Translations under genes and position numbers: made by a program
Source of the DNA: a virus
Taxonomy: Duplodnaviria > Caudoviricetes
Reading direction: 5' to 3' (one strand)
IMG/VR virus record: IMGVR_UViG_3300026549_000064
Span: 1 to 64,000 of that record
DNA length: 64,000 bases
Notes under the pieces: model-generated
Databases searched by the model: none
Seen by the model: the letters and a program-made list of their open reading frames with translations, nothing else
Told to the model about the DNA's origin: nothing
Shown here: piece by piece, positions 1 through 64,000 of the stretch
How positions within the stretch are numbered: the first letter of the stretch is position 1
Layout of the letters: every line of letters begins with the position of its first letter

Positions 1-2
1 AT

Positions 3-275
3 CAAAAGAAACTAGTCAAATCCACATTTACCAGATACCTCTTAGGATGGTTCCTTGTAGTATTTTCACTGATATACATCTTCGCACTTACATTCTTTGA
101 AATACCTACAGCCAATCAACGTTTTGCTGATGCTTTCGGCGGTATACTGATCGGATGTGTTTTCCAGACCGTACTTGCATACTTCTTCAATACAGACGTT
201 GGTAACAACCCACATATGAAGAGAATAATGAATCCGCAAGCACAAGACGAAAGCTCTAGTGGCGAGAGTGAGTAA
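3..275 (+). CDS. 3' part of a small two-TM membrane protein, possibly holin-like (5' end outside the window; not in the ORF track)
   Basis: Frame 3 is open from the window start to TAA at 273-275: ...RYLLGWFLVVFSLIYIFALTFFEIPTANQRFADAFGGILIGCVFQTVLAYFFNTD...; two hydrophobic stretches, followed by a hairpin at 295-322. Confidence 0.7.
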   Translation, partial: QKKLVKSTFTRYLLGWFLVVFSLIYIFALTFFEIPTANQRFADAFGGILIGCVFQTVLAYFFNTDVGNNPHMKRIMNPQAQDESSSGESE

Positions 276-294
276 AAAAAAAATAAGCATATGG

Positions 295-322
295 CTACGT
301 AGCTCCGTAAGGAGCTACGTAG
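295..322. terminator. Hairpin between convergent genes
   Basis: ctacgtagctcc-gtaa-ggagctacgtag with A/T tracts on both sides. Confidence 0.75.
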
Positions 323-326
323 TTCT

Positions 327-812
327 TTATTTTTTATCACGGTTAATTTCGCCGGCAAATACTTTACGAGCTTGTACAGCAAGCTCATCACATCTATTAT
401 TATAATAATTAGTTGAATGGCCTTTAACCCAATTAGCTCTAACTTTATGGTGAAATTTATTCACTAAATCATCGTATTTCTGCCATAAATCTTGATTAGC
501 TACTAAAGCCCCATCTTTCTTTTTCCAACCGCTTTTTTTCCAAAACGGAAGTAATCTTATTCCGAAAATAACATACTGAGAATCGCTGAACAGATGAATA
601 TCGCAACCTCTATTCAACTCTTCTAAAGCTTTAATTACAGCCAAAAGTTCCATTCTAGGAATAGTTGTATTCGCTTCAGCTCCAGTTATTTCTTTAGCAT
701 ATGTAGGGTTAAGCGAAATAAGTACAGCTGCCCATCCTCCAAACTTAGAAGTACTACATAAGCTTCCATCAGTATAAATAGTTACTATAGGCTTTCCATT
801 GTCAAACTGCAT
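327..812 (-). CDS. rnhA: Ribonuclease HI
   Basis: Motifs IYTDGS, MELLAV, SDSQYV, WVKGH..N..CDELA. Confidence 0.95.
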   Translation of the reverse strand: MQFDNGKPIVTIYTDGSLCSTSKFGGWAAVLISLNPTYAKEITGAEANTTIPRMELLAVIKALEELNRGCDIHLFSDSQYVIFGIRLLPFWKKSGWKKKDGALVANQDLWQKYDDLVNKFHHKVRANWVKGHSTNYYNNRCDELAVQARKVFAGEINRDKK

Positions 813-889
813 CGATAGCCTCTTACATAAAAATAAAGAGCACTAAACAGCAAGTGCTCTTCTAACTAACGTAATAACTAAATAAACCT

Positions 890-1312
890 TTACAGGTCTT
901 TAGCTTCAGACATCGTACCTACCCAAGGATGCCATACCAGCCTAGCATACCAGCGGTCATACTCTTCCCGAAGACCATCCGGTAAACTTTCTCTGGTATT
1001 ATACTTAGCCATGAGAGCTTCTTTCTCAGAAGGCAGCTTATTTGAATAGGTTATCCAAGCTGGTACATAGCTATACACGCACAACCCATAAGTAGCTGGG
1101 TTTATCAGTGTGTCATCGTCGATACGAGGTATGCCACAATGAGAATTAGTGCAAATGCACGGATTGCCAGGAGCTTCGCAGCTAGCATCTATCTCGGCCT
1201 GGTTAAATCTCGTATTCTCCGTAGCTAAATGCCAATAACCAGCTTCATCTTGTTCAGCGGATACCTGAACAAGAGTTCTCACCAACGAACCGCAAACCGG
1301 ACAAACTTTCAC
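890..1312 (-). CDS. Hypothetical Cys-rich protein, possible Zn binding
   Basis: 140-aa ORF with CPVC and CTNSHC; start overlaps the stop of the upstream gene. Confidence 0.7.
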   Translation of the reverse strand: MKVCPVCGSLVRTLVQVSAEQDEAGYWHLATENTRFNQAEIDASCEAPGNPCICTNSHCGIPRIDDDTLINPATYGLCVYSYVPAWITYSNKLPSEKEALMAKYNTRESLPDGLREEYDRWYARLVWHPWVGTMSEAKDL

Positions 1313-2094
1313 GATTTATCCTCCACGCTATCAATGTCGTGCGAATTAGTGGTAACACTAAGTAGTGTTAGCGGCATAGTATCAGCATCAGTATTAGGAG
1401 ACAGAACAAGTTTCTTAAATACATCCAAAGGGAACTTAAAACAAGCGTTAAAGAACTTCGTTAAGCTGCTTGCTGGCATAATAACTACATGCTCCTTATC
1501 CAGTTCAACTATCTGGAACGGAACAATAAGTATTTTATCTTCAGGCTCTTCTTTGAACCACTTGGCATATTTAGAATTGACGCCCTTCAGCAGACTCTTA
1601 CTGCTCAACGGAACAAGTACGAAATCTGAAAAAGCATCCATTCGATTAGGCTCATCACCCAGCCAAATGTTAAACGCCTCTTCATTAAGAATTGGTATAA
1701 CAAAGAAATCAAGAGCAAAGATGGCGCTATAAATTTCAGTTATAGCGATCATCTGATTGATGATCCAACTCGGAGCCTTGTTGTAGTAAAATACGCCAAG
1801 GCGCTCACCACGAACCTGACCATCAGCATCGGCAATACGTCTGATACGATAAAGTTCTTTACCGAACTTAAGTAAATCAAAAAGAGCAAAAGTACCATCA
1901 ATCCAACTAACGGTGTTCTCGCCCTTATGAGCTTCTTCGAAAACATAGCTACACAGAAGAGTGTAATCCTCAGCACCCTCCTCAGTAGCATCTACAAGAT
2001 GCCATGCACCGGCACCACAGGTATCAGAATCAACTGCCTGTTCAGCAAGAGTGAACGGGCCTTTGTACTGATACACCTCATTTAATTTAGCCAT
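1309..2094 (-). CDS. Hypothetical protein behind early-promoter motifs
   Basis: 261-aa ORF, SD AGGAGAGG at 2101-2108, TATTAC motifs at 2118 and 2160. Confidence 0.8.
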   Translation of the reverse strand: MAKLNEVYQYKGPFTLAEQAVDSDTCGAGAWHLVDATEEGAEDYTLLCSYVFEEAHKGENTVSWIDGTFALFDLLKFGKELYRIRRIADADGQVRGERLGVFYYNKAPSWIINQMIAITEIYSAIFALDFFVIPILNEEAFNIWLGDEPNRMDAFSDFVLVPLSSKSLLKGVNSKYAKWFKEEPEDKILIVPFQIVELDKEHVVIMPASSLTKFFNACFKFPLDVFKKLVLSPNTDADTMPLTLLSVTTNSHDIDSVEDKS

Positions 2095-2159
2095 TATAAT
2101 CCTCTCCTATTACTTACGTAATATAACCCCGTTAAGTTTTTATGTAACTTAACATAAAA

Positions 2160-2170
2160 GTAATATATAT
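2160..2170 (-). promoter_or_regulatory. Putative early (virion RNAP) promoter ATATATATTAC; second copy at 2118-2126
   Basis: Recurrent motif upstream of minus-strand genes; matches the TATTAC early motif described for phiKZ. Confidence 0.65.
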
Positions 2171-2359
2171 CTAAAAAGAAAATGACAAAAAGAAACCGCA
2201 CTACCTTTCGGTAGCACGGCTGATTTTTGCGGATATGTTTCAAAGGGAGAATTATTATGGAATTTGCTAACGATAGGACAGTGGGACTCTGTTCTATCAG
2301 TTTAGAGTGTTGGTCAGCTCAGCACTTGCCTCAAATTATAGTTACCTGTATATAAAAAA

Positions 2360-4828
2360 TTATGAAGTATGCTCTCGTGCTTTAGCACCTTCTTCCGAAG
2401 ATACCCATCCGTAAAGATCACTAAACAGAATAATGTCTTTATCAGGATTACCTCCAGTGACTATACCGAGTGAGCGGAGTATCATGTACAGAGGACGTGT
2501 ACGTTTGTACACCATATCCCTAATACGCATCGCCGCTCTCAATTCAGCTGGTACCTTTTCAAGGGTGCTGTTGATAGGAACGAGGTTAACACTTTTCTTC
2601 TTAGATATTGAGGTAACGAATAAATCCAACTGACCGGCTATAGCCTCGGACATCTTAACCAGTTTTTCGTGGTAAGATTTACTAGTCATAAGTTTATAGT
2701 CGACATCGACTACATAAGCTTTAGTTGGTATCAAGATAGAACCATACTTCGCCGAATATACCTGCTGCCAGAATTTGTATCCGAAATAAATACTCCTATC
2801 GGCATCTGCATATTCTTCAGCTGTACGTATCGATTCAACTTCCAGAAACTCCGTATTGCCGCTGGTGAGACTATCGTACACCATACGTTCATATCGAAGT
2901 ACTGCAAGTATCTTCTCAGTCGGATCTATTTCGCCGTTATTAGTTACATCATACAACGTAGACTCAATAAACCAAGTTACATAGTTCGTTGTTGCTGTAC
3001 TAAAATTACTACCACGCAGACCAACTCCCTTGATGTCCAATCTAGGCTTAGCATACACTACGCCTTCCTGTATCTTCAGTAGGCTACAATAGTGCTTTTT
3101 TGCTGACGTGGTTATAACTACCGGCATCATGAATTCATTCTTCATAGACATCGTCAGTAAGTCTTTACCCACGGCATTGAAAGTTTCGCTAACCCTGTAC
3201 TGCAGATAAATCGTGGCTTTGGTTAAGAAATATACCATCAAAGCATTCATACTGTAAGCTCTTCTGGTAAACTTCAGATCACCGTTAAACCACTTCACCC
3301 AGGATTTGGTAGTAAAAATAATACTATCCGTATCGCTCAAGCCAATAGCTTTACGGAACATGAACTTATGCTCATCGACATAGCCAATACTTACCTTGTG
3401 ATTCATAAACACATCGAAAGCAAACTCAACTTGCTTAAGTTTAGATTCCATATGTTCAGCTATCGCCAGGAATTTACAAACTATATCAGGATGCGCTTCT
3501 GGTACGCCTTGCTCAGGCTGTGGGTCAAGACAGTCATAAATACTGATATTGTTGCCTTTTTTGTTTTTCGGTAGCCAGTCGTTATACGCAGTACTGATGA
3601 CTGATATCAAATCACCATCTACGTTCTTGATATCCTTAGGGTTTCGTTGTTTTGTGTAATCAACATTAGCATCGCTAAGGATATCCTCCATCCACGGCCT
3701 CCAGAACGTATCGTTAGTCATGACTACGTTCTTGAAGTTGCTCATATAAAAAATAAATGCAAGCCGTGCTGGAGTGCAACGTACCAAAAATTTATGTACC
3801 GGACTCAAATCTTTCTCAAAGCAATACTGCTTGAGATTATCCATCAGGAATTTTTCAACTTCATCAGCACTAGGCAGATGTAACGAAACACTTTCGCAAG
3901 CTTTCAGGACTGTCGCATCATCAGGGCCTAGCCGCACGCAAGTTACCAAAAAATTCAACAGCTGCTCAACGGTTCTGAAGTAAAAATTACTCTCCAGAAA
4001 TCTCTCGCTGTTAGCGTAAGCATTCATGATAAAAAATCTTGAAATGCTCGTAATACTGTTATAATTCGCTGGACTGCTCAGGAAGTTACCGTTACAGCCC
4101 ATACTGCCGCTGGTTGAGTTCATGTTGATTTTGATGGTGGCCTGCTGATTGTTATAAATCTTAGCTTTAGCCATATCACCAAGCTTACGGTATTTCAACA
4201 TGAGTTTCTTGCGTTCACTACGACGAGCTTTATCGTTGATAATTTTATTCGTCAGGAATGCTACATCGTTGTTCGATGTTTCATAGATGCTTCCAGCTGG
4301 ACTAATAATCTTAGTTCGGTAGTCATTACTGAAACCAAGCATATCAACTTCTGGAAATTCAACCAAATTACCGTACGATAGTTTTTTACTCCTCGGGTTA
4401 TTCGGATCTACGGCTTTGACAACTTTGACAGTTGGCCAAATCGATTTAGGACTAGGAGCCTCAACCCGATAGTTTTGAAGTATTCGTAAAAGTTCACCGA
4501 CCGGTAATTCGTTAACCTGAACTTCAGTGGCATTGATAAAATCAAACTTATCAGCCTCAGATTTGAAAACTCTTTCTTCGACCATCTTCGGAATAACTTC
4601 GGTCTTAACCAGCTCCCGATATTTTGCGATATCGGTATGCGCAGCAAGTAAATTATTCCAAAGTTTCTGAGCTCGCTGTTTAGTAAAATCCTGTACGAAT
4701 TTCTGAATAACTTCACGTGAAGCTTCCGGATGAATCGTTGCCAAATAAGTTATCATGTTCTCACGATACGAATCTAATACTTTTGGCCGTTCTATCGGTT
4801 CAGCATGCAAATCGAGATTTAATTTCAT
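2360..4828 (-). CDS. Family-B DNA polymerase, polymerase-domain subunit (phiKZ gp50-like, split enzyme)
   Basis: KINMNSTSG (region III), SDTDSII (region I), KKHY and IKGVG; no recognisable exonuclease or DxxSLYPS region. Confidence 0.88.
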   Translation of the reverse strand: MKLNLDLHAEPIERPKVLDSYRENMITYLATIHPEASREVIQKFVQDFTKQRAQKLWNNLLAAHTDIAKYRELVKTEVIPKMVEERVFKSEADKFDFINATEVQVNELPVGELLRILQNYRVEAPSPKSIWPTVKVVKAVDPNNPRSKKLSYGNLVEFPEVDMLGFSNDYRTKIISPAGSIYETSNNDVAFLTNKIINDKARRSERKKLMLKYRKLGDMAKAKIYNNQQATIKINMNSTSGSMGCNGNFLSSPANYNSITSISRFFIMNAYANSERFLESNFYFRTVEQLLNFLVTCVRLGPDDATVLKACESVSLHLPSADEVEKFLMDNLKQYCFEKDLSPVHKFLVRCTPARLAFIFYMSNFKNVVMTNDTFWRPWMEDILSDANVDYTKQRNPKDIKNVDGDLISVISTAYNDWLPKNKKGNNISIYDCLDPQPEQGVPEAHPDIVCKFLAIAEHMESKLKQVEFAFDVFMNHKVSIGYVDEHKFMFRKAIGLSDTDSIIFTTKSWVKWFNGDLKFTRRAYSMNALMVYFLTKATIYLQYRVSETFNAVGKDLLTMSMKNEFMMPVVITTSAKKHYCSLLKIQEGVVYAKPRLDIKGVGLRGSNFSTATTNYVTWFIESTLYDVTNNGEIDPTEKILAVLRYERMVYDSLTSGNTEFLEVESIRTAEEYADADRSIYFGYKFWQQVYSAKYGSILIPTKAYVVDVDYKLMTSKSYHEKLVKMSEAIAGQLDLFVTSISKKKSVNLVPINSTLEKVPAELRAAMRIRDMVYKRTRPLYMILRSLGIVTGGNPDKDIILFSDLYGWVSSEEGAKAREHTS

Positions 4829-4925
4829 AACACTAACCCTAAGTCAATATCCACAAATTAAATCCTCAATAAGTTTTAACTGACAAAAAAATTATAGACC
4901 GGTCAACTAAAACCACATCCATGTG

Positions 4926-4935
4926 GTAATATATA
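4926..4935 (-). promoter_or_regulatory. Putative early promoter TATATATTAC upstream of the DNA polymerase
   Basis: gtaatatata on +, ~100 nt upstream of ATG 4828. Confidence 0.6.
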
Positions 4936-5036
4936 AATTCATACCTGATGAACTTTCTGCAAAATTTGAACTCGCATATTATTATCGACCGGTTTTTGAA
5001 AAAGAGAAAGTACCAAAGAGAAAAAGAATAAGGATT

Positions 5037-5046
5037 TATATATTAC
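5037..5046 (+). promoter_or_regulatory. Putative early promoter TATATATTAC facing the 5538 gene
   Basis: Exact motif on the + strand. Confidence 0.5.
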
Positions 5047-5537
5047 TTATACTCAGTATATACTACGTATATACTTCGTATTCGTAATATATTAACTATT
5101 AACAAAAAATAAAGAGTAAAGAGATCTTAGAGAAAAGAGAAAGTTATTTTGTGAAAATTTCATTGAACAAAATAACTGTCTATTTTTTAATAAAATATAA
5201 CCATATACTGATACCATCGGTATAGAGTTGAAAAATAGAAATAGCAAGAAAGCTAAGGTTTCCTTAGGTTTTTGCTATTGCGTGGTATCAGTATCGATAA
5301 TTTATTATTTTCAAAGGACTATAACCTGGATTAGGTCTGAGACAGATTACAATTTAACAGTTCACTCAGACGTAATCCACTCCCCTCTTAAGATTAACTA
5401 TATCGTGTGCAGCTTACACAGCTGTGTAAGCTGTAAGCATGATATAACTAAGTTCGTGACGAAATAACCATATTTTGGATGCAAAAGCATCACGAATTTA
5501 TACACGTGTGTATTTTCTAATCTGAGAGGATTACTCA

Positions 5538-6674
5538 ATGAAGAGACGAGTCGTAATGGAAGACCTGGGTAATATGAACCCTGGCGAACTTGAGCCCAGG
5601 TCTTGGGATGGCGGCGAAACCGATTTTACTAGCACTGATACTATCGACACCCTTCCAGAGAAGGAATGTATGAAAGCTAGAATTGCTACATTCCAAGCTA
5701 TTATGGAGGAAGTCGTTAAGGATGCTGCTGGCAACGCCGATCCCAATGCTTCGCCTGCACAAGTTGCAGATGAAGTTTACAAGACTGCCGATGAGGTTAC
5801 CGATAAGGCTGTAGCGCTTCATCTGGTACCGTCATCTATGCACAGAATCATTCACAAGTTAGTTGCTTATACGCTTAAACCTCGTAACAATCGTGCAGCT
5901 CTTTATGCACGTGCTGCTCACCTTTGCGCTGAAGCTCTAACTACTGACTCCGATGATCCTGCTTACAATGCAGGTACCCCTGCTATCGATACTCCGCTTG
6001 GAGAGTCACCTGATGATGGTATTACCTCCGTTGCTACTAACGATCAGGATGAGTCTCCGGCAGATGGTACCTCTCCTACCACTGCTTGGTGGAATATGGA
6101 AGGTGATGACGTTACCAGCTCCAGTGGTACTGAGGGTGATGATCCGGCCTATAATGCTGGAACACCTGAGATTGATACTCCGCTTGGAGTATCTCCGGAT
6201 GACGGTCTCACTTCAGTAGCCACCAACGATCAGGATGAGTCTCCCGCCGATGGTACTTCTCCGACTACCGCCTGGTGGAAGATGGAGGACGAGGGTATCG
6301 ATGCTGCTGGCCCTGATGAAAAGACCGATGACGATACTCCGGCCGAAGATGATTCTGCTAAATCCTCTTCTGATGAAGAGACTCCTGTAGAGGATACTTC
6401 TGATGCTGATGAGTCTGCAGCTGCAGACAGCGATAGCGCTGAGGATACCCCGACTGAGAGTTCCGATGCTGTCACTCCTTCTGATGTAGTTGTTGATGAG
6501 GGTGTTGATAAGGATACTGCGGCTGAGATGAGGTATGTTATCACTACTGCATGCCATCACCGCAGAGCTACTGCTAAGCTTTCACGTAGGTTCAGTGGCA
6601 AGCTGGTTAATCGTATGCTTAACGAGCTTCGTTATACTCTGCCCGACAGCTTCCTCTCGAAGTTCGGCATCTAA
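5538..6674 (+). CDS. Highly acidic low-complexity protein with an internal duplication
   Basis: 378-aa ORF, SD GAGGA, D/E/S/T-rich centre, basic C-terminus. Confidence 0.85.
   Translation: MKRRVVMEDLGNMNPGELEPRSWDGGETDFTSTDTIDTLPEKECMKARIATFQAIMEEVVKDAAGNADPNASPAQVADEVYKTADEVTDKAVALHLVPSSMHRIIHKLVAYTLKPRNNRAALYARAAHLCAEALTTDSDDPAYNAGTPAIDTPLGESPDDGITSVATNDQDESPADGTSPTTAWWNMEGDDVTSSSGTEGDDPAYNAGTPEIDTPLGVSPDDGLTSVATNDQDESPADGTSPTTAWWKMEDEGIDAAGPDEKTDDDTPAEDDSAKSSSDEETPVEDTSDADESAAADSDSAEDTPTESSDAVTPSDVVVDEGVDKDTAAEMRYVITTACHHRRATAKLSRRFSGKLVNRMLNELRYTLPDSFLSKFGI
5952..6287 (+). repeat. Two in-frame copies of a ~50-aa unit, 186 nt apart
   Basis: DDPAYNAGTP.IDTPLG.SPDDG.TSVATNDQDESPADGTSPTTAWW.ME begins at 5952 and at 6138, with many synonymous differences. 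Confidence 0.95.
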
Positions 6675-6705
6675 ATAATTATTTAGAGAAGTTCATAGAT
6701 TGACT

Positions 6706-6735
6706 TAAGGTAGTCCGCCTAGGCGGACTACCTTA
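6706..6735. terminator. 30-bp perfect palindrome followed by a T-tract
   Basis: taaggtagtccgcctaggcggactacctta then tattttttatttt. Confidence 0.8.
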
Positions 6736-6808
6736 TATTTTTATTTTGTATGTTGCAGGAACATGATACAGGACATTATTTTTAACCCATTGCAAATGAG
6801 GCTAACTA

Positions 6809-8341
6809 ATGACAACTAAAAGGAAAATTAAGAAGTCTGTTGCTCGCAGAGAACGTATTCGCCAGCAGAAGGCTGCTCAGAGACTAGTCAACGCAGCCGC
6901 ACGCCAGCTGGATAGGAATGAGGATCGAGCTTTTAAGGATACTAAGAGTTTCTTCGATACTGTTTCCAGCGATATAGCTGATTTAATTTATCGTAAGGAA
7001 CAGATTAAGGCTGGACTTATAGGTGAGGTTAAGTATGTTGAGAATCTGAAGGATAGCGATCCTGATAAATATGCTAAGCTCTCTACCAAGGTTTATAACG
7101 ATTGCCTGGATAAGATAGCTACGGAAGTTCAGCCTAAGCTAATTAACATAGCTTCTCTAACCGATAGATTCAAGGATAAGGAGGTTGCCGGTGCTGGAGC
7201 GTTAGTTAGTGCTGTTGAAGCATCCGGAGATCTTAGTGTTATTACTCTTGCTCTGTCTGAGATCGTCGATAAGGCTGAGACTGCCCACAAAGATATCCGT
7301 GATCTTATTCTCAGTATTGAGCATCCTGAGACTAACCCTATTGCTGAAGAAGCTAAACAGCAGTCAGCTGCAGCTAATCAGGAAATAGAAGCTGATCCTG
7401 ATGCCCTTAATAAAATCATCGATGCACAGGCTGACAGCAAATCTGATGTAGTGGTTAACCCGCTCGACGTAATTAAGAAGACTCAGCTTATTCCTCTGAC
7501 TGTTAACGATATTGATGGTGTACTTCTTCTAGACGGTATTATTAGAACTAATGCCAGCGCTAATCTGTTTACGCTGAGCTCGTTTGATGTATCTGGCTCG
7601 TCTCATAAAGTAGATGATAGTGTAAAGCTGCATTCTGTTGTAGTTGAATTAAGCCTTGACAACGACAAGGAGCTTTTCGAGCTTCAGATTGATCAGTTAA
7701 AGGATGCAGCGTTAATATCTAAGCCGAAGAATGATACTGCTAACGTTCGTGGTACATTTGTTGAGTATGAATTTGATCTCACGAAGAACGTTAAGAAACT
7801 GGATGGATCTGATTCGGTTATTCTTGGTAAATTAGCTGATGATGAGAGTATTCATTCTAAATTAGCATTTACTGCTCAGATCAACCTCGACGACTCTAAC
7901 ATTCAAGGCTACGGCTTTGTATCGTTTGCGTCGCATACCGATTTCGAGACTAACGTTGTTGGATATACCGTAACTGCTTATTATGCTCCAGCTCTTGCTT
8001 TGAATAAGCCAGCTGAACCTCTTCCTGAGCCACCTAAGGAGGTTGTTCTCTCTGTTGAGCCAAATGATCTGGCCGCTGATGAAGATCCAGATGAAGTTAT
8101 TCCTGCTGAAGCAGATTATACCCCGGAGACTGATATGATTACTACTGAACGTAGTCCTGCTACTCACCCGCTTCACGATGTTGCTGTAGATATGCCCGCT
8201 GCTAAAGGTAATACCTTTGAGGATCAGGAAGTAGAGATTGTTGCTACTCCGAGTGCAGCTAAAGGAAACACTAACGATGATCAGGAAGTCAGTGTTGATG
8301 CAGCTACAGTTAATAAGATCCTTAATGAACAGAACGCTTAG
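6809..8341 (+). CDS. Hypothetical protein (basic N-terminus, acidic C-terminus)
   Basis: 510-aa ORF with SD GAGG. Confidence 0.85.
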   Translation: MTTKRKIKKSVARRERIRQQKAAQRLVNAAARQLDRNEDRAFKDTKSFFDTVSSDIADLIYRKEQIKAGLIGEVKYVENLKDSDPDKYAKLSTKVYNDCLDKIATEVQPKLINIASLTDRFKDKEVAGAGALVSAVEASGDLSVITLALSEIVDKAETAHKDIRDLILSIEHPETNPIAEEAKQQSAAANQEIEADPDALNKIIDAQADSKSDVVVNPLDVIKKTQLIPLTVNDIDGVLLLDGIIRTNASANLFTLSSFDVSGSSHKVDDSVKLHSVVVELSLDNDKELFELQIDQLKDAALISKPKNDTANVRGTFVEYEFDLTKNVKKLDGSDSVILGKLADDESIHSKLAFTAQINLDDSNIQGYGFVSFASHTDFETNVVGYTVTAYYAPALALNKPAEPLPEPPKEVVLSVEPNDLAADEDPDEVIPAEADYTPETDMITTERSPATHPLHDVAVDMPAAKGNTFEDQEVEIVATPSAAKGNTNDDQEVSVDAATVNKILNEQNA

Positions 8342-8396
8342 ATAGATACTTACTAACTAAAACGATATATCTAGATAGGAATCGTTGGAGTTTATT

Positions 8397-9254
8397 ATGA
8401 ACGATAAAATTTTGGATGTATACGCTTTAGCTAAATTGTATTTATCTAGTATCAGTGCCAAACGCATGAATTATGCGTATTTTAACATTGATAGTAATGT
8501 TATCGTATTGTCTAATAGTACTACTGGCAAGAAAGGTAATGAGCATGGTGATCGCTTAACTAACCATGCAGTTGGAGAATTATCGTTTCACATGATGTGG
8601 TTCCACGATAATGGGGCTTTCATCAACGAAATGAAGCGGTTACTTGGTATACCTGAAGGAGTATATTACGGTATACATATTCCGCGTCTGATGGCGTTAT
8701 GGAATAATAACGATCCAGCTGATTTATTACTGTCAACTGACGTTCAATGTAAGAGTATTATTATGACACCGAAAGGAGTTAAGTACGATCCACTGAAACA
8801 TCTCATCGGCACACGAGTCGAAGATTTTCATGTTTTATCTCAACTCCTTTTTTGGTATAATTATGCGAGACAGGTCGGCGATGATAAACATCGTACTGTT
8901 TACAATCACAATTCTGTTAATATAGAGTCTTTAATTAACAGAGATGATCAGGTATATCGTATTCTGATTAAATCTGATAATTTTACAGAGCCTGCAACTG
9001 GACTATTTGCCAACACAGATATGTATTCGATAATGTTTGACGGTTTGTCGATACCCAGTTATAAACAATTTCTGGGTAAAGTCAAGAAGCCGTATACATT
9101 AGCAGCATATCTTTGGACTGACGATGGATCAAGTATACAGGCTATGTACCAATATACTGATGATTTCGTTACTGTACGCAGTATTAGGCCTAATGTTAGG
9201 CTTATACCTCTTCGACTTGATATCGAATTAGACAAAAATCTTTTGAATTCTTAA
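8397..9254 (+). CDS. Hypothetical protein
   Basis: ORF-track TTG at 8385; ATG 8397 preferred because GGAG lies 6 nt upstream. Confidence 0.8.
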   Translation: MNDKILDVYALAKLYLSSISAKRMNYAYFNIDSNVIVLSNSTTGKKGNEHGDRLTNHAVGELSFHMMWFHDNGAFINEMKRLLGIPEGVYYGIHIPRLMALWNNNDPADLLLSTDVQCKSIIMTPKGVKYDPLKHLIGTRVEDFHVLSQLLFWYNYARQVGDDKHRTVYNHNSVNIESLINRDDQVYRILIKSDNFTEPATGLFANTDMYSIMFDGLSIPSYKQFLGKVKKPYTLAAYLWTDDGSSIQAMYQYTDDFVTVRSIRPNVRLIPLRLDIELDKNLLNS

Positions 9255-9271
9255 CATTAAGGTGATTTTAC

Positions 9272-16458: not shown

Positions 16459-18606
16459 ATGGATTCTTCTATGTTTTTCTGGCCTTTCAAAAATAGCACG
16501 AGTACTGCTGACGAGGATGTTAGCAGAAGTGTTTCTGGCCCGTTCGATTGGACTTATTGGAGAATGTTCGGCCAGCTTGATCTTATTCCTAGTGTTATAG
16601 AATCAGGCTCTAAAGTTTTGATCGGTGGAATAGATGCACGATCTCTTTACAATTTCATTAAAAGAAGATACAGTGCTGCAGGCTTTTTGTATAAGTTTTT
16701 CTCTTTAACTCCTGATAAGCATAGGCTTACTATTAGTAGATTCTTCGTACCTGAGCTTATTTATCTTCTGCAGGAAAATAAAAAGTTTTCTCCGCATGCC
16801 AGAAATGTAGATAAGATCATTAACCTGCTTATATCTAATACTTGGTATAAGAATACTCAGGTAGATGTTCCTTCCTCGCTGGATATGGATGTTATCAGTA
16901 GTCTAAAGAGACAGCCATTGCCTTATCAGCTAGAGTTTATTAAAGATGTATATTGGCAGAAGAAAACTCAGTTTTTATTGAAAGGATACTTACTTGGGTT
17001 TGAACCTGGTTTGGGTAAATCAGCAACTTCTATATTCCTTAAAGAAGGTCTACATAAGAAACACGCTGTGGTTATAGCTCCTAAATCAGTAACTATGAAT
17101 GTGTGGCCTACTGAGATAGCTGAGACAGTAGATGACTGTAAGATCTGGGTTATTGGTGATAGCGTTGACAATATAACCAGCGAGACTAATTATGTTGTTG
17201 TTAACTATGAAGCGATAGATAAGATTAAAGATGCTGTTAGACGTAGATTTGATCTTAAATCGTTTATGATTATTGTCGACGAGTGTCATAACTTTAAGGA
17301 TATAGATTCACTACGCACAAGGCAGCTGATAGATTTAGCTACATCGACTAACTGCCAGGATATATTGCTGATGTCGGGTACTCCTATCAAGGCTCTTGGT
17401 ACAGAATGTATACCTATCTTAGAGTTACTTGATACGATGTGGAGTTTTAACTTACGAAACATGTTCAAAAAATTAAACAGATATCCTTCAGTTATGAACG
17501 AACTGCTTCATAACCGTTTAGGTCTGTTGATGTTTCGTAAGCGTAAAGAAGAAGTGCTTCATTTACCTGATAAGATAGAAAATGATTTGCTGATCAAAAT
17601 ACCAGATGGTAAGAAATACACCGTAGACGAAGTTAAGAAAGCCTGTAAAGAGTATGCAGCTGAACGTTCTGCTTACTATAAGCAGAATTATGATAGATAT
17701 GAGAAAGCATTTTTAGATATACTAGATTACTACGAGGCAAATCTATTGCCCGAAGCTGAGAAAAAAGAATTCGAAAGATATAAGAGTGATTTGAAGTTTA
17801 TTAAGGGTGGTAAGATATCGTCTGGTCTAGAAATCGGTAACGATATGCGAATAACTATCGAAGCTGTTAACAAGTATGATCACGACGTACTTATACCTAG
17901 ACTACCGAACCACATGAAGAAAGTATTTAAGGATTCACGTACGGTGTATAAGTATGTTACCCTTAAAGTTATGGGTGAGGTAATCGGTAACTTACTCAAT
18001 AAATTAAGGCAGGAGATGACCAGTGCGCTCATCGGCAAAGAAGTGATAGATATTATCAAAGGAGCAGCCAAGAAAACTATACTGTTTTCTGATTATACTG
18101 ATTCACTTCATGATGCGTATACCAAGTGCGTTAATGAAGGACTTAAACCAATGCTTATAACTGGCGAAAATTCTAACCAGGCTAAAGAGCTGGTTGCAAC
18201 GTTTAAGCAAGATCCTTCGCTTAATCCCTTGATAGCAAGTATCAAGTGTATGTCTACCGGGCATACTATCAATGAGGCCAATACAGTTATCTTCCTTAAT
18301 GTACCTTATAGATCTACTGATTACGAGCAGGCATCTGATCGTTGCTACCGTATAGGACAGGATACTGCTGTATATGTGTACAGATTATTGCTGGATACTA
18401 AGCCTGATAGTAACTTATCTACTCGTATGAATGATATACTGAAATGGTCTAAAGAACAGTTTGGGCAGATAGTCGATGGCATACCTCAGGATGCTGAAGT
18501 TAATGTAATGATACGAAATATCATGAATAGTAACTCGTTCGAATTACTGGATATAGCTAAAGATTTAGTTAACACCGTTGCTTCTAAACTTAGAAATTTA
18601 TTCTAA
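16459..18606 (+). CDS. SNF2/SF2 helicase
   Basis: EPGLGKS (Walker A), IVDECH, SGTP, QASDRCYRIGQ. Confidence 0.93.
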   Translation: MDSSMFFWPFKNSTSTADEDVSRSVSGPFDWTYWRMFGQLDLIPSVIESGSKVLIGGIDARSLYNFIKRRYSAAGFLYKFFSLTPDKHRLTISRFFVPELIYLLQENKKFSPHARNVDKIINLLISNTWYKNTQVDVPSSLDMDVISSLKRQPLPYQLEFIKDVYWQKKTQFLLKGYLLGFEPGLGKSATSIFLKEGLHKKHAVVIAPKSVTMNVWPTEIAETVDDCKIWVIGDSVDNITSETNYVVVNYEAIDKIKDAVRRRFDLKSFMIIVDECHNFKDIDSLRTRQLIDLATSTNCQDILLMSGTPIKALGTECIPILELLDTMWSFNLRNMFKKLNRYPSVMNELLHNRLGLLMFRKRKEEVLHLPDKIENDLLIKIPDGKKYTVDEVKKACKEYAAERSAYYKQNYDRYEKAFLDILDYYEANLLPEAEKKEFERYKSDLKFIKGGKISSGLEIGNDMRITIEAVNKYDHDVLIPRLPNHMKKVFKDSRTVYKYVTLKVMGEVIGNLLNKLRQEMTSALIGKEVIDIIKGAAKKTILFSDYTDSLHDAYTKCVNEGLKPMLITGENSNQAKELVATFKQDPSLNPLIASIKCMSTGHTINEANTVIFLNVPYRSTDYEQASDRCYRIGQDTAVYVYRLLLDTKPDSNLSTRMNDILKWSKEQFGQIVDGIPQDAEVNVMIRNIMNSNSFELLDIAKDLVNTVASKLRNLF

Positions 18607-18650
18607 AATAAAAAAAAAGAAACCCAGAGCCTAAAGCTCTGGGTTTGGGG

Positions 18651-19271
18651 TTAGGCGAGGTGCTCAATCCATGCTTGGACTAGGTGCTTGCCGATTGCCC
18701 CAGTGAGATTCACTAGGGTACTCAGCGATTTTACTTTCACCATCGCCCATTTACAAGACATGGGTTTTGAGATTCCAGCATCCCATATCCCGGTTTTGTT
18801 AAATTTCCGGACTCTTCTGATTCTATCCAGGTTGTCCGATATTTCGCCGTCGATAATATTATTAACGGCAGATTCAGCGAGATCTCGTATGAGGTCCTCT
18901 CCGAATCCTCTTTTCACAGCTTCCCAATCGGCCGCGACCTCATCGGTTCTGGCGATAGGCAAACTGTGCGAATCTATTCCGTCCCACTCAGGACCAAAAT
19001 CCTTATGGGCTTCTTCTTTCCGAATATGGCCAATTTCATGCCATATTGTCCAAGCTTCCCTAAAGGTGCCTGGAATCTTTTTTCCTACAACTATTACCTT
19101 GAAATACCATAGCGTGTAGGCGAGCGTATTTTGCCACTCATTATCGAATTCTGCAACAAATATATCGTTCTTGTATTTCTCACTTAATTCTTTATTATAT
19201 TTTACTCTTTTTACTCCATCGTTTGTCTCTTTTACATACCTTTCGAAAAATTTCCTGTCGGTCCTATTCAT
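18651..19271 (-). CDS. HExxH zinc metallopeptidase-like protein behind an early promoter
   Basis: IWHEIGH ... DEVAADWEAVKRGFG. Confidence 0.7.
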   Translation of the reverse strand: MNRTDRKFFERYVKETNDGVKRVKYNKELSEKYKNDIFVAEFDNEWQNTLAYTLWYFKVIVVGKKIPGTFREAWTIWHEIGHIRKEEAHKDFGPEWDGIDSHSLPIARTDEVAADWEAVKRGFGEDLIRDLAESAVNNIIDGEISDNLDRIRRVRKFNKTGIWDAGISKPMSCKWAMVKVKSLSTLVNLTGAIGKHLVQAWIEHLA

Positions 19272-19363
19272 AAAGTCTCCTTGCTCTTTCGAGCTTAATT
19301 AAGTTTGAGTCCACACTAGACCAGAGGCTCGTTAGAGCTTAGCTAGTACGGTACTACACGCGG

Positions 19364-19372
19364 GTAATATAT
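19364..19372 (-). promoter_or_regulatory. Putative early promoter ATATATTAC
   Basis: gtaatatat on +, ~95 nt upstream of ATG 19271. Confidence 0.65.
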
Positions 19373-19395
19373 GGATATTTTTTTTTGATAGACGC

Positions 19396-19431
19396 TAGTC
19401 AAGCTGTCCTCCTAGGAGGACAGCTTGACTA
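19396..19431. terminator. 36-bp perfect palindrome at a gene boundary
   Basis: tagtcaagctgtcctcct|aggaggacagcttgacta. Confidence 0.7.
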
Positions 19432-19456
19432 TTTGTTTGAATGAAAGATAGACTAA

Positions 19457-20404
19457 CTAGAAATTTTTATCGTGCAGATCTTTGAAATCCCAATCTTTTT
19501 CTTCTGGTTTACCAGTGACTTTAATTTTGACAGATGAATCCTTACTTTCTGTTTTAGGTGCGGGAGTATCTCCATTCTTAACATCATCTATATATTGCTT
19601 AGTTTCATTGGCGATAAAATTGAGTGTGGTAAAGTAAGCACGGGCTTGTGTATGGTTAAGCTTCTTTGTCCACTCATTAAAATACCGCTGCTGTATCTTG
19701 AGTCTTTCTTGTAATTCAGCGTCTTTCCCACAGCCGGATGCTACGTTATTAGGATCGATTTTAAGTAATCCTTTCTTAGCATCGTTCCAGATATTTATAG
19801 CTGATTTATATGCATCAGAGTTGCATTTGCGTTTGCGATCTTGAAGATTGCAATCAAAAACATGCCCTATGCCATCTAGTACATATATCTTCTCAGCAGC
19901 AAAACAAAGTAGTTGTGATTCTGGATCATCGAAAGGCTTTCTATAGATAACTGTCTGCAGCATTTTGATAACTGTTTCATCATTAGCTTTAGCAGTTTTA
20001 CTCTCTGTTATTGCGTACATGGCTGTGATCTTAGCGTCTTCAATAGCGTTTCTTGTTTTCCGATTGATGACGTTAACGTATTCGTCCCATGCCGCTGATG
20101 CGTCTGGATGATGCCACTTCGGTCTTATTCTGCAATTCTCAGCGAAGATTTCAAGAATATCTTCATCAATGTAACGATAATCTGATTCGTCATCGTCAAT
20201 ATCATCATCGTCAATATCGGCAACTTCGTCATCGTCAATATCGTCATTGTAATACATGGTCTGTGCCATAGTCAGAACCATGCCGTGATACGCTTGCTGT
20301 GCTATTCTTTTAGCAGTTCTTCTAGCAGAAGCTTGACGCTGGGCACTGCGCTCGTCGTCTGCACCATATTTGATGTACTCGTTATTCTCGTCAGTGTTTT
20401 CCAT
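19457..20404 (-). CDS. Hypothetical protein with a DIDDD acidic tract
   Basis: 315-aa ORF, SD AGAGG. Confidence 0.8.
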   Translation of the reverse strand: MENTDENNEYIKYGADDERSAQRQASARRTAKRIAQQAYHGMVLTMAQTMYYNDDIDDDEVADIDDDDIDDDESDYRYIDEDILEIFAENCRIRPKWHHPDASAAWDEYVNVINRKTRNAIEDAKITAMYAITESKTAKANDETVIKMLQTVIYRKPFDDPESQLLCFAAEKIYVLDGIGHVFDCNLQDRKRKCNSDAYKSAINIWNDAKKGLLKIDPNNVASGCGKDAELQERLKIQQRYFNEWTKKLNHTQARAYFTTLNFIANETKQYIDDVKNGDTPAPKTESKDSSVKIKVTGKPEEKDWDFKDLHDKNF

Positions 20405-20407
20405 AGA

Positions 20408-21040
20408 TTACCTCTTTAGAAATGGAAGAAAGGGATTGTCATCCAGTTTAGCATTTTCCCAAATTTCCTTAGCTCTTTCTTCAGCGTATTTGTGGCATGA
20501 TTCCGAAAATTCTCTTATATCCTTATCATACCGATTGTACCAATCAGTGTAGTAGCTAACGTAGTGTAATTTAACTAAATAGCATCTTATTTTTGATTCA
20601 GTGCTTGAGAAAGGCATGGAGTAAATACGTTGTATGATGAGGCCAATCATATCTTTTTCTGTTGGTTTTGGTTCAGTACAAGTATTTACATATTCATGAA
20701 GAAATGTAGTAATATCTTTTTCAGCGTCTTTCATTAAAACTTTCATAAGCCGCTGATATTCTTCCATTACTTCTTCTGGTTTTGGTGGTTCTCTTATTTC
20801 CAAATCACGTAGCATTTCGCTAACAATTTCGTCTTTGATACGTTCTTTATATTCGGATTGTACAATACCTTCGAATTTGAGTTTATCCATAACTGTTCTA
20901 AGAACGTAACGGCTAGCATTATCATTGCCGCCGCAGCCAGGAATTAATTTACGTAATTCGATAGATTTATTGCACGCTTCTTCAATCGTTTTTTCTATGA
21001 AATTGTTAACAATTTTAACGTGATCTCTTTTGTCTTTCAT
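20408..21040 (-). CDS. Hypothetical helical protein
   Basis: 210-aa ORF, SD AGGAGG, early motif at 21165. Confidence 0.8.
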   Translation of the reverse strand: MKDKRDHVKIVNNFIEKTIEEACNKSIELRKLIPGCGGNDNASRYVLRTVMDKLKFEGIVQSEYKERIKDEIVSEMLRDLEIREPPKPEEVMEEYQRLMKVLMKDAEKDITTFLHEYVNTCTEPKPTEKDMIGLIIQRIYSMPFSSTESKIRCYLVKLHYVSYYTDWYNRYDKDIREFSESCHKYAEERAKEIWENAKLDDNPFLPFLKR

Positions 21041-21164
21041 TGTTAAACCCTCCTACTAAAGTTCTATAAAAAAGAAGAATTAAATAATAAAGTAGGTAGA
21101 CCTTAGCGTCTATCATAACTCTCTCCCTGTTATACAGTTGTAAAGTTACAACTATCACACATTA

Positions 21165-21174
21165 GTAATATATA
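21165..21174 (-). promoter_or_regulatory. Putative early promoter TATATATTAC
   Basis: agtaatatataaatatta is shared exactly with the 23244 site. Confidence 0.7.
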
Positions 21175-21266
21175 AATATTACTATGGAAAAAATGATGAA
21201 CTTTTGAGATAAAAGAGTACTGGCCTGCAGGCCAGTACTCTACACAGTTGAAGATTATACTAACAG

Positions 21267-21815
21267 TTACTTGTGGTAATGCTCATAGAGATCTTTGGCA
21301 CAGCAATACATGAACTTTAGTAATTCCGCTTTGAATTTCTCTACCCTGATTCTGAATCCCATCTCGTCGTTGTTTAGTTTGAATACGCACTCAGCACTCC
21401 GATAGGCTCCTTCAAGAAGGTCATCATTGATTAGCTCATTGTACATAGCGTGTTGAAGAACCTCGATGATTTTGTCAGGATCGCCGTAATGGTCATAAGT
21501 TCTTCCGCGGACACGCGATATACCTTTCGCGAGATAATCAGAGAGGATCCATACAGTCATCTCGTAATACTCTCCGAGGTACCACCGACAAGCACCACGC
21601 TTTTCATATTCTTCGGGGATACTATCGATAGTTTCTGCTATGACGTCTCTTAAACCATCTTTGTGTACGTCTATTAGACGAAAGGTAGTGTTCATTTCTT
21701 CTTCTACCCTAGCTATCCCTTCGTGTAGGGCTTTCGCAAGACGATCTACTGCACCCGAAAGTTGATCATTAGATTTTTCAGGTGCAGGAAGTTCTGTTGT
21801 TTCCTTTTCATCCAT
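21267..21815 (-). CDS. Hypothetical protein
   Basis: 182-aa ORF, stop/start overlap with the upstream gene. Confidence 0.8.
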   Translation of the reverse strand: MDEKETTELPAPEKSNDQLSGAVDRLAKALHEGIARVEEEMNTTFRLIDVHKDGLRDVIAETIDSIPEEYEKRGACRWYLGEYYEMTVWILSDYLAKGISRVRGRTYDHYGDPDKIIEVLQHAMYNELINDDLLEGAYRSAECVFKLNNDEMGFRIRVEKFKAELLKFMYCCAKDLYEHYHK

Positions 21816-22411
21816 TATTTCGTACCTCCGTAAAACTTTTCCCAGATCTGCATATCGTTCTTGTAGTTCAGTTCTGCGTTTAGTCCTTCCAGCTGGGCAA
21901 AGAATAGGATTCCTTTGCCTACCTTGTCATAAGCTTTGCATGTTTTCTTGAGAGCATGCCACACTTCATCTGCATACCAAAATAAGTGGCTGTCCTCGAT
22001 GCTGAGCTTAAATAAATAGTCCCGCTGCGACTCAAGCTTAAATTCGCTTATCCAGCTCTGAAGATGTTCTTCAGATTTACGCCAGCTAGCTAATTTGCTA
22101 GTTGCGATATCTTCAAACGCTTCCCAATCTTCAAGATGTTTATCGAGACGCTTGACGTTAGAATCAGTTATAGAAGTTACTGATTCTTTCGCAGCTTTTT
22201 TCCAAGCCATTGTCTTGTAGTAAAACAGCTTATCATCATCGATAAGCTGCTTACCGTTGAACGTAAAACAGTTGGGGCCTGACATAAATGCTTTCTCAGT
22301 CCCTCCCTGCAGTTTGTATTCTCTAGCCTGGCTATCGAAAGCTTTGATAGCCATTTTCTTAAGCCAAGCGTCTTTCTTCTTGACTTCAAGCATTTTTCTC
22401 GTACTGCTCAT
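21815..22411 (-). CDS. Hypothetical protein
   Basis: 198-aa ORF, SD AAGGAG. Confidence 0.8.
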   Translation of the reverse strand: MSSTRKMLEVKKKDAWLKKMAIKAFDSQAREYKLQGGTEKAFMSGPNCFTFNGKQLIDDDKLFYYKTMAWKKAAKESVTSITDSNVKRLDKHLEDWEAFEDIATSKLASWRKSEEHLQSWISEFKLESQRDYLFKLSIEDSHLFWYADEVWHALKKTCKAYDKVGKGILFFAQLEGLNAELNYKNDMQIWEKFYGGTK

Positions 22412-22420
22412 GTTAACTCC

Positions 22421-23215
22421 TTAAACGAACTCACATTCGTTTTGAAAAACAACAAGATGCTCATGATCATCCCAAATACGATTGGCACCTATTCTTCCGA
22501 ATAGGTCGATGGTTACAATATCTTCTTCCCCAAAGGTAATAGATTTGATTTTCCAATACACCCGGGTGAAATTACCGTTACTGCAAGCTAGCGTATAATA
22601 CAGCGTTCTATCACGACAGTTAATGTGATATTTATCTATACGCCTAATTTGTTCTTCTTGAGTTACTGCATACTTCTTAACAAGATGTTCAAGACAGTGA
22701 GCACGCATTGGTAAATCGGCATTGTGCGCGCAAAACATTACATCGTCTTTTAACGCATTCCATATACGTTTGAATCTTTTTGCTAAAATTTTTCCATACC
22801 CGCAATAGAGAGCGTGGATATCAGCTTTTCCTTCATCCGGAGCAATAAGTGCATAAGCGTGTGGGTGATCTACTTTAAGCCTTTTTTCTGTTCCTAGTAT
22901 ATATTGCTGGGCGTGCCCAAATTCATGGCAGATAGTAGCTCCAAGTTCGTCAAATGCTTCGCGGTTGGTAAAATCAAGAACAGTACCTATTACGTGAATA
23001 GTAACAAGTACTGTTTTCTGCCCGGTTGAATCTTTTTTGCAAATCCCTGCACCTTCAAATCCATAGCTGATAGCGCTGAGCCCGTCAGAAGCTATTGCCG
23101 GCTGCATAATTACCTGAAATTGCTTAACTCTACTAGTGGGAAATGGATCGGTGATGAGGCACTTCTGGCCGATGGGTGCCTCGATGAGCTTTTGCAGCTC
23201 AGTTTTATTTAGCAT
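22421..23215 (-). CDS. Second HExxH metallopeptidase-like protein
   Basis: ICHEFGH ... DEGKADIHALYCGYG; SD AGGAGG; early motif at 23245. Confidence 0.7.
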   Translation of the reverse strand: MLNKTELQKLIEAPIGQKCLITDPFPTSRVKQFQVIMQPAIASDGLSAISYGFEGAGICKKDSTGQKTVLVTIHVIGTVLDFTNREAFDELGATICHEFGHAQQYILGTEKRLKVDHPHAYALIAPDEGKADIHALYCGYGKILAKRFKRIWNALKDDVMFCAHNADLPMRAHCLEHLVKKYAVTQEEQIRRIDKYHINCRDRTLYYTLACSNGNFTRVYWKIKSITFGEEDIVTIDLFGRIGANRIWDDHEHLVVFQNECEFV

Positions 23216-23244
23216 AAAACCTCCTAAATAAATTATGCGTAGTA

Positions 23245-23254
23245 GTAATATATA
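23245..23254 (-). promoter_or_regulatory. Putative early promoter TATATATTAC
   Basis: 30 nt upstream of ATG 23215. Confidence 0.7.
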
Positions 23255-23334
23255 AATATTATCGTTATGAAAAAAAAATAAACAGGGGAGTTTCAGCTTT
23301 TTGGCATCCCCTGTTTTTTGTTAGCTGGTTAGAG

Positions 23335-23745
23335 TTATCTCTGCCAGCCGAAATAATGATACAACTCACTAGTGAGGTATTCATTCTTCTTCTTCAGAAG
23401 AAGATCCCCACTTTTGTTATAAACAACAACAGTGTCCGCCCAGCTATGCTTGCTGGGTATGTACCTCCTTACAATGAGATTTGAAATTTCAGCATCCGAG
23501 AATACCTGGGGCTTACCGCCTTTGAGGCTATATCTGGCTTCTCCGTGACGGAGAAGCCAGCCATTCTCAGTGCGTATGTACGCACTGAGTTCGTAGCTCG
23601 CCCCGAAATTCGGGGCGAGCTCGATCGCGTTCCGGTCCTCCTGCCCTAAGGCAGTTACCACCGCTGCATTACGAACAATACGCGCTACGCGAGCGCGCAT
23701 GTGGTTGATTCTCTGGTAGCTGATAGGTCTTACAATTCTATCCAT
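23335..23745 (-). CDS. Basic hypothetical protein, duplicated copy A (136 aa)
   Basis: Start reassigned to MDRIVRP, which follows AAGGAG; paralogue at 32875-33288. Confidence 0.85.
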   Translation of the reverse strand: MDRIVRPISYQRINHMRARVARIVRNAAVVTALGQEDRNAIELAPNFGASYELSAYIRTENGWLLRHGEARYSLKGGKPQVFSDAEISNLIVRRYIPSKHSWADTVVVYNKSGDLLLKKKNEYLTSELYHYFGWQR

Positions 23746-23815
23746 AATAATTCTCCTTGCTCTTTCGAGCTTGATTAAAACTGACTTTCGGAACTTAATC
23801 CTATTTGCCACTTTA

Positions 23816-23825
23816 ATGATATATA
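23816..23825 (-). promoter_or_regulatory. Putative early promoter variant TATATATCAT
   Basis: Same variant at 33358, 39360 and 62743. Confidence 0.65.
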
Positions 23826-23871
23826 TATATAGAATTGACGAACAGGCATTGCATATGCAATGCCTGCCGGT

Positions 23872-24264
23872 TTAAGCTTTAAGCCATTTTTCTTTTTCAG
23901 TAGAATATTGGTATTTCTTTTGTATGGTTATTTCGTAGTTATAGGTAGCTGATACGATTTCTAAATCTGAATTTTCTTCAATCAATTTATTTAGGTACTG
24001 CTTAACAGTGCTGCTGAACCAAACTGATCCACCACTACGAAAATGACAAGGCTTGTAGCGCGGGTTACCGTTTCTGTCTTTGTAGCAGTTAGCATCTGAT
24101 TCCGTATTTAAGTGGCCTACGTGAAGTTCTGTAGCTTGACTATCCCAGGATGCTTCATCACGAGCTAAGCGATATTTCTTTGTTCCAGTCTGAAGAATAA
24201 TTTCAAATTTATAAGCTGAATCAATTAGCTGTTCAAGTTTCTTTTTACTTTTTTCACTTATCAT
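23872..24264 (-). CDS. Tandem paralogue family, member 3
   Basis: KKLEQLIDSA..FEIILQTG and LNKLIEENSDLEIVSATY shared with neighbours. Confidence 0.8.
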   Translation of the reverse strand: MISEKSKKKLEQLIDSAYKFEIILQTGTKKYRLARDEASWDSQATELHVGHLNTESDANCYKDRNGNPRYKPCHFRSGGSVWFSSTVKQYLNKLIEENSDLEIVSATYNYEITIQKKYQYSTEKEKWLKA

Positions 24265-24704
24265 ATTTCACACACCAGCTGCCAAGCATCAGCACTATGC
24301 CATCTCTTAGCGTGACAATCTTTGATCCATTTACCGGTAGAGATATCTAACCGATGATACGATTTCTTTAAGTAGTCGGCAGCCAGTACTTCTAAATCTG
24401 GTCTAGTTTGTATTAATAGAGTTAAATACTGTTTTAGTTCTTCGGTGCTTGGACTCCACAGCGACCTTCCGTTTAGATGGCAAGGTGATGTGTTCAGCCA
24501 ATGATTAGTTTCGTTTCTAAATCCGCTGTTAGGGCTAACATCAGTCCAAGATGCACTGTCGGATGTGGAGATCTCTCTATTGCCGACACGAAGTACACTA
24601 CGAGTGAAATAGAATCTTAAAGTACCACTGCTCAGTACAAGACCATAACTTCTAGCCGTTTCAAGTATCTTGTCAAGCTTAGCTATCATTTTTTTCTTTA
24701 GCAT
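24261..24704 (-). CDS. Tandem paralogue family, member 2
   Basis: KLDKILETA..YGLVLSSG and LTLLIQTRPDLEVLAADY. Confidence 0.8.
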   Translation of the reverse strand: MLKKKMIAKLDKILETARSYGLVLSSGTLRFYFTRSVLRVGNREISTSDSASWTDVSPNSGFRNETNHWLNTSPCHLNGRSLWSPSTEELKQYLTLLIQTRPDLEVLAADYLKKSYHRLDISTGKWIKDCHAKRWHSADAWQLVCEI

Positions 24705-25129
24705 ATTTCATCCTTCAGATTACTGCAATCTACTGCAAACCATTCGTTATTATCTTTTGAGAGATTGTAACGCTCGTAAGTTATTTTGGTGTAAGTTGCT
24801 GATTCTATTTCCAGGTCTGGCATGTCCTGAATTAACTTAGAGAGAGTATCTTTCAGCAAATCAGCAGGCCACGGACATATAAGATCACCGTTGATTCGAT
24901 AGGGCTTCCAATCAATTACTTTAAGTTTACCATAATTTCGTTTATAATACTGCTCGGGAGATGCTGCGACGACGTATGCTACGCTAGCAAAAATATACCC
25001 GCAGCAATCATCTAGATGTACAACTTTGTCAAATTTGAATTTAGTTATACCGCTTTTAAGTATGATACAGTAGCGATCCGCATGTTCAAATACCCAATCG
25101 AGCTTGTTTTCAGTTTCTTTATCTATCAT
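24698..25129 (-). CDS. Tandem paralogue family, member 1
   Basis: KLDWVFEHA..YCIILKSG and LSKLIQDMPDLEIESATY. Confidence 0.8.
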   Translation of the reverse strand: MIDKETENKLDWVFEHADRYCIILKSGITKFKFDKVVHLDDCCGYIFASVAYVVAASPEQYYKRNYGKLKVIDWKPYRINGDLICPWPADLLKDTLSKLIQDMPDLEIESATYTKITYERYNLSKDNNEWFAVDCSNLKDEIC

Positions 25130-25180
25130 GTATTACCTCTCTAGTTAAACTATATGAAAAAGTTAGTAAATATTAAAATA

Positions 25181-25214
25181 GGTAGACTCCGGAATACTCC
25201 GGAGTCTACCTATG
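25181..25214. terminator. Hairpin
   Basis: taggtagactccgga-atac-tccggagtctaccta. Confidence 0.7.
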
Positions 25215-25215
25215 A

Positions 25216-26175
25216 TTATGCAGCTGTGTCTTGAGCAGCTCCATTTATAGCGTATTGTAATCTAAGATAAGTTTTTACCAACGGGTTATCATTACGTTCA
25301 CGAAGCTTAGTGTGCGTTTTCTCGTAGGCCTCTACCGTAACACCAAGATGACCACAATCGCATATAGCTTCTTCAGGAGTAAATGCGGTGAACATATTGG
25401 CGTATGGATTTTCTCCGTAGTAATTTCCATCAGGAGCATCGAAGAAATTGGTATAGTAGCGTGGATCTACGTATAGCATGTACATAATGCTCAGTAGAGT
25501 TGCCCATTCTTTATAGTTGTAGCACACATCTGCTGATTTATATCTAATGCTACGTACGATACCAGTTAGTGTGTCGTATAATTGCGAAATAAGAAGCGGA
25601 ATGCTGCTAGCCGGACTAGCACGCCACTGGCTATTACGTTCATCTGCCTTGTAAGCTTCACGATTTCCACGAATAGCTACTTCAAAGACTTCTAGCTCAC
25701 GCATTATTCCTGTTTTAATTACAGGTTTACCGTTAAGTAGATCTTGAGTGGTAGTAACTAGTTCGTTGGAGAGATCTATGTTACTAGCTCTGGTTTTTAG
25801 CTCATTTAATACGTTATCAATAGATGCTGCGGTAGCTGCATCTAGTAGCACCGTATTCAGAAATCTATTGCCTTTACTGAAGGTAGCAGCTTGATCAAGT
25901 AATCTGTTGACAACACGATCTAGCTTCATCTTAATGAAGAGTGATAGTTCACGCTGATGAGTGCTGTAATACTGGTGGATGAGCTTAGGGTTATCTTTCC
26001 ACACAGTATTAAACATATTAGCGTATTGTGCCGCTATAAATAACGTAGTATTACGTATGTCAACCTGCTTAAGCAGTTCAATGAGAACGATATCTCGACA
26101 AATAGTTAAATTCTCGATACGTCCTCTACTGTTAACTGCTGAGTTGGCAGGTTTCATTACGTCAAAAATTTCCAT
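25216..26175 (-). CDS. Probable virion structural protein
   Basis: 319-aa ORF in a three-gene operon; structural role inferred from phiKZ-like gene order. Confidence 0.5.
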   Translation of the reverse strand: MEIFDVMKPANSAVNSRGRIENLTICRDIVLIELLKQVDIRNTTLFIAAQYANMFNTVWKDNPKLIHQYYSTHQRELSLFIKMKLDRVVNRLLDQAATFSKGNRFLNTVLLDAATAASIDNVLNELKTRASNIDLSNELVTTTQDLLNGKPVIKTGIMRELEVFEVAIRGNREAYKADERNSQWRASPASSIPLLISQLYDTLTGIVRSIRYKSADVCYNYKEWATLLSIMYMLYVDPRYYTNFFDAPDGNYYGENPYANMFTAFTPEEAICDCGHLGVTVEAYEKTHTKLRERNDNPLVKTYLRLQYAINGAAQDTAA

Positions 26176-26177
26176 AA

Positions 26178-27161
26178 TTACTCCCCGTTTTCGAAGTCTT
26201 GAATCTCTTTGTCATACTCAGCTATCTTAGCATCGTAAGTCTTAATAACATTAAGAATTTTATTGTATTCGGGACTGGAAGGTTTTTTGTCAGCTAAATC
26301 CATGCGCATAATAGCTACGTGATTGATTAGCCACTCTCTCGATTCTTTAATTTTGTTGTTTCTATTAACCTTATAACGAAGCCATGCGTTACCGATTGCC
26401 TTGAAAATGTTAAGGTGCGAAAGAGCTCCAAGGAGAGTATCCAGTAAATCTCCTGGATAGAAATTCATGGCAGCACGCTGATCAAAATCGATGTTTCCAC
26501 CGAAGCCTAAAACCATATCAGCATTTTGTTTACGCATTCTGGAAACATCGTCAAGGAAATTATAATCTCCACGATGCTCGAGTACTCGTGAGATAATTTT
26601 TCCTACCTGCTCAGCATTCTCCATAACAAATTTGTTACGGTACTTAGGGATAGATCCGGCAGTATCGTTACCGATACGAGTGAGGTAAGTGAACAGATAC
26701 ATACTGAAATTGGCTATCAGATTACTATCTCTGAGCATGCCGAGTACAGCCAAAGTGCTCATTTTTGTTTCGTAAATATCTACGGAATCTTTGTCAAAGA
26801 AATCGTCAAGCTTTGGCTTGATCTCTGCTAAAATTTTAGCAAAAATAGAATTTGCTTTACGTAAACTGGATAGCGGGCATTTTCTCTCAGATGCCATAGC
26901 ACCGTTACCAAGATGCTTGTAATATTCATCTAGGCAGGTGTGAAACTCATCGTTGGAGTGATCGAGAGCCGGCCTAACTTTGTTGGTCATCCAGTCGCAC
27001 ATCTCTTGATCAGTGAAATCCTTAAGAGAGCTGCTAATGTCAGTGTGCAATTTAATGTTTTGGTCGATGACGTCCTCTACATCTTCACGCTTCATGTTAG
27101 CGATGCGATTTTTGTCATGCCAATCTTTGATAGCTTTAGCTATCTTAGTTAAAAACATCAT
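26178..27161 (-). CDS. Probable virion (head) protein
   Basis: 327-aa ORF, SD AGGAG; role inferred from context. Confidence 0.5.
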   Translation of the reverse strand: MMFLTKIAKAIKDWHDKNRIANMKREDVEDVIDQNIKLHTDISSSLKDFTDQEMCDWMTNKVRPALDHSNDEFHTCLDEYYKHLGNGAMASERKCPLSSLRKANSIFAKILAEIKPKLDDFFDKDSVDIYETKMSTLAVLGMLRDSNLIANFSMYLFTYLTRIGNDTAGSIPKYRNKFVMENAEQVGKIISRVLEHRGDYNFLDDVSRMRKQNADMVLGFGGNIDFDQRAAMNFYPGDLLDTLLGALSHLNIFKAIGNAWLRYKVNRNNKIKESREWLINHVAIMRMDLADKKPSSPEYNKILNVIKTYDAKIAEYDKEIQDFENGE

Positions 27162-27179
27162 AAACCGTACTTCTCCTTA

Positions 27180-28271
27180 TTAGAACTTGGGTGCGAGACC
27201 TTGTGCATACTGCTTCATCATGGTCATAATGTCAACGCTTTCAGTCTTGGAATTACGTTTGCACTGATCGAAAGTTAATTCGCTAGTAGTATTGATGCCG
27301 TTGTAATACATATGTATCTTACTATACATGACGTCTACTACTACTACGATCATTGACATAGTAGCTTCAAAGAATTTCTGACGGCTATCGTATCTTTGGA
27401 AGTTGATTCCTGAAGTGCTGCAAGCTCTCTTAAATCCCTTGCTCTCATAAATCAGTATAGTGTTGGCAATATTCTGTCTATTGGGCTCAACGTTAAGTAA
27501 TTTAAGCCACAGGTTTCCAACTGCATTAGATCTACGATCTTCCATCTCAGATAGAACGCCGGTCTTGTCTTCGCGAAGTGCTTTGTATCTTTGTGCTCGA
27601 AGATCACAACCTAAAATAAAATCACTCCAGAAAGATATTTCGCCAGAAGTCATCTGTAACCATCTTTGAGAGAATGACGGCTCAAAATTCATAGCAATGA
27701 ACTGAGCTGAAACGTCTTGTGTTACGAAAATAGGGTGAAGCTGTACTAATAGCTGTACAGTAGTTGTGATTGATTTTTTCTCTTCATTGTTAAAGTTAGA
27801 TAGTTTAGCATTGATTACACGGCCAACTGGTAAAGGCTGTACGCTTGACGACTTAGATATCTCGGCAACTGCAGAGGACGACTCACTTTCCATTCCTGCA
27901 AATTTATTGTTTTCTGAAGGTTTGGTTAAAGCGAAGTATTTGGTAATCTCAGTCTTAACGTTAGTTATTGGCTTGAAGTCCTCAGTGGCTACTGTAGATA
28001 ACACATCACGTACTCTTTGTGTACCAGTAACGTATGCGTTTAAGTTTAAGGCTGTTAGAATAAGACCAATGTAGAGATCCAGCAGATTAAGCATAATTGG
28101 CGTAAGGATATCTTCATTGGCTAGCACATCATCAATATAAACTCTGCTGATAACGGTTGATCTTTTAACGAATTTGAATAGAGATGAGTTAGCATTATCT
28201 TGTACGTCGTGAATTGCGTTCACTATGTCGGATAGTGTTTCTTTACTATCTGAGATAACAGTATCGGCCAT
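27180..28271 (-). CDS. Probable virion (head) protein
   Basis: Start reassigned to MADTV (SD AGAGG); ATED and GMES resemble S/A/G-x-E head-protease sites. Confidence 0.55.
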   Translation of the reverse strand: MADTVISDSKETLSDIVNAIHDVQDNANSSLFKFVKRSTVISRVYIDDVLANEDILTPIMLNLLDLYIGLILTALNLNAYVTGTQRVRDVLSTVATEDFKPITNVKTEITKYFALTKPSENNKFAGMESESSSAVAEISKSSSVQPLPVGRVINAKLSNFNNEEKKSITTTVQLLVQLHPIFVTQDVSAQFIAMNFEPSFSQRWLQMTSGEISFWSDFILGCDLRAQRYKALREDKTGVLSEMEDRRSNAVGNLWLKLLNVEPNRQNIANTILIYESKGFKRACSTSGINFQRYDSRQKFFEATMSMIVVVVDVMYSKIHMYYNGINTTSELTFDQCKRNSKTESVDIMTMMKQYAQGLAPKF

Positions 28272-28406
28272 TGTTAAAATCCTCTGTAGTAGTTTGATAT
28301 CTAGCCAATATGGCAATACTGGCCTAGATGCAGTCATAAAATATTGGTAGAGCTGGAAGGGCCGTGAGACCCTTCCAGCTGATTAGCTGTTTAGCATCTG
28401 ATTAAC

Positions 28407-28574
28407 TTAAGCGGCGCACTTGCAGGGCTCGACGTTAGAGATACTGTGCTTAACACGTTCCTTGACTTCGCTTAGTTTAGCACTGTTAAAGCGATCAGTG
28501 CGCGCCAGGTAGCCAGTGATACGTGCGATGTGAGTGAAACCTACTCCCTCGCCGATAAGTGTTGTCTTCGTCAT
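28407..28574 (-). CDS. nrdD: Stand-alone glycyl-radical domain of the class III RNR (55 aa, missing from the ORF track)
   Basis: MTKTTLIGEGVGFTHIARITGYLARTDRFNSAKLSEVKERVKHSISNVEPCKCAA; RITGYL radical motif; SD GGAGG upstream. Confidence 0.92.
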   Translation of the reverse strand: MTKTTLIGEGVGFTHIARITGYLARTDRFNSAKLSEVKERVKHSISNVEPCKCAA

Positions 28575-28612
28575 GATGCGTATAATCCTCCGTGGATGTT
28601 GCAGGTTAAGGC

Positions 28613-31594
28613 TTACGCCGGGTTAGTGATTTGGTTAGATACTATTTCATTTTGCTCAAGATCAGAAAAACGAACGGCGTATTCTGGATCAGGAGAGTAT
28701 GATTTCAGGGAAAGTAACTTACTGACTGGAACTCCTTCGCCTTCTTTTCTTCCGCATCTGGGGCAGGTGTTATCAGGGAAGTAGCCTACATAGCCGCATA
28801 CTGGATCACGATCAACCGGATGATTGATAGCGAAGTAATTCATATTAGCATCGGCCATAGCAGTTACTAGTGCTTCAAATCCTCTGAGATTTTTAGTAGC
28901 ATCTTCAGTAAGTTCGATATAGCTGATACAGCCGCCATCGCAGTACTGGTGATACGGTGCCTCTAACTGAATCTTATCCCAGGCGGTAATAGGGAAGTAT
29001 ACCGGAATGTGGAACGAGTTAGTTAAATAGTCGTGATCAGTTACGCCTTTGATTACACCGAACTTAGCTCGTGTGAGTCTCAGTAGTCTGCCAGTACAAC
29101 CTTCAGCAGGTGAGCCCATAAGAGCAAAGTTAAGCTTATACTTTCTAGCTGCATCTTTCATGCGATCGCTAAGGTGCCTGATTATCTCTAAGCCTAATTC
29201 TTGTGAATCAGAAGATTCGCCATGATGCTTGCCGGTAAGTACCTTAAGTGTTTCAGCTAGTCCGATGAAGCCAAGAGTCATACTGCCTTGCTTAAGAATC
29301 TCAGTAATCTTATCTTCGTTGAGCAACTTTTCACTGCCAATATACAGATGTTGCCCCATTAGGAATGGATAATTCTTAGCTTTACGGTTACTGATAAATT
29401 TCACACGATCAAGTGATAAATCGATGATATCGTCAACTCGTTTATCAACGAGTTCCATAAACTTATCGTACATTGCATCAGGTATATCTGCTGTTGCTGA
29501 TCTAGCTTCCAGCGCAAGATAAGGTAAATTCAGCGTAGTAAAAAATAGATTACCTCTGCCAGTTACCTGTTGATGCTCCGGATCGTATACATTTCCGATA
29601 GTTCTGGTTCTGCAGTTATGGCTAACAATAACACCTACGTCAAACCTATCGCTTTCAGTTTCGAAATCGTAGCCGTGCTCGGGTATATCTTTCTCTAATA
29701 CACTAACATGCATAACTTCGAGCATAGTGTACTTAGCTGGCCTGCCGGGAAATTCATAGATCGACATAGCGTTAGCTGGAATAAGATTACCTTTCTTAAG
29801 ATCTTTAGTTAGAGTTCTGGTAAAGGTTTTCTTATGCATTTCTTCCATCTTGCCAGTAAATATAGGAAGAGGATGATCGTCAGTTACTAGTAGCTCACCG
29901 TATGCGACGTGCCCGATAAGTGTGCCAGTTACATCGTATTTGTTAACCGCATAGTTAATACGAACCCATTTGGTTTCTTTGTTCGTATCAAAAATCATGA
30001 ACTTCTTAACTTTAGTATTGCAGCCTTTGATACTATCGCTAATGAATACAGTCGGTTTAAGCTCAATATACTTAGTATCTTGATCGAATACTTTGTATTC
30101 GTTAGTAGTAGCATAATTGTGATTAAGTAACCACTTACCAGCTTCGGAAATATCTCCAGTGTAAGTTTCACCGTAGTCGGTGTAGAGAGTTACTTTACCC
30201 TCGGCGATAGCACCCATCGTGGCAATCTCAGTTTCAGGGTGACCTGGCTTGTAATACTTAAGATTGTACGGAGCATCTACATTTTCGAAATTAGGGAAGA
30301 GCCTCTTAGCCGAAACTTTACAAGCTAACTGATAAAGATCGTAGTTAATACTGCCTCTATCATTTATTCCTTTCTTCATCTTGAAAATAGAAATCGGAAA
30401 AATAGCAGTTTCACCATTACCAAGGCCGCGATCAACAGCCAAAAGTAAATTCTTAGAAACCATGCGTCCTTCTTCTGTTGTGCACGTTCCGAAATTAACA
30501 CTGGAGAATGGGACTTGTCCTCCCGATCTGGAGTTGAGCGTACAGAGGTTGTGAACCATCGCTTCCATAGCTTGGAAAGTATCATTTTCAGTTTCTCTAC
30601 GAGCATATTTGTGTAGGCTCGAGAGACTAGCTGCGCAGTCGACGCCGTGCACTGTAAAACGAATACCGTCAATTAAGTCATTTAAGAACCACATACCTTT
30701 TTCATCGAGAATAGTATCGTGCTTCTCGATGTAGCGATCTGCTGGCTCAATTAACTTAGTCTTGAAAGCATCTGAATCATAATCGCAGTGAGCTTCGAGG
30801 TACTTAGCTGCGTTACGTACATATGACTTGGCTACATACGGAGCGAGATCATAATCGAGGGTAGGTATGGCCTGCCCGCCAAACATGTCGTTCTGATTAC
30901 TCTGGATAGCTATGCACGCTAAGGTAGCTGCAGAGCGTATGCTTGCTGGGGTACGGAGATAACCGTGACCGGTAGCGAAGCCATGCTTGAGTAACTGCCC
31001 AAGAGGAATCTGAAGGCAATTCATCGTAAGAGCATAAAAGTCAAGATCGTGGATGTGGATAACTCCATCACGATGAAGCTTAGCATACTCAGGCTTAATC
31101 AGATTGTTGAGATTGTATTCCTTAGTAATAGTACCACCAATCTTGAGCATAGCACCCATCGTGCTATCGCCGTTGATGTTGGCATTTTCTCGTTTAGCAT
31201 CAAGATCCTTACTATCAACCATAACCAAATCGGTGATAGTTTTATTAACTACACTGTTAGTGTTACGTGCTCTGGTTCTGTTATCACGATACAGGATGTA
31301 TGCTTTAGCAGTCTCACTGTAGTTACCACGAATAAGAGCCTTCTCTACATTGTCTTGAATACGTTCGATATCATAAGGTTTATCAGCAACGCATTCTCTG
31401 GCGATAGCTGCTTCTACATCGAATCTTATAGTTAAAATGGCTAAGTCGCTGAGACAAGTTTTAGCTGCCTGAGAAGCTGCTCTAATGGCGTTCTCGATCT
31501 TTTTACCATCGTAAGGAACAACACGCCCATCACGTTTCTTGACACTAATCTTACTAAGAGACTCATCAAGTGAGTTATCAAAAGCACCGTCCAT
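28613..31594 (-). CDS. nrdD: Anaerobic (class III) ribonucleotide reductase large subunit with ATP cone and intein; lacks the C-terminal glycyl loop
   Basis: VKKRDGR ATP cone, HIHDLD, QNDMFGGQ, MG/CRT, GRGNL, SPAEG, YLTNSFH, DRDPVCG..CPRC. Confidence 0.95.
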   Translation of the reverse strand: MDGAFDNSLDESLSKISVKKRDGRVVPYDGKKIENAIRAASQAAKTCLSDLAILTIRFDVEAAIARECVADKPYDIERIQDNVEKALIRGNYSETAKAYILYRDNRTRARNTNSVVNKTITDLVMVDSKDLDAKRENANINGDSTMGAMLKIGGTITKEYNLNNLIKPEYAKLHRDGVIHIHDLDFYALTMNCLQIPLGQLLKHGFATGHGYLRTPASIRSAATLACIAIQSNQNDMFGGQAIPTLDYDLAPYVAKSYVRNAAKYLEAHCDYDSDAFKTKLIEPADRYIEKHDTILDEKGMWFLNDLIDGIRFTVHGVDCAASLSSLHKYARRETENDTFQAMEAMVHNLCTLNSRSGGQVPFSSVNFGTCTTEEGRMVSKNLLLAVDRGLGNGETAIFPISIFKMKKGINDRGSINYDLYQLACKVSAKRLFPNFENVDAPYNLKYYKPGHPETEIATMGAIAEGKVTLYTDYGETYTGDISEAGKWLLNHNYATTNEYKVFDQDTKYIELKPTVFISDSIKGCNTKVKKFMIFDTNKETKWVRINYAVNKYDVTGTLIGHVAYGELLVTDDHPLPIFTGKMEEMHKKTFTRTLTKDLKKGNLIPANAMSIYEFPGRPAKYTMLEVMHVSVLEKDIPEHGYDFETESDRFDVGVIVSHNCRTRTIGNVYDPEHQQVTGRGNLFFTTLNLPYLALEARSATADIPDAMYDKFMELVDKRVDDIIDLSLDRVKFISNRKAKNYPFLMGQHLYIGSEKLLNEDKITEILKQGSMTLGFIGLAETLKVLTGKHHGESSDSQELGLEIIRHLSDRMKDAARKYKLNFALMGSPAEGCTGRLLRLTRAKFGVIKGVTDHDYLTNSFHIPVYFPITAWDKIQLEAPYHQYCDGGCISYIELTEDATKNLRGFEALVTAMADANMNYFAINHPVDRDPVCGYVGYFPDNTCPRCGRKEGEGVPVSKLLSLKSYSPDPEYAVRFSDLEQNEIVSNQITNPA
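29615..30211 (-). other. 199-aa mini-intein starting with Ala
   Basis: Interrupts MG|CRT; block B VTDDHPL, block F GYDFET, terminal SHN followed by +1 Cys; no endonuclease motifs. Confidence 0.9.
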
Positions 31595-31738
31595 TGTGAT
31601 AGTTACCTCTATAGATTTTGGATTAAGTCACATTACATCAGGGATAAATAATAATCCGCTCAGAAGATGACGAATAGAGTCTTCAAATAAAAAATGAAAA
31701 TAGATCGTTCTAGCCCTAGAATAGGCTAGAACGACTGA

Positions 31739-32179
31739 TTAGATAGGATATTCGTTGCTCACTAGCCTGCCGGTAGGTAAAGCAAGCAATTCAGTAATAC
31801 AATCAGTGAAATTATCTTTTAATTTGAGTTGTATTTTATCGTAGTGTAATAACTCATCTAAAGTAGCGAATGCTTCGTAGATGTCGGCTAGTGTAGTATC
31901 GAGTTTCTCACGAGGTGTATACGCAGTTAGCTGTAATAAGCTATCTATCATAACACTAGTTCGTATGTTTAGTATGTCAGCTATACGTTTAGCTAATGCG
32001 TTATCCCGTATAATACATTCCAGATAATTCTGTAAAGTTAACTGAGACTGAACGAACCTAGGCAGTTCTGAACGTACTATATTTTCATTGGGTCTTAACC
32101 AGTATTCCTCCGGTATTTCTTTATCGTCGTGTATAGAGATCCATAGCAGCATCCGTATAACTTTTTCGGTGTTAAACAC
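31739..32179 (-). CDS. Hypothetical protein between nrdG and nrdD
   Basis: 146-aa ORF, GTG start with SD GGAGG. Confidence 0.7.
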   Translation of the reverse strand: MFNTEKVIRMLLWISIHDDKEIPEEYWLRPNENIVRSELPRFVQSQLTLQNYLECIIRDNALAKRIADILNIRTSVMIDSLLQLTAYTPREKLDTTLADIYEAFATLDELLHYDKIQLKLKDNFTDCITELLALPTGRLVSNEYPI

Positions 32180-32229
32180 AACAACACCTCCAGTAAGAGT
32201 GGGTTATGAATGACTATAGCATTGCTTTT

Positions 32230-32766
32230 TCAGCACTGTTCTTCGTCAAATTCTTTAGTTCTATCGATAAGAGATACGTTTCCAGAATCGTTTATATATG
32301 CAGTTGCAATCCGTTGGTTACGGCTACCTCTGAATTTAAGCGTAGTATCACGTTCGGCTAAGATAAATGGATCACACACAATGTATTTGAATGCAGTGAT
32401 GAATCGAATAAATTCTGGCGATAGCTGAGTAAACGATTCTAACTCTTCTAAAGTGTAGCCAGTATAAAGCATGAGACCATATTTAGCAGTTTGTAATTTT
32501 TCTATTAGAGGAAGAAGTTCTTTGTACTGATCAACAGGCTCGCCGCCTGAAATAGTTACTTCAGTATCAAGTTTATTGCTAGTTATCTCGGTGAAAATAT
32601 CATCAGCAGTCATATCTTTACCAGCACCGACTTTCCATGTTTCAGGATTGTGACAGCCTTTACAGCCATGCTTGCAGCCCTGGACAAATACAGTGCAACG
32701 AACACCTGGGCCGTTAGCTAAATCGTTGTGAATAATACCAGCTATGTTAATCATAACTACCTCCAT
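32230..32766 (-). CDS. nrdG: Anaerobic RNR-activating radical-SAM enzyme
   Basis: GPGVRCTVFVQGCKHGCKGCHN (CxxxCxxC), SGGEP, FRGSRNQR. Confidence 0.95.
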   Translation of the reverse strand: MEVVMINIAGIIHNDLANGPGVRCTVFVQGCKHGCKGCHNPETWKVGAGKDMTADDIFTEITSNKLDTEVTISGGEPVDQYKELLPLIEKLQTAKYGLMLYTGYTLEELESFTQLSPEFIRFITAFKYIVCDPFILAERDTTLKFRGSRNQRIATAYINDSGNVSLIDRTKEFDEEQC

Positions 32767-32805
32767 GTAAAACTATATAAAATATATACTAAATAAACAT
32801 CTACG

Positions 32806-33388
32806 AAAAAAAAATAAACAGGGGAGTTTCAGCTTTTTGGCATCCCCTGTTTTTTTTTTTGTTAGCTGGCAGAGTTATCTCTGCCAGCCGAAATAATGAT
32901 ACAATTCTTCAGTGAGGTACTCACTCTTCTTCTTCAGAAGAAGTTCCCCACTTCTGTTATAACAAAAGACAGTGTCCCCCCAGCTATGCTTGCTAGGTAT
33001 GTATCTTCTGGTAATTGCGCGGACTATATCAGCATCCGAGAATACCTTGGGCTTACTGCCCTCGAGGGTATACCTACCCTCGCCATGCCGGAGAACCCAG
33101 GCATTCTGCCCAGTGCGTACATACGCACTGAGTTCGTAGATCGCCCCGAATTTCGGGGCGAGCTCTATTGCGTTACGGTCCTCCTGCCCTAAGGAAGTTA
33201 CCTTGCTGGCTTCACGAACAATACGCGCTACGCGAGCGCGTATGCTGTTGATTCTCCGGAAGTTGATAGGTCTTACAATTCTATCCATAATAATTCTCCT
33301 TGCTCTTTCGAGCATTAATTAAAACTGGATTTCGGTTTTACCCTATTCTCCACTTAAATGATATATATATATATAAAATTGACGAACA
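32806..33388 (-). repeat. Promoter-gene-terminator cassette, copy B
   Basis: See copy A at 23270-23844. Confidence 0.95.
32875..33288 (-). CDS. Basic hypothetical protein, duplicated copy B (137 aa)
   Basis: MDRIVRP start after AAGGAG; both copies end ...ELYHYFGWQR. Confidence 0.85.
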   Translation of the reverse strand: MDRIVRPINFRRINSIRARVARIVREASKVTSLGQEDRNAIELAPKFGAIYELSAYVRTGQNAWVLRHGEGRYTLEGSKPKVFSDADIVRAITRRYIPSKHSWGDTVFCYNRSGELLLKKKSEYLTEELYHYFGWQR

Positions 33389-33448
33389 CTTTACAAGTTA
33401 GCTGGCTTATATAAGCCAGCTAACCGTTGGTACTAAGATATATGCAAA

Positions 33449-34354
33449 TTAGTATTTCTTGCAAAGTTCGAATAAATCACGGATAGGTTTGTACTTATCG
33501 TTGTTAAGTACATCTTCTAGATTGGTTACTTTATTTGATTTAGTTTTCTTATCCGTTCCTGCAGCACTGATATATGCCTGATATCGTTTTTTATCATTTC
33601 TCAGCCATGCTTTCTTGTACTTTTTCAGAGCTAGGATGGGAACTTTAGCATAGTCAATAGAGTTATACTCCTTATCAGTTATGTGGTGCTCTACGATATC
33701 GAGTTTCTTACGCAGGCTAACACAAATTTTACGATATTCGGAGACTCTCATTTTCTGCTTGTTGCTATTGATCCAGTCAATGAATTCTTTAGCAATAGCT
33801 CTAGTACGACTCGATGAAGTATTGATACTAGGCAACCATTTTCCCAGTAGTGACGGTTGCTCACTTTTCAAATCATTTTGCATAACGTTGTATGCGTAGT
33901 TGTAAAGAAAATCGATCAGTACTTTAGCCCGATACGCATTAGCGGTATCTTCCTGCATGTCACAAAAATCATTAGCTGCTGCAACTAATTCAAAGATATC
34001 GTCATAACGACCATATCGGTTAATTAATGTAGCAACTAATTTGTTAACAAGATATTTAGAAAAATAATAACCATTGTGGCAAAGTACTTTAGCGAGATAG
34101 TAAATATAAATGAAATAAAACATCTCTCGACTGCCACAACCACCAGCCCGATCTCTCATGTAAGCTAAGATGATGGCTACCTTAATGTAGCCTTCATCAT
34201 CTTCGGAGTCTGAGTCACAAATGTTATCGATACGTGCAAAAGTGCTGCTTGCTGTGCAGAGCCATCTTGACTGACGTACTTCCTCAAATAAATTCTGTAA
34301 AGATTCAGTAACTGACTCCTGCTTAATTTTCTCAAGTATATCATTCTGCGGCAT
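33449..34354 (-). CDS. DUF2828/TROVE-like helical domain lacking the C-terminal vWA domain
   Basis: MRDRAGGCGSREMF, YGRYDDI, LGKWLPS, YRK...LRKKLDIVE, IDYAKVP..A..KY.KAW.RND..RY match the recalled family pattern. Confidence 0.7.
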   Translation of the reverse strand: MPQNDILEKIKQESVTESLQNLFEEVRQSRWLCTASSTFARIDNICDSDSEDDEGYIKVAIILAYMRDRAGGCGSREMFYFIYIYYLAKVLCHNGYYFSKYLVNKLVATLINRYGRYDDIFELVAAANDFCDMQEDTANAYRAKVLIDFLYNYAYNVMQNDLKSEQPSLLGKWLPSINTSSSRTRAIAKEFIDWINSNKQKMRVSEYRKICVSLRKKLDIVEHHITDKEYNSIDYAKVPILALKKYKKAWLRNDKKRYQAYISAAGTDKKTKSNKVTNLEDVLNNDKYKPIRDLFELCKKY

Positions 34355-34409
34355 GAGAGAACTCCTTGCTATATGTTAAAAGATGCGTGCTCAGCTAGCT
34401 GAGCACGCA

Positions 34410-34690
34410 GCAACTAGACACGATGAAGATGCCTCGAGATGCCCTAGGAGGATGACATCTCTGCAGAGCTTCCTTCACTACTTCTGAGTGATTATCTGCT
34501 GATCTCGTGCCTAAAGGGAACTGTAACACCAGTACCTAGATACTAAGGAGTATGCATGTGTGGTGATTTGCAGTGCTGTATGTACCTAATAGTGTTATAA
34601 TTCCGATAGACTCAGTGGTGTGTTGTTCAGGCGAGAACGGCCAAATCTCTGCCAATTTACTGAGTCTAAAATATATTAGACTACTAATAA
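34410..34690. ncRNA. ORF-less structured intergenic region (candidate ncRNA or leader)
   Basis: No ORF of note; pairings cacga/tcgtg, agatg/catct, taacac/gtgtta, tagactcag/ctgagtcta. Confidence 0.35.
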
Positions 34691-34762
34691 AAAAGTATAC
34701 TTAACTAAATTAAAGCATAAAAGTCATATGATATGACCTTTAGATTATAGGAGTAGCTAACT

Positions 34763-36124
34763 ATGCCAGCTAACGGTGATACTGATTATACATTATCGGG
34801 TATAAATTTAACCGATATAGACGATATGTATACTTATAAGAAAAACAATATACAGTACGGCACGCCAGGCACATTTCTCCATAACCCGACTCTTTGGCAA
34901 CAATTTGCAGAAAGCATACTAGATGCTTCGTTTAGATTCATGGGAAATGGCGGTTATAATAACACCATTCAGAATTTTATATCTAAACTAGATCACCACG
35001 GCTCTGCTTATGTTCCGGTTAACATAATGAATTATGGTTATACGTTTATAACCAGACCTAGATTAAATATGACTACCGGTAATCTTCATCAGCATCCCGT
35101 GCTGTCGCTTCTTGCAACTAAAAATGAAAGGTCTATAGCATTCGCTATTAGAATGCTTTTGGATACTTGCCTTTCTAGAGGATTTGAACCATTCGCTTAC
35201 GGCCACCCTAATCGGGATCGTGGTAAGACACTAGACCAAGCTGAGCTTGGCGAGCTAGCAGCTAAGAATATTCTAGTTGATACTCGTAACCCATTCTTTA
35301 CGCCGTTGTGTAACGGGTTGCGTGGCATTACTGGATTTCCTGATTTCAATATTGTCGATCAGACTTTAGGCGAAGATTTTCATAGCGGCGATATGACGAT
35401 AGTTAAAGGTGCCGAGCTATTTAACCGTACACAGGAATTGTCATTAGAATTTGTAGATATACAAGGTTCTGTTATTTTATCATGTTTCTTCTATTGGTGC
35501 TTATATATGGCACTTCAGACTAAGAATATCGTGATGGCTTATCCTGATGATATCTACGAACAGAGATTGAATTATACTGTATCTATTTATAGATTCATCA
35601 CTGATCACACTCGCAGAAATATTCTCTGGTGGTGTAAAGCTACGGGTTGCTTCCCTAAGTCAGCACCGATAGGAGCCATCTTTAATATAAATCAGGGTGA
35701 TGTAAGTATATCCGCCGCTAAGAATTTTTCTGTACCTTTTGCTGCTAACTGTATAGAATATAACGATCCTGGTATCATTTATGATTTCAAACGTTTAATG
35801 CGTAGATATAATAAAAACTTTGATAGATTTCAGATAATCTCGGAAGATACATCACCGGCGATCAATGGCAGCCAGCCTGATGCGTATCGAGCACGTACTC
35901 TTACCAGTAATAACTTTATAGGTCTTCCTGATATTGTTGACGGTGGTTCCGATAATGGATTTGGCGGTCTTCGTTTGGTCTGGCGCGAAGATCCGGCTAA
36001 ACTTGCTAAGAATGAAGACGTGATGGCTACTGTGAAGAGACAGCTATCGGCTGCTGAATCTGCGTTAATAAGTGATAGAGGTTCTTCAATAAATGAGGCT
36101 GCTACTCAGCTGCATAAAATTTAA
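34763..36124 (+). CDS. Probable baseplate/tail-tube-initiator-like virion protein (recalled as phiKZ gp88-like)
   Basis: 453 aa, GYTFITRPRLN motif, paired with a ~980-aa gene as in phiKZ-like phages. Confidence 0.55.
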   Translation: MPANGDTDYTLSGINLTDIDDMYTYKKNNIQYGTPGTFLHNPTLWQQFAESILDASFRFMGNGGYNNTIQNFISKLDHHGSAYVPVNIMNYGYTFITRPRLNMTTGNLHQHPVLSLLATKNERSIAFAIRMLLDTCLSRGFEPFAYGHPNRDRGKTLDQAELGELAAKNILVDTRNPFFTPLCNGLRGITGFPDFNIVDQTLGEDFHSGDMTIVKGAELFNRTQELSLEFVDIQGSVILSCFFYWCLYMALQTKNIVMAYPDDIYEQRLNYTVSIYRFITDHTRRNILWWCKATGCFPKSAPIGAIFNINQGDVSISAAKNFSVPFAANCIEYNDPGIIYDFKRLMRRYNKNFDRFQIISEDTSPAINGSQPDAYRARTLTSNNFIGLPDIVDGGSDNGFGGLRLVWREDPAKLAKNEDVMATVKRQLSAAESALISDRGSSINEAATQLHKI

Positions 36125-36138
36125 TTTGGAGTTTGCAC

Positions 36139-39078
36139 ATGTTTGATGATAAATCGTTACTTATCAGTACTTTAAGAAATCCAGCTAACATAGCAGCTAA
36201 AGTTCTCAATGAGATTGAGAACAGGCTCAATGGTAAGATTACAATAGCTGATCCTAATGCTCCATTCTGTCATTTACTTGAGTTTGGATCAAGTATAGCT
36301 TCGCAGGTTATTAACGCTATGGATACAAAGTTTCCGTTACTTTATCCTAAGCGTGCTGAGTCCATGGAAGATTTGTATGCACATATGTCAGATTTCGATT
36401 ACTTAAGACTATACAGCACACCTGCTAGAAGTGCTATTCGTTTATATTTACCTAAGAAGTTTTTACTAGACAGTGCGTTAGATTATAACGAAAATTATAA
36501 AAAGCTAGTTATACCAAGTGATACTACATTCTTAGTAGCTAAGTACAATTTTGGTATTTATTATCCGATCGAGATATTGATCAATAACTATACTGGTTCA
36601 TTTACAGTAGCTTATGACACAACCGAGCCTAACCCGTTACATGTTTTGTCTAAAAATGTTATTGACAAATATGAACTTCAGTACATGGGCGTAGATTATT
36701 TGATTCTTGATATACCAGTATACCAGTTTAGTAAATCTACTATTATCGAAACTATAGTAGCTACTACTGGATTCGTTAAGAGTCTTAATTATAATGATAA
36801 ATTCTATGCACTTCGGATTTTTAATTATAAGAATGGTAGGTATACTGAACTAGCACAGACACAGAGCAAAGTTGTTTACGACGCAACTGTACCTACAGTC
36901 TATTTTCAGGTACAATCTGATAAAAATAAACTCATACTAACAGTACCTCAGGTTTATTTCGATAACGGTATGATGGGAAGTAAACTTCTGATAGAGGTGT
37001 ATACTACTGTTGGTAAACTAGATATCGATGTATCAAATATCAACGATACTGATATTGGTGTTACTTATGATAACAATGCGCGTACCGACAGTACGTATAC
37101 AAATATTTTCAAGAATATGCCGTATGATACGATCATACAGCTTAGTGGTGATCGTATCACCGGCGGCTCTAATGCCATTAGTGTTGATACGCTACGTAAG
37201 CGTGTAGTTCAGGATACGTTGTATGATAGAGTCCCTATATCTGAGGCTGATCTTGATGTTATGCTTGAAGATAATGGATTCTATGTTCATAAATCTTTAG
37301 ATAACGTTACCGATCGTATTTATTACGCCTACAAAGTTATAAGAGATGGTACTGGATCGATAGTTCCGTCTACTACAGTACCACTTAAACTTTTAAGTTC
37401 TTACGTTACGGATGGCAAACATTCTACATTGGTAAATTGTACGGCTGATACGTCGTTAACCATACTTCCCGCTACTATCTACAAATATGATCAAGACGCT
37501 AATTGCGCTACTCCGTTAGAAGATGATGAGCTCAACGCTCTTGTGTCAATGGATAAGGGTGCTTTAGCTAATACTTTGAATACAGCCGGCTACCTTAAAA
37601 CCCCGTATCATGTGAGAGTATCATTATCCGGTGAATATCCTAGGGCTGATACGTTTAACTTATCAACGCCGTCAGTAGATAAAGTCATCTTTGTGGAAGA
37701 CAATTACGAGACTACTTATAAGTTAGTTTCGTATGGGGCTACCATTAACCACGATACTGTAGGCTACTATGAAGTATATCTTACTGTATCCGGATCGGAT
37801 GACGTGATTAGCCTCTCGACTGATGATATTCTTCTGTACGTGATGGTTAAATCCGAAGATAAATGGGTGGGTACTACTTGCGAATATGTTTCATTCGATG
37901 CAAGTACCAAGATGTACATCTATAAGTTTATTATACCTACAACGTATCATCTCACTCTGGATAACAAAATAGGTATTACCTATACATCAGACAACGACGA
38001 TTATAAGAATTATGAATATCTTATCGATCTTGTATCTGATTTCCATGTAGTTTACATGGTAGCAAGGACAGCAGTAACTGGTATTTCTGAACCGTCGGAT
38101 ACAATAGTAACTGGAGTACCTGATCAGTATAAGCAGATGTATATTGGCTTATCTAGGCAGTATTTCACTATCACTTTAGGTAAGAATATCAATAACGTTA
38201 TTTACAACAATGTTGAAGTTACCTTAGGTACTAACACTTATGCTAGATATGAGACCAATATCCCGGCCAAGTATACTGAAGATGTTTACGAGCATGATGA
38301 AAATGGCTACATTAAAACATTTACCGATGTAAAAGGTAATATGTATACCAAGAAGATACATGAGGTTGGTGAACCTATTACTGACAGTAATGGTAAAATT
38401 AGATATGAGCATATGACCGGCGATATTATTCACAATGCAGCTGGCGATCCTGTGCTTGTGTCTGAAGGTTCGGATACCTATTTTGTTACAATGATGTTTA
38501 TTGACGCTAAGATGTTCTTCTCGGATAGACAGGCCGAATTGGATTTTCAGAATAATATCTATTCAACGCTTAATTCGTATTTTGATGTTATTACATCCAT
38601 GCAGGATCAGTTACTTGAGCGTACTAAACTTTACTTTAGGTGCGTTAAGTCTATCGGTACTGCTAATGTTAACATCGGCGATGGAGCGGTCAGTAAACAA
38701 AATATCGAGCTTAGCTTCCGTATTGTTTGCTATGTTCCGTCTTATGTTAAGCAGAATGAAACTATACAGAAACAAATTACTGAGATGCTTTGTACCTTTA
38801 TCGAAGAGGCTATTGAGAGTAAGACAATTTCAATGCTTGATATTTTCGAGAAGGTTAAGGAGCGTGTCAGTGACTATGTAGATCATTTTGATTTGCTTGG
38901 TATTAACGATAATGTTGCTCTGCAGACTTTTGTGGTAACAGATGATGATAGTCAGCCGTCTATTCGTAGACAGCTTGTTCTTACTGAGGATAACATCCTT
39001 TCGCTGCGTAAACAGGTTGATGTAACTTATGTTACTCTTAATCCGAATACGTTAGCGTCAAGTACATATTCTTCTTAA
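36139..39078 (+). CDS. Probable baseplate wedge protein (recalled as phiKZ gp87-like)
   Basis: ~980 aa; N-terminal DPNAPFCHLLE, then ITGGSN..SVDTLR (gp6/J-like); ATG 36139 has SD GGAG. Confidence 0.6.
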   Translation: MFDDKSLLISTLRNPANIAAKVLNEIENRLNGKITIADPNAPFCHLLEFGSSIASQVINAMDTKFPLLYPKRAESMEDLYAHMSDFDYLRLYSTPARSAIRLYLPKKFLLDSALDYNENYKKLVIPSDTTFLVAKYNFGIYYPIEILINNYTGSFTVAYDTTEPNPLHVLSKNVIDKYELQYMGVDYLILDIPVYQFSKSTIIETIVATTGFVKSLNYNDKFYALRIFNYKNGRYTELAQTQSKVVYDATVPTVYFQVQSDKNKLILTVPQVYFDNGMMGSKLLIEVYTTVGKLDIDVSNINDTDIGVTYDNNARTDSTYTNIFKNMPYDTIIQLSGDRITGGSNAISVDTLRKRVVQDTLYDRVPISEADLDVMLEDNGFYVHKSLDNVTDRIYYAYKVIRDGTGSIVPSTTVPLKLLSSYVTDGKHSTLVNCTADTSLTILPATIYKYDQDANCATPLEDDELNALVSMDKGALANTLNTAGYLKTPYHVRVSLSGEYPRADTFNLSTPSVDKVIFVEDNYETTYKLVSYGATINHDTVGYYEVYLTVSGSDDVISLSTDDILLYVMVKSEDKWVGTTCEYVSFDASTKMYIYKFIIPTTYHLTLDNKIGITYTSDNDDYKNYEYLIDLVSDFHVVYMVARTAVTGISEPSDTIVTGVPDQYKQMYIGLSRQYFTITLGKNINNVIYNNVEVTLGTNTYARYETNIPAKYTEDVYEHDENGYIKTFTDVKGNMYTKKIHEVGEPITDSNGKIRYEHMTGDIIHNAAGDPVLVSEGSDTYFVTMMFIDAKMFFSDRQAELDFQNNIYSTLNSYFDVITSMQDQLLERTKLYFRCVKSIGTANVNIGDGAVSKQNIELSFRIVCYVPSYVKQNETIQKQITEMLCTFIEEAIESKTISMLDIFEKVKERVSDYVDHFDLLGINDNVALQTFVVTDDDSQPSIRRQLVLTEDNILSLRKQVDVTYVTLNPNTLASSTYSS

Positions 39079-39094
39079 AAAATAAAAGTTAGAT

Positions 39095-39126
39095 AGAAGC
39101 AGTACTCCCTAGGGAGTACTGCTTCT
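39095..39126. terminator. 32-bp perfect palindrome, probably a bidirectional terminator
   Basis: agaagcagtactccct|agggagtactgcttct. Confidence 0.75.
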
Positions 39127-39137
39127 TTATAGTTTTG

Positions 39138-39358
39138 AAAAAAAAATAGAGGATATTGCTACCCCCTATTCCCTGACGTGCAGATTTCTCTATACGTCGT
39201 TGATAGCTATGCATAGCCTGGCTGGGAACTGATAGCTAAACTATCTTCATCCGCCGTTGGCCGTAGCAGTGGCTATCTATAAGAGAACCGCTTCTGCAGT
39301 CGGGCATGCTCGTTTGGCCTCGTCCGGCTTTTTAGCATTCAGCTGGCGTTCTCATCTT
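39138..39358 (-). ncRNA. Candidate small RNA with its own early promoter and intrinsic terminator
   Basis: TATATATCAT at 39360-39369; only a 7-codon ORF; several helices; GCAA-loop terminator plus T9 at 39138-39170. Confidence 0.6.
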
Positions 39359-39395
39359 AATGATATATATCTGATTATATTTGATAGACGTCGAC

Positions 39396-41042
39396 TTAGA
39401 AAATAATATCATTGATAGCCTGAATAGCCATCTTAGTAGCTACAGTGCTATCTACCATTTTCAAATCTTCTTCATCCACACCATCGGCTTCATGCTGATT
39501 CATAACTTCGGCAGCAGCTTCACTAAACATACGGTTGATGCTTTTCAGTTTGCTGTTAGGATATTTGATATCGATGATGAAGTCATAGAGCAAACCTTGC
39601 AGATTTTGATCAGAGTTAGCTTGCATATTGTGCAGAAGTCTTTGCACAGTAGAGGTATCATGACCTCTGACAAAATCGGTTCTAGTTAGCCCTTTAGGAA
39701 TGTAGCTATCGTCAAGCGATTCTAGATAAGCGTGAAGTGTCTGCTCAGTAGCTATCTGCTTGGCTTTATTTTGATAGCGAACCATGTTCGCTTGCATTTC
39801 TAATTGTTTGGCTCTAACTATCTCAGCGGCTCTATCTTTGTAGAGACGAATGTCGGATGCTTTGATACCGAGAGTGGGAATACTGTCATCGTTACTCTTG
39901 CAGAATCCATCGTAATAAACATTCATAGCCGCTTCAGTAACAGGGTTACCTTCTTCAGCTTCTTTCTCTTCGACATCAGGGTTGACTACGCCGCTATCCA
40001 TGAGAATGGTGTTATTCTCGTAAAGCTTTTTGCGTAACGAAGCCATAGCGTAAGCACCGATTTCAAAATTCATAAGAACTGTATCCATATTCTTATGCAG
40101 CTTGTTGAAATCGTTATCGTTTACGTTGAGTTCTGTTTTCTTAAAAGCTTTGAGAATAGGAAGATATTTTCTTACTCCTTGAGTAAAACTTAAGATAGAT
40201 TTACCGTATCTTCTATTCTTTAGATCTTTAAGATAAAGCTTGTACATGAAGTTATGCATGTGATAATTACTGGTGATAACTTTGTACATTTCAGCGGTTG
40301 CTTCTTTTATTTCTTCCTCTTGATCTTCCGGGATAGAAATGTTCTCGGCTACACGATTTTGTACATCGTTAGCGGTTTCTTTATCCAGATCAATATCCTC
40401 TTCATTGTTATTGACACTATCTCCAACGGCAATAGCATCGTCAACAGTGAGCGTAGGAGTCATCTTGGTGTAATCTTTAATATTATTCTTGACAATCTCT
40501 GCACCACCAAACCTATTGAGTAGCGCATCCCACTTAACTCGGGTTAAGCTGAGTTCTTTTTTCTGCTGCTTATCGTTAGGTTTTGCATTCTTGTTTTTCT
40601 TATCCGGAGTATTCTCAGCTTCGGTGCTATTCTGATTCCGGATAACCTGTTCAGCTTTGTTATCTATTTTCTTCTCTACGTGATTAGCTTCTTTAGCGAT
40701 TTCACCGCTTAGCGTAGAAAACGCTGTACAGATGTTTCCGCCGATAGCTCTGGTTACTTCATTAACTACCTTAAAGCAAGGCTGTAAATTAGTACTCTTC
40801 TTAGCGCGATTGTAAGCATCGGTTACACGCTTAACGATAAGAGCAGATCTCTTTCGGCTATCAGTAAAGCCAGCTAAATCTTTATCGCTAAGATTGAGAT
40901 TACGTAAAGTACTGTTGACAATTACCTCAAGAGCTGTTTTCAACTGAGGATCGTTGGTTTTAACTTGAGTGTCGCTGAGCTTTTCGATGTCGTTACTGAG
41001 CATCTCGCCATAGACGCCGCTATCGATTTCTTCTATGTTCAT
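39396..41042 (-). CDS. Probable virion protein
   Basis: 548-aa helical ORF in the structural region. Confidence 0.6.
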   Translation of the reverse strand: MNIEEIDSGVYGEMLSNDIEKLSDTQVKTNDPQLKTALEVIVNSTLRNLNLSDKDLAGFTDSRKRSALIVKRVTDAYNRAKKSTNLQPCFKVVNEVTRAIGGNICTAFSTLSGEIAKEANHVEKKIDNKAEQVIRNQNSTEAENTPDKKNKNAKPNDKQQKKELSLTRVKWDALLNRFGGAEIVKNNIKDYTKMTPTLTVDDAIAVGDSVNNNEEDIDLDKETANDVQNRVAENISIPEDQEEEIKEATAEMYKVITSNYHMHNFMYKLYLKDLKNRRYGKSILSFTQGVRKYLPILKAFKKTELNVNDNDFNKLHKNMDTVLMNFEIGAYAMASLRKKLYENNTILMDSGVVNPDVEEKEAEEGNPVTEAAMNVYYDGFCKSNDDSIPTLGIKASDIRLYKDRAAEIVRAKQLEMQANMVRYQNKAKQIATEQTLHAYLESLDDSYIPKGLTRTDFVRGHDTSTVQRLLHNMQANSDQNLQGLLYDFIIDIKYPNSKLKSINRMFSEAAAEVMNQHEADGVDEEDLKMVDSTVATKMAIQAINDIIF

Positions 41043-41221
41043 TAACGTTTATCTCCCTTAGCATCTTTGTTGGAAGTTACGCAATCGTAAATCATAGCCG
41101 ATAGCGAGGTCTTGTTGACGCTGTTAGACGCGCCTACACTAGAAATAGCGGATCTTGTTAGATCGCACTTGATTAAATAAGCTAGTGTACGGTTAACTAG
41201 CTTTTCGGTTTTTGATTCCAT
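41042..41221 (-). CDS. Small hypothetical protein (59 aa, missing from the ORF track)
   Basis: MESKTEKLVNRTLAY...KGDKR; SD AGGA; its TAA overlaps the next ATG (TAATG). Confidence 0.6.
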   Translation of the reverse strand: MESKTEKLVNRTLAYLIKCDLTRSAISSVGASNSVNKTSLSAMIYDCVTSNKDAKGDKR

Positions 41222-41331
41222 GATTTCATCCTATTTAGTATAAACAATGCGCATTTGTATACAATAGTCGGATTTTGGACTACATGCTATAAAATAGACT
41301 TTCGTTATACATAGTACAAGGTATATTGCAT

Positions 41332-42984
41332 ATGAAGCAGTCGACTATGAGAGCTTTGTTTGATCTGGAAAACAAAGAGAATGAAAAAATTCAATCATTT
41401 TCAGAAACCCCAGCTGTTTCTGTTAAACCAAAAGAAGTTACTGAAGCTGAGGACGAAATAAAAGATGTAGAAGATACTGATAAAGAGGATGATAAACAAT
41501 ATCGCGAAGAGCATAACGATGCTGATACTTCTGAAGAAGCTGATGCAGAGGCTTCTTCAGATATCGGAGATTCGGAAAGCTCAGATGAAGATGCTGAATC
41601 CGAAGACGATGATAGCACAGCAAGTATTTCTGAAGATTTGAATGCTACTGATGAAGATGACGATAATGATAAAAGTAAATTAGCTAAGATGTTTGACAGA
41701 ATGTCGGTCAATGAAATTCTTCATTATCGAATGATAACAATGGAGTACGGTACACAAGCTGGATCTGCAGATCCTGGCTGCATTGGTTGTTCTCGTGGTA
41801 CAGCTGATGCTGCAGACGCCGTTATTATTGATAGTGAAATAGAGCCAGCTGATTCTACAGAACCTGATACTGGTGAAGGAGACGATAGTGGAGAAGGCGG
41901 TGATACTGATGATATGGGCGGATCTGATGATTCACTTGGCGGGCTAGATGAAGCTGCAGGCGCTGGCGGTGAAGGTGGTGGCGATACTGGTGGATCGAAA
42001 GATAATGCTGGTGCCGGTGCGGCAGATACTTCCGGTGGAGATAATGCAGGTACTCAGGGAACAGAATCGCTGTATGCTAAATTGTCATGTGTTTATGATG
42101 ACTACCGTCCTAAAAAGCTTCGCAGATATAGATTAGGATTGGAAGAGTATGTCCCTACATTGCACGATCCCTCGTCGGTGGATTACGGCATTGGTGGATT
42201 TTTCAAAGACATTGGCTCGGTAATCAGTGACGCAAGTAGTGCTGTAGTAAAAGGTGTTAAAGCAACTATACCGGTAATTAAGAAATGTGCTAACCGTTTG
42301 GGAATTTTGGGTAAACGAGCAGGTAAAGAATTAGCGACTATTAAAACTTTAGCTAAATTTTATCGTTGGAAACTTAAGAAATATCTGAGTTACATTAACG
42401 AAGATAAACTTAAGACGATGAAAATTGAAGCATTCCCCGGTAAAGTATGGAGCGCTTTAAGTAGAGGTTGTGCTGATATTTCTAAACAGCTTGATGCTAT
42501 TGACGGGCCTAAGCTTGATGGCCCTGATTTTAAGAAAATACAAAGTATTCTTATTGTTAAGTTTAAGAAAATCGGTATAAACATAGCAGCATCCGATTCA
42601 GCTAATAAATTTGCTGGACTCAATAAGCTTCGTCGTGGCGGAACCATTTATCAGCTAGGCTATGGGCCTGATGCTGTTGTTGGGTATTTTAAGGAATTAG
42701 AGTATCTTGGTGAAATAGCTTCGCCTGAACGTGCTAAGCATTTTGCTGATATGTTCTCGTCACTTAAAAACTCTATCACGAAGTTAGTGTCTAGTGATAA
42801 AAAAGGATCCGAGATTCACGCAGCAAGATTTTCATTTGTATCTATGTGCCGTGAAACGTTAGTTGATGTTTGTGGCGAATTAGTTAGTGATCTTGAACAC
42901 GTTGCTTCGTCTTACGAGGTTTGCATGGATACCGAGCGTGGCGATAAAGAAATGGACAAAGCTGACGGTGCAGAAGAGGACTAG
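41332..42984 (+). CDS. Probable internal head/ejection protein with an acidic propeptide
   Basis: D/E/G-rich N-terminal half ending in GTES and GLEE; basic C-terminal half. Confidence 0.55.
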   Translation: MKQSTMRALFDLENKENEKIQSFSETPAVSVKPKEVTEAEDEIKDVEDTDKEDDKQYREEHNDADTSEEADAEASSDIGDSESSDEDAESEDDDSTASISEDLNATDEDDDNDKSKLAKMFDRMSVNEILHYRMITMEYGTQAGSADPGCIGCSRGTADAADAVIIDSEIEPADSTEPDTGEGDDSGEGGDTDDMGGSDDSLGGLDEAAGAGGEGGGDTGGSKDNAGAGAADTSGGDNAGTQGTESLYAKLSCVYDDYRPKKLRRYRLGLEEYVPTLHDPSSVDYGIGGFFKDIGSVISDASSAVVKGVKATIPVIKKCANRLGILGKRAGKELATIKTLAKFYRWKLKKYLSYINEDKLKTMKIEAFPGKVWSALSRGCADISKQLDAIDGPKLDGPDFKKIQSILIVKFKKIGINIAASDSANKFAGLNKLRRGGTIYQLGYGPDAVVGYFKELEYLGEIASPERAKHFADMFSSLKNSITKLVSSDKKGSEIHAARFSFVSMCRETLVDVCGELVSDLEHVASSYEVCMDTERGDKEMDKADGAEED

Positions 42985-43041
42985 TATAGGTCTAGTTTAA
43001 TGGACAGCAGAGCCTCGTTATGAGGCTCTGCTGCTTTATGA

Positions 43042-45306
43042 CTATTTTTTCGATATAGATGTACGTGGATAGAGCTGAGTAACGCCTGCAACAATATTCC
43101 ATTGTGAGACGGAATAACTGTAGTACGACGGGTTGAATATTTTATTCTTAGCACGCTGTGCTGCATATTGCAAATTTCTTCTGAATCTACTGAACATAGA
43201 AATACGTTCAAAAAGTCCTACGCCGGACAATGTCCTTAGGTATTCGTTAAAAGTACTGTCGTTAGTAAATAGTGAATTGAAAGTGCTGGTATTAAACGAT
43301 AGATACATAATAGGCGACATATCCTTAATGGATAGCGATACATCTATACATAACGGTATGTTATCGTACGTCCAGCCAAATTCACTGTCTCCACGTTTAA
43401 TAGATAAGCTATCTATTATTCCCATAGGTACTGCAAACATGCCTTTGCAATAAATACGGCATAGGAATGGCTGCGTGTATGAGTTTTCGCCAGAACCACG
43501 GGGCAGAGTGCCAGCTAATAAACAAGCTAGCGGAACTATTATTGATTGGTAGATACTGACAGCATCTCCGTATGGAGATCTCAGCTGTAATGTTAGTGAA
43601 TGACTTTTATTAAAATCAGATCCGCTATATTGTTCTGGTATATCTATCCACGATCCTTGCATAAGTGCTTGACCGAGATCTGTTATGCCGAATACATCAA
43701 TAGCGTTAAAAGCATCGATGGCTCCGCCGATAAACCCAGCAACAGCTCCGAAGAATTTATTTATTATACCTTCGCTGCTTGATTGGCCAGAACTACCGGG
43801 CTGCGCTAGATCATTTTTAACGCGCATAACTGATGATACTTTTTCGTTATACGCTCTGGCAAATGCCGATTCTTGAGTAGAATTACTGAATGATTCTGAT
43901 GCATCTGTACTGTTGGTTATACGGAATCCAATAAATTCACTAGCTCCTAATGCCGATGATAAAAAGGAATCAGCCCAATCTTTAGGTTCTGCGGAGAAAA
44001 TGGATGTACTTTCTTTATTGATGAATTCATCTAAATAATTACTTTCCAGTTTTTCGGTTTTTTGTTCAATGTCATATTGTTTTTGTGCAGCAGCATATTT
44101 GTCTCCTCCGTTTTCAGCGCTCTGTTCAGCTTCGTCACTTTCTTGATTGAGTTTAGCTACTTCTTTTTGCATAGCAATTTTTTTATTAAAAGCTATGCTT
44201 GAACTATGGGCTTGTTCTTCTCCTGCAGTCTCTTTATCAATTTGAAAATATTTTGCTGCTTCCCTAAATGATAATTCGTCACTGGCTTCGGAAGTGGAAC
44301 CTTTGCCATACATACCAGGTATCTGGCGTAGCGAATCGTCGTGCTCTGCGTAGTATTCGCTTAAAGTATCTCCGCCGTAGGCTTTATATGCAGTTAGACC
44401 TTGGGTTAAATTTGTAGAGTTTCTGGTTGCGGTCATAGCTCTTCTACGTAATATATCCCAAATACTAGCACCGGTATAGGTCAGTGCATCTGGAACGTAA
44501 TCGGCTCCACTACTATGACCGGATGGCCCGTTGTTGTATAGACCCGCGCTTACAAGCCAGTGAGCAAGAATACTATCTACGTAATCGTAATATAACTGCA
44601 TAGTAGAACGCAGCTCGTAGAATCTATTAACCGGATATTTCTTGGACTCTTTACCTACTCGATTAAAGAATGCTAGTCCTGCGGTTACAAATATAGGTAA
44701 AAAACATAGGCTAAAGTACAATGTTCCAATCGTTCCGAAGATACGGCCTAGCTTAACACCTGGCCCAGCTATAGCGTTGTTATTTAATCCGATTAGACCC
44801 GGATCAAATGCTGTCTGATAGAATCTTCCTAAATTTGTAAAATACGGTATGCCAAACGTGAACCAGCAAATTTGCTGATTGAATTGAGTAGTCGCCGCAT
44901 ATACACGTCCCATTCCTGAACTGTCGAAATTGTTTTTATCACCGGTAGTTACATTTACCGGGTGAACAATGTCGTCATCTCGGTTAAATTGCCATAAGCA
45001 GTTGATAGCATCATTGCCACCCACTCTAGTATCCTGATAATATGGATTTTTCAATACAGTATTGGCTAAAGCTAAATCTTTACCTGAGCTTTCTCCAACT
45101 AGACCGTAGAATTGTAGAGCATTTTTCTCTCCGCCTTCAGCTCCTTCGTAGTCGTTAGATTTGAATTTGAGCTGATCTTCAACGGTTGAGAACTCATCGC
45201 CTAATTTTACTACATAGGGCTCCGAGTACCATTTACCACCATCAGTAAGTTTGTCAGGGTTAACTGCTGCTGTATTAGGTTTAGTAGTTTTATTAGTAGT
45301 TGCCAT
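43042..45306 (-). CDS. Probable baseplate/tail structural protein
   Basis: 754 aa directly downstream of the tape-measure gene; tube-like C-terminal motif GIIDSLSIKRG..GWT..PL..DVSLSI. Confidence 0.6.
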   Translation of the reverse strand: MATTNKTTKPNTAAVNPDKLTDGGKWYSEPYVVKLGDEFSTVEDQLKFKSNDYEGAEGGEKNALQFYGLVGESSGKDLALANTVLKNPYYQDTRVGGNDAINCLWQFNRDDDIVHPVNVTTGDKNNFDSSGMGRVYAATTQFNQQICWFTFGIPYFTNLGRFYQTAFDPGLIGLNNNAIAGPGVKLGRIFGTIGTLYFSLCFLPIFVTAGLAFFNRVGKESKKYPVNRFYELRSTMQLYYDYVDSILAHWLVSAGLYNNGPSGHSSGADYVPDALTYTGASIWDILRRRAMTATRNSTNLTQGLTAYKAYGGDTLSEYYAEHDDSLRQIPGMYGKGSTSEASDELSFREAAKYFQIDKETAGEEQAHSSSIAFNKKIAMQKEVAKLNQESDEAEQSAENGGDKYAAAQKQYDIEQKTEKLESNYLDEFINKESTSIFSAEPKDWADSFLSSALGASEFIGFRITNSTDASESFSNSTQESAFARAYNEKVSSVMRVKNDLAQPGSSGQSSSEGIINKFFGAVAGFIGGAIDAFNAIDVFGITDLGQALMQGSWIDIPEQYSGSDFNKSHSLTLQLRSPYGDAVSIYQSIIVPLACLLAGTLPRGSGENSYTQPFLCRIYCKGMFAVPMGIIDSLSIKRGDSEFGWTYDNIPLCIDVSLSIKDMSPIMYLSFNTSTFNSLFTNDSTFNEYLRTLSGVGLFERISMFSRFRRNLQYAAQRAKNKIFNPSYYSYSVSQWNIVAGVTQLYPRTSISKK

Positions 45307-45377
45307 AATGAGTTTCTCCTACGTGTATTTTCTAAAATATAGTTTACTTGAGCTATAGAGTATATAGCTGTTGAGAA

Positions 45378-45410
45378 AGTACTGAGGTGCTCCACTGGAG
45401 CACCTCAGTA
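45378..45410. terminator. Hairpin after the tape-measure gene
   Basis: gtactgaggtgctcc-act-ggagcacctcagtac. Confidence 0.7.
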
Positions 45411-45419
45411 CCGATTGAC

Positions 45420-48400
45420 TTATATTCTCTTAGCTGTAGTTAGCGGAAACGAAGTAGTTATCGTTCTCCTTGTTTCTGTATTTTTTGATGTTTGAGCGGC
45501 TGGAGCATTGTTATTATTTTGTAATAACTGTGACAGCTGTTCACTCATAGCAGCAAATCCTTCTTTCATCGCGTTAACGATAACGTCTGCCAGATTTTCA
45601 GTTTTGTTGTGAACTGTAGGCTGGCTGACTGTTTCGTTACCACTCTTAGTTTCTGTAGGTTTAATAGATTTACAAATATCAGTAACTGAATTCTTAATTG
45701 CTTCAAGTATAGTACTCTGGTAATTGAGAGCCGCTAAGGTATTTGCACTTCCATTGTTTATTTCCGAGACACCGTTAGCTACGCTATTGGTAGTTATTTT
45801 CGGAGCATTAGTAGTAGCAGATTCAAGCTGTCGAGATGCTTGTTCAGTCGTAACTATTGCTTCAGTATCAGCAGTGCTTGCTGCAGATCTATCGGCTAAT
45901 AATTTTCGAGTTTCATTTCTATAACTATCAGGATATACGATACCTGACGTTGTTCCGTTTCTTCCAAGTATATTACCTATAACTCGAGCTATTTTTGATC
46001 CATATACAGAACGTATAGCATTAGTTACGAGTTTATTGAATCTTCCACCACCCTTGTGAGGTAGTACAGTTTCCGCTCCAGCTTCACCAATAGTTATATT
46101 GTCGAGATTGGTCTCAGCATCAACTACGCCACCACGTTGCAGTGCAAAAATACCACCATTAGCCATTTTTTTATGACCGTTAGTTTTATCTTTTGCTTGT
46201 GAAGTAGCGGCAGCGTTAGAGTCAGCTCCGCCGTTTAGTGCTAAGACTATTTTGGTTCTTTCTTCAGGTGTTACTGCGCCAGCCTTTTCGAATGCGAGAG
46301 ATGAGTCCAGTTCCTCTTGAATATATTGCGGCCATTCAGCTAATAGTTCTTTGGTATCTTTGGCAGTATCTAGAACATTTTTGGTGGCTGGATGATTTGG
46401 ATATTTTTCCAGTACTTTGATACAAAGATCAAGAGTTTCTAAAGCTTTATTGCTATATTTAAGATTCTGTTTATATTCAGCTGGTTTACGAGCACCGTAT
46501 ATTGGGTTGAGCTCATCGCTAAGTGATTTTATTTTCACACTGCAATCTTCACCCTTAATTTGCGGATATGGCCTAAATAGCTGGAGTTCATCAACTGTTG
46601 CTTCTAGGGCAGACACTACCTGTTCGATATTCTGCTGATCTTCTGCAGTGTATTCTTTATTCTGAGGTTGCATAACTCCAGATACAGATCCATTCGAAGA
46701 AGCAGTATCTGTTTGCTTAGCTTGTACAACTTCATCAGCTGAAGTATTTGAACCTGCGGCTAATTTAGTTGTTGATGAGAATCCGCCTGAGGTTATTCCA
46801 GGGACAGCTGAAGCTACGCTTGTCGGTTTTTGATCTTTAAGCTGCATAACTCCAGATACAGATCCATTCGAAGAAGCAGTATCTGTTTGCTTAGCTTGTA
46901 CAACTTCATCAGCTGAAGTATCTTTCTTATTATCAGTCTTGTCTTTAGCTTGTGAAGTAGTGACAGCATTAGAGTCAGCTCCACCGTTTTCGATATTCTG
47001 CTGATCTTCTGCAGTGTATTCTTTATTCTGAGGTTGCATAACTCCAGATACAGATCCATTCGAAGAAGCAGTATCTGTTTGCTTAGCTTGTACAACTTCA
47101 TCAGCTGAAGTATCTTTCTTATTATCAGTTTTATCTTTTGCTTGCTCAGCTTCTTTAAGTGCGTCAGGATCAGTCTTAGGTAACTCCTTTACCTCTTTCT
47201 TACCTTCTGCTATTTTTCTAATTTCATTAGCTTTAGAGCTTAGTTTGGCAGCATCTTTTTCTACATCAAGATCTTTAAGCTGCATAACTCCAGATACAGA
47301 TCCATTCGAAGAAGCAGTATCAGTTTGCTTAACCTGTATGGCTTTATCTACGGACGTACCAGAAGCTGTAGCTGAGCCTGCTGTTAGTGAATTTCCTGAA
47401 GTTATTCCAAGAGCTGCACCGGCTACACTTGTCGGTTTCTCATTGCTAGGCTGCGCAACTCCGGATACAGATCCATTGGAAGAAGCAGTGCTTGCCTGTT
47501 TAGCTTGTACGACTTCATCTATGGAAGTATCTTTCTTATTGTCGGTTTTATCTTGAGCTTGCTCGGCTTCTTTAACCGCTGCAGGATCGGTCTTAGGTAA
47601 TTCCTTTACCTCTTTCTTACCTTCTTCTACTGTTTTTTCTGCACCAGACTCTGACATAAGTGCTGAAATATCAGGAAGCTTACCGGGTTGCAGCTCGAAA
47701 TGCTGCGCTTCATTGAGTTTACCAGGCCTATACTTTCTGATAACACCAAGTGCCTTAAGATACGGCTCTAATTCATCAACAACAGTACCACGATCATAAG
47801 CTCTGTTCTTTATACCTCCGAAATTAGCATCGCCTAAATCTACAGCTATACCGGTTTCGTGCCTCGAGGTTCCAGGACGCGCAGCATCATTCGGATACTT
47901 CCGTTTGATGGCAGCTTGATCTGCGTAACTTCTGAATGCTGAGGTTATAGTCCACTGCTTAGCGTTCTTTCCTTTAGCATTTTCATACAGTTTACCAGCT
48001 AGATATAAACGTTTGATAAGTTCCGGATTGAGATGTGCTACGGAAATCCAGTTGCCACCGCCATATGACGTACTGGCACCTTTCATTGTACGTAAACTTC
48101 TGAGTTTAGCTAGAGCATCGAGACCATCCTTAGGTATTTCATCTGATGAAAGATGGAGATTTTCTGGTTTAAGTATTCCTTGGCCGTGAACATCTAAGAC
48201 AGTATTTCTAGAACTGTGTCCGCTGTAACTTGATGTACCTCCCGAAGTCAGATCAAGAGCAGCACCTGCTACACTTTGAATGCCGGAATCACTTCTGTCA
48301 GAACTAAATAGTTGATTAGATGATTCTTTTCCTGCGGCGCCTTCATTTTCAACGCTGTTTTTACCAACTTCTTTGTTTTGCGCAAGGGCTGCTTCAGTAT

Positions 48401-51400
48401 CTACCTTATTTACTTTACCTTTACCGAAAGTTTCGTACCATACGACAGCGTTTTGTGTACGATGCTGTATCTCTATTTGTCTTCTACTAGGATCAGGCCT
48501 CTCGAAATTCAGTAGAATAATTATAGCTGCATTTGTCGGACTCTGACAAGATTTAAGCTTACCAAGCGGATAAGTCATAAGACCATCGTCAAATTCCTTG
48601 CAGAGGTATTCTATCTGAACATCAGTATCACCTATCGATTTACCTTTACTGTGTGCAAAATCCCACAGTGCTTGCTTTCTAGACCAGTAAGTCCATTGAG
48701 CTAAACCGTAGCCACGTTGACTATCGATAAATGCTTGCCTATTGGCATCTTTCTCTTTGGTGTACCGTAGACTTTCCTGGCGATTTGGCTGTAGGTCGCC
48801 TTGAACACGTACGCACTCAATACCCGATTCCTGTTGAAGATTACCGAGCAATCCTGCAACCGCTGCTTCAGACCAGCCACGAGCTGTGAAGTATTTCCAA
48901 ATCTTAGCTGCTAGTTTACGTCTGTCGGCATCGTTAACGATAGCTTTAGCAGTTGCCGCATATTTACGATAAGTTTCGTTAGGATCTTCTCTACCAGTTA
49001 TTCTCTCATAAGTGTGAACAACTGTATCGGTGAAATTACCTTTGGTTGCACCCTTACCGGATTTCCGTGTGCCAGCTGCTCTTCCAAGAACTAAGTCGGC
49101 ATGACTAGGATTATAAGTAGCACCGCCTTCAGCATTTTCTTCTTCAGCATTATCGTTTTCTTCATCTAGAGGTTTCGGGAAGAAACGTTTGTATAGATTA
49201 AGTAAAATTAACTCTGTAGGAGTTAACTCGACGTCGCCTAATCCATATTTATCTAATCCTTTCCGCAGAAGTGCTCTAGTTGCTTTTCTGCCATTAAGTA
49301 TTTCATTTACAACACCAGCTGTCTTCGATCCGTATACAGAACGTATAGCGTTAGTTACAAGTTTATTGAATCTTCCGCCACCTTTGTGAGGCAGTACAGT
49401 TTCCGTTCCGGCTTCGCCAATAGTGATATTGTCAAGGTTAGTTTCGGCATTAACTACTCCGCCTCTTCCTACAGAGAAAACACCGCCGTTGGCCATCTTC
49501 TTGTGATCGCTAGTATCTGATTTCTCAGTATCTTCTATTCCCTTTTCTTTCTTGTAGACGAACCAGCTATTCATCGCGTCGCTTATAGGCAGATCATGTG
49601 CTTTAGCGTACTCGAAGATCTTGTCCATCTCTTTCTTATAGGCTTCTATTATATCAGGCGAAAGTTGTTTACGTGTTTCTTCGTTAGCGTATAATCTTCC
49701 AAAATATGAAAGAGCTTTTACTGAAGTTGACATATCTTTAGGATCTTCGTCATATTTAGATCCATTTTTCTTAGGCTTTGATCCGCCAGCACCGCCTTCA
49801 GCTTCTTTGGATGTATTTTTAGTCTCTTCAGCTTCTTCTGGCTTGTAACCAGCAGTTCCTTTCTTACTATAAACAGCGTGCCCTTTACTAGCGCGATTGT
49901 TAACTTTGTCTTCTTTAGCGTGGAATTTGTTGTATTCTTCTATAATTTTATCCACAGGTACAGCAAATGACCCAGCGCCTAAGTTAAAATCACGAAGATA
50001 TGTACGTGTAGCTTTAGCGCTCATCTTTTCAGATCTTGTTAAAAAGATAGTAAGCGCACCGAGTCGTTTAGCTTCTGGTATCTTTTCTGGATCAGGAAGT
50101 TTGTTTGTACTTTCATTGGCTATACTGTTAACACAAGTGGTGTAGAACGAGAATATAGGGTTAACAACATAAGCAACCCATTCTTTAACGATGTTATACC
50201 AGGTTTCTAATATATCTTTGAGCTCAAGTAAACGTTCCTGGTCTTTATCCATTTTTTCAACACGTTGCCCAAAACTGTTGTGATGAGCTGCGTGATCAAG
50301 ACGGGTACTAAGAAAAGAAATAGTGTAATCGCCAGGCCTTCTAACGTTATAGATAGCTGGATTCAAATAAGCTAAACGATCGTTTGTATGTTCTAATAGA
50401 TCATATATTTCGAGAGCGTAAGGATTTCCTGTTGTAAAGAATAGCATAACAGCTATTTTACTTATGTTATCCTCAAGCGAATCGCTGGTATGCTTTATCT
50501 GATATTCTAGTAAACTTTCTTCTAGATTCTTATTGTTAAAACCATCGCCTGGTTTGAGGCCAAATGCATTACAGAAATTAGCCAGCCATATTCCATTTTC
50601 TTTATCTTGAAAATTTGCATTCAGATATGCATTTGGAATGTTTCCGAGCAGATTTGAATATGCTTTTAGTCTAGCTAGCATGAATTTCTTTGTTATACTT
50701 GTTCCACCCAGTATAATAGATCTCCACTTTTCGGGTACTTTTTTGTCTTTATTATTAACACCTAAATATGCAGCTAGTGTATCAGAATCAGGCGCGTTGT
50801 TTAGTACAATAAGATCTTGACTAAGTTGATCAGCTGCTTTGTAAACAGCATTGATTACGCCTTTATCAGTATCTTTTTCATCAGAATCTGCTAACGGATT
50901 TATCTTCGATTTAAGTATTTCTTTAGTTTGCTTATTTTCGGTTGCTATAGCGGCTGCTGCAGCAGTGCCGTTAGGCGTAGCTACTTTGAGATTGCCGGCT
51001 GCTAATTGCTTAGCATATTCTTCCGATTCTTTAATGAAAAGATCCAGTCCTTTATCGCTTAGTTCGTATTTACTATATTTCTTAGAAACTTTAGATGCGA
51101 GCTCTTTGAAGGTTTTCATCGCATCTTCTCGATGCTCTTCTCTGATATCGTCAGGATTGAGTTTATTTAAGCCGATTAGATTTAGCAATCCATCATCTGC
51201 AACTCTTCCAGTATACATGTTGATTGTGGACACGTACTGAGAAAAGATCGGTATGAATACTTTCTCTATCCAAAAATTAAGATACTTTTTAGCATATTCG
51301 TTGCGTTTATCAGCAGCCTCTTTGTTACCGCCGTGCTTTTCATCGTATTCTTTTTGACGGTTTTCTTGATTCCGTATTTCTGCTAGAAGAGCACCGGCGC

Positions 51401-54400
51401 CTCCTCCTATGCTGTAAGTCCCATGTTTGTTCGCATAATTATTTGCTTTAGTCAGCGCGGCATCCATTGAACGTTCGGTGGGCCTAAGTAGCCCCATGGC
51501 AACGCCGAATTCTGTGATAGCATACTCAGATAAGTGTTTGCCTTCTTCGATTTGTTTGAGACCTTCGTTCTCGAGATTTTCGATAGCTAATCTTCTTGCT
51601 TTTTGTTTTTCTCCAGTGCCGAGAACATCTGGAATATGGTAAAACTTAAATCTTACTTCTTCCCACATAACTTTTTCGGTAGAACCGCCATCGAACCATC
51701 CGGTAAGAAGGTGACTTAACGAATCGGCCATGTCGGATATAGCTTTAGCAGCACCTTTAGCAAATTTCCTGAGGCCTCGTCCGAATGAAACTGCAGAGCC
51801 TTTGACATCTCCATCCCAGAGTTTCTTCCAAGAATCTCCAAATTCGTGGCCTACACCTCTAAAATCATCGGTGAGTTTTTCGCTAAGTGACTTAGTACGC
51901 TTATACGTAGTGGCACGGTCTATCGCCGATTTATCTATAGCCATAAACCATTTAGCGTATCCATCTACTGTAGGTATAAGATCAAATAACTTAAACTTTT
52001 TCTTATATTTAGCTGCTCCGGATTTGAACTGTTCAATCGTCTGAGATCTTAAATCACCCGGAACATCGTTGATGTGAGGTTTATCTCCAACGTTGGTTTT
52101 TGTTATAACACGCATTGCCTTTAAGTAGGACTTAAAGATCGGCATAAAGATCTTGCCCCACCAAGTTGCAACGTAATCTACCCTAGCATCTAGTGCTTCG
52201 GTTAGATCTCCGCCGAAATCTTTTATATGCTTTTGCATATCTTTTGTGGAGATTAGATCATCTGCTAATTCTTTTAGTTCGTCACGATCAAGATCAGGAC
52301 GTGCCTGATCGATGATAGGCATTGCTTTATCTTCGAGTGAAGTTATACGATCTAAGTCGTCTTCGGCTGCGAACATACCTCTCACGGCATGTGCTGCTAA
52401 TAGAGTTGCAGCGAGCGGTGCTGCAGCGTGCGGTATTAACGCAGCTGCTCCGATTGCGGCGCCAGTTGCTGTTTTTGTTAATGCATCAGTCTGTTTCACG
52501 CCGCTCTCTCTTTTCTTAAAGTTATATGCAACTAATTTAGCTTCGCGCCATGCGTGATCATATGCGTTTTCATCTGTGTTGGCTAAATCACCAGCTGTAT
52601 CTATAACGAATTTTGCGGCACCAGTCAAAGCTTGGGTGATGCCTTTAAGTCCAGCCCATAGGCCGTTGAGTACATTACCGTGCTTGATTTCATTCCAAGC
52701 ATAACTAAAGGTTTTACCAGAACGACCTAAATATTTGGATGCTTTGTTACCAAATTCTTTATTTTCTTTACGATGTCTTTCTTTGTCCTGGAAATCTTTG
52801 TGTGTTAATTTTTCACGTAGCCATTTAGCAAAACATTTCTTATTCGGAGCAAGATCCTTTAACACGCCGGTTGCATATTTAGCCAGTTTTCTATCAAGGA
52901 AAGTTTTGACAGCTTCAATGTTGTTTTGATCAACATCATCAGCTTTAGGCTGTTTACTGCCGTCGTTCTTAGTTACTTGGCAGAGAACTGTTACGTAGTC
53001 TCTATATGCCGGAAGGAAACGTGCTTTGTACCATTTCTTAAGATATTCTGTCTTATTCTCTTCATCCGAATCGCCTTCGGTATCGTAAAGACCTCCGGCT
53101 TCAGCTCCGCCAATAAAATCTATCTTTTCACCGAATTGCTCAAGACGTTTGTCGTCGACACCTTCCTGTTGATTCTTCCACGCTTCGTAAGTATCTGTTT
53201 CGAGATCTTCAAATGCTTCCCAGTTTTTAACGGTTAAACCATAAGCTTTAGCTCTAGGTATACGGAGTAGTTTAGTAGCTGCGCTGTCGGTTGCCCAGTT
53301 ATATACCTGGTAACCAATAGTACCTAGAGTAAGTGCCCAGCCTATAGGGCCGCCTAATATTCCAGCAGCTATTCTTCCGGTTAAACCGAGAAGTCCGCCG
53401 CCGAGTCTTAAAGCCATTCCGGCTGTGCCTAGTAAGGCTTTGCCGCCAAGACCTAAGATAGATCCAGCGGCTCTGCCTGCTAAGCCCAAGCCTTTCATTC
53501 CCAGTCCGCCTACAGTACGTGCGGCGCCTAGTACTCCTCGGCCAGCTGCGTGTCTTAGACGCATGCGGGCTAAACGAGCTTTGGCTTTAGCTCTTCTAGC
53601 GGCTTTACTGTTCTTGACTCGTTCTCTTACGTTATTAGCTCTGTTTCTTATACCTTCCTTAACTGAACCAGCTGCTCCGCTGAGTTTATCACTGACTGCT
53701 CCACCGAGAGCTTGTCCGCCGAATATTGCGCCTAGAGTGCTCCAGAATCCACCACCTTCGCTATCACCGGCTGAGTTATTCTCATCGGCTGCTTCAGCAG
53801 CAGCTCCTGCTGCACCGTTAGGCTCTCCATCTTCGGCCATCTTCTTTTTATCTTCTTCTTGCTTCTTCTTATTTGCTTCTCTTCTCTCTTTTACTTCTTT
53901 CTTATGCTCTTCTCTACGTTTCTTATAGTCGTAATACGACCCGTCTCTTAGGCCATTGCCATCATTGTCGCCGTTAACTTTTCCAGCCGGTAACCGTTCA
54001 TAGAGTAATCCATAAATGTCTAACAATCTATCGCCAACTATTTCAGATAGATCTTTTCTGGATATGCCTATACCAGTAAATGCAGTGACTACTGATGTAA
54101 ACGCTGAGGTGATGAAATTGCCTACGGCAGTTCCACCTTCACCTAGCAGTTTCAAACCGCCACTAAAGAGATCTACAGCTTTCCCAGCTGCAGTTTTAAG
54201 TAAACGCCCAGCGCCTTTTGCAAGTTTGATAGCACTCCTGCTTATCGCACCAAGTACTTTCATAGACGCGACGCCTACTTTACCAATTACTGAGGCTCCT
54301 CTAAATCTGGTTAACCTATTACCATCTACGTCATACACGCCCGCTTCGAGATCGTCACTATCGATGATGACCTTGTAACCCGAGTCAGTATTTTCGTAGA

Positions 54401-57400
54401 TCTCGTGTTCTATTAAGTATGCTGATGTAAGCGGCACCCATTTGCCGTTCTTCTTGTAAACATATTTTCTAGTTGATTTGTTATTCTCTAAGTCTTTACC
54501 AGCTATTACTCTCTTAAGATCTTTTGTGTTCTTATCAATAATGTAAACATCTATAAACGGATCTTTCTTTTCCCATAAAAACCTACTGTGTTCCTTAAGG
54601 AATTTTCCAGCATCAGCTATTTTACCAGGAATATTGAACGTAATGTTACTAATTATAGTGCCAGCTCTACGAGCTTTAGCAGCGAATCTGGACAAAAATG
54701 TAGACTTGATAGGCGTACCGTCAGCAAATATAAGTCCATCTCCTTCAGCGATATCTTCTGTAGAGATAACCATATTGCCGACAGCTTCTTTATCTTTATC
54801 CCAGAGATAGCAAGGGCCTTTGATATCGTAAACTGTAGGTACTTTGTTTCCTTTGACGTCTACTACTAAGCCGTCACGGAATGCTTCACCAGATACCAAC
54901 GGTTTAGACTTATCTTTTTGACGAGAACTATAAACGTCGTCATAAGCTCTTGATAAACCAGAGTATGTCTGTGAAACTCCGCCGGTTACTTTGTCGGTTA
55001 CAGTAGTCGCAAGATTTTTAAGTTTCTCTATCGGTTTAATTTCTTTGATATAGTCTCTGACGCTATCGATGATATCGCCACCGATCTTCAGAGCGCTGTG
55101 CCCTGCACCGCCGAGCTTAGAACCTAGCCAACTAAGTTTCTCTCCATTTTTATCTAGTAATTCTTTTCCGGTAGCAGCTGTGTAGACAGCACTCATGCCT
55201 AGTTTGACAGCTTCAGACAATCCGAGAGCGGTTGCTTTAACGGCGGCTACGACAGGATCGATGAAGATAGTCTTAAATTTCTCAGGCAATACATCGTCAA
55301 GTGATATCTTGTCAATGATTACCTTTCTATCTTTAACACTATCTTTAATTACACTAACATTCTTAGATATAGTTTCTAGTAATCCAGTTACTCTACCGCC
55401 ATATTTAGAATCAGAGTGGTTGTTAACAGTAGTGTTGACTGCCGACGATCTTGACTCGTTAATGTTTGTTGTATTGTAGTATTTTTCAAGCTGCTTAGAA
55501 AAAGTATCGACAAATGTCCGATTATTTTCTTTAAGAATATTAGAGACGATTGATTGAACGTTAGCTGAATCGAAAGCACTTTCCTGCCTAGCTCTATTGT
55601 TTTTGTCAGTAGCCGATTTTTTATGCGCAACAGTATCAATTAGTCTGCTGATGCCGCTTTGGATATCGAGCAGAGTACGGTTTCTAGTCTGAGCAAGACG
55701 TACAAGATTACTAACCAGTTTACGGTTATCGTAAGTCGTTATACGAGCATTTATAGTACCGCCTGCAGAAGAATTAGGCTCAGCTGTATTAGGGCTAAAT
55801 GTAACCCCATCTGAAGACGATTCTTGTGCATTAGTATTTTTCGGTTTGGAATCTATGGAAGTATCTAGCGAAGATTGAGCTTTGCGTATAAGATCGATAG
55901 ATTCTTGGCTTGCACCTGCTTCGAAATCAGCGTGAACAGCATCGGCTGCAGCCTGATCGTTGCCAGAAGCTTTAGCGTTGAGCTCTTTTGCATAAGCTTC
56001 GCTGACTTTAATTGAATCTAATTCATCGGGGTGGGCTTGGAAATATCTAAGCCATTTTCTTGCTGTGTTTGGTAATTGATTTAAGAAACCGATAAACGAT
56101 ACGTTGTCATCGAATTTCTCAAGCAGTTTTTTCTTATTTTTTACAGACGCTAGCCATTTAAGAATATCTACGTCTCTGATATTCTTTTTATCACGCATAA
56201 CTCCGTTTTCTTTATCTTCAAGGAATACGCTGATATCGCCGAGCGAATCGTCAATACTTGAGAGAATACGGAGAAGGCTTTGACCTCCGAGGTTAATTAT
56301 CTTATCGTTTGCTTTGTTAGCTAAGCTTTTAATCTTATCAAAACTACCGTCTGTTAGAGCAATGACCCAGTTGAAAAGAGGGTTTCTGTACATTGCCACT
56401 AGCTTAGGTCTAAATTTAGGATCTTTAATAGCGTCTATTAGAGTTTTGCCTGGATGCTTTTCTAGGTAGTTATCAATGACCGTTTTGAAATTATTGTTTT
56501 CGTAATATGCGGTTTCTAGATCACGATCAAGTTTTTCTTGCTTTTTTAGAGTTTTCTCACGATCGTTAGATTTTTGTAATTCTTTAAGGCGGGCTCCTTC
56601 GGAAGCTAGATCTTCTTTAGTAGCGCGTAGATCTTTGATATCACGTGATCCACCGTAATTACGTTCCACCAAACGTAAAGCTTGGTTACGTTCAATATCC
56701 CAGCTTCCATAGGCGTTACGGTGTATGATACCCATTTTCTCTAATTGAGAAGCATTACCGTTTTTGATCTCGCCATAAATAACTTCTTCCAGACGGGAAT
56801 TTGCTTCAGATCTATACTTCCAGATCTGTATCCACATTAAGTCAGCTGTTTTAGTGTTGAGTACATGTTCATACGGAGTACTATTGTCGTCATCAGGCCC
56901 TTTAGGTTTTTCTAGAACACGAATAAACCACTTTACAACAGGTAATACGTTTTCGGCAGCGATACTGGTAAATGCAGCCTGGAAGAGATCATTTTTCTGG
57001 AAATCATTCTTTCCAGCTTCAATGCTACTACGAATATCCCAGAGATCGTTTAGAACATCTTGCATGAGTTCTTCACGCTCACTGTCGATATCGTAATCGC
57101 CAACAGCGATGCCAGTTAAAACTTTAGTGATATCATCTGCGTGTTTCTGAAGTTCTCCGTTAATTTCTTGATACAGTGCATCGTTTCCGTTATCGAAAAC
57201 GGAATTGATCAGCTTCTGCGTATCAAGAACTTTAACTTTCTTTTCGTACATCATCTGGCTGTCGCCGCCAGATATATCTCTGATCAGCTGTTGTCTATAA
57301 TCTACTCCGGCAACTAGTTTGCCTTGTTTATAATCCCATTCAAGCTCTGTTGCATTTTTGTCACCAGTTGCCAGCATCTCGAGATACTTAGTTTGCGTCT

Positions 57401-58838
57401 TGAGATACGACGGGATAATTTGTTCTATGGTTAGAGTGGTGCGATTGGTAAGTTTACCACCTTGATCTAGCGTATCGTAATCTACATTGTTAGTAACGGT
57501 ATTCTGTTTATCAAGTATGCCTTCGGTCATGGTGCCGATGGTGCGCTGTAAATCTGGCGGTAAATTTTTGAGTAAGCCGCCTCTTGACATATAGTGCAGT
57601 ACAAACGGCAAAGTGTTGCCACCCAGTTGGGTAGCATTTTCTATCATAAGCCGGGTTCTTTCATCTAGCCCGCCACTTACGCGTTCTATTAAACGTTTAC
57701 CGAATTGTTTAGATGCTTTCTTGATACCCCAACCAGTTAGCATTCTTGGTATAGACCACCAGTTGAATTCCTGAGGTTTACCTTCGAAATCATTCTGCAT
57801 TTCGAGGGCATCGCTCATCATATCCATCATCTGCTGGCCCATGCCCAGTTTATCTAGGAAAGGCTCAATATAATTTTCTTTTATGTTACCGGCCATTTTA
57901 CCAAAGTAACCCGTGAGTTTTCCACCCATGGTACCCAGTAGGCCTTCTTTTATTTTTTTACTTATCAGTTCTGATGTAGTAATTTTGTCAGCTTCAGGAA
58001 GCGCTGTGTTCTTTACAATAGCGTCTAATCTTTCCTGAAGCATCTTGGCAGTTAGCTTAAATGATTCTAGTGTATCTTCTGTGGCATACAGCTGCTTATA
58101 TTTTAATTCCAGATCTTTCTTAAGATAAGCAGTGAATGTTCCTCTGATGAATGCTGTTTGGTAAGTAGCCTGATTACGAATGATGCTGAGTATACCAGCA
58201 GTTTCTCTATGATGTATCTGACCTATACGTCTATCGAAGGTTTTCTCTAATACAGCTTGCTTTTTATCCTCGATACGTTGTTCCTGTTCTGCGCCAAAGA
58301 TGCTAGCTAACGCATTAGACTGGCTCTCATCGCGTATCTGATCTTTACTTTTTTCTTCGTAACCGCCTTCGTCAGGGTTATGAATTTTATCTATTAGAGA
58401 AACAATTTTCTTATCAAGATGAAAAGGCAGTCTTCCTTCAAGGCTAGTTGCTAATTTTCTAGCACTGCGCATGGTAGCGTTGTACGCAGGAACAATTTTG
58501 TCAATAGATTCACTGCGAAGTGTATCCATTTCAGATATAAGATCTTTGCCACCTTCGTAGAGGCTAGATACACTTGGCATACTCTTGTCGAGCTGTTCTC
58601 TTATACCGCTACTTGCGCCATCGTAGGCATTTGTACTAACGTTATCAAGATCTAGGCCGATATTGTGCAATCCTTGGGATATAGGATTTCTGTTTTTCTT
58701 GGAGACTTCCGGATTGTCTTCATAACCGAAGTCGCCACCCATGTCAAGATCTAACGCAGAGTCTAAGTTCTCATCATCAAAATCTTTATTTGCGTCTCTA
58801 GTGCTAGGATCTTTATCCTTACTGTCAAACCAACTCAT
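45420..58838 (-). CDS. Giant tape-measure / tail peptidoglycan hydrolase (phiKZ gp181-like), 4472 aa
   Basis: Long helical and glycine-rich regions; phage-lysozyme-2-like domain (AGLLGNLQQES..GYGLAQWT, ~48425-48930); M15 peptidase (SAFRS..Q..GTSRHETGIAVD..EAQHFE, ~47690-48035); adjacent to RNAP beta-prime. Confidence 0.88.
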   Translation of the reverse strand: MSWFDSKDKDPSTRDANKDFDDENLDSALDLDMGGDFGYEDNPEVSKKNRNPISQGLHNIGLDLDNVSTNAYDGASSGIREQLDKSMPSVSSLYEGGKDLISEMDTLRSESIDKIVPAYNATMRSARKLATSLEGRLPFHLDKKIVSLIDKIHNPDEGGYEEKSKDQIRDESQSNALASIFGAEQEQRIEDKKQAVLEKTFDRRIGQIHHRETAGILSIIRNQATYQTAFIRGTFTAYLKKDLELKYKQLYATEDTLESFKLTAKMLQERLDAIVKNTALPEADKITTSELISKKIKEGLLGTMGGKLTGYFGKMAGNIKENYIEPFLDKLGMGQQMMDMMSDALEMQNDFEGKPQEFNWWSIPRMLTGWGIKKASKQFGKRLIERVSGGLDERTRLMIENATQLGGNTLPFVLHYMSRGGLLKNLPPDLQRTIGTMTEGILDKQNTVTNNVDYDTLDQGGKLTNRTTLTIEQIIPSYLKTQTKYLEMLATGDKNATELEWDYKQGKLVAGVDYRQQLIRDISGGDSQMMYEKKVKVLDTQKLINSVFDNGNDALYQEINGELQKHADDITKVLTGIAVGDYDIDSEREELMQDVLNDLWDIRSSIEAGKNDFQKNDLFQAAFTSIAAENVLPVVKWFIRVLEKPKGPDDDNSTPYEHVLNTKTADLMWIQIWKYRSEANSRLEEVIYGEIKNGNASQLEKMGIIHRNAYGSWDIERNQALRLVERNYGGSRDIKDLRATKEDLASEGARLKELQKSNDREKTLKKQEKLDRDLETAYYENNNFKTVIDNYLEKHPGKTLIDAIKDPKFRPKLVAMYRNPLFNWVIALTDGSFDKIKSLANKANDKIINLGGQSLLRILSSIDDSLGDISVFLEDKENGVMRDKKNIRDVDILKWLASVKNKKKLLEKFDDNVSFIGFLNQLPNTARKWLRYFQAHPDELDSIKVSEAYAKELNAKASGNDQAAADAVHADFEAGASQESIDLIRKAQSSLDTSIDSKPKNTNAQESSSDGVTFSPNTAEPNSSAGGTINARITTYDNRKLVSNLVRLAQTRNRTLLDIQSGISRLIDTVAHKKSATDKNNRARQESAFDSANVQSIVSNILKENNRTFVDTFSKQLEKYYNTTNINESRSSAVNTTVNNHSDSKYGGRVTGLLETISKNVSVIKDSVKDRKVIIDKISLDDVLPEKFKTIFIDPVVAAVKATALGLSEAVKLGMSAVYTAATGKELLDKNGEKLSWLGSKLGGAGHSALKIGGDIIDSVRDYIKEIKPIEKLKNLATTVTDKVTGGVSQTYSGLSRAYDDVYSSRQKDKSKPLVSGEAFRDGLVVDVKGNKVPTVYDIKGPCYLWDKDKEAVGNMVISTEDIAEGDGLIFADGTPIKSTFLSRFAAKARRAGTIISNITFNIPGKIADAGKFLKEHSRFLWEKKDPFIDVYIIDKNTKDLKRVIAGKDLENNKSTRKYVYKKNGKWVPLTSAYLIEHEIYENTDSGYKVIIDSDDLEAGVYDVDGNRLTRFRGASVIGKVGVASMKVLGAISRSAIKLAKGAGRLLKTAAGKAVDLFSGGLKLLGEGGTAVGNFITSAFTSVVTAFTGIGISRKDLSEIVGDRLLDIYGLLYERLPAGKVNGDNDGNGLRDGSYYDYKKRREEHKKEVKERREANKKKQEEDKKKMAEDGEPNGAAGAAAEAADENNSAGDSEGGGFWSTLGAIFGGQALGGAVSDKLSGAAGSVKEGIRNRANNVRERVKNSKAARRAKAKARLARMRLRHAAGRGVLGAARTVGGLGMKGLGLAGRAAGSILGLGGKALLGTAGMALRLGGGLLGLTGRIAAGILGGPIGWALTLGTIGYQVYNWATDSAATKLLRIPRAKAYGLTVKNWEAFEDLETDTYEAWKNQQEGVDDKRLEQFGEKIDFIGGAEAGGLYDTEGDSDEENKTEYLKKWYKARFLPAYRDYVTVLCQVTKNDGSKQPKADDVDQNNIEAVKTFLDRKLAKYATGVLKDLAPNKKCFAKWLREKLTHKDFQDKERHRKENKEFGNKASKYLGRSGKTFSYAWNEIKHGNVLNGLWAGLKGITQALTGAAKFVIDTAGDLANTDENAYDHAWREAKLVAYNFKKRESGVKQTDALTKTATGAAIGAAALIPHAAAPLAATLLAAHAVRGMFAAEDDLDRITSLEDKAMPIIDQARPDLDRDELKELADDLISTKDMQKHIKDFGGDLTEALDARVDYVATWWGKIFMPIFKSYLKAMRVITKTNVGDKPHINDVPGDLRSQTIEQFKSGAAKYKKKFKLFDLIPTVDGYAKWFMAIDKSAIDRATTYKRTKSLSEKLTDDFRGVGHEFGDSWKKLWDGDVKGSAVSFGRGLRKFAKGAAKAISDMADSLSHLLTGWFDGGSTEKVMWEEVRFKFYHIPDVLGTGEKQKARRLAIENLENEGLKQIEEGKHLSEYAITEFGVAMGLLRPTERSMDAALTKANNYANKHGTYSIGGGAGALLAEIRNQENRQKEYDEKHGGNKEAADKRNEYAKKYLNFWIEKVFIPIFSQYVSTINMYTGRVADDGLLNLIGLNKLNPDDIREEHREDAMKTFKELASKVSKKYSKYELSDKGLDLFIKESEEYAKQLAAGNLKVATPNGTAAAAAIATENKQTKEILKSKINPLADSDEKDTDKGVINAVYKAADQLSQDLIVLNNAPDSDTLAAYLGVNNKDKKVPEKWRSIILGGTSITKKFMLARLKAYSNLLGNIPNAYLNANFQDKENGIWLANFCNAFGLKPGDGFNNKNLEESLLEYQIKHTSDSLEDNISKIAVMLFFTTGNPYALEIYDLLEHTNDRLAYLNPAIYNVRRPGDYTISFLSTRLDHAAHHNSFGQRVEKMDKDQERLLELKDILETWYNIVKEWVAYVVNPIFSFYTTCVNSIANESTNKLPDPEKIPEAKRLGALTIFLTRSEKMSAKATRTYLRDFNLGAGSFAVPVDKIIEEYNKFHAKEDKVNNRASKGHAVYSKKGTAGYKPEEAEETKNTSKEAEGGAGGSKPKKNGSKYDEDPKDMSTSVKALSYFGRLYANEETRKQLSPDIIEAYKKEMDKIFEYAKAHDLPISDAMNSWFVYKKEKGIEDTEKSDTSDHKKMANGGVFSVGRGGVVNAETNLDNITIGEAGTETVLPHKGGGRFNKLVTNAIRSVYGSKTAGVVNEILNGRKATRALLRKGLDKYGLGDVELTPTELILLNLYKRFFPKPLDEENDNAEEENAEGGATYNPSHADLVLGRAAGTRKSGKGATKGNFTDTVVHTYERITGREDPNETYRKYAATAKAIVNDADRRKLAAKIWKYFTARGWSEAAVAGLLGNLQQESGIECVRVQGDLQPNRQESLRYTKEKDANRQAFIDSQRGYGLAQWTYWSRKQALWDFAHSKGKSIGDTDVQIEYLCKEFDDGLMTYPLGKLKSCQSPTNAAIIILLNFERPDPSRRQIEIQHRTQNAVVWYETFGKGKVNKVDTEAALAQNKEVGKNSVENEGAAGKESSNQLFSSDRSDSGIQSVAGAALDLTSGGTSSYSGHSSRNTVLDVHGQGILKPENLHLSSDEIPKDGLDALAKLRSLRTMKGASTSYGGGNWISVAHLNPELIKRLYLAGKLYENAKGKNAKQWTITSAFRSYADQAAIKRKYPNDAARPGTSRHETGIAVDLGDANFGGIKNRAYDRGTVVDELEPYLKALGVIRKYRPGKLNEAQHFELQPGKLPDISALMSESGAEKTVEEGKKEVKELPKTDPAAVKEAEQAQDKTDNKKDTSIDEVVQAKQASTASSNGSVSGVAQPSNEKPTSVAGAALGITSGNSLTAGSATASGTSVDKAIQVKQTDTASSNGSVSGVMQLKDLDVEKDAAKLSSKANEIRKIAEGKKEVKELPKTDPDALKEAEQAKDKTDNKKDTSADEVVQAKQTDTASSNGSVSGVMQPQNKEYTAEDQQNIENGGADSNAVTTSQAKDKTDNKKDTSADEVVQAKQTDTASSNGSVSGVMQLKDQKPTSVASAVPGITSGGFSSTTKLAAGSNTSADEVVQAKQTDTASSNGSVSGVMQPQNKEYTAEDQQNIEQVVSALEATVDELQLFRPYPQIKGEDCSVKIKSLSDELNPIYGARKPAEYKQNLKYSNKALETLDLCIKVLEKYPNHPATKNVLDTAKDTKELLAEWPQYIQEELDSSLAFEKAGAVTPEERTKIVLALNGGADSNAAATSQAKDKTNGHKKMANGGIFALQRGGVVDAETNLDNITIGEAGAETVLPHKGGGRFNKLVTNAIRSVYGSKIARVIGNILGRNGTTSGIVYPDSYRNETRKLLADRSAASTADTEAIVTTEQASRQLESATTNAPKITTNSVANGVSEINNGSANTLAALNYQSTILEAIKNSVTDICKSIKPTETKSGNETVSQPTVHNKTENLADVIVNAMKEGFAAMSEQLSQLLQNNNNAPAAQTSKNTETRRTITTSFPLTTAKRI
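46623..47625 (-). repeat. Mosaic of in-frame direct repeats in the tape-measure C-terminus
   Basis: QTDTASSNGSVSGVMQ-type unit five times; EGKKEVKELPKTDP twice; QPQNKEYTAEDQQNIE twice. Confidence 0.92.
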
Positions 58839-58852
58839 AATGGAATACCCTC

Positions 58853-59677
58853 CTACTTGTTACTGCCGGTACTTACATCGAATGATGCGAATAAGAAATG
58901 GCACACTGTGTTCAACGCAATTTCAGTAGTTTTGAATATGAGATCTACTGTTTCTTTGTCAGCGAAATTAACGTTGTATCGTTGCCATTGGTGAAGTATA
59001 CTGTCGTCGCAACAGTATGGCGCATATATCTGCGCTAGACTCATTGACATATCTTGGAATAGAGGCTTGTAGATACGGCCTTTTGGATCAAGTTCATAAC
59101 TGATGTCATCTAAAAATAGTACATCAGTTGTTTTCCACTCATTCTCTGATATTTCTCTGGGATCTTTCCGAATAAAATCGATAGTCGCAATATTCTCTAC
59201 TTGACTAAGTAGTATATTACGATAAGCCTCCATCAATCTATTCGTTTGGAGAGGAAAGATATTTACCGTTACATGAATTTTTTCAGTAGCTTTAACGCGG
59301 TTATTATTCATGCGAAGAATACGCAATATAGCAGGAAGTGATCCTGACAACGATGTATCCGGACTACGGTTGAACAGATCTTCACCGTATTTAGGATCAG
59401 TATACATTTGCTTATAATCTTTTTCTTTGTATTTGAGTTTAGGAAAGGCAAATGTAAAACTGCGATTGGGCTTGAGCATGTATTGTTTTAGATTGGCAAT
59501 TACATAAGGAAGTGCTTCCTTATCAGTAGCTAGTATAAGTCCAAGTCTGGTATCTTTAAGTAAAGGTAAATCTATATATACTTTCTGAACAGCATGGAAT
59601 TTACTGTACATGATAGCTTCGTTAACTTTGTTGATGAGATCATCGTGTTTAGCAACAAAATCAGAAAATGCGCTCAT
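58853..59677 (-). CDS. Hypothetical protein
   Basis: 274-aa ORF between the tape-measure and RNAP genes. Confidence 0.8.
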   Translation of the reverse strand: MSAFSDFVAKHDDLINKVNEAIMYSKFHAVQKVYIDLPLLKDTRLGLILATDKEALPYVIANLKQYMLKPNRSFTFAFPKLKYKEKDYKQMYTDPKYGEDLFNRSPDTSLSGSLPAILRILRMNNNRVKATEKIHVTVNIFPLQTNRLMEAYRNILLSQVENIATIDFIRKDPREISENEWKTTDVLFLDDISYELDPKGRIYKPLFQDMSMSLAQIYAPYCCDDSILHQWQRYNVNFADKETVDLIFKTTEIALNTVCHFLFASFDVSTGSNK

Positions 59678-59790
59678 GATAATTACCTAATCTAAATTTG
59701 TTAAAAGCTTATAAATTGTGCGTCATCGAATGGCGCATGGTGTATTATTTATATATGATATAAATCATTAAACTTAAATGGGAGATGCTT

Positions 59791-61914
59791 ATGGCTAAGT
59801 TAGCACCGTTTAACATAACCATGATAGATCCAGACGAATACGTTCAGCGTAAGCAGTGTTTGCCCGTATCATCTAACGCAATGTATGAGTCGTCTACCGA
59901 AAGATTCCATCCAGATGGACTGTATTCTGAAGTTATATTTGGCCAGTTAGGATCAAGAGAAAGATTGATACGTCGTGGATTTATGTATCTTAGGACTACT
60001 CTTGTTTCGCCACATCTTTACCGGCAGATCATGACTCTCAAAGGGTTTTATAAAGATATTGCTGCTGGTAAGCAGTATGCTTACTTTGACCCTAAGTTAA
60101 AAGACTTCGTAAGAACGTCCAGAGATGATCCTGATTCAGATACAGGATACCAATTCTTTGTATCTAAATTAGATAAGATAGAGTTTCAAAAAACTAATTC
60201 AGCGCAGCGTAATGATAAAATTACCTTAATCAAAAAATATAAGGATCGTTTATTCATTACTAAATTTATTATTCTTCCAGCAGCTCTTCGTGACGTTAGA
60301 ATAAACAACGGCAGACCTGAATCAGAAAAAATTAACAAGTTATATCTTAATCTGTTAGCTCTTACTAAATCATTACCTGATTCTGGAGCAGATGATCCTA
60401 TTTTTGATCCTATTCGGTTTCAGATGCAGAATAAGCTTCAAGAGATTTACGAATACATTCGTAACATGATAGATGAGAAGCATGGTTTCGCTCAGGGAAG
60501 ATATGCTGCGAGAGACATTGTTTACGGATCGCGTAACGTTATAACCTCACCGTTGGTAACTGAAACTAAATCTCCTACAGCACCTGACGTGTTTAGTATA
60601 GACGAGGCTCTTATTCCTTTGTTTGAAGGATTAAAGGCATTAGTTCCAGTAATAGTTAATGTGATGACCACTAAGCTTTTAGCTACTGTATTTAGTGGTG
60701 ATCAGTCTCGTACAATTCCTCTTATAAATGCTAAGACGCTTAGACAAGAATATGTTGAGGTTGACGATAAAACCATTGAGAGATTTACTACGCCAGATGG
60801 AATAAACGATATCATTAATGATTTCCGTGATAATTCCATGCATTTTAAGCCGGTTACACTTAAACCAGCTAAGGCAGCTTTGGCTGATGGATATGCCGCT
60901 GATGAGTATTATCTCTTTATGATTTATGACGACGGTGATACTGTTTATCAGTTTAGAGACTTGGAAGAATTTAAGCAGGCTTACGCTAGAACAGATAGAT
61001 ATCGCGATGATAACCCGTATACACATGTGCTCGATAATTATCCGCCGGAAAATTATATAATTGAGGGTACTGGCGCTTTAAGAGCTCACGGCATGGACAT
61101 CGATCCTCAGGATCTCGATGTTATCATGAAGCCTGATATGTATCAGCATTTTCTTGAAGTAGCTAAAGCACAAAATGTTACTCCTGATGAATTTGGCGAT
61201 TATGAAATTCATGTAGATAATGTAGAAATTCACATGAAGAATAATTGTTATCAAATCAAGACTGATGCTGACTGGGAGAAACTTAAGAGCGAACAAGGTA
61301 TACAGATAGGGCAGCATTATTATATTAAGCCTGAAGTCATGTCAGCCAGATATAAAGCTATAGAAGCTAAAGGCGGTAGACTCAAGGATAAAAGAAAACT
61401 AGAGTTTTATAAGTCTATTATCTTTGATGAGTCTAAAGTTAGACCTATGACTTATATTGAGCTGATGTATATAGCTTGCTCGTCAGCGATTAAGGGTAAA
61501 CACTTCACTGTAACAAGATATCCTGTATTGAATATGTACAACATTTATCCAGTTAAGGGGCATCTCATATCAACTGAGCCAAGTAGAGTAGTGAAATATG
61601 TATTTGCTCTTAGACCTGAATTGAGTGTAACTTTAAGTTCGTATCCAATTATGGGAGCGGTATCTAAACAATCGTTGTCAGTTCATCCTGCTACGTTGGG
61701 CCATTTGGATGCCGACCACGATGGCGATACCATGAGTTTACTTCCTATCTTGTCTGAAGATGCCAATAAAGAAGTGGCTGATTTCATGCAGTCAACTGCT
61801 TCTATACTGGATGAGAGTGGTAACTTAATTTGGGGATTGACAGCAGGTGGCCAGAGTGTGGTTGTTCCAGTAACTCTGTTCTTCTGTACTTATAGACCTA
61901 TAGAACAAAAATAA
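59791..61914 (+). CDS. Multisubunit RNA polymerase beta-prime N-terminal/catalytic fragment (virion RNAP, phiKZ gp180-like) with an inserted domain
   Basis: DGLYSEVIFG, IILPAALRD, GSRNVIT, TRYPVL, catalytic DADHDGD (61708-61728); ATG 59791 has SD GGAG. Confidence 0.92.
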   Translation: MAKLAPFNITMIDPDEYVQRKQCLPVSSNAMYESSTERFHPDGLYSEVIFGQLGSRERLIRRGFMYLRTTLVSPHLYRQIMTLKGFYKDIAAGKQYAYFDPKLKDFVRTSRDDPDSDTGYQFFVSKLDKIEFQKTNSAQRNDKITLIKKYKDRLFITKFIILPAALRDVRINNGRPESEKINKLYLNLLALTKSLPDSGADDPIFDPIRFQMQNKLQEIYEYIRNMIDEKHGFAQGRYAARDIVYGSRNVITSPLVTETKSPTAPDVFSIDEALIPLFEGLKALVPVIVNVMTTKLLATVFSGDQSRTIPLINAKTLRQEYVEVDDKTIERFTTPDGINDIINDFRDNSMHFKPVTLKPAKAALADGYAADEYYLFMIYDDGDTVYQFRDLEEFKQAYARTDRYRDDNPYTHVLDNYPPENYIIEGTGALRAHGMDIDPQDLDVIMKPDMYQHFLEVAKAQNVTPDEFGDYEIHVDNVEIHMKNNCYQIKTDADWEKLKSEQGIQIGQHYYIKPEVMSARYKAIEAKGGRLKDKRKLEFYKSIIFDESKVRPMTYIELMYIACSSAIKGKHFTVTRYPVLNMYNIYPVKGHLISTEPSRVVKYVFALRPELSVTLSSYPIMGAVSKQSLSVHPATLGHLDADHDGDTMSLLPILSEDANKEVADFMQSTASILDESGNLIWGLTAGGQSVVVPVTLFFCTYRPIEQK

Positions 61915-61982
61915 AAAAAGAAGCAGCCAGTTTCCCAACTGCCTCTTTGCTTATTACTACTGATACTGGCTGCCTTGGACTT

Positions 61983-62294
61983 TTAGTCCTTGGCAGTCAG
62001 CATCATGTAATATTTAGATGGGGCCTCGTAGGCCCACTGTAAAAGGGAGGAGGCAAGCTCCTCCCAAAACCCCGAGAGGCCTTCCGCTCCCTTGGCTGCC
62101 TGGAAGGCAGCGCATACAGCGCTGTCCTCCAGTACCCTGCAGTACATCCAGGCGGATGTCCTGGAACGATAAACGGAGTCAATCCGCTTATTGTTCTTGA
62201 CGTCCTCCTTGTACTGTAGGAAGACCCTGCGGCCTACGTTAGTGGCAGTAACTGCCACAACAGCTTTGAGCGTTAAAAGTTTTTCATTATTCAT
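61983..62294 (-). CDS. Small GC-rich gene behind an early promoter
   Basis: SD AGGAG, promoter motif at 62349, own terminator near 61920. Confidence 0.8.
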   Translation of the reverse strand: MNNEKLLTLKAVVAVTATNVGRRVFLQYKEDVKNNKRIDSVYRSRTSAWMYCRVLEDSAVCAAFQAAKGAEGLSGFWEELASSLLQWAYEAPSKYYMMLTAKD

Positions 62295-62348
62295 AATAAA
62301 TTTCTCCTAATAAATTTATGTTACTAGATTAAATCTAGCTCCATTTAA

Positions 62349-62358
62349 GTAATATATA
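62349..62358 (-). promoter_or_regulatory. Putative early promoter TATATATTAC
   Basis: gtaatatata on +. Confidence 0.7.
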
Positions 62359-62440
62359 ACTGTTTTTTTTTGAATAGCTTTGCCGATAGAACAAAAATAA
62401 AAAAAAGAAAGGCCGCGATGTTGCTACGGCCTCTCCCGTT

Positions 62441-62668
62441 TTATCTCTCTACTGCCTGCAGTGCTGCAAGGCAGATATCGAGATCGCAAGATGAAAATCT
62501 CATGCGCAGCCGATAAGCTGCGTCACGGATTTTTTCGTCATTTATTTTTCCAGCTTCGCAGAGGCGATAGACTGCCTCCGCGATATTCTTTATCCTGCGG
62601 GCAACAGCGTCGCGCCGTGCCGTTGTTTCGGGGTTGAATGCCCCGTTTTCAATGGAGAATGCCGACAT
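62441..62668 (-). CDS. Small GC-rich gene behind an early promoter
   Basis: Start at MSAFS (SD GAGG), promoter motif at 62743, terminator near 62410. Confidence 0.75.
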   Translation of the reverse strand: MSAFSIENGAFNPETTARRDAVARRIKNIAEAVYRLCEAGKINDEKIRDAAYRLRMRFSSCDLDICLAALQAVER

Positions 62669-62742
62669 AAGCACCTCTTAGGTTTGAAATAAATGAGTCT
62701 CAGATAGAGTTCTTGATGTCTCATATCTTCTCATTCACCCCG

Positions 62743-62752
62743 ATGATATATA
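62743..62752 (-). promoter_or_regulatory. Putative early promoter TATATATCAT
   Basis: atgatatata on +. Confidence 0.65.
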
Positions 62753-62818
62753 TATATATGCATTTGGCCTACAGAAGATTTAGTGATCTGAATATTGAAT
62801 GGTTGATATGGAGCTTAT

Positions 62819-63073
62819 ATGAAAATACATATTAAATTTTCTAAAGATAACGATACTGATGAAAATGCTATTAGTTATTTTGAAATGATGACCGCAACAA
62901 AAGCTGGTACTTTAGGACTATTGCCAGTTGATGAAATTGTGGTAGATGCTAGCTCAGTACCAGTATCTTTTTATAAAGAGTGGTTTTGTTATAAAGTCAA
63001 TAAGTATTCTAAACCCACTCTTCAGTTTAGTCCTAAACTCTATGCTAAATTTAATAAGAAACAAAAATCTTAA
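62819..63073 (+). CDS. Hypothetical protein
   Basis: 84-aa ORF, SD GGAG. Confidence 0.65.
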   Translation: MKIHIKFSKDNDTDENAISYFEMMTATKAGTLGLLPVDEIVVDASSVPVSFYKEWFCYKVNKYSKPTLQFSPKLYAKFNKKQKS

Positions 63074-63887
63074 GCCATTTCTCAAATGGGTTGGTGGTAA
63101 AAGCCAGCTTTTGAATAAGCTTTTACTGTTAGTTCCTCAAGAGTATAACACTTATTACGAGCCGTTCGTTGGCGGCGGAGCTATGCTGTTAGCTCTCCAA
63201 CCTAAACAAGCCGTTATAGGAGATATGAATTCGCAGCTTATCAATGCTTATTTACAGATAAGAGATAGGCCAGCTGATGTAATTGATTATATTCAGAAAT
63301 TTGACTCTGAACCTTGTACTAAGGAGATCTTCTGTAGTAGAAGAGAACAGTTTAACGATAAAATTAGAGAAGATAAGCTTGATGTCGAGTCAGCTGCTTT
63401 AATGGTTTGGATAAATAAGCATTGCTTTAATGGGTTGTATAGAGTTAATTCCCTAGGTATATTCAATGTGCCCTGGAATAATAAAACAACAGGTTCGTCT
63501 ATTTCGATAGAGAATCTTAAAGCGGTTTCTGATTATTTTAGTAAGAATAGAGTTACGATAAGAAATAGTGATTTTGAAGTAACCTGTCGTGATATTAAAA
63601 AAGGTGATTTTGTTTATTTCGATTCGCCTTATGTACCAGTAAGCCAGACATCTAATTTTACTTCATATCAGTCTAAAGGTTTCACTGAATTCGATCATAA
63701 ACGTTTAGCTGGGTTTGTTAAAGAATTAGATAAAGCTGGTGTTAAGTTTATGTTAAGCAACAATAACGTTCCAACTGTTAAAGAACTGTATAAAGATTTT
63801 CGTATCATTGAAACTAATGTATCGAGATCTATTAACTGTATTGGTAATAAACGTACCGGTGCTGAGGTAATTATACTGAATTATTAA
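63042..63887 (+). CDS. dam: DNA adenine methyltransferase (Dam/DpnM family)
   Basis: KWVGGK, YYEPFVGGGA, FNGLYRVN, YFDSPY; start uncertain (ORF track gives 62946). Confidence 0.9.
   Translation: MLNLIRNKNLKPFLKWVGGKSQLLNKLLLLVPQEYNTYYEPFVGGGAMLLALQPKQAVIGDMNSQLINAYLQIRDRPADVIDYIQKFDSEPCTKEIFCSRREQFNDKIREDKLDVESAALMVWINKHCFNGLYRVNSLGIFNVPWNNKTTGSSISIENLKAVSDYFSKNRVTIRNSDFEVTCRDIKKGDFVYFDSPYVPVSQTSNFTSYQSKGFTEFDHKRLAGFVKELDKAGVKFMLSNNNVPTVKELYKDFRIIETNVSRSINCIGNKRTGAEVIILNY

Positions 63888-64000: not shown

Follow-up and report, generated by a model that had tools for sequence, protein, structure and literature searches.

A putative clade-restricted structured RNA carried as an accessory module by phiKZ-like jumbo phages of gut and rumen

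The small RNAs of the jumbo phages 201phi2-1 and phiKZ, resolved by ONT-cappable-seq, are units of <250 bp with a phage promoter and an intrinsic terminator, and some of them are conserved in position by virion genes (PMC11512511). The RNA module described here resembled them as a short unit bounded by promoter and terminator in a phiKZ-like genome. However, it had no sequence or CM similarity to those sRNAs, it lay in a 3'UTR position whereas they are mostly 5'UTR-derived, and it was accessory whereas they are conserved across genera. The Type I 3'UTR-nested sRNAs of bacteria (DapZ, MicL) combine an internal promoter of their own with the terminator of the mRNA; they are Hfq-dependent, act by seed pairing and measure about 80-300 nt. 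At the sequence level the module had this architecture, with its own promoter at or near the end of a coding sequence and a terminator common to the upstream gene. It differed from the DapZ/MicL type in being built of several domains that include a GNRA loop and a conserved internal loop, and in having a promoter of the phage RNAP type.

Mobile elements of a similar build are the PeSL (promoter-early stem-loop) cassettes of T4-type phages, reportedly described by Arbiol et al. in 2010, which are said to be repeated many times per genome and to flank small ORFs. Both are early-type promoter and terminator/stem-loop modules shuffled by recombination in plastic regions, but the present cassette was single-copy, measured about 236 nt, and carried as its cargo a structured RNA whose helices covary. 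Bacterial and phage Y RNAs are the partners of Ro60/Rsr (TROVE) proteins, and their 5' and 3' ends form the Ro-binding stem. They are likewise structured ncRNAs, of 100-200 nt, and the genome studied here encoded a TROVE-like/DUF2828 protein 5 kb away from the module; in contrast to Y RNAs, however, the RNA lacked both the long Ro-binding end stem and any tRNA-like module, and it did not match Rfam Y_RNA (E <=10). Phage RNAs also serve in counter-defence as pseudo-ToxI antitoxin mimics and RNA anti-CRISPRs (Racr), which are arrays or single units mimicking a host repeat. Those non-coding, accessory phage RNAs are decoys for host defence proteins. The present RNA was also non-coding and accessory, but it was without tandem repeats, and its hairpin sequences varied between types where a repeat mimic would need constancy.

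Phage ncRNAs are poorly charted, above all those of jumbo phages, which run their own transcription machinery. The module is a cassette present once, its ends are defined, and its two diverged natural alleles keep the same predicted fold. Natural knock-outs with 97%-identical flanks, together with signs of its recent spread, offer ready comparisons for an accessory phage RNA. By all appearances it represents a new ncRNA family, restricted to one clade and of a general kind already known; for now it adds one uncatalogued RNA family and not a new principle.

Genomic setting, promoter and terminators

The stretch of DNA analysed, called the window below, comprised the initial 64 kb of a contig from IMG/VR that is 85 kb long and has an estimated completeness of 32%. 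Its source is a distant phiKZ-like jumbo phage of gut or rumen, and the assemblies that yielded its relatives were from gut and apparently rumen. A 981-aa ORF (36133-39078, plus strand) matched the virion proteins of 290 phiKZ-like phages over the full length at about 26% identity, and the matched proteins are annotated as homologues of phiKZ gp87 and 201phi2-1 gp149. A convergent 548-aa gene (39396-41042, minus strand; stop codon at 39396-39398) occupied the position of phiKZ gp86, as judged from the ORF list and the gene order in cultured relatives. Its product had no Pfam or PHROG match and no tblastn match in 50,697 phage records, and an ESM Atlas look-up was uninformative. The stop codon of the 548-aa ORF and the 981-aa gene were 317 nt apart, and the RNA module sat in this gap.

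The window also encoded a multisubunit RNA-polymerase beta-type subunit (59785-61914) and 12-13 tRNAs at 13.7-16.3 kb. In this tRNA cluster (13757-16319) Rfam called 13 genes and ARAGORN 12, the one at 14544-14626 being called by Rfam only (43 bits); a tRNA-Ser at 14726-14816 was called with the unusual anticodon ACT. The gene for the TROVE-like protein (DUF2828, phrog_850 'RNA-binding protein') lay at 33449-34354 on the minus strand. This protein measured 301 aa in the window and in one relative (L222), and 534-591 aa with a DUF7788 in L224 and the L002 contig; the window gene looks like a C-terminally truncated or split copy.

Every sequence element that a first-pass annotation had listed for 39138-39369 was present and in place on the minus strand. 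The spacer and promoter-like core (39360-39395) begin after the 548-aa stop codon, with TATATATCAT at 39360-39369. They are followed by a 5' leader, UAAGAU, and the variable 5' domain P1 (39283-39359, by predicted folds), whose closing helix pairs GAGAAC (39348-39353) with GUUCUC (39283-39288) and in the centroid fold encloses AUGCU/AGCAU and GCC/GGC. The conserved 3' domain P2 (39199-39277) was predicted to form a long irregular hairpin made of GAUAG/CUAUC, inner helices, an internal loop and an apical hairpin. The P2 base, GAUAGC/GCUAUC (39271-39277 with 39199-39207), encloses the apical hairpin GAUAG-UUUA-GCUAUC (39231-39245), and the internal loop sets AUGAAG (39245-39250) against CAGUUCYC (39220-39231), a loop sequence identical in the two alleles described below (W-type and L3-type). 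A conserved AAC linker precedes P3, a GACGU/ACGUC hairpin with a GAAA tetraloop (39175-39198), after which a conserved (A/G)GGGAA leads into the terminator T1 (39138-39174 in all, by fold). The fold of the window RNA was more stable than expected from shuffles (z = -3.5), with 1 of 200 shuffles as good, and the homologue at locus L003 gave z = -3.8. A second copy was absent from the 85-kb record.

The promoter-like core lies 26 nt past the 548-aa stop codon. In the window it takes the form TATATATCAT-TAAG-ATG, a variant that recurred at 23823, 33365 and 62750 ahead of three other genes; the core of the L3-type homologues was TATATATTAC-TAAAGTG. The published early-promoter consensus is TATATTAC for phiKZ and TATATTAC-DWHD-GTG for 201phi2-1 (PMC7058600, table 2), and the phiKZ early motif is read by the virion RNAP (PMC8244752). 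The L3-type core, split as TATATATTAC-TAAA-GTG, was an exact fit to this phiKZ/201phi2-1 early consensus, and the window copy was a variant of it. Within the window, ATATATYAY-N4-GTG occurred 5 times versus 0.1 expected, and TATATTAC occurred 14 times versus 5 expected, mostly just upstream of genes. Among the L3-type variants, 1 of 17 sites was variable in the core compared with 14 of 27 in the upstream spacer. These motifs argue for a promoter of the phage's own TATAT(T/C)A(C/T) class, phiKZ-early-like in type. To that extent the proposal of an early promoter stood; the 'early' timing would follow by analogy of motif, and the transcription start of the RNA was likewise placed by motifs.

Two subclasses of promoter-like motif, ATATATCAT and ATATATTAC, were seen in the window. 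One set lay at 23823, 33365, 39367 and 62750, all on the minus strand (the TCAT variant), and the other at 2167, 4933, 5039, 5091, 19371, 21172, 23252 and 62356. The subclasses could mark different temporal classes.

T1 (39138-39170, minus strand) folded as a hairpin of 11-15 bp with a GCAA loop and U9; a simple terminator scan reported only T2. The latter is a bidirectional 14-bp palindrome (39095-39126, both strands) that serves the convergent 981-aa gene, and it was kept in relatives with and without the RNA; the first-pass annotation had seen a separate palindromic terminator as insulating the RNA from that gene. T1 had been described as the RNA's own terminator. This description did not hold, because relatives without the RNA use T1 for the 548-aa gene: in L002 the T1 homologue stands directly after the stop codon of that gene. 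T1 is thus common to the RNA and the upstream gene. No terminator was found between the 548-aa stop codon and the RNA, so the RNA is expected as a 3'UTR of the mRNA as well, and it should be produced both from its own promoter and in this form. The view of the module as a stand-alone gene therefore kept its promoter-like core of the phage's class and lost its separation from the gene upstream. Downstream on the minus strand there was no gene, only the two terminators, beyond which runs the antisense strand of the 981-aa gene. A riboswitch or transcription attenuator was rejected, as no regulated gene followed on the same strand. A motif binding the anti-Shine-Dalgarno sequence was also rejected: the only candidate, AGAGGU/GGGGGU (by eye), is borne by the terminator and occurs in relatives without the RNA, so it is not specific to the RNA.

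Alleles, covariation and distribution

The locus was recovered from many assemblies through searches with the two flanking proteins. Besides the window itself, two loci carried a W-type allele: L222, with 5 differences over 272 nt, and L140, a truncated contig with 1 difference. An L3-type allele was present at the same locus in sister phages (L003, L101/L102, L224/L362 and L363-365), with its parts in the same order as in the window: promoter, P1 with GAGAA/UUCUC, linker hairpin, P2, CUAUCAAC, P3, GGGGAA and T1. The linker hairpin after P1 was an extra of the L3-type compared with the W-type window. The closing helix of P1 was kept in sequence in all variants, and the P1 interior was unalignable between W-type and L3-type. 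A CM (R1) built from four L3-type copies only matched the window RNA from end to end (46.8 bits, E ~4e-12), the sole match in the 85-kb record. It found no second copy on the L003 contig and no match on the 85.6-kb contig of a relative without the RNA.

Within the L3 group, the last ~125 nt had a single variable site, and variation was found in the spacer, P1 interior, linker and P2 5' strand. The conserved core thus appears to be the 3' half of the RNA. A third variant was seen in three independent samples (L363-L365; 4234-4439, minus strand). It had 46 differences from L003, which clustered in the P1 interior and P2 5' strand and left the 3' ~125 nt identical; this mosaic pattern suggests that the variant either diversified on one side only or exchanged sequence with an allele not yet sampled. 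With P1 enforced, the L363 5' domain was predicted at -5.4 versus -21 kcal/mol, and some P2 pairs were broken too. The predicted weakening would mean either that part of the structure is non-essential or that the L363 copy is decaying. At a contig end (L366, 4141-4322) only the 3' part of the RNA was found, preceded by a G-rich run beginning GAGGGAGGGGGGGG; it is most likely an assembly artefact.

Covariation was examined in a CM alignment of six copies, effectively about three independent types (W, L3 and L363). In this alignment, which leans towards structure because it is CM-fitted and in which covariation statistics are weak, canonical pairs filled 94.6% of the pair cells versus 33-41% with slid partners, and 15 base pairs were changed on both sides and still paired, values that none of 500 shuffles reached. 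Compensatory changes fell in helices 5-8, with three of the five pairs of the P2 apical hairpin doubly changed. In P3 (helix 9), 4 of 12 pairs were doubly changed between W-type and L3-type around an invariant GAAA loop. Between the window and L003, identity was 78% in unpaired aligned columns compared with 58% in paired ones, as would be expected of a functional structure, and the differences in the linker hairpin within the L3 group were switches from G-U to A-U. Since the G-U pairs of the helices (e.g. GGUGG/CUAUC) would be A-C on the other strand, the minus strand is taken as the transcript. A pseudoknot between GUUCYC and GGGAAY was possible in the W and L3 types and disrupted in L222; as it showed one-sided changes only, no claim is made for it.

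Together, these comparisons point to selection acting on the folded RNA; the module is conserved, and its fold is not taken to be due to chance. The first-pass annotation had called the element a structured, non-coding RNA, and the CM match, the compensatory changes, the fold stability (z = -3.5) and the lack of a conserved ORF bear this out. The annotation had staked the claim on conservation of the helices, and these were conserved, all 15 doubly changed pairs having kept their pairing.

A search of the window against Rfam 15 at gathering thresholds returned no non-tRNA match. At E up to 10 (38950-39550) and E up to 5 (L003 homologue), only sub-threshold matches were returned, to the terminator palindrome or as miRNA/snoRNA noise, so that the supposed novelty held against Rfam for either allele. 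The module had no blastn match in 50,697 phage records, and CM R1 had none on 201phi2-1 or Goslar. A 21-bit CM R1 match in Erwinia phage pEa_SNUABM_4 (35659-35823, L374) was judged spurious: P1 and P3 were unformed, and the match overlapped a terminator-like hairpin and the start of a CDS. Pattern scans with the conserved loop and linker motifs covered viral contigs, metagenome contigs and prokaryote genomes. After filtering (for metagenomes and prokaryotes, of the matches listed), two matches were real, one on the L003 contig already known and the other on L140, a new contig of the W-type; the others were put down to chance. The RNA was not found outside its narrow clade in the viral-contig scans, nor among the metagenome and prokaryote matches listed. 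Its carriers appear to be confined to a narrow, uncultured clade of phiKZ-like jumbo phages from gut and rumen. A large survey of candidate structured RNAs in IMG/VR set a minimum of 3 distinct regions, and the motifs that it reported measured at most 151 nt (PMC10690425). Because the RNA was found in two IMG/VR contigs only, it probably escaped that survey.

Accessory status and exchange in a cargo slot

The L002 and L003 loci were 97.4% identical in a 4.6 kb flank and differed by a clean indel of 236 nt that comprised exactly the spacer, the promoter and the RNA. There are viable relatives without the module; RNA-bearing contigs formed the large majority of the 85% group, and in every copy the module was found at this one locus only. 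Between the window and L222, a tract of 95-100% identity (38900-39400) stood in a background of ~78% and ended at the stop codon. Phages with flanks of 77-80% identity shared the W-type module at 98% identity or more; L140 had 1 difference with flanks at 77%. Since this near-identity extends over the spacer, which is unstructured, and into the 3' end of the adjacent gene, it is ascribed to recombination and not to purifying selection on the RNA, and it indicates that a recent recombination event carried the W-type module.

The space that separates the gp86-position gene from the gp87 homologue (39079-39395 in the window; L002, L095, L097 and L225-L233 in relatives) behaved as a cargo hot spot. 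In L095, whose 548-aa homologue is 58% identical to that of the window, the slot held only a bidirectional terminator. It held a 372-aa ORF in the 65% clade, a 360-aa ORF in L097, and in L233 two ORFs, a small one that has its own promoter and another of 219 aa. In the cultured phages 201phi2-1, Goslar and pEa_SNUABM_4 the slot was empty, at 42-62 nt. No known family matched the slot ORFs of the sister clades. The idea that the RNA is a remnant of the 372-aa or 360-aa slot genes was rejected, as tblastn and blastn found no similarity.

Proposed function and rival readings

On balance we think it probable that the module is a promoter-borne, accessory ncRNA cassette of ~215 nt that ends at T1, folds and is recognised by a protein. 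Transcription would start from the phage's own promoter, by analogy with the phiKZ early promoters read by the virion RNA polymerase, and would end at T1, borrowed from the 548-aa gene upstream; this sequence would also be made as the 3'UTR of the 548-aa mRNA. The RNA would consist of the variable P1, an optional linker hairpin and the conserved 3' core (P2, AAC linker and GAAA-capped P3), and would act as a folded molecule seen by a protein, whether as decoy, sponge or RNP component. Loops better conserved than stems, the lack of extended complementarity and the near-invariant 3' core all point to such a protein-recognised, folded RNA; the longest complementarity to the 85-kb fragment (~32% of the genome) was 12 nt, which is at chance level. 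As accessory cargo in the hot-spot slot, the RNA would be lost by clean deletion and exchanged by homologous recombination. A protein-binding early ncRNA carried as accessory cargo is accordingly our best guess at function, held with modest confidence, and a long-duplex antisense regulator is less likely. The sponge and anti-defence roles suggested earlier fit the behaviour of an accessory, recombining module.

A more specific proposal is that this cargo serves counter-defence or host takeover: made at the start of infection, it would bind and neutralise, or recruit, a host or phage protein, and would sweep by recombination between co-infecting jumbo phages, in the slot that sister clades fill with protein cargo. 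We put this forward tentatively, and in this full form it is rather improbable; a candidate partner would be the phage's TROVE-like DUF2828 RNA-binding protein.

Three known RNA classes were considered and rejected. Identity with a Y RNA was rejected in that P1 is a local 5' helix, the 3' end is a terminator, no Y_RNA/YrlA match was obtained, and a relative without the RNA (G001) keeps DUF2828. A ToxI-like array would need repeats of ~34-36 nt, and the one repeat that TRF reported, AT-rich and 10 nt long, belonged to the promoter, the RNA body having none; the suggestion of a ToxI-type RNA antitoxin mimic was dropped on this ground. A retron or DGR template RNA was rejected given no RVT_1 match and no second copy in the 85-kb record (~32% of the genome).

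The module might instead act in cis, as a 3'UTR element of the 548-aa mRNA that stabilises it against exonucleases or forms a termination or processing module, with no independent transcript. The terminator arrangement, with none ahead of the RNA and T1 serving the gene in RNA-less relatives, agrees with such a role, as does the confinement of the module to a single locus. However, the promoter core 26 nt past the stop is of a recurrent class and is kept while the spacer varies, the 548-aa gene works without the module in L002, L095 and all cultured relatives, and the conserved internal-loop and tetraloop sequences exceed what a stabilising hairpin needs. We consider a purely cis-acting element unlikely. 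To the same degree unlikely is a trans-acting, base-pairing sRNA whose near-invariant 3' strand, CAGUUCYCRGCC...CUAUCAAC, would be the seed for a host or phage mRNA. Such a seed would account for the one variable site in the 3' ~125 nt of the L3 group beside a masking 5' strand that varies, with 16 changes in the L363 masking strand, some of them pair-breaking, and 3'UTR-nested sRNAs with their own promoters are a known bacterial class (DapZ, MicL). Set against this, complementarity did not exceed 12 nt in the 85-kb phage fragment, the conserved strand is mostly paired in the predicted fold, and ~215 nt in several domains is large for an sRNA of the seed type.

Lower still in probability is a cassette without function, either a selfish or neutral promoter-hairpin unit of the PeSL kind or a decaying remnant carried along by recombination in a variable slot. 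Its presence or absence between 97%-identical phages, its carriage in a recombination tract, the partly destabilised L363 copy and the very narrow clade distribution would suit such a unit, but compensatory double changes in P2e and P3 and the better conservation of loops than stems speak for function, similarity to the slot protein genes was lacking, and RNA-bearing contigs predominate in the 85% group. Finally, a small protein or leaderless peptide from the (A/G)UG of UAAGAUGAGAAC is extremely improbable: all variants share the position of the start codon (MRT...), but the frame from it runs for 7, 35 and 9 codons in the three variants with no Shine-Dalgarno sequence, and substitutions track pairing, not codons.

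The 7-codon frame, MRTPAEC, had been given as the only ORF, which proved incorrect, as the RNA strand also has frames of 21-25 codons and the opposite strand has a frame of 49 codons; no ORF was conserved in the relatives' copies. A minor observation concerned the end of the upstream gene. The last codons of the 548-aa gene, CTATCAA(C/T)GAT (39400-39420), nearly repeat CTATCAAC(T)GA of the P2/P3 junction (39199-39212). This near-repeat was seen in both alleles (4590-4605 and 4817-4832 in L003), and it may be due to chance or be a trace of the module's origin.

Follow-up and report, generated by a model that had tools for sequence, protein, structure and literature searches.

A minimal Pol-beta nucleotidyltransferase domain inserted in a gp180-type virion RNA polymerase subunit of a phiKZ-like phage, with related fusions on other polymerase subunits

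The virion RNA polymerase (vRNAP) of phiKZ-like phages is known to accept foreign cargo. Fluorescent-protein fusions of the subunits gp180 and gp149 are packaged and injected, and in phiKZ about 10 vRNAP copies enter the cell and transcribe inside a lipid EPI vesicle (PMC10612078; bioRxiv 10.1101/2024.03.24.586471). According to the phiKZ and SPN3US papers, vRNAP is assembled prior to packaging and tolerates large fusions, and about 3000 gp180 molecules build up later in the cytoplasm. Natural accessory enzymes on virion-packaged polymerases have also been described: the polyvalent vRNAP of N4 contains fused peptidase/ART domains (PMC5512222), and a group-1 Bacillus phage carries an HD domain on the C-terminal subunit of RNAP beta (PMC7824862). 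Poxvirus VP55 and the Mimivirus/Megavirus poly(A) polymerases are examples of transcription-linked NMP addition by viral enzymes with a nucleotidyltransferase (NTase) fold.

The protein described here is encoded in a window of 64,000 nucleotides, the whole stretch of DNA that was analysed. It shares with phiKZ gp180 and SPN3US gp240 the family (PHROG 2986), a DxDGD-type motif, the vRNAP-specific segment in the barrel (PMC7824862) and synteny with a gp181-like gene. Unlike these proteins, which have a loop of 8–16 aa at the corresponding position, the window protein contains an NTase domain of about 145 aa. This arrangement differs from the N4 and HD-domain cases in the class of the enzyme, in the multisubunit two-barrel architecture of the carrier, and in the number of fusion sites (five, one of them an internal loop in the catalytic subunit). 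It also differs from the poxvirus and giant-virus poly(A) polymerases, which are large multidomain enzymes free of RNAP and match the insert less well (Z 5.5–6.0) than small transferases do. The NTase and the gp180 part each belong to a known kind of protein, and there are precedents for virion RNAPs that bear enzymes. In the literature searched, which lacked most subscription journals, we found no NTase that sits within a multisubunit RNAP and has repeatedly been recruited to three of its subunits; this agrees with an earlier note on this DNA, which had regarded the fusion as undescribed.

The carrier gene and the extent of the insert

In a profile search the 709-aa protein matched phrog_2986 in two stretches (E 1.3e-132) and phrog_2987 more weakly (E 1.3e-7), and it shares 34% identity with KTN4 gp220, whose annotation reads virion-associated beta/beta'. 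Structure alignment of the protein model with AR9 nvRNAP beta'N and with residues 15–504 of E. coli beta' gave Z scores of 19.4 and 16.2, respectively. KTN4 also has its gp180-type gene divergent from a giant structural lysozyme gene, and in relatives the gene syntenic to the giant hydrolase gene of the window (Table 1) matches PF18013 lysozyme. Because of the PHROG 2986 match, the identity to KTN4, the KTN4-like gene arrangement and the alignment of the model with beta', we identify the product, from sequence and predicted structure, as a gp180-type virion RNAP subunit. The earlier note had named the carrier as virion RNAP beta-prime, an assignment with which the phrog_2986 match, the catalytic aspartate triad and the beta' fold match all agree. 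A phmmer search of the full protein against the PDB returned no match, and its structural matches included no virion RNAP structure.

Table 1. Coordinates of the insert, its carrier gene and neighbouring synteny markers in the window
Feature	Position	Strand	Evidence
gp180-type virion RNAP beta-prime N-terminal subunit, 709 aa, insert-bearing	59785..61914	+	PHROG match, KTN4 identity, model alignment
Complete inter-anchor segment holding the insert	60973-61437	+	
Inserted minimal Pol-beta nucleotidyltransferase domain, ~aa 407-549	61003..61431	+	
Motif I/II: hG[T] (G428, T429), G436, metal-binding D443-L-D445	61060..61119	+	conservation; TM1012 alignment
Third carboxylate E481 (VEIH strand)	61225..61227	+	model strand E84-88; aligned TM1012 Glu strand
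C-terminal helical motif: Y523, R532-x-K534-D535-x-x-K538	61351..61398	+	conservation counts
RNAP catalytic motif DADHDGD, aa 642-648 (D644, D646, D648), whole, no interruption	61708..61728	+	
Conserved divergent neighbour, 274 aa; synteny marker, outside the fusion	58853..59677	-	phrog_3328
gp181-like structural peptidoglycan hydrolase, 4472 aa; synteny marker of the gp180 locus	45420..58838	-	

The source contig of 85 kb is a partial phiKZ-like genome, and gp178 and gp149 are absent from this partial contig. A single-sequence search of four related records with phiKZ gp54 (chimallin), run with no positive control, found no match. Positions 9272-10933 of the window bear no similarity to phiKZ gp54. 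Runs of several studies, on bovine and other gut material, contain the insert-bearing gene. Its carriers are uncultured giant phages, and cattle rumen is one of several habitats.

In the window protein, 155 aa separate FRDLEEF from VRPMTY. Among 118 homologues this spacing is 130–163 aa in the 52 insert-bearing clusters and 8–16 aa in the 66 insert-less ones, which corresponds to a net excess of about 140–147 aa. The earlier note had counted ~145 extra residues between FRDLEEF and VRPMTYIELMY and had proposed alignment with gp180 homologues as a check; the short loop of the insert-less homologues confirms that the segment is not ordinary gp180 sequence. The motif coordinates it had given are all correct (I425 at 61057 to M448 ending at 61128; G531–D535 at 61375-61389). 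With close relatives carrying the insert at 87, 81 and 72% identity, and with contigs of independent DNA and RNA libraries crossing both junctions and zero insert-skipping joints, an assembly artefact or chimera is ruled out. The GC content of the insert (0.35–0.38) is that of the gene.

In a profile alignment with E. coli beta' (probability 95.8) the flanking motifs are anchored, and the insert falls in the dock-replacing segment, between the anchors RNVI and TRYP, which correspond to about residues 352 and 425 of E. coli beta'. The NTase domain falls within the vRNAP-specific alpha+beta insert inside the barrel described by Iyer et al. (PMC7824862). Within the dock segment this alignment is weak; the bacterial dock is far shorter than its vRNAP counterpart, and the full 709-aa model has a pTM of 0.67. 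The insertion site itself is a variable surface loop, not a conserved motif.

Fold and conserved residues of the inserted domain

The insert was folded by AF2 with 48 sequences, giving a model with a pLDDT of 95.3 and a pTM of 0.90. The top Foldseek match of this model is TM1012 (E 2e-4). A wide structural search (VIA-align), whose best rows are NTase-fold entries, returned TM1012 (Z 10.7), LnuA (9.8), MenT1 (9.7) and ANT(2'') (9.5), followed by poxvirus and Megavirus poly(A) polymerases (Z 5.5–6.0) and CD-NTases (Z 2.3–2.8). Values of 9.5–10.7 are moderate. Independently of the model, the sequence profile of the insert also ranked TM1012 first, although weakly (E 0.04), and the ESM Atlas matched the insert to a putative nucleotidyltransferase cluster at 0.97. 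Searches of Pfam and PHROG with the insert alone gave sub-threshold matches only (DUF7277, E 0.009). Aminoglyc_resit (PF10706) matched none of the inserts in Pfam, and hits to this family were confined to the distant relative P0255 plus a second-tier Atlas row.

The similarity to TM1012 (2ewr), LnuA (4wh5) and ANT(2'')-Ia (4xje) extends over the whole domain, with 129–136 residues aligned at an rmsd of 3.5–4.0, and includes the hG[GS] motif, the DhD motif and the third carboxylate. Identity is 8–12%, and the insert differs from these enzymes in being fused into an RNAP. From these model comparisons we liken its predicted action to that of small NMP-transferases that use hydroxyl acceptors. MenT1 (rmsd 3.4 over 134 residues) has the N-terminal Pol-beta motifs and the C-terminal KD in common with the insert, which is smaller than the tRNA-modifying NTase toxins of the MenT1/AbiEii (DUF1814) type. 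In the fused copies Tyr takes the place of the Lys of many stand-alone members, and KDxxK that of KDxxD; this Tyr and the KDxxK are candidate equivalents of K189 and D211 in MenT3. No DUF1814/AbiEii match was obtained in Pfam for 24 inserts at E<=0.5 or for 48 proteins, and no antitoxin-like partner of the insert was identified.

All three motifs that Kuchta et al. defined for the Pol-beta superfamily (PMC2794190) occur in the window insert (G428-T429, D443-x-D445 and E481), and Y523 and R532-x-K534-D535 follow. The window insert is thus, by sequence and model, a member of the Pol-beta NTase superfamily within a gp180-family protein, and this fold rules out a chance motif. The proposal of a complete Pol-beta NTase is borne out by the AF2 and Foldseek results and by the three carboxylates, and the predicted R.KD ending (GRLKD) is present as RxKD. 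The predicted hG[GS] motif holds for the glycine; the next residue is Thr here, a conservative variant, and across the 52 inserts this position is Ser in 24 and Thr in 24.

The best-kept columns are D443, D445, the motif Gly and the KD, against an overall identity of 15–50%; out of 52 inserts, 49 retain G428, 42 D443, 46 D445 and 47 D535. The Asp pair, on whose conservation among homologous inserts the earlier note had let its case depend, is thus retained in most inserts but lost in about a fifth of the loop copies. These copies (P0044, P0046, P0048–P0051 and L115, ~20%) keep the domain with a catalytic Asp missing. The first Asp is gone in 11/54 loop copies versus 0/70 stand-alone members, and the third carboxylate is D/E in 35/54 versus 61/70. 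By comparison, the full triad is kept in 6/6 copies fused to gp178 and gp149. Between the window and L008, dN is 0.058 for the insert and 0.089 for the core, with dS >1.2; among close relatives the insert has dN of 0.06–0.25 and dS above 1.2 or saturated, and the polymerase core behaves alike. Judged from these substitution rates, purifying selection on the insert is as strong as in the polymerase core.

Relatives of the domain and their fusion sites

Searching 1.84 billion representatives with the insert profile gave 633 relatives at E<=1e-3; among the 150 matches listed, most are free proteins of 125–200 aa. Profile-profile comparison links the insert with a stand-alone minimal NTase family (PHROG 12854; weakly DUF7277) at a probability of 99.9. 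The members of this family differ from the fused loop copies in being free proteins with a stricter Asp pair (catalytic Asps kept in 70/70 and 69/70), and the literature searched contained no characterised member. Phage EL encodes two adjacent members beside a DNA ligase: gp120 has intact motifs and gp121 has the first Asp only. A domain profile matched EL gp120/121, with no match in phiKZ or 201phi2-1, and tblastn with two domain members against cultured phages found no match. Context searches for the stand-alone proteins P0148 and P0127 returned no loci. A free homologue near the subgroup of the window lies on a 122-kb contig among small unannotated neighbours that give no functional clue. 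Fusions outside RNAP pair the domain with LigD phosphoesterase, P-loop kinase, methyltransferase, radical SAM, pyrophosphatase and SET/GNAT, in one instance each. Since such fusions occur and are heterogeneous, the NTase domain appears somewhat promiscuous.

On vRNAP, fusions of the family occur at five sites, which are distributed over the subunits gp180, gp178 and gp149. The gp180 loop fusion accounts for 52 clusters including the window protein; a gp180 C-terminal fusion occurs in L116, P0141 and P0140 and also in P0124 and P0125; gp178-type beta subunits have an internal fusion (P0129, P0142, P0191, P0242 and G001) or a C-terminal one (P0216); and in P0139 the domain is on the N-terminal side of a gp149-type subunit. 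P0124 and P0125 combine an intact loop copy with a degenerate C-terminal copy. Tandem duplication as the origin of these pairs was rejected, the copies not being sisters. The complete genome G001 (287 kb) matches the domain exactly twice, once within gp180 and once within gp178. Most gp180 homologues, including every cultured one aligned, are without the domain.

In an RNAP tree built excluding the insert, the loop insertion has reached fixation in one clade, which comprises 54 rows and has 99% support. Two out of four C-terminal-fusion clade members have it too, and so do P0228/P0229, whose sister has no insert. AU tests rejected a single clade of loop-bearing RNAPs (p 5e-91) and a single clade of fused domains (p 7.9e-8). 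The rows tested (33 and 39) were chosen by hand, the groups were named after the trees had been seen, and the domain alignment is short. Five distinct fusion junctions imply more than one event, and the same gp180 loop appears, from the sequence trees, to have been filled more than once. A single gain with losses, or swapping of the domain, is a possible alternative history of the insert distribution.

The gp178 site is a variable cassette that measures 47–52 aa when empty and 202–432 aa when filled. In G002 it contains two unrelated domains, one of them DUF6886-like in the ESM Atlas and presumably ADP-ribosyltransferase-like. The motif [SAG]xE stands on both flanks in G001 and P0129; in G002 the N side has two such motifs and the C side a looser GLE-D, in P0191 a motif stands on the C side alone, and the flanks in P0142 and P0242 have none. 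The prohead proteases of SPN3US and phiKZ cleave after AxE or SxE (PMC10052503, PMC5694885), and flanks of this kind suggest that some gp178 cassettes may be excised in the head. Such a motif was found at the C flank of 0/65 gp180 loop inserts, and none of them is flanked on both sides. The window copy should therefore remain on the polymerase, which matches the earlier expectation that the domain probably stays in the mature enzyme.

Possible roles of the fused domain

That the fused domain acts as an enzyme, in one way or another, we consider quite likely. The account that we tentatively prefer is that of an active NMP-transferase which uses vRNAP as a vehicle for packaging and injection and has an accessory early role. 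A predicted Mg-dependent NMP-transferase would be carried on vRNAP as cargo, and the vRNAP would be assembled, packaged in the head and ejected with the DNA; by this route, the enzyme would be delivered ahead of any phage protein synthesis. In the cell it would move NMP from an NTP to a hydroxyl acceptor, most likely an RNA 3' end and less likely a hydroxyl on a protein or small molecule. It would serve an accessory purpose, host takeover or counter-defence, outside RNA chain synthesis. For this phage we infer activity, substrate and timing, and take packaging and ejection by analogy from phiKZ and SPN3US. Five sites on three subunits favour a delivery vehicle over a position-specific role at the gp180 loop. 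The scatter of the sites argues in the same direction, as do the precedents of N4 and the HD domain and the gp178 cassette, which is exchangeable and in some cases flanked by cleavage-like motifs. Several observations stand against delivery: the loop copy stays on the polymerase (0/65 C-flank protease motifs), an EPI vesicle, if this clade forms one, would restrict access to host targets, and the loop has seemingly been filled repeatedly, so that position may matter. The loss of the first Asp in loop copies but in no stand-alone member, and the heterogeneity of the other fusions of this NTase family, also count against it.

As the main rival reading, the domain could be a co-transcriptional RNA-end enzyme near the exit that tails, repairs or caps early phage transcripts and so affects their stability, export or translation. 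This reading, which we regard as possible but doubtful, draws on the location of the insert in the dock-replacing segment, since in bacteria the dock lies at the edge of the RNA exit channel. It is also consistent with a loop insert that is not releasable, that is fixed in the 54-row clade and that occupies the same loop in two further lineages. Poxvirus and giant-virus poly(A) polymerases have a related fold (Z 6.0 and 5.5, respectively), and in phiKZ the vRNAP is enclosed with its own transcripts, mRNA export being an open question. However, there are four additional fusion sites, some with cleavage-like flanks, most gp180 homologues and all cultured ones aligned have no such domain, and the insert has no RNA-binding accessory domain; the weak dock-segment alignment, the overlong vRNAP segment and the pTM of the full model leave proximity to the exit conjectural. 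The more specific version, a built-in transcript modifier that tails or caps emerging early mRNA as a phage counterpart of the virion RNA-processing enzymes of poxviruses, with the domain recruited repeatedly, seems to us unlikely.

We think it improbable that the NTase fold is vestigial or non-catalytic and is kept as a structural or binding module for assembly, packaging, or nucleotide or RNA binding. The loop copies that retain the domain without a catalytic Asp, and the degenerate C-terminal copies of P0124 and P0125, would fit this idea, but the catalytic columns are the best kept, the gp178- and gp149-fused copies all have the full triad, and the window copy is intact. The Pol-beta superfamily includes CD-NTases, and two stand-alone relatives carry a fused pyrophosphatase and a fused P-loop kinase, respectively, as might be expected of an enzyme that makes or uses a nucleotide signal (a cyclic or linear oligonucleotide, or NpnN) instead of modifying a macromolecule. 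Against such a function, which we judge very unlikely, CD-NTases reach only Z 2.3–2.8 as compared with 9.5–10.7 for hydroxyl-acceptor transferases, and a domain of 145 aa without a C-terminal helical lobe is too small for one. Finally, a selfish mobile insert of the intein or intron kind is hardly credible. Inteins and introns do occupy the catalytic motif of RNAP genes in these phages, and the NTase domain is found at several sites, but the insert is under purifying selection and sits in a variable surface loop. An intein can be dismissed because the segment has an NTase fold, no Hint or endonuclease domain and no C/S/T...HN termini, as the earlier note had observed for the termini. A self-splicing intron was rejected as well: the insert is in frame, and the junctions run unspliced through X1, X17 and X18, contigs from RNA libraries; this is supporting evidence only, as such contigs may include DNA.

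These results bear on what phiKZ-like phages inject and what they do in the first minutes of infection. That one NTase family is found on three vRNAP subunits speaks for an early activity under selection, and its repeated fusion to an injected RNAP suggests an undescribed enzyme activity at the start of infection. The 145-residue domain, well folded in the model, offers an obvious catalytic mutant, and gp120 of the cultured phage EL, a free homologue, provides a second entry point. The fusion sites also map natural cargo-tolerant positions on vRNAP. Either outcome, an NMP-transferase effector that is injected or, in a bacteriophage, an RNA-end modifier tethered to RNAP, would be new if true.

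NTase copies within virion RNA polymerase subunits

In the vRNAP beta subunit, the NTase cassettes of the gp178-type protein from the complete genome G001 and of the homologues P0129, P0142, P0191 and P0242 occupy one common internal site, which in part of the cases is bordered by AxE motifs resembling those of prohead proteases. Further domains accompany the NTase in P0191, P0142, P0229 and P0139. At the same site of the gp178-like protein from genome record G002 (see the table), the first of the two domains shows likeness to DUF6886 (Atlas), which we take to be possibly ADP-ribosyltransferase-like. Some gp180-type proteins carry an NTase of the same family as the loop insert at the C-terminus as well. 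Two of these proteins, P0124 and P0125, carry two copies each: the DxD motif has been lost from the copy at the C-terminus, and the one in the loop is intact.

Coordinates of NTase-bearing genes, split genes and other features of the window
Feature	Position	Strand	Homologues
gp178-type vRNAP beta with NTase cassette	G001:C1:232504-232926 (L193:398-4417)		P0129, P0142, P0191, P0242
Break in G001 gp178-like gene	G001:C1 about 233900-234200 (L193:4417-4678)
gp178-like, 1905 aa, two non-NTase domains at cassette site	G002, L192:2338-3369	-
gp180-type with C-terminal NTase	L116:1570-3663		P0141, P0140, P0124, P0125
Conserved gene in two frames	G000:C1:65528-67974	-
Phage EL gp120 and gp121, free NTase-family members	NC_007623 132818-133767 (L199)
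Repeats in 4472-aa tail protein (ORF 45420-58838)	window 46700-47600
G+C-rich stretch	window 61983-62700
Dam-type adenine methyltransferase, beyond the G+C-rich stretch	window 62946-63887

Possible interruptions at catalytic motifs and the surroundings of the gp180-type gene

Many relatives end at the catalytic DHDG motif, or match over an extended span of DNA (P0005, P0016-P0022, P0037, P0045 and others; loci L104, L113 and L114), a pattern that is consistent with introns at this motif. The gp180-type gene in the window is uninterrupted. Immediately C-terminal to the catalytic DGD/DGN, gp180 homologues that lack the NTase insert (P0062, P0063, P0064, L025 and L119) contain intein-like insertions with C...D-T/S termini; that of P0064 matches the LAGLIDADG family PF14528. 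The G001 gp178-like gene is split into frames of 1339 and 404 aa near the DDxKR motif, where introns are known in vRNAP beta genes, and the C-terminal ends of P0129 and P0142 coincide with this break. The conserved gene in G000 falls into frames of 220 and 494 aa with a gap of ~300 bases, possibly an intron.

Directly downstream of the gp180-type gene in the window, G+C content rises to about 0.5, and indels and loose ends distinguish strains in this stretch. In the C-terminal region of the tail protein, a TDTASSNGSV-type unit recurs in long, imperfect internal repeats.

NTase relatives outside the polymerase

The phage EL pair lies upstream of an NAD-dependent ligase; gp120 has intact motifs, and the neighbouring gp121 is partly degenerate. 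BFVD also has entries for similar small proteins in RP12, RSF1, PhiEaH1, 201phi2-1, Phabio and Noxifer. The family also occurs in non-RNAP fusions (P0150, P0184, P0259, P0230, P0234 and P0252), with LigD 3'-phosphoesterase, P-loop kinase, inorganic pyrophosphatase, SET+GNAT, methyltransferase and radical SAM as partners.
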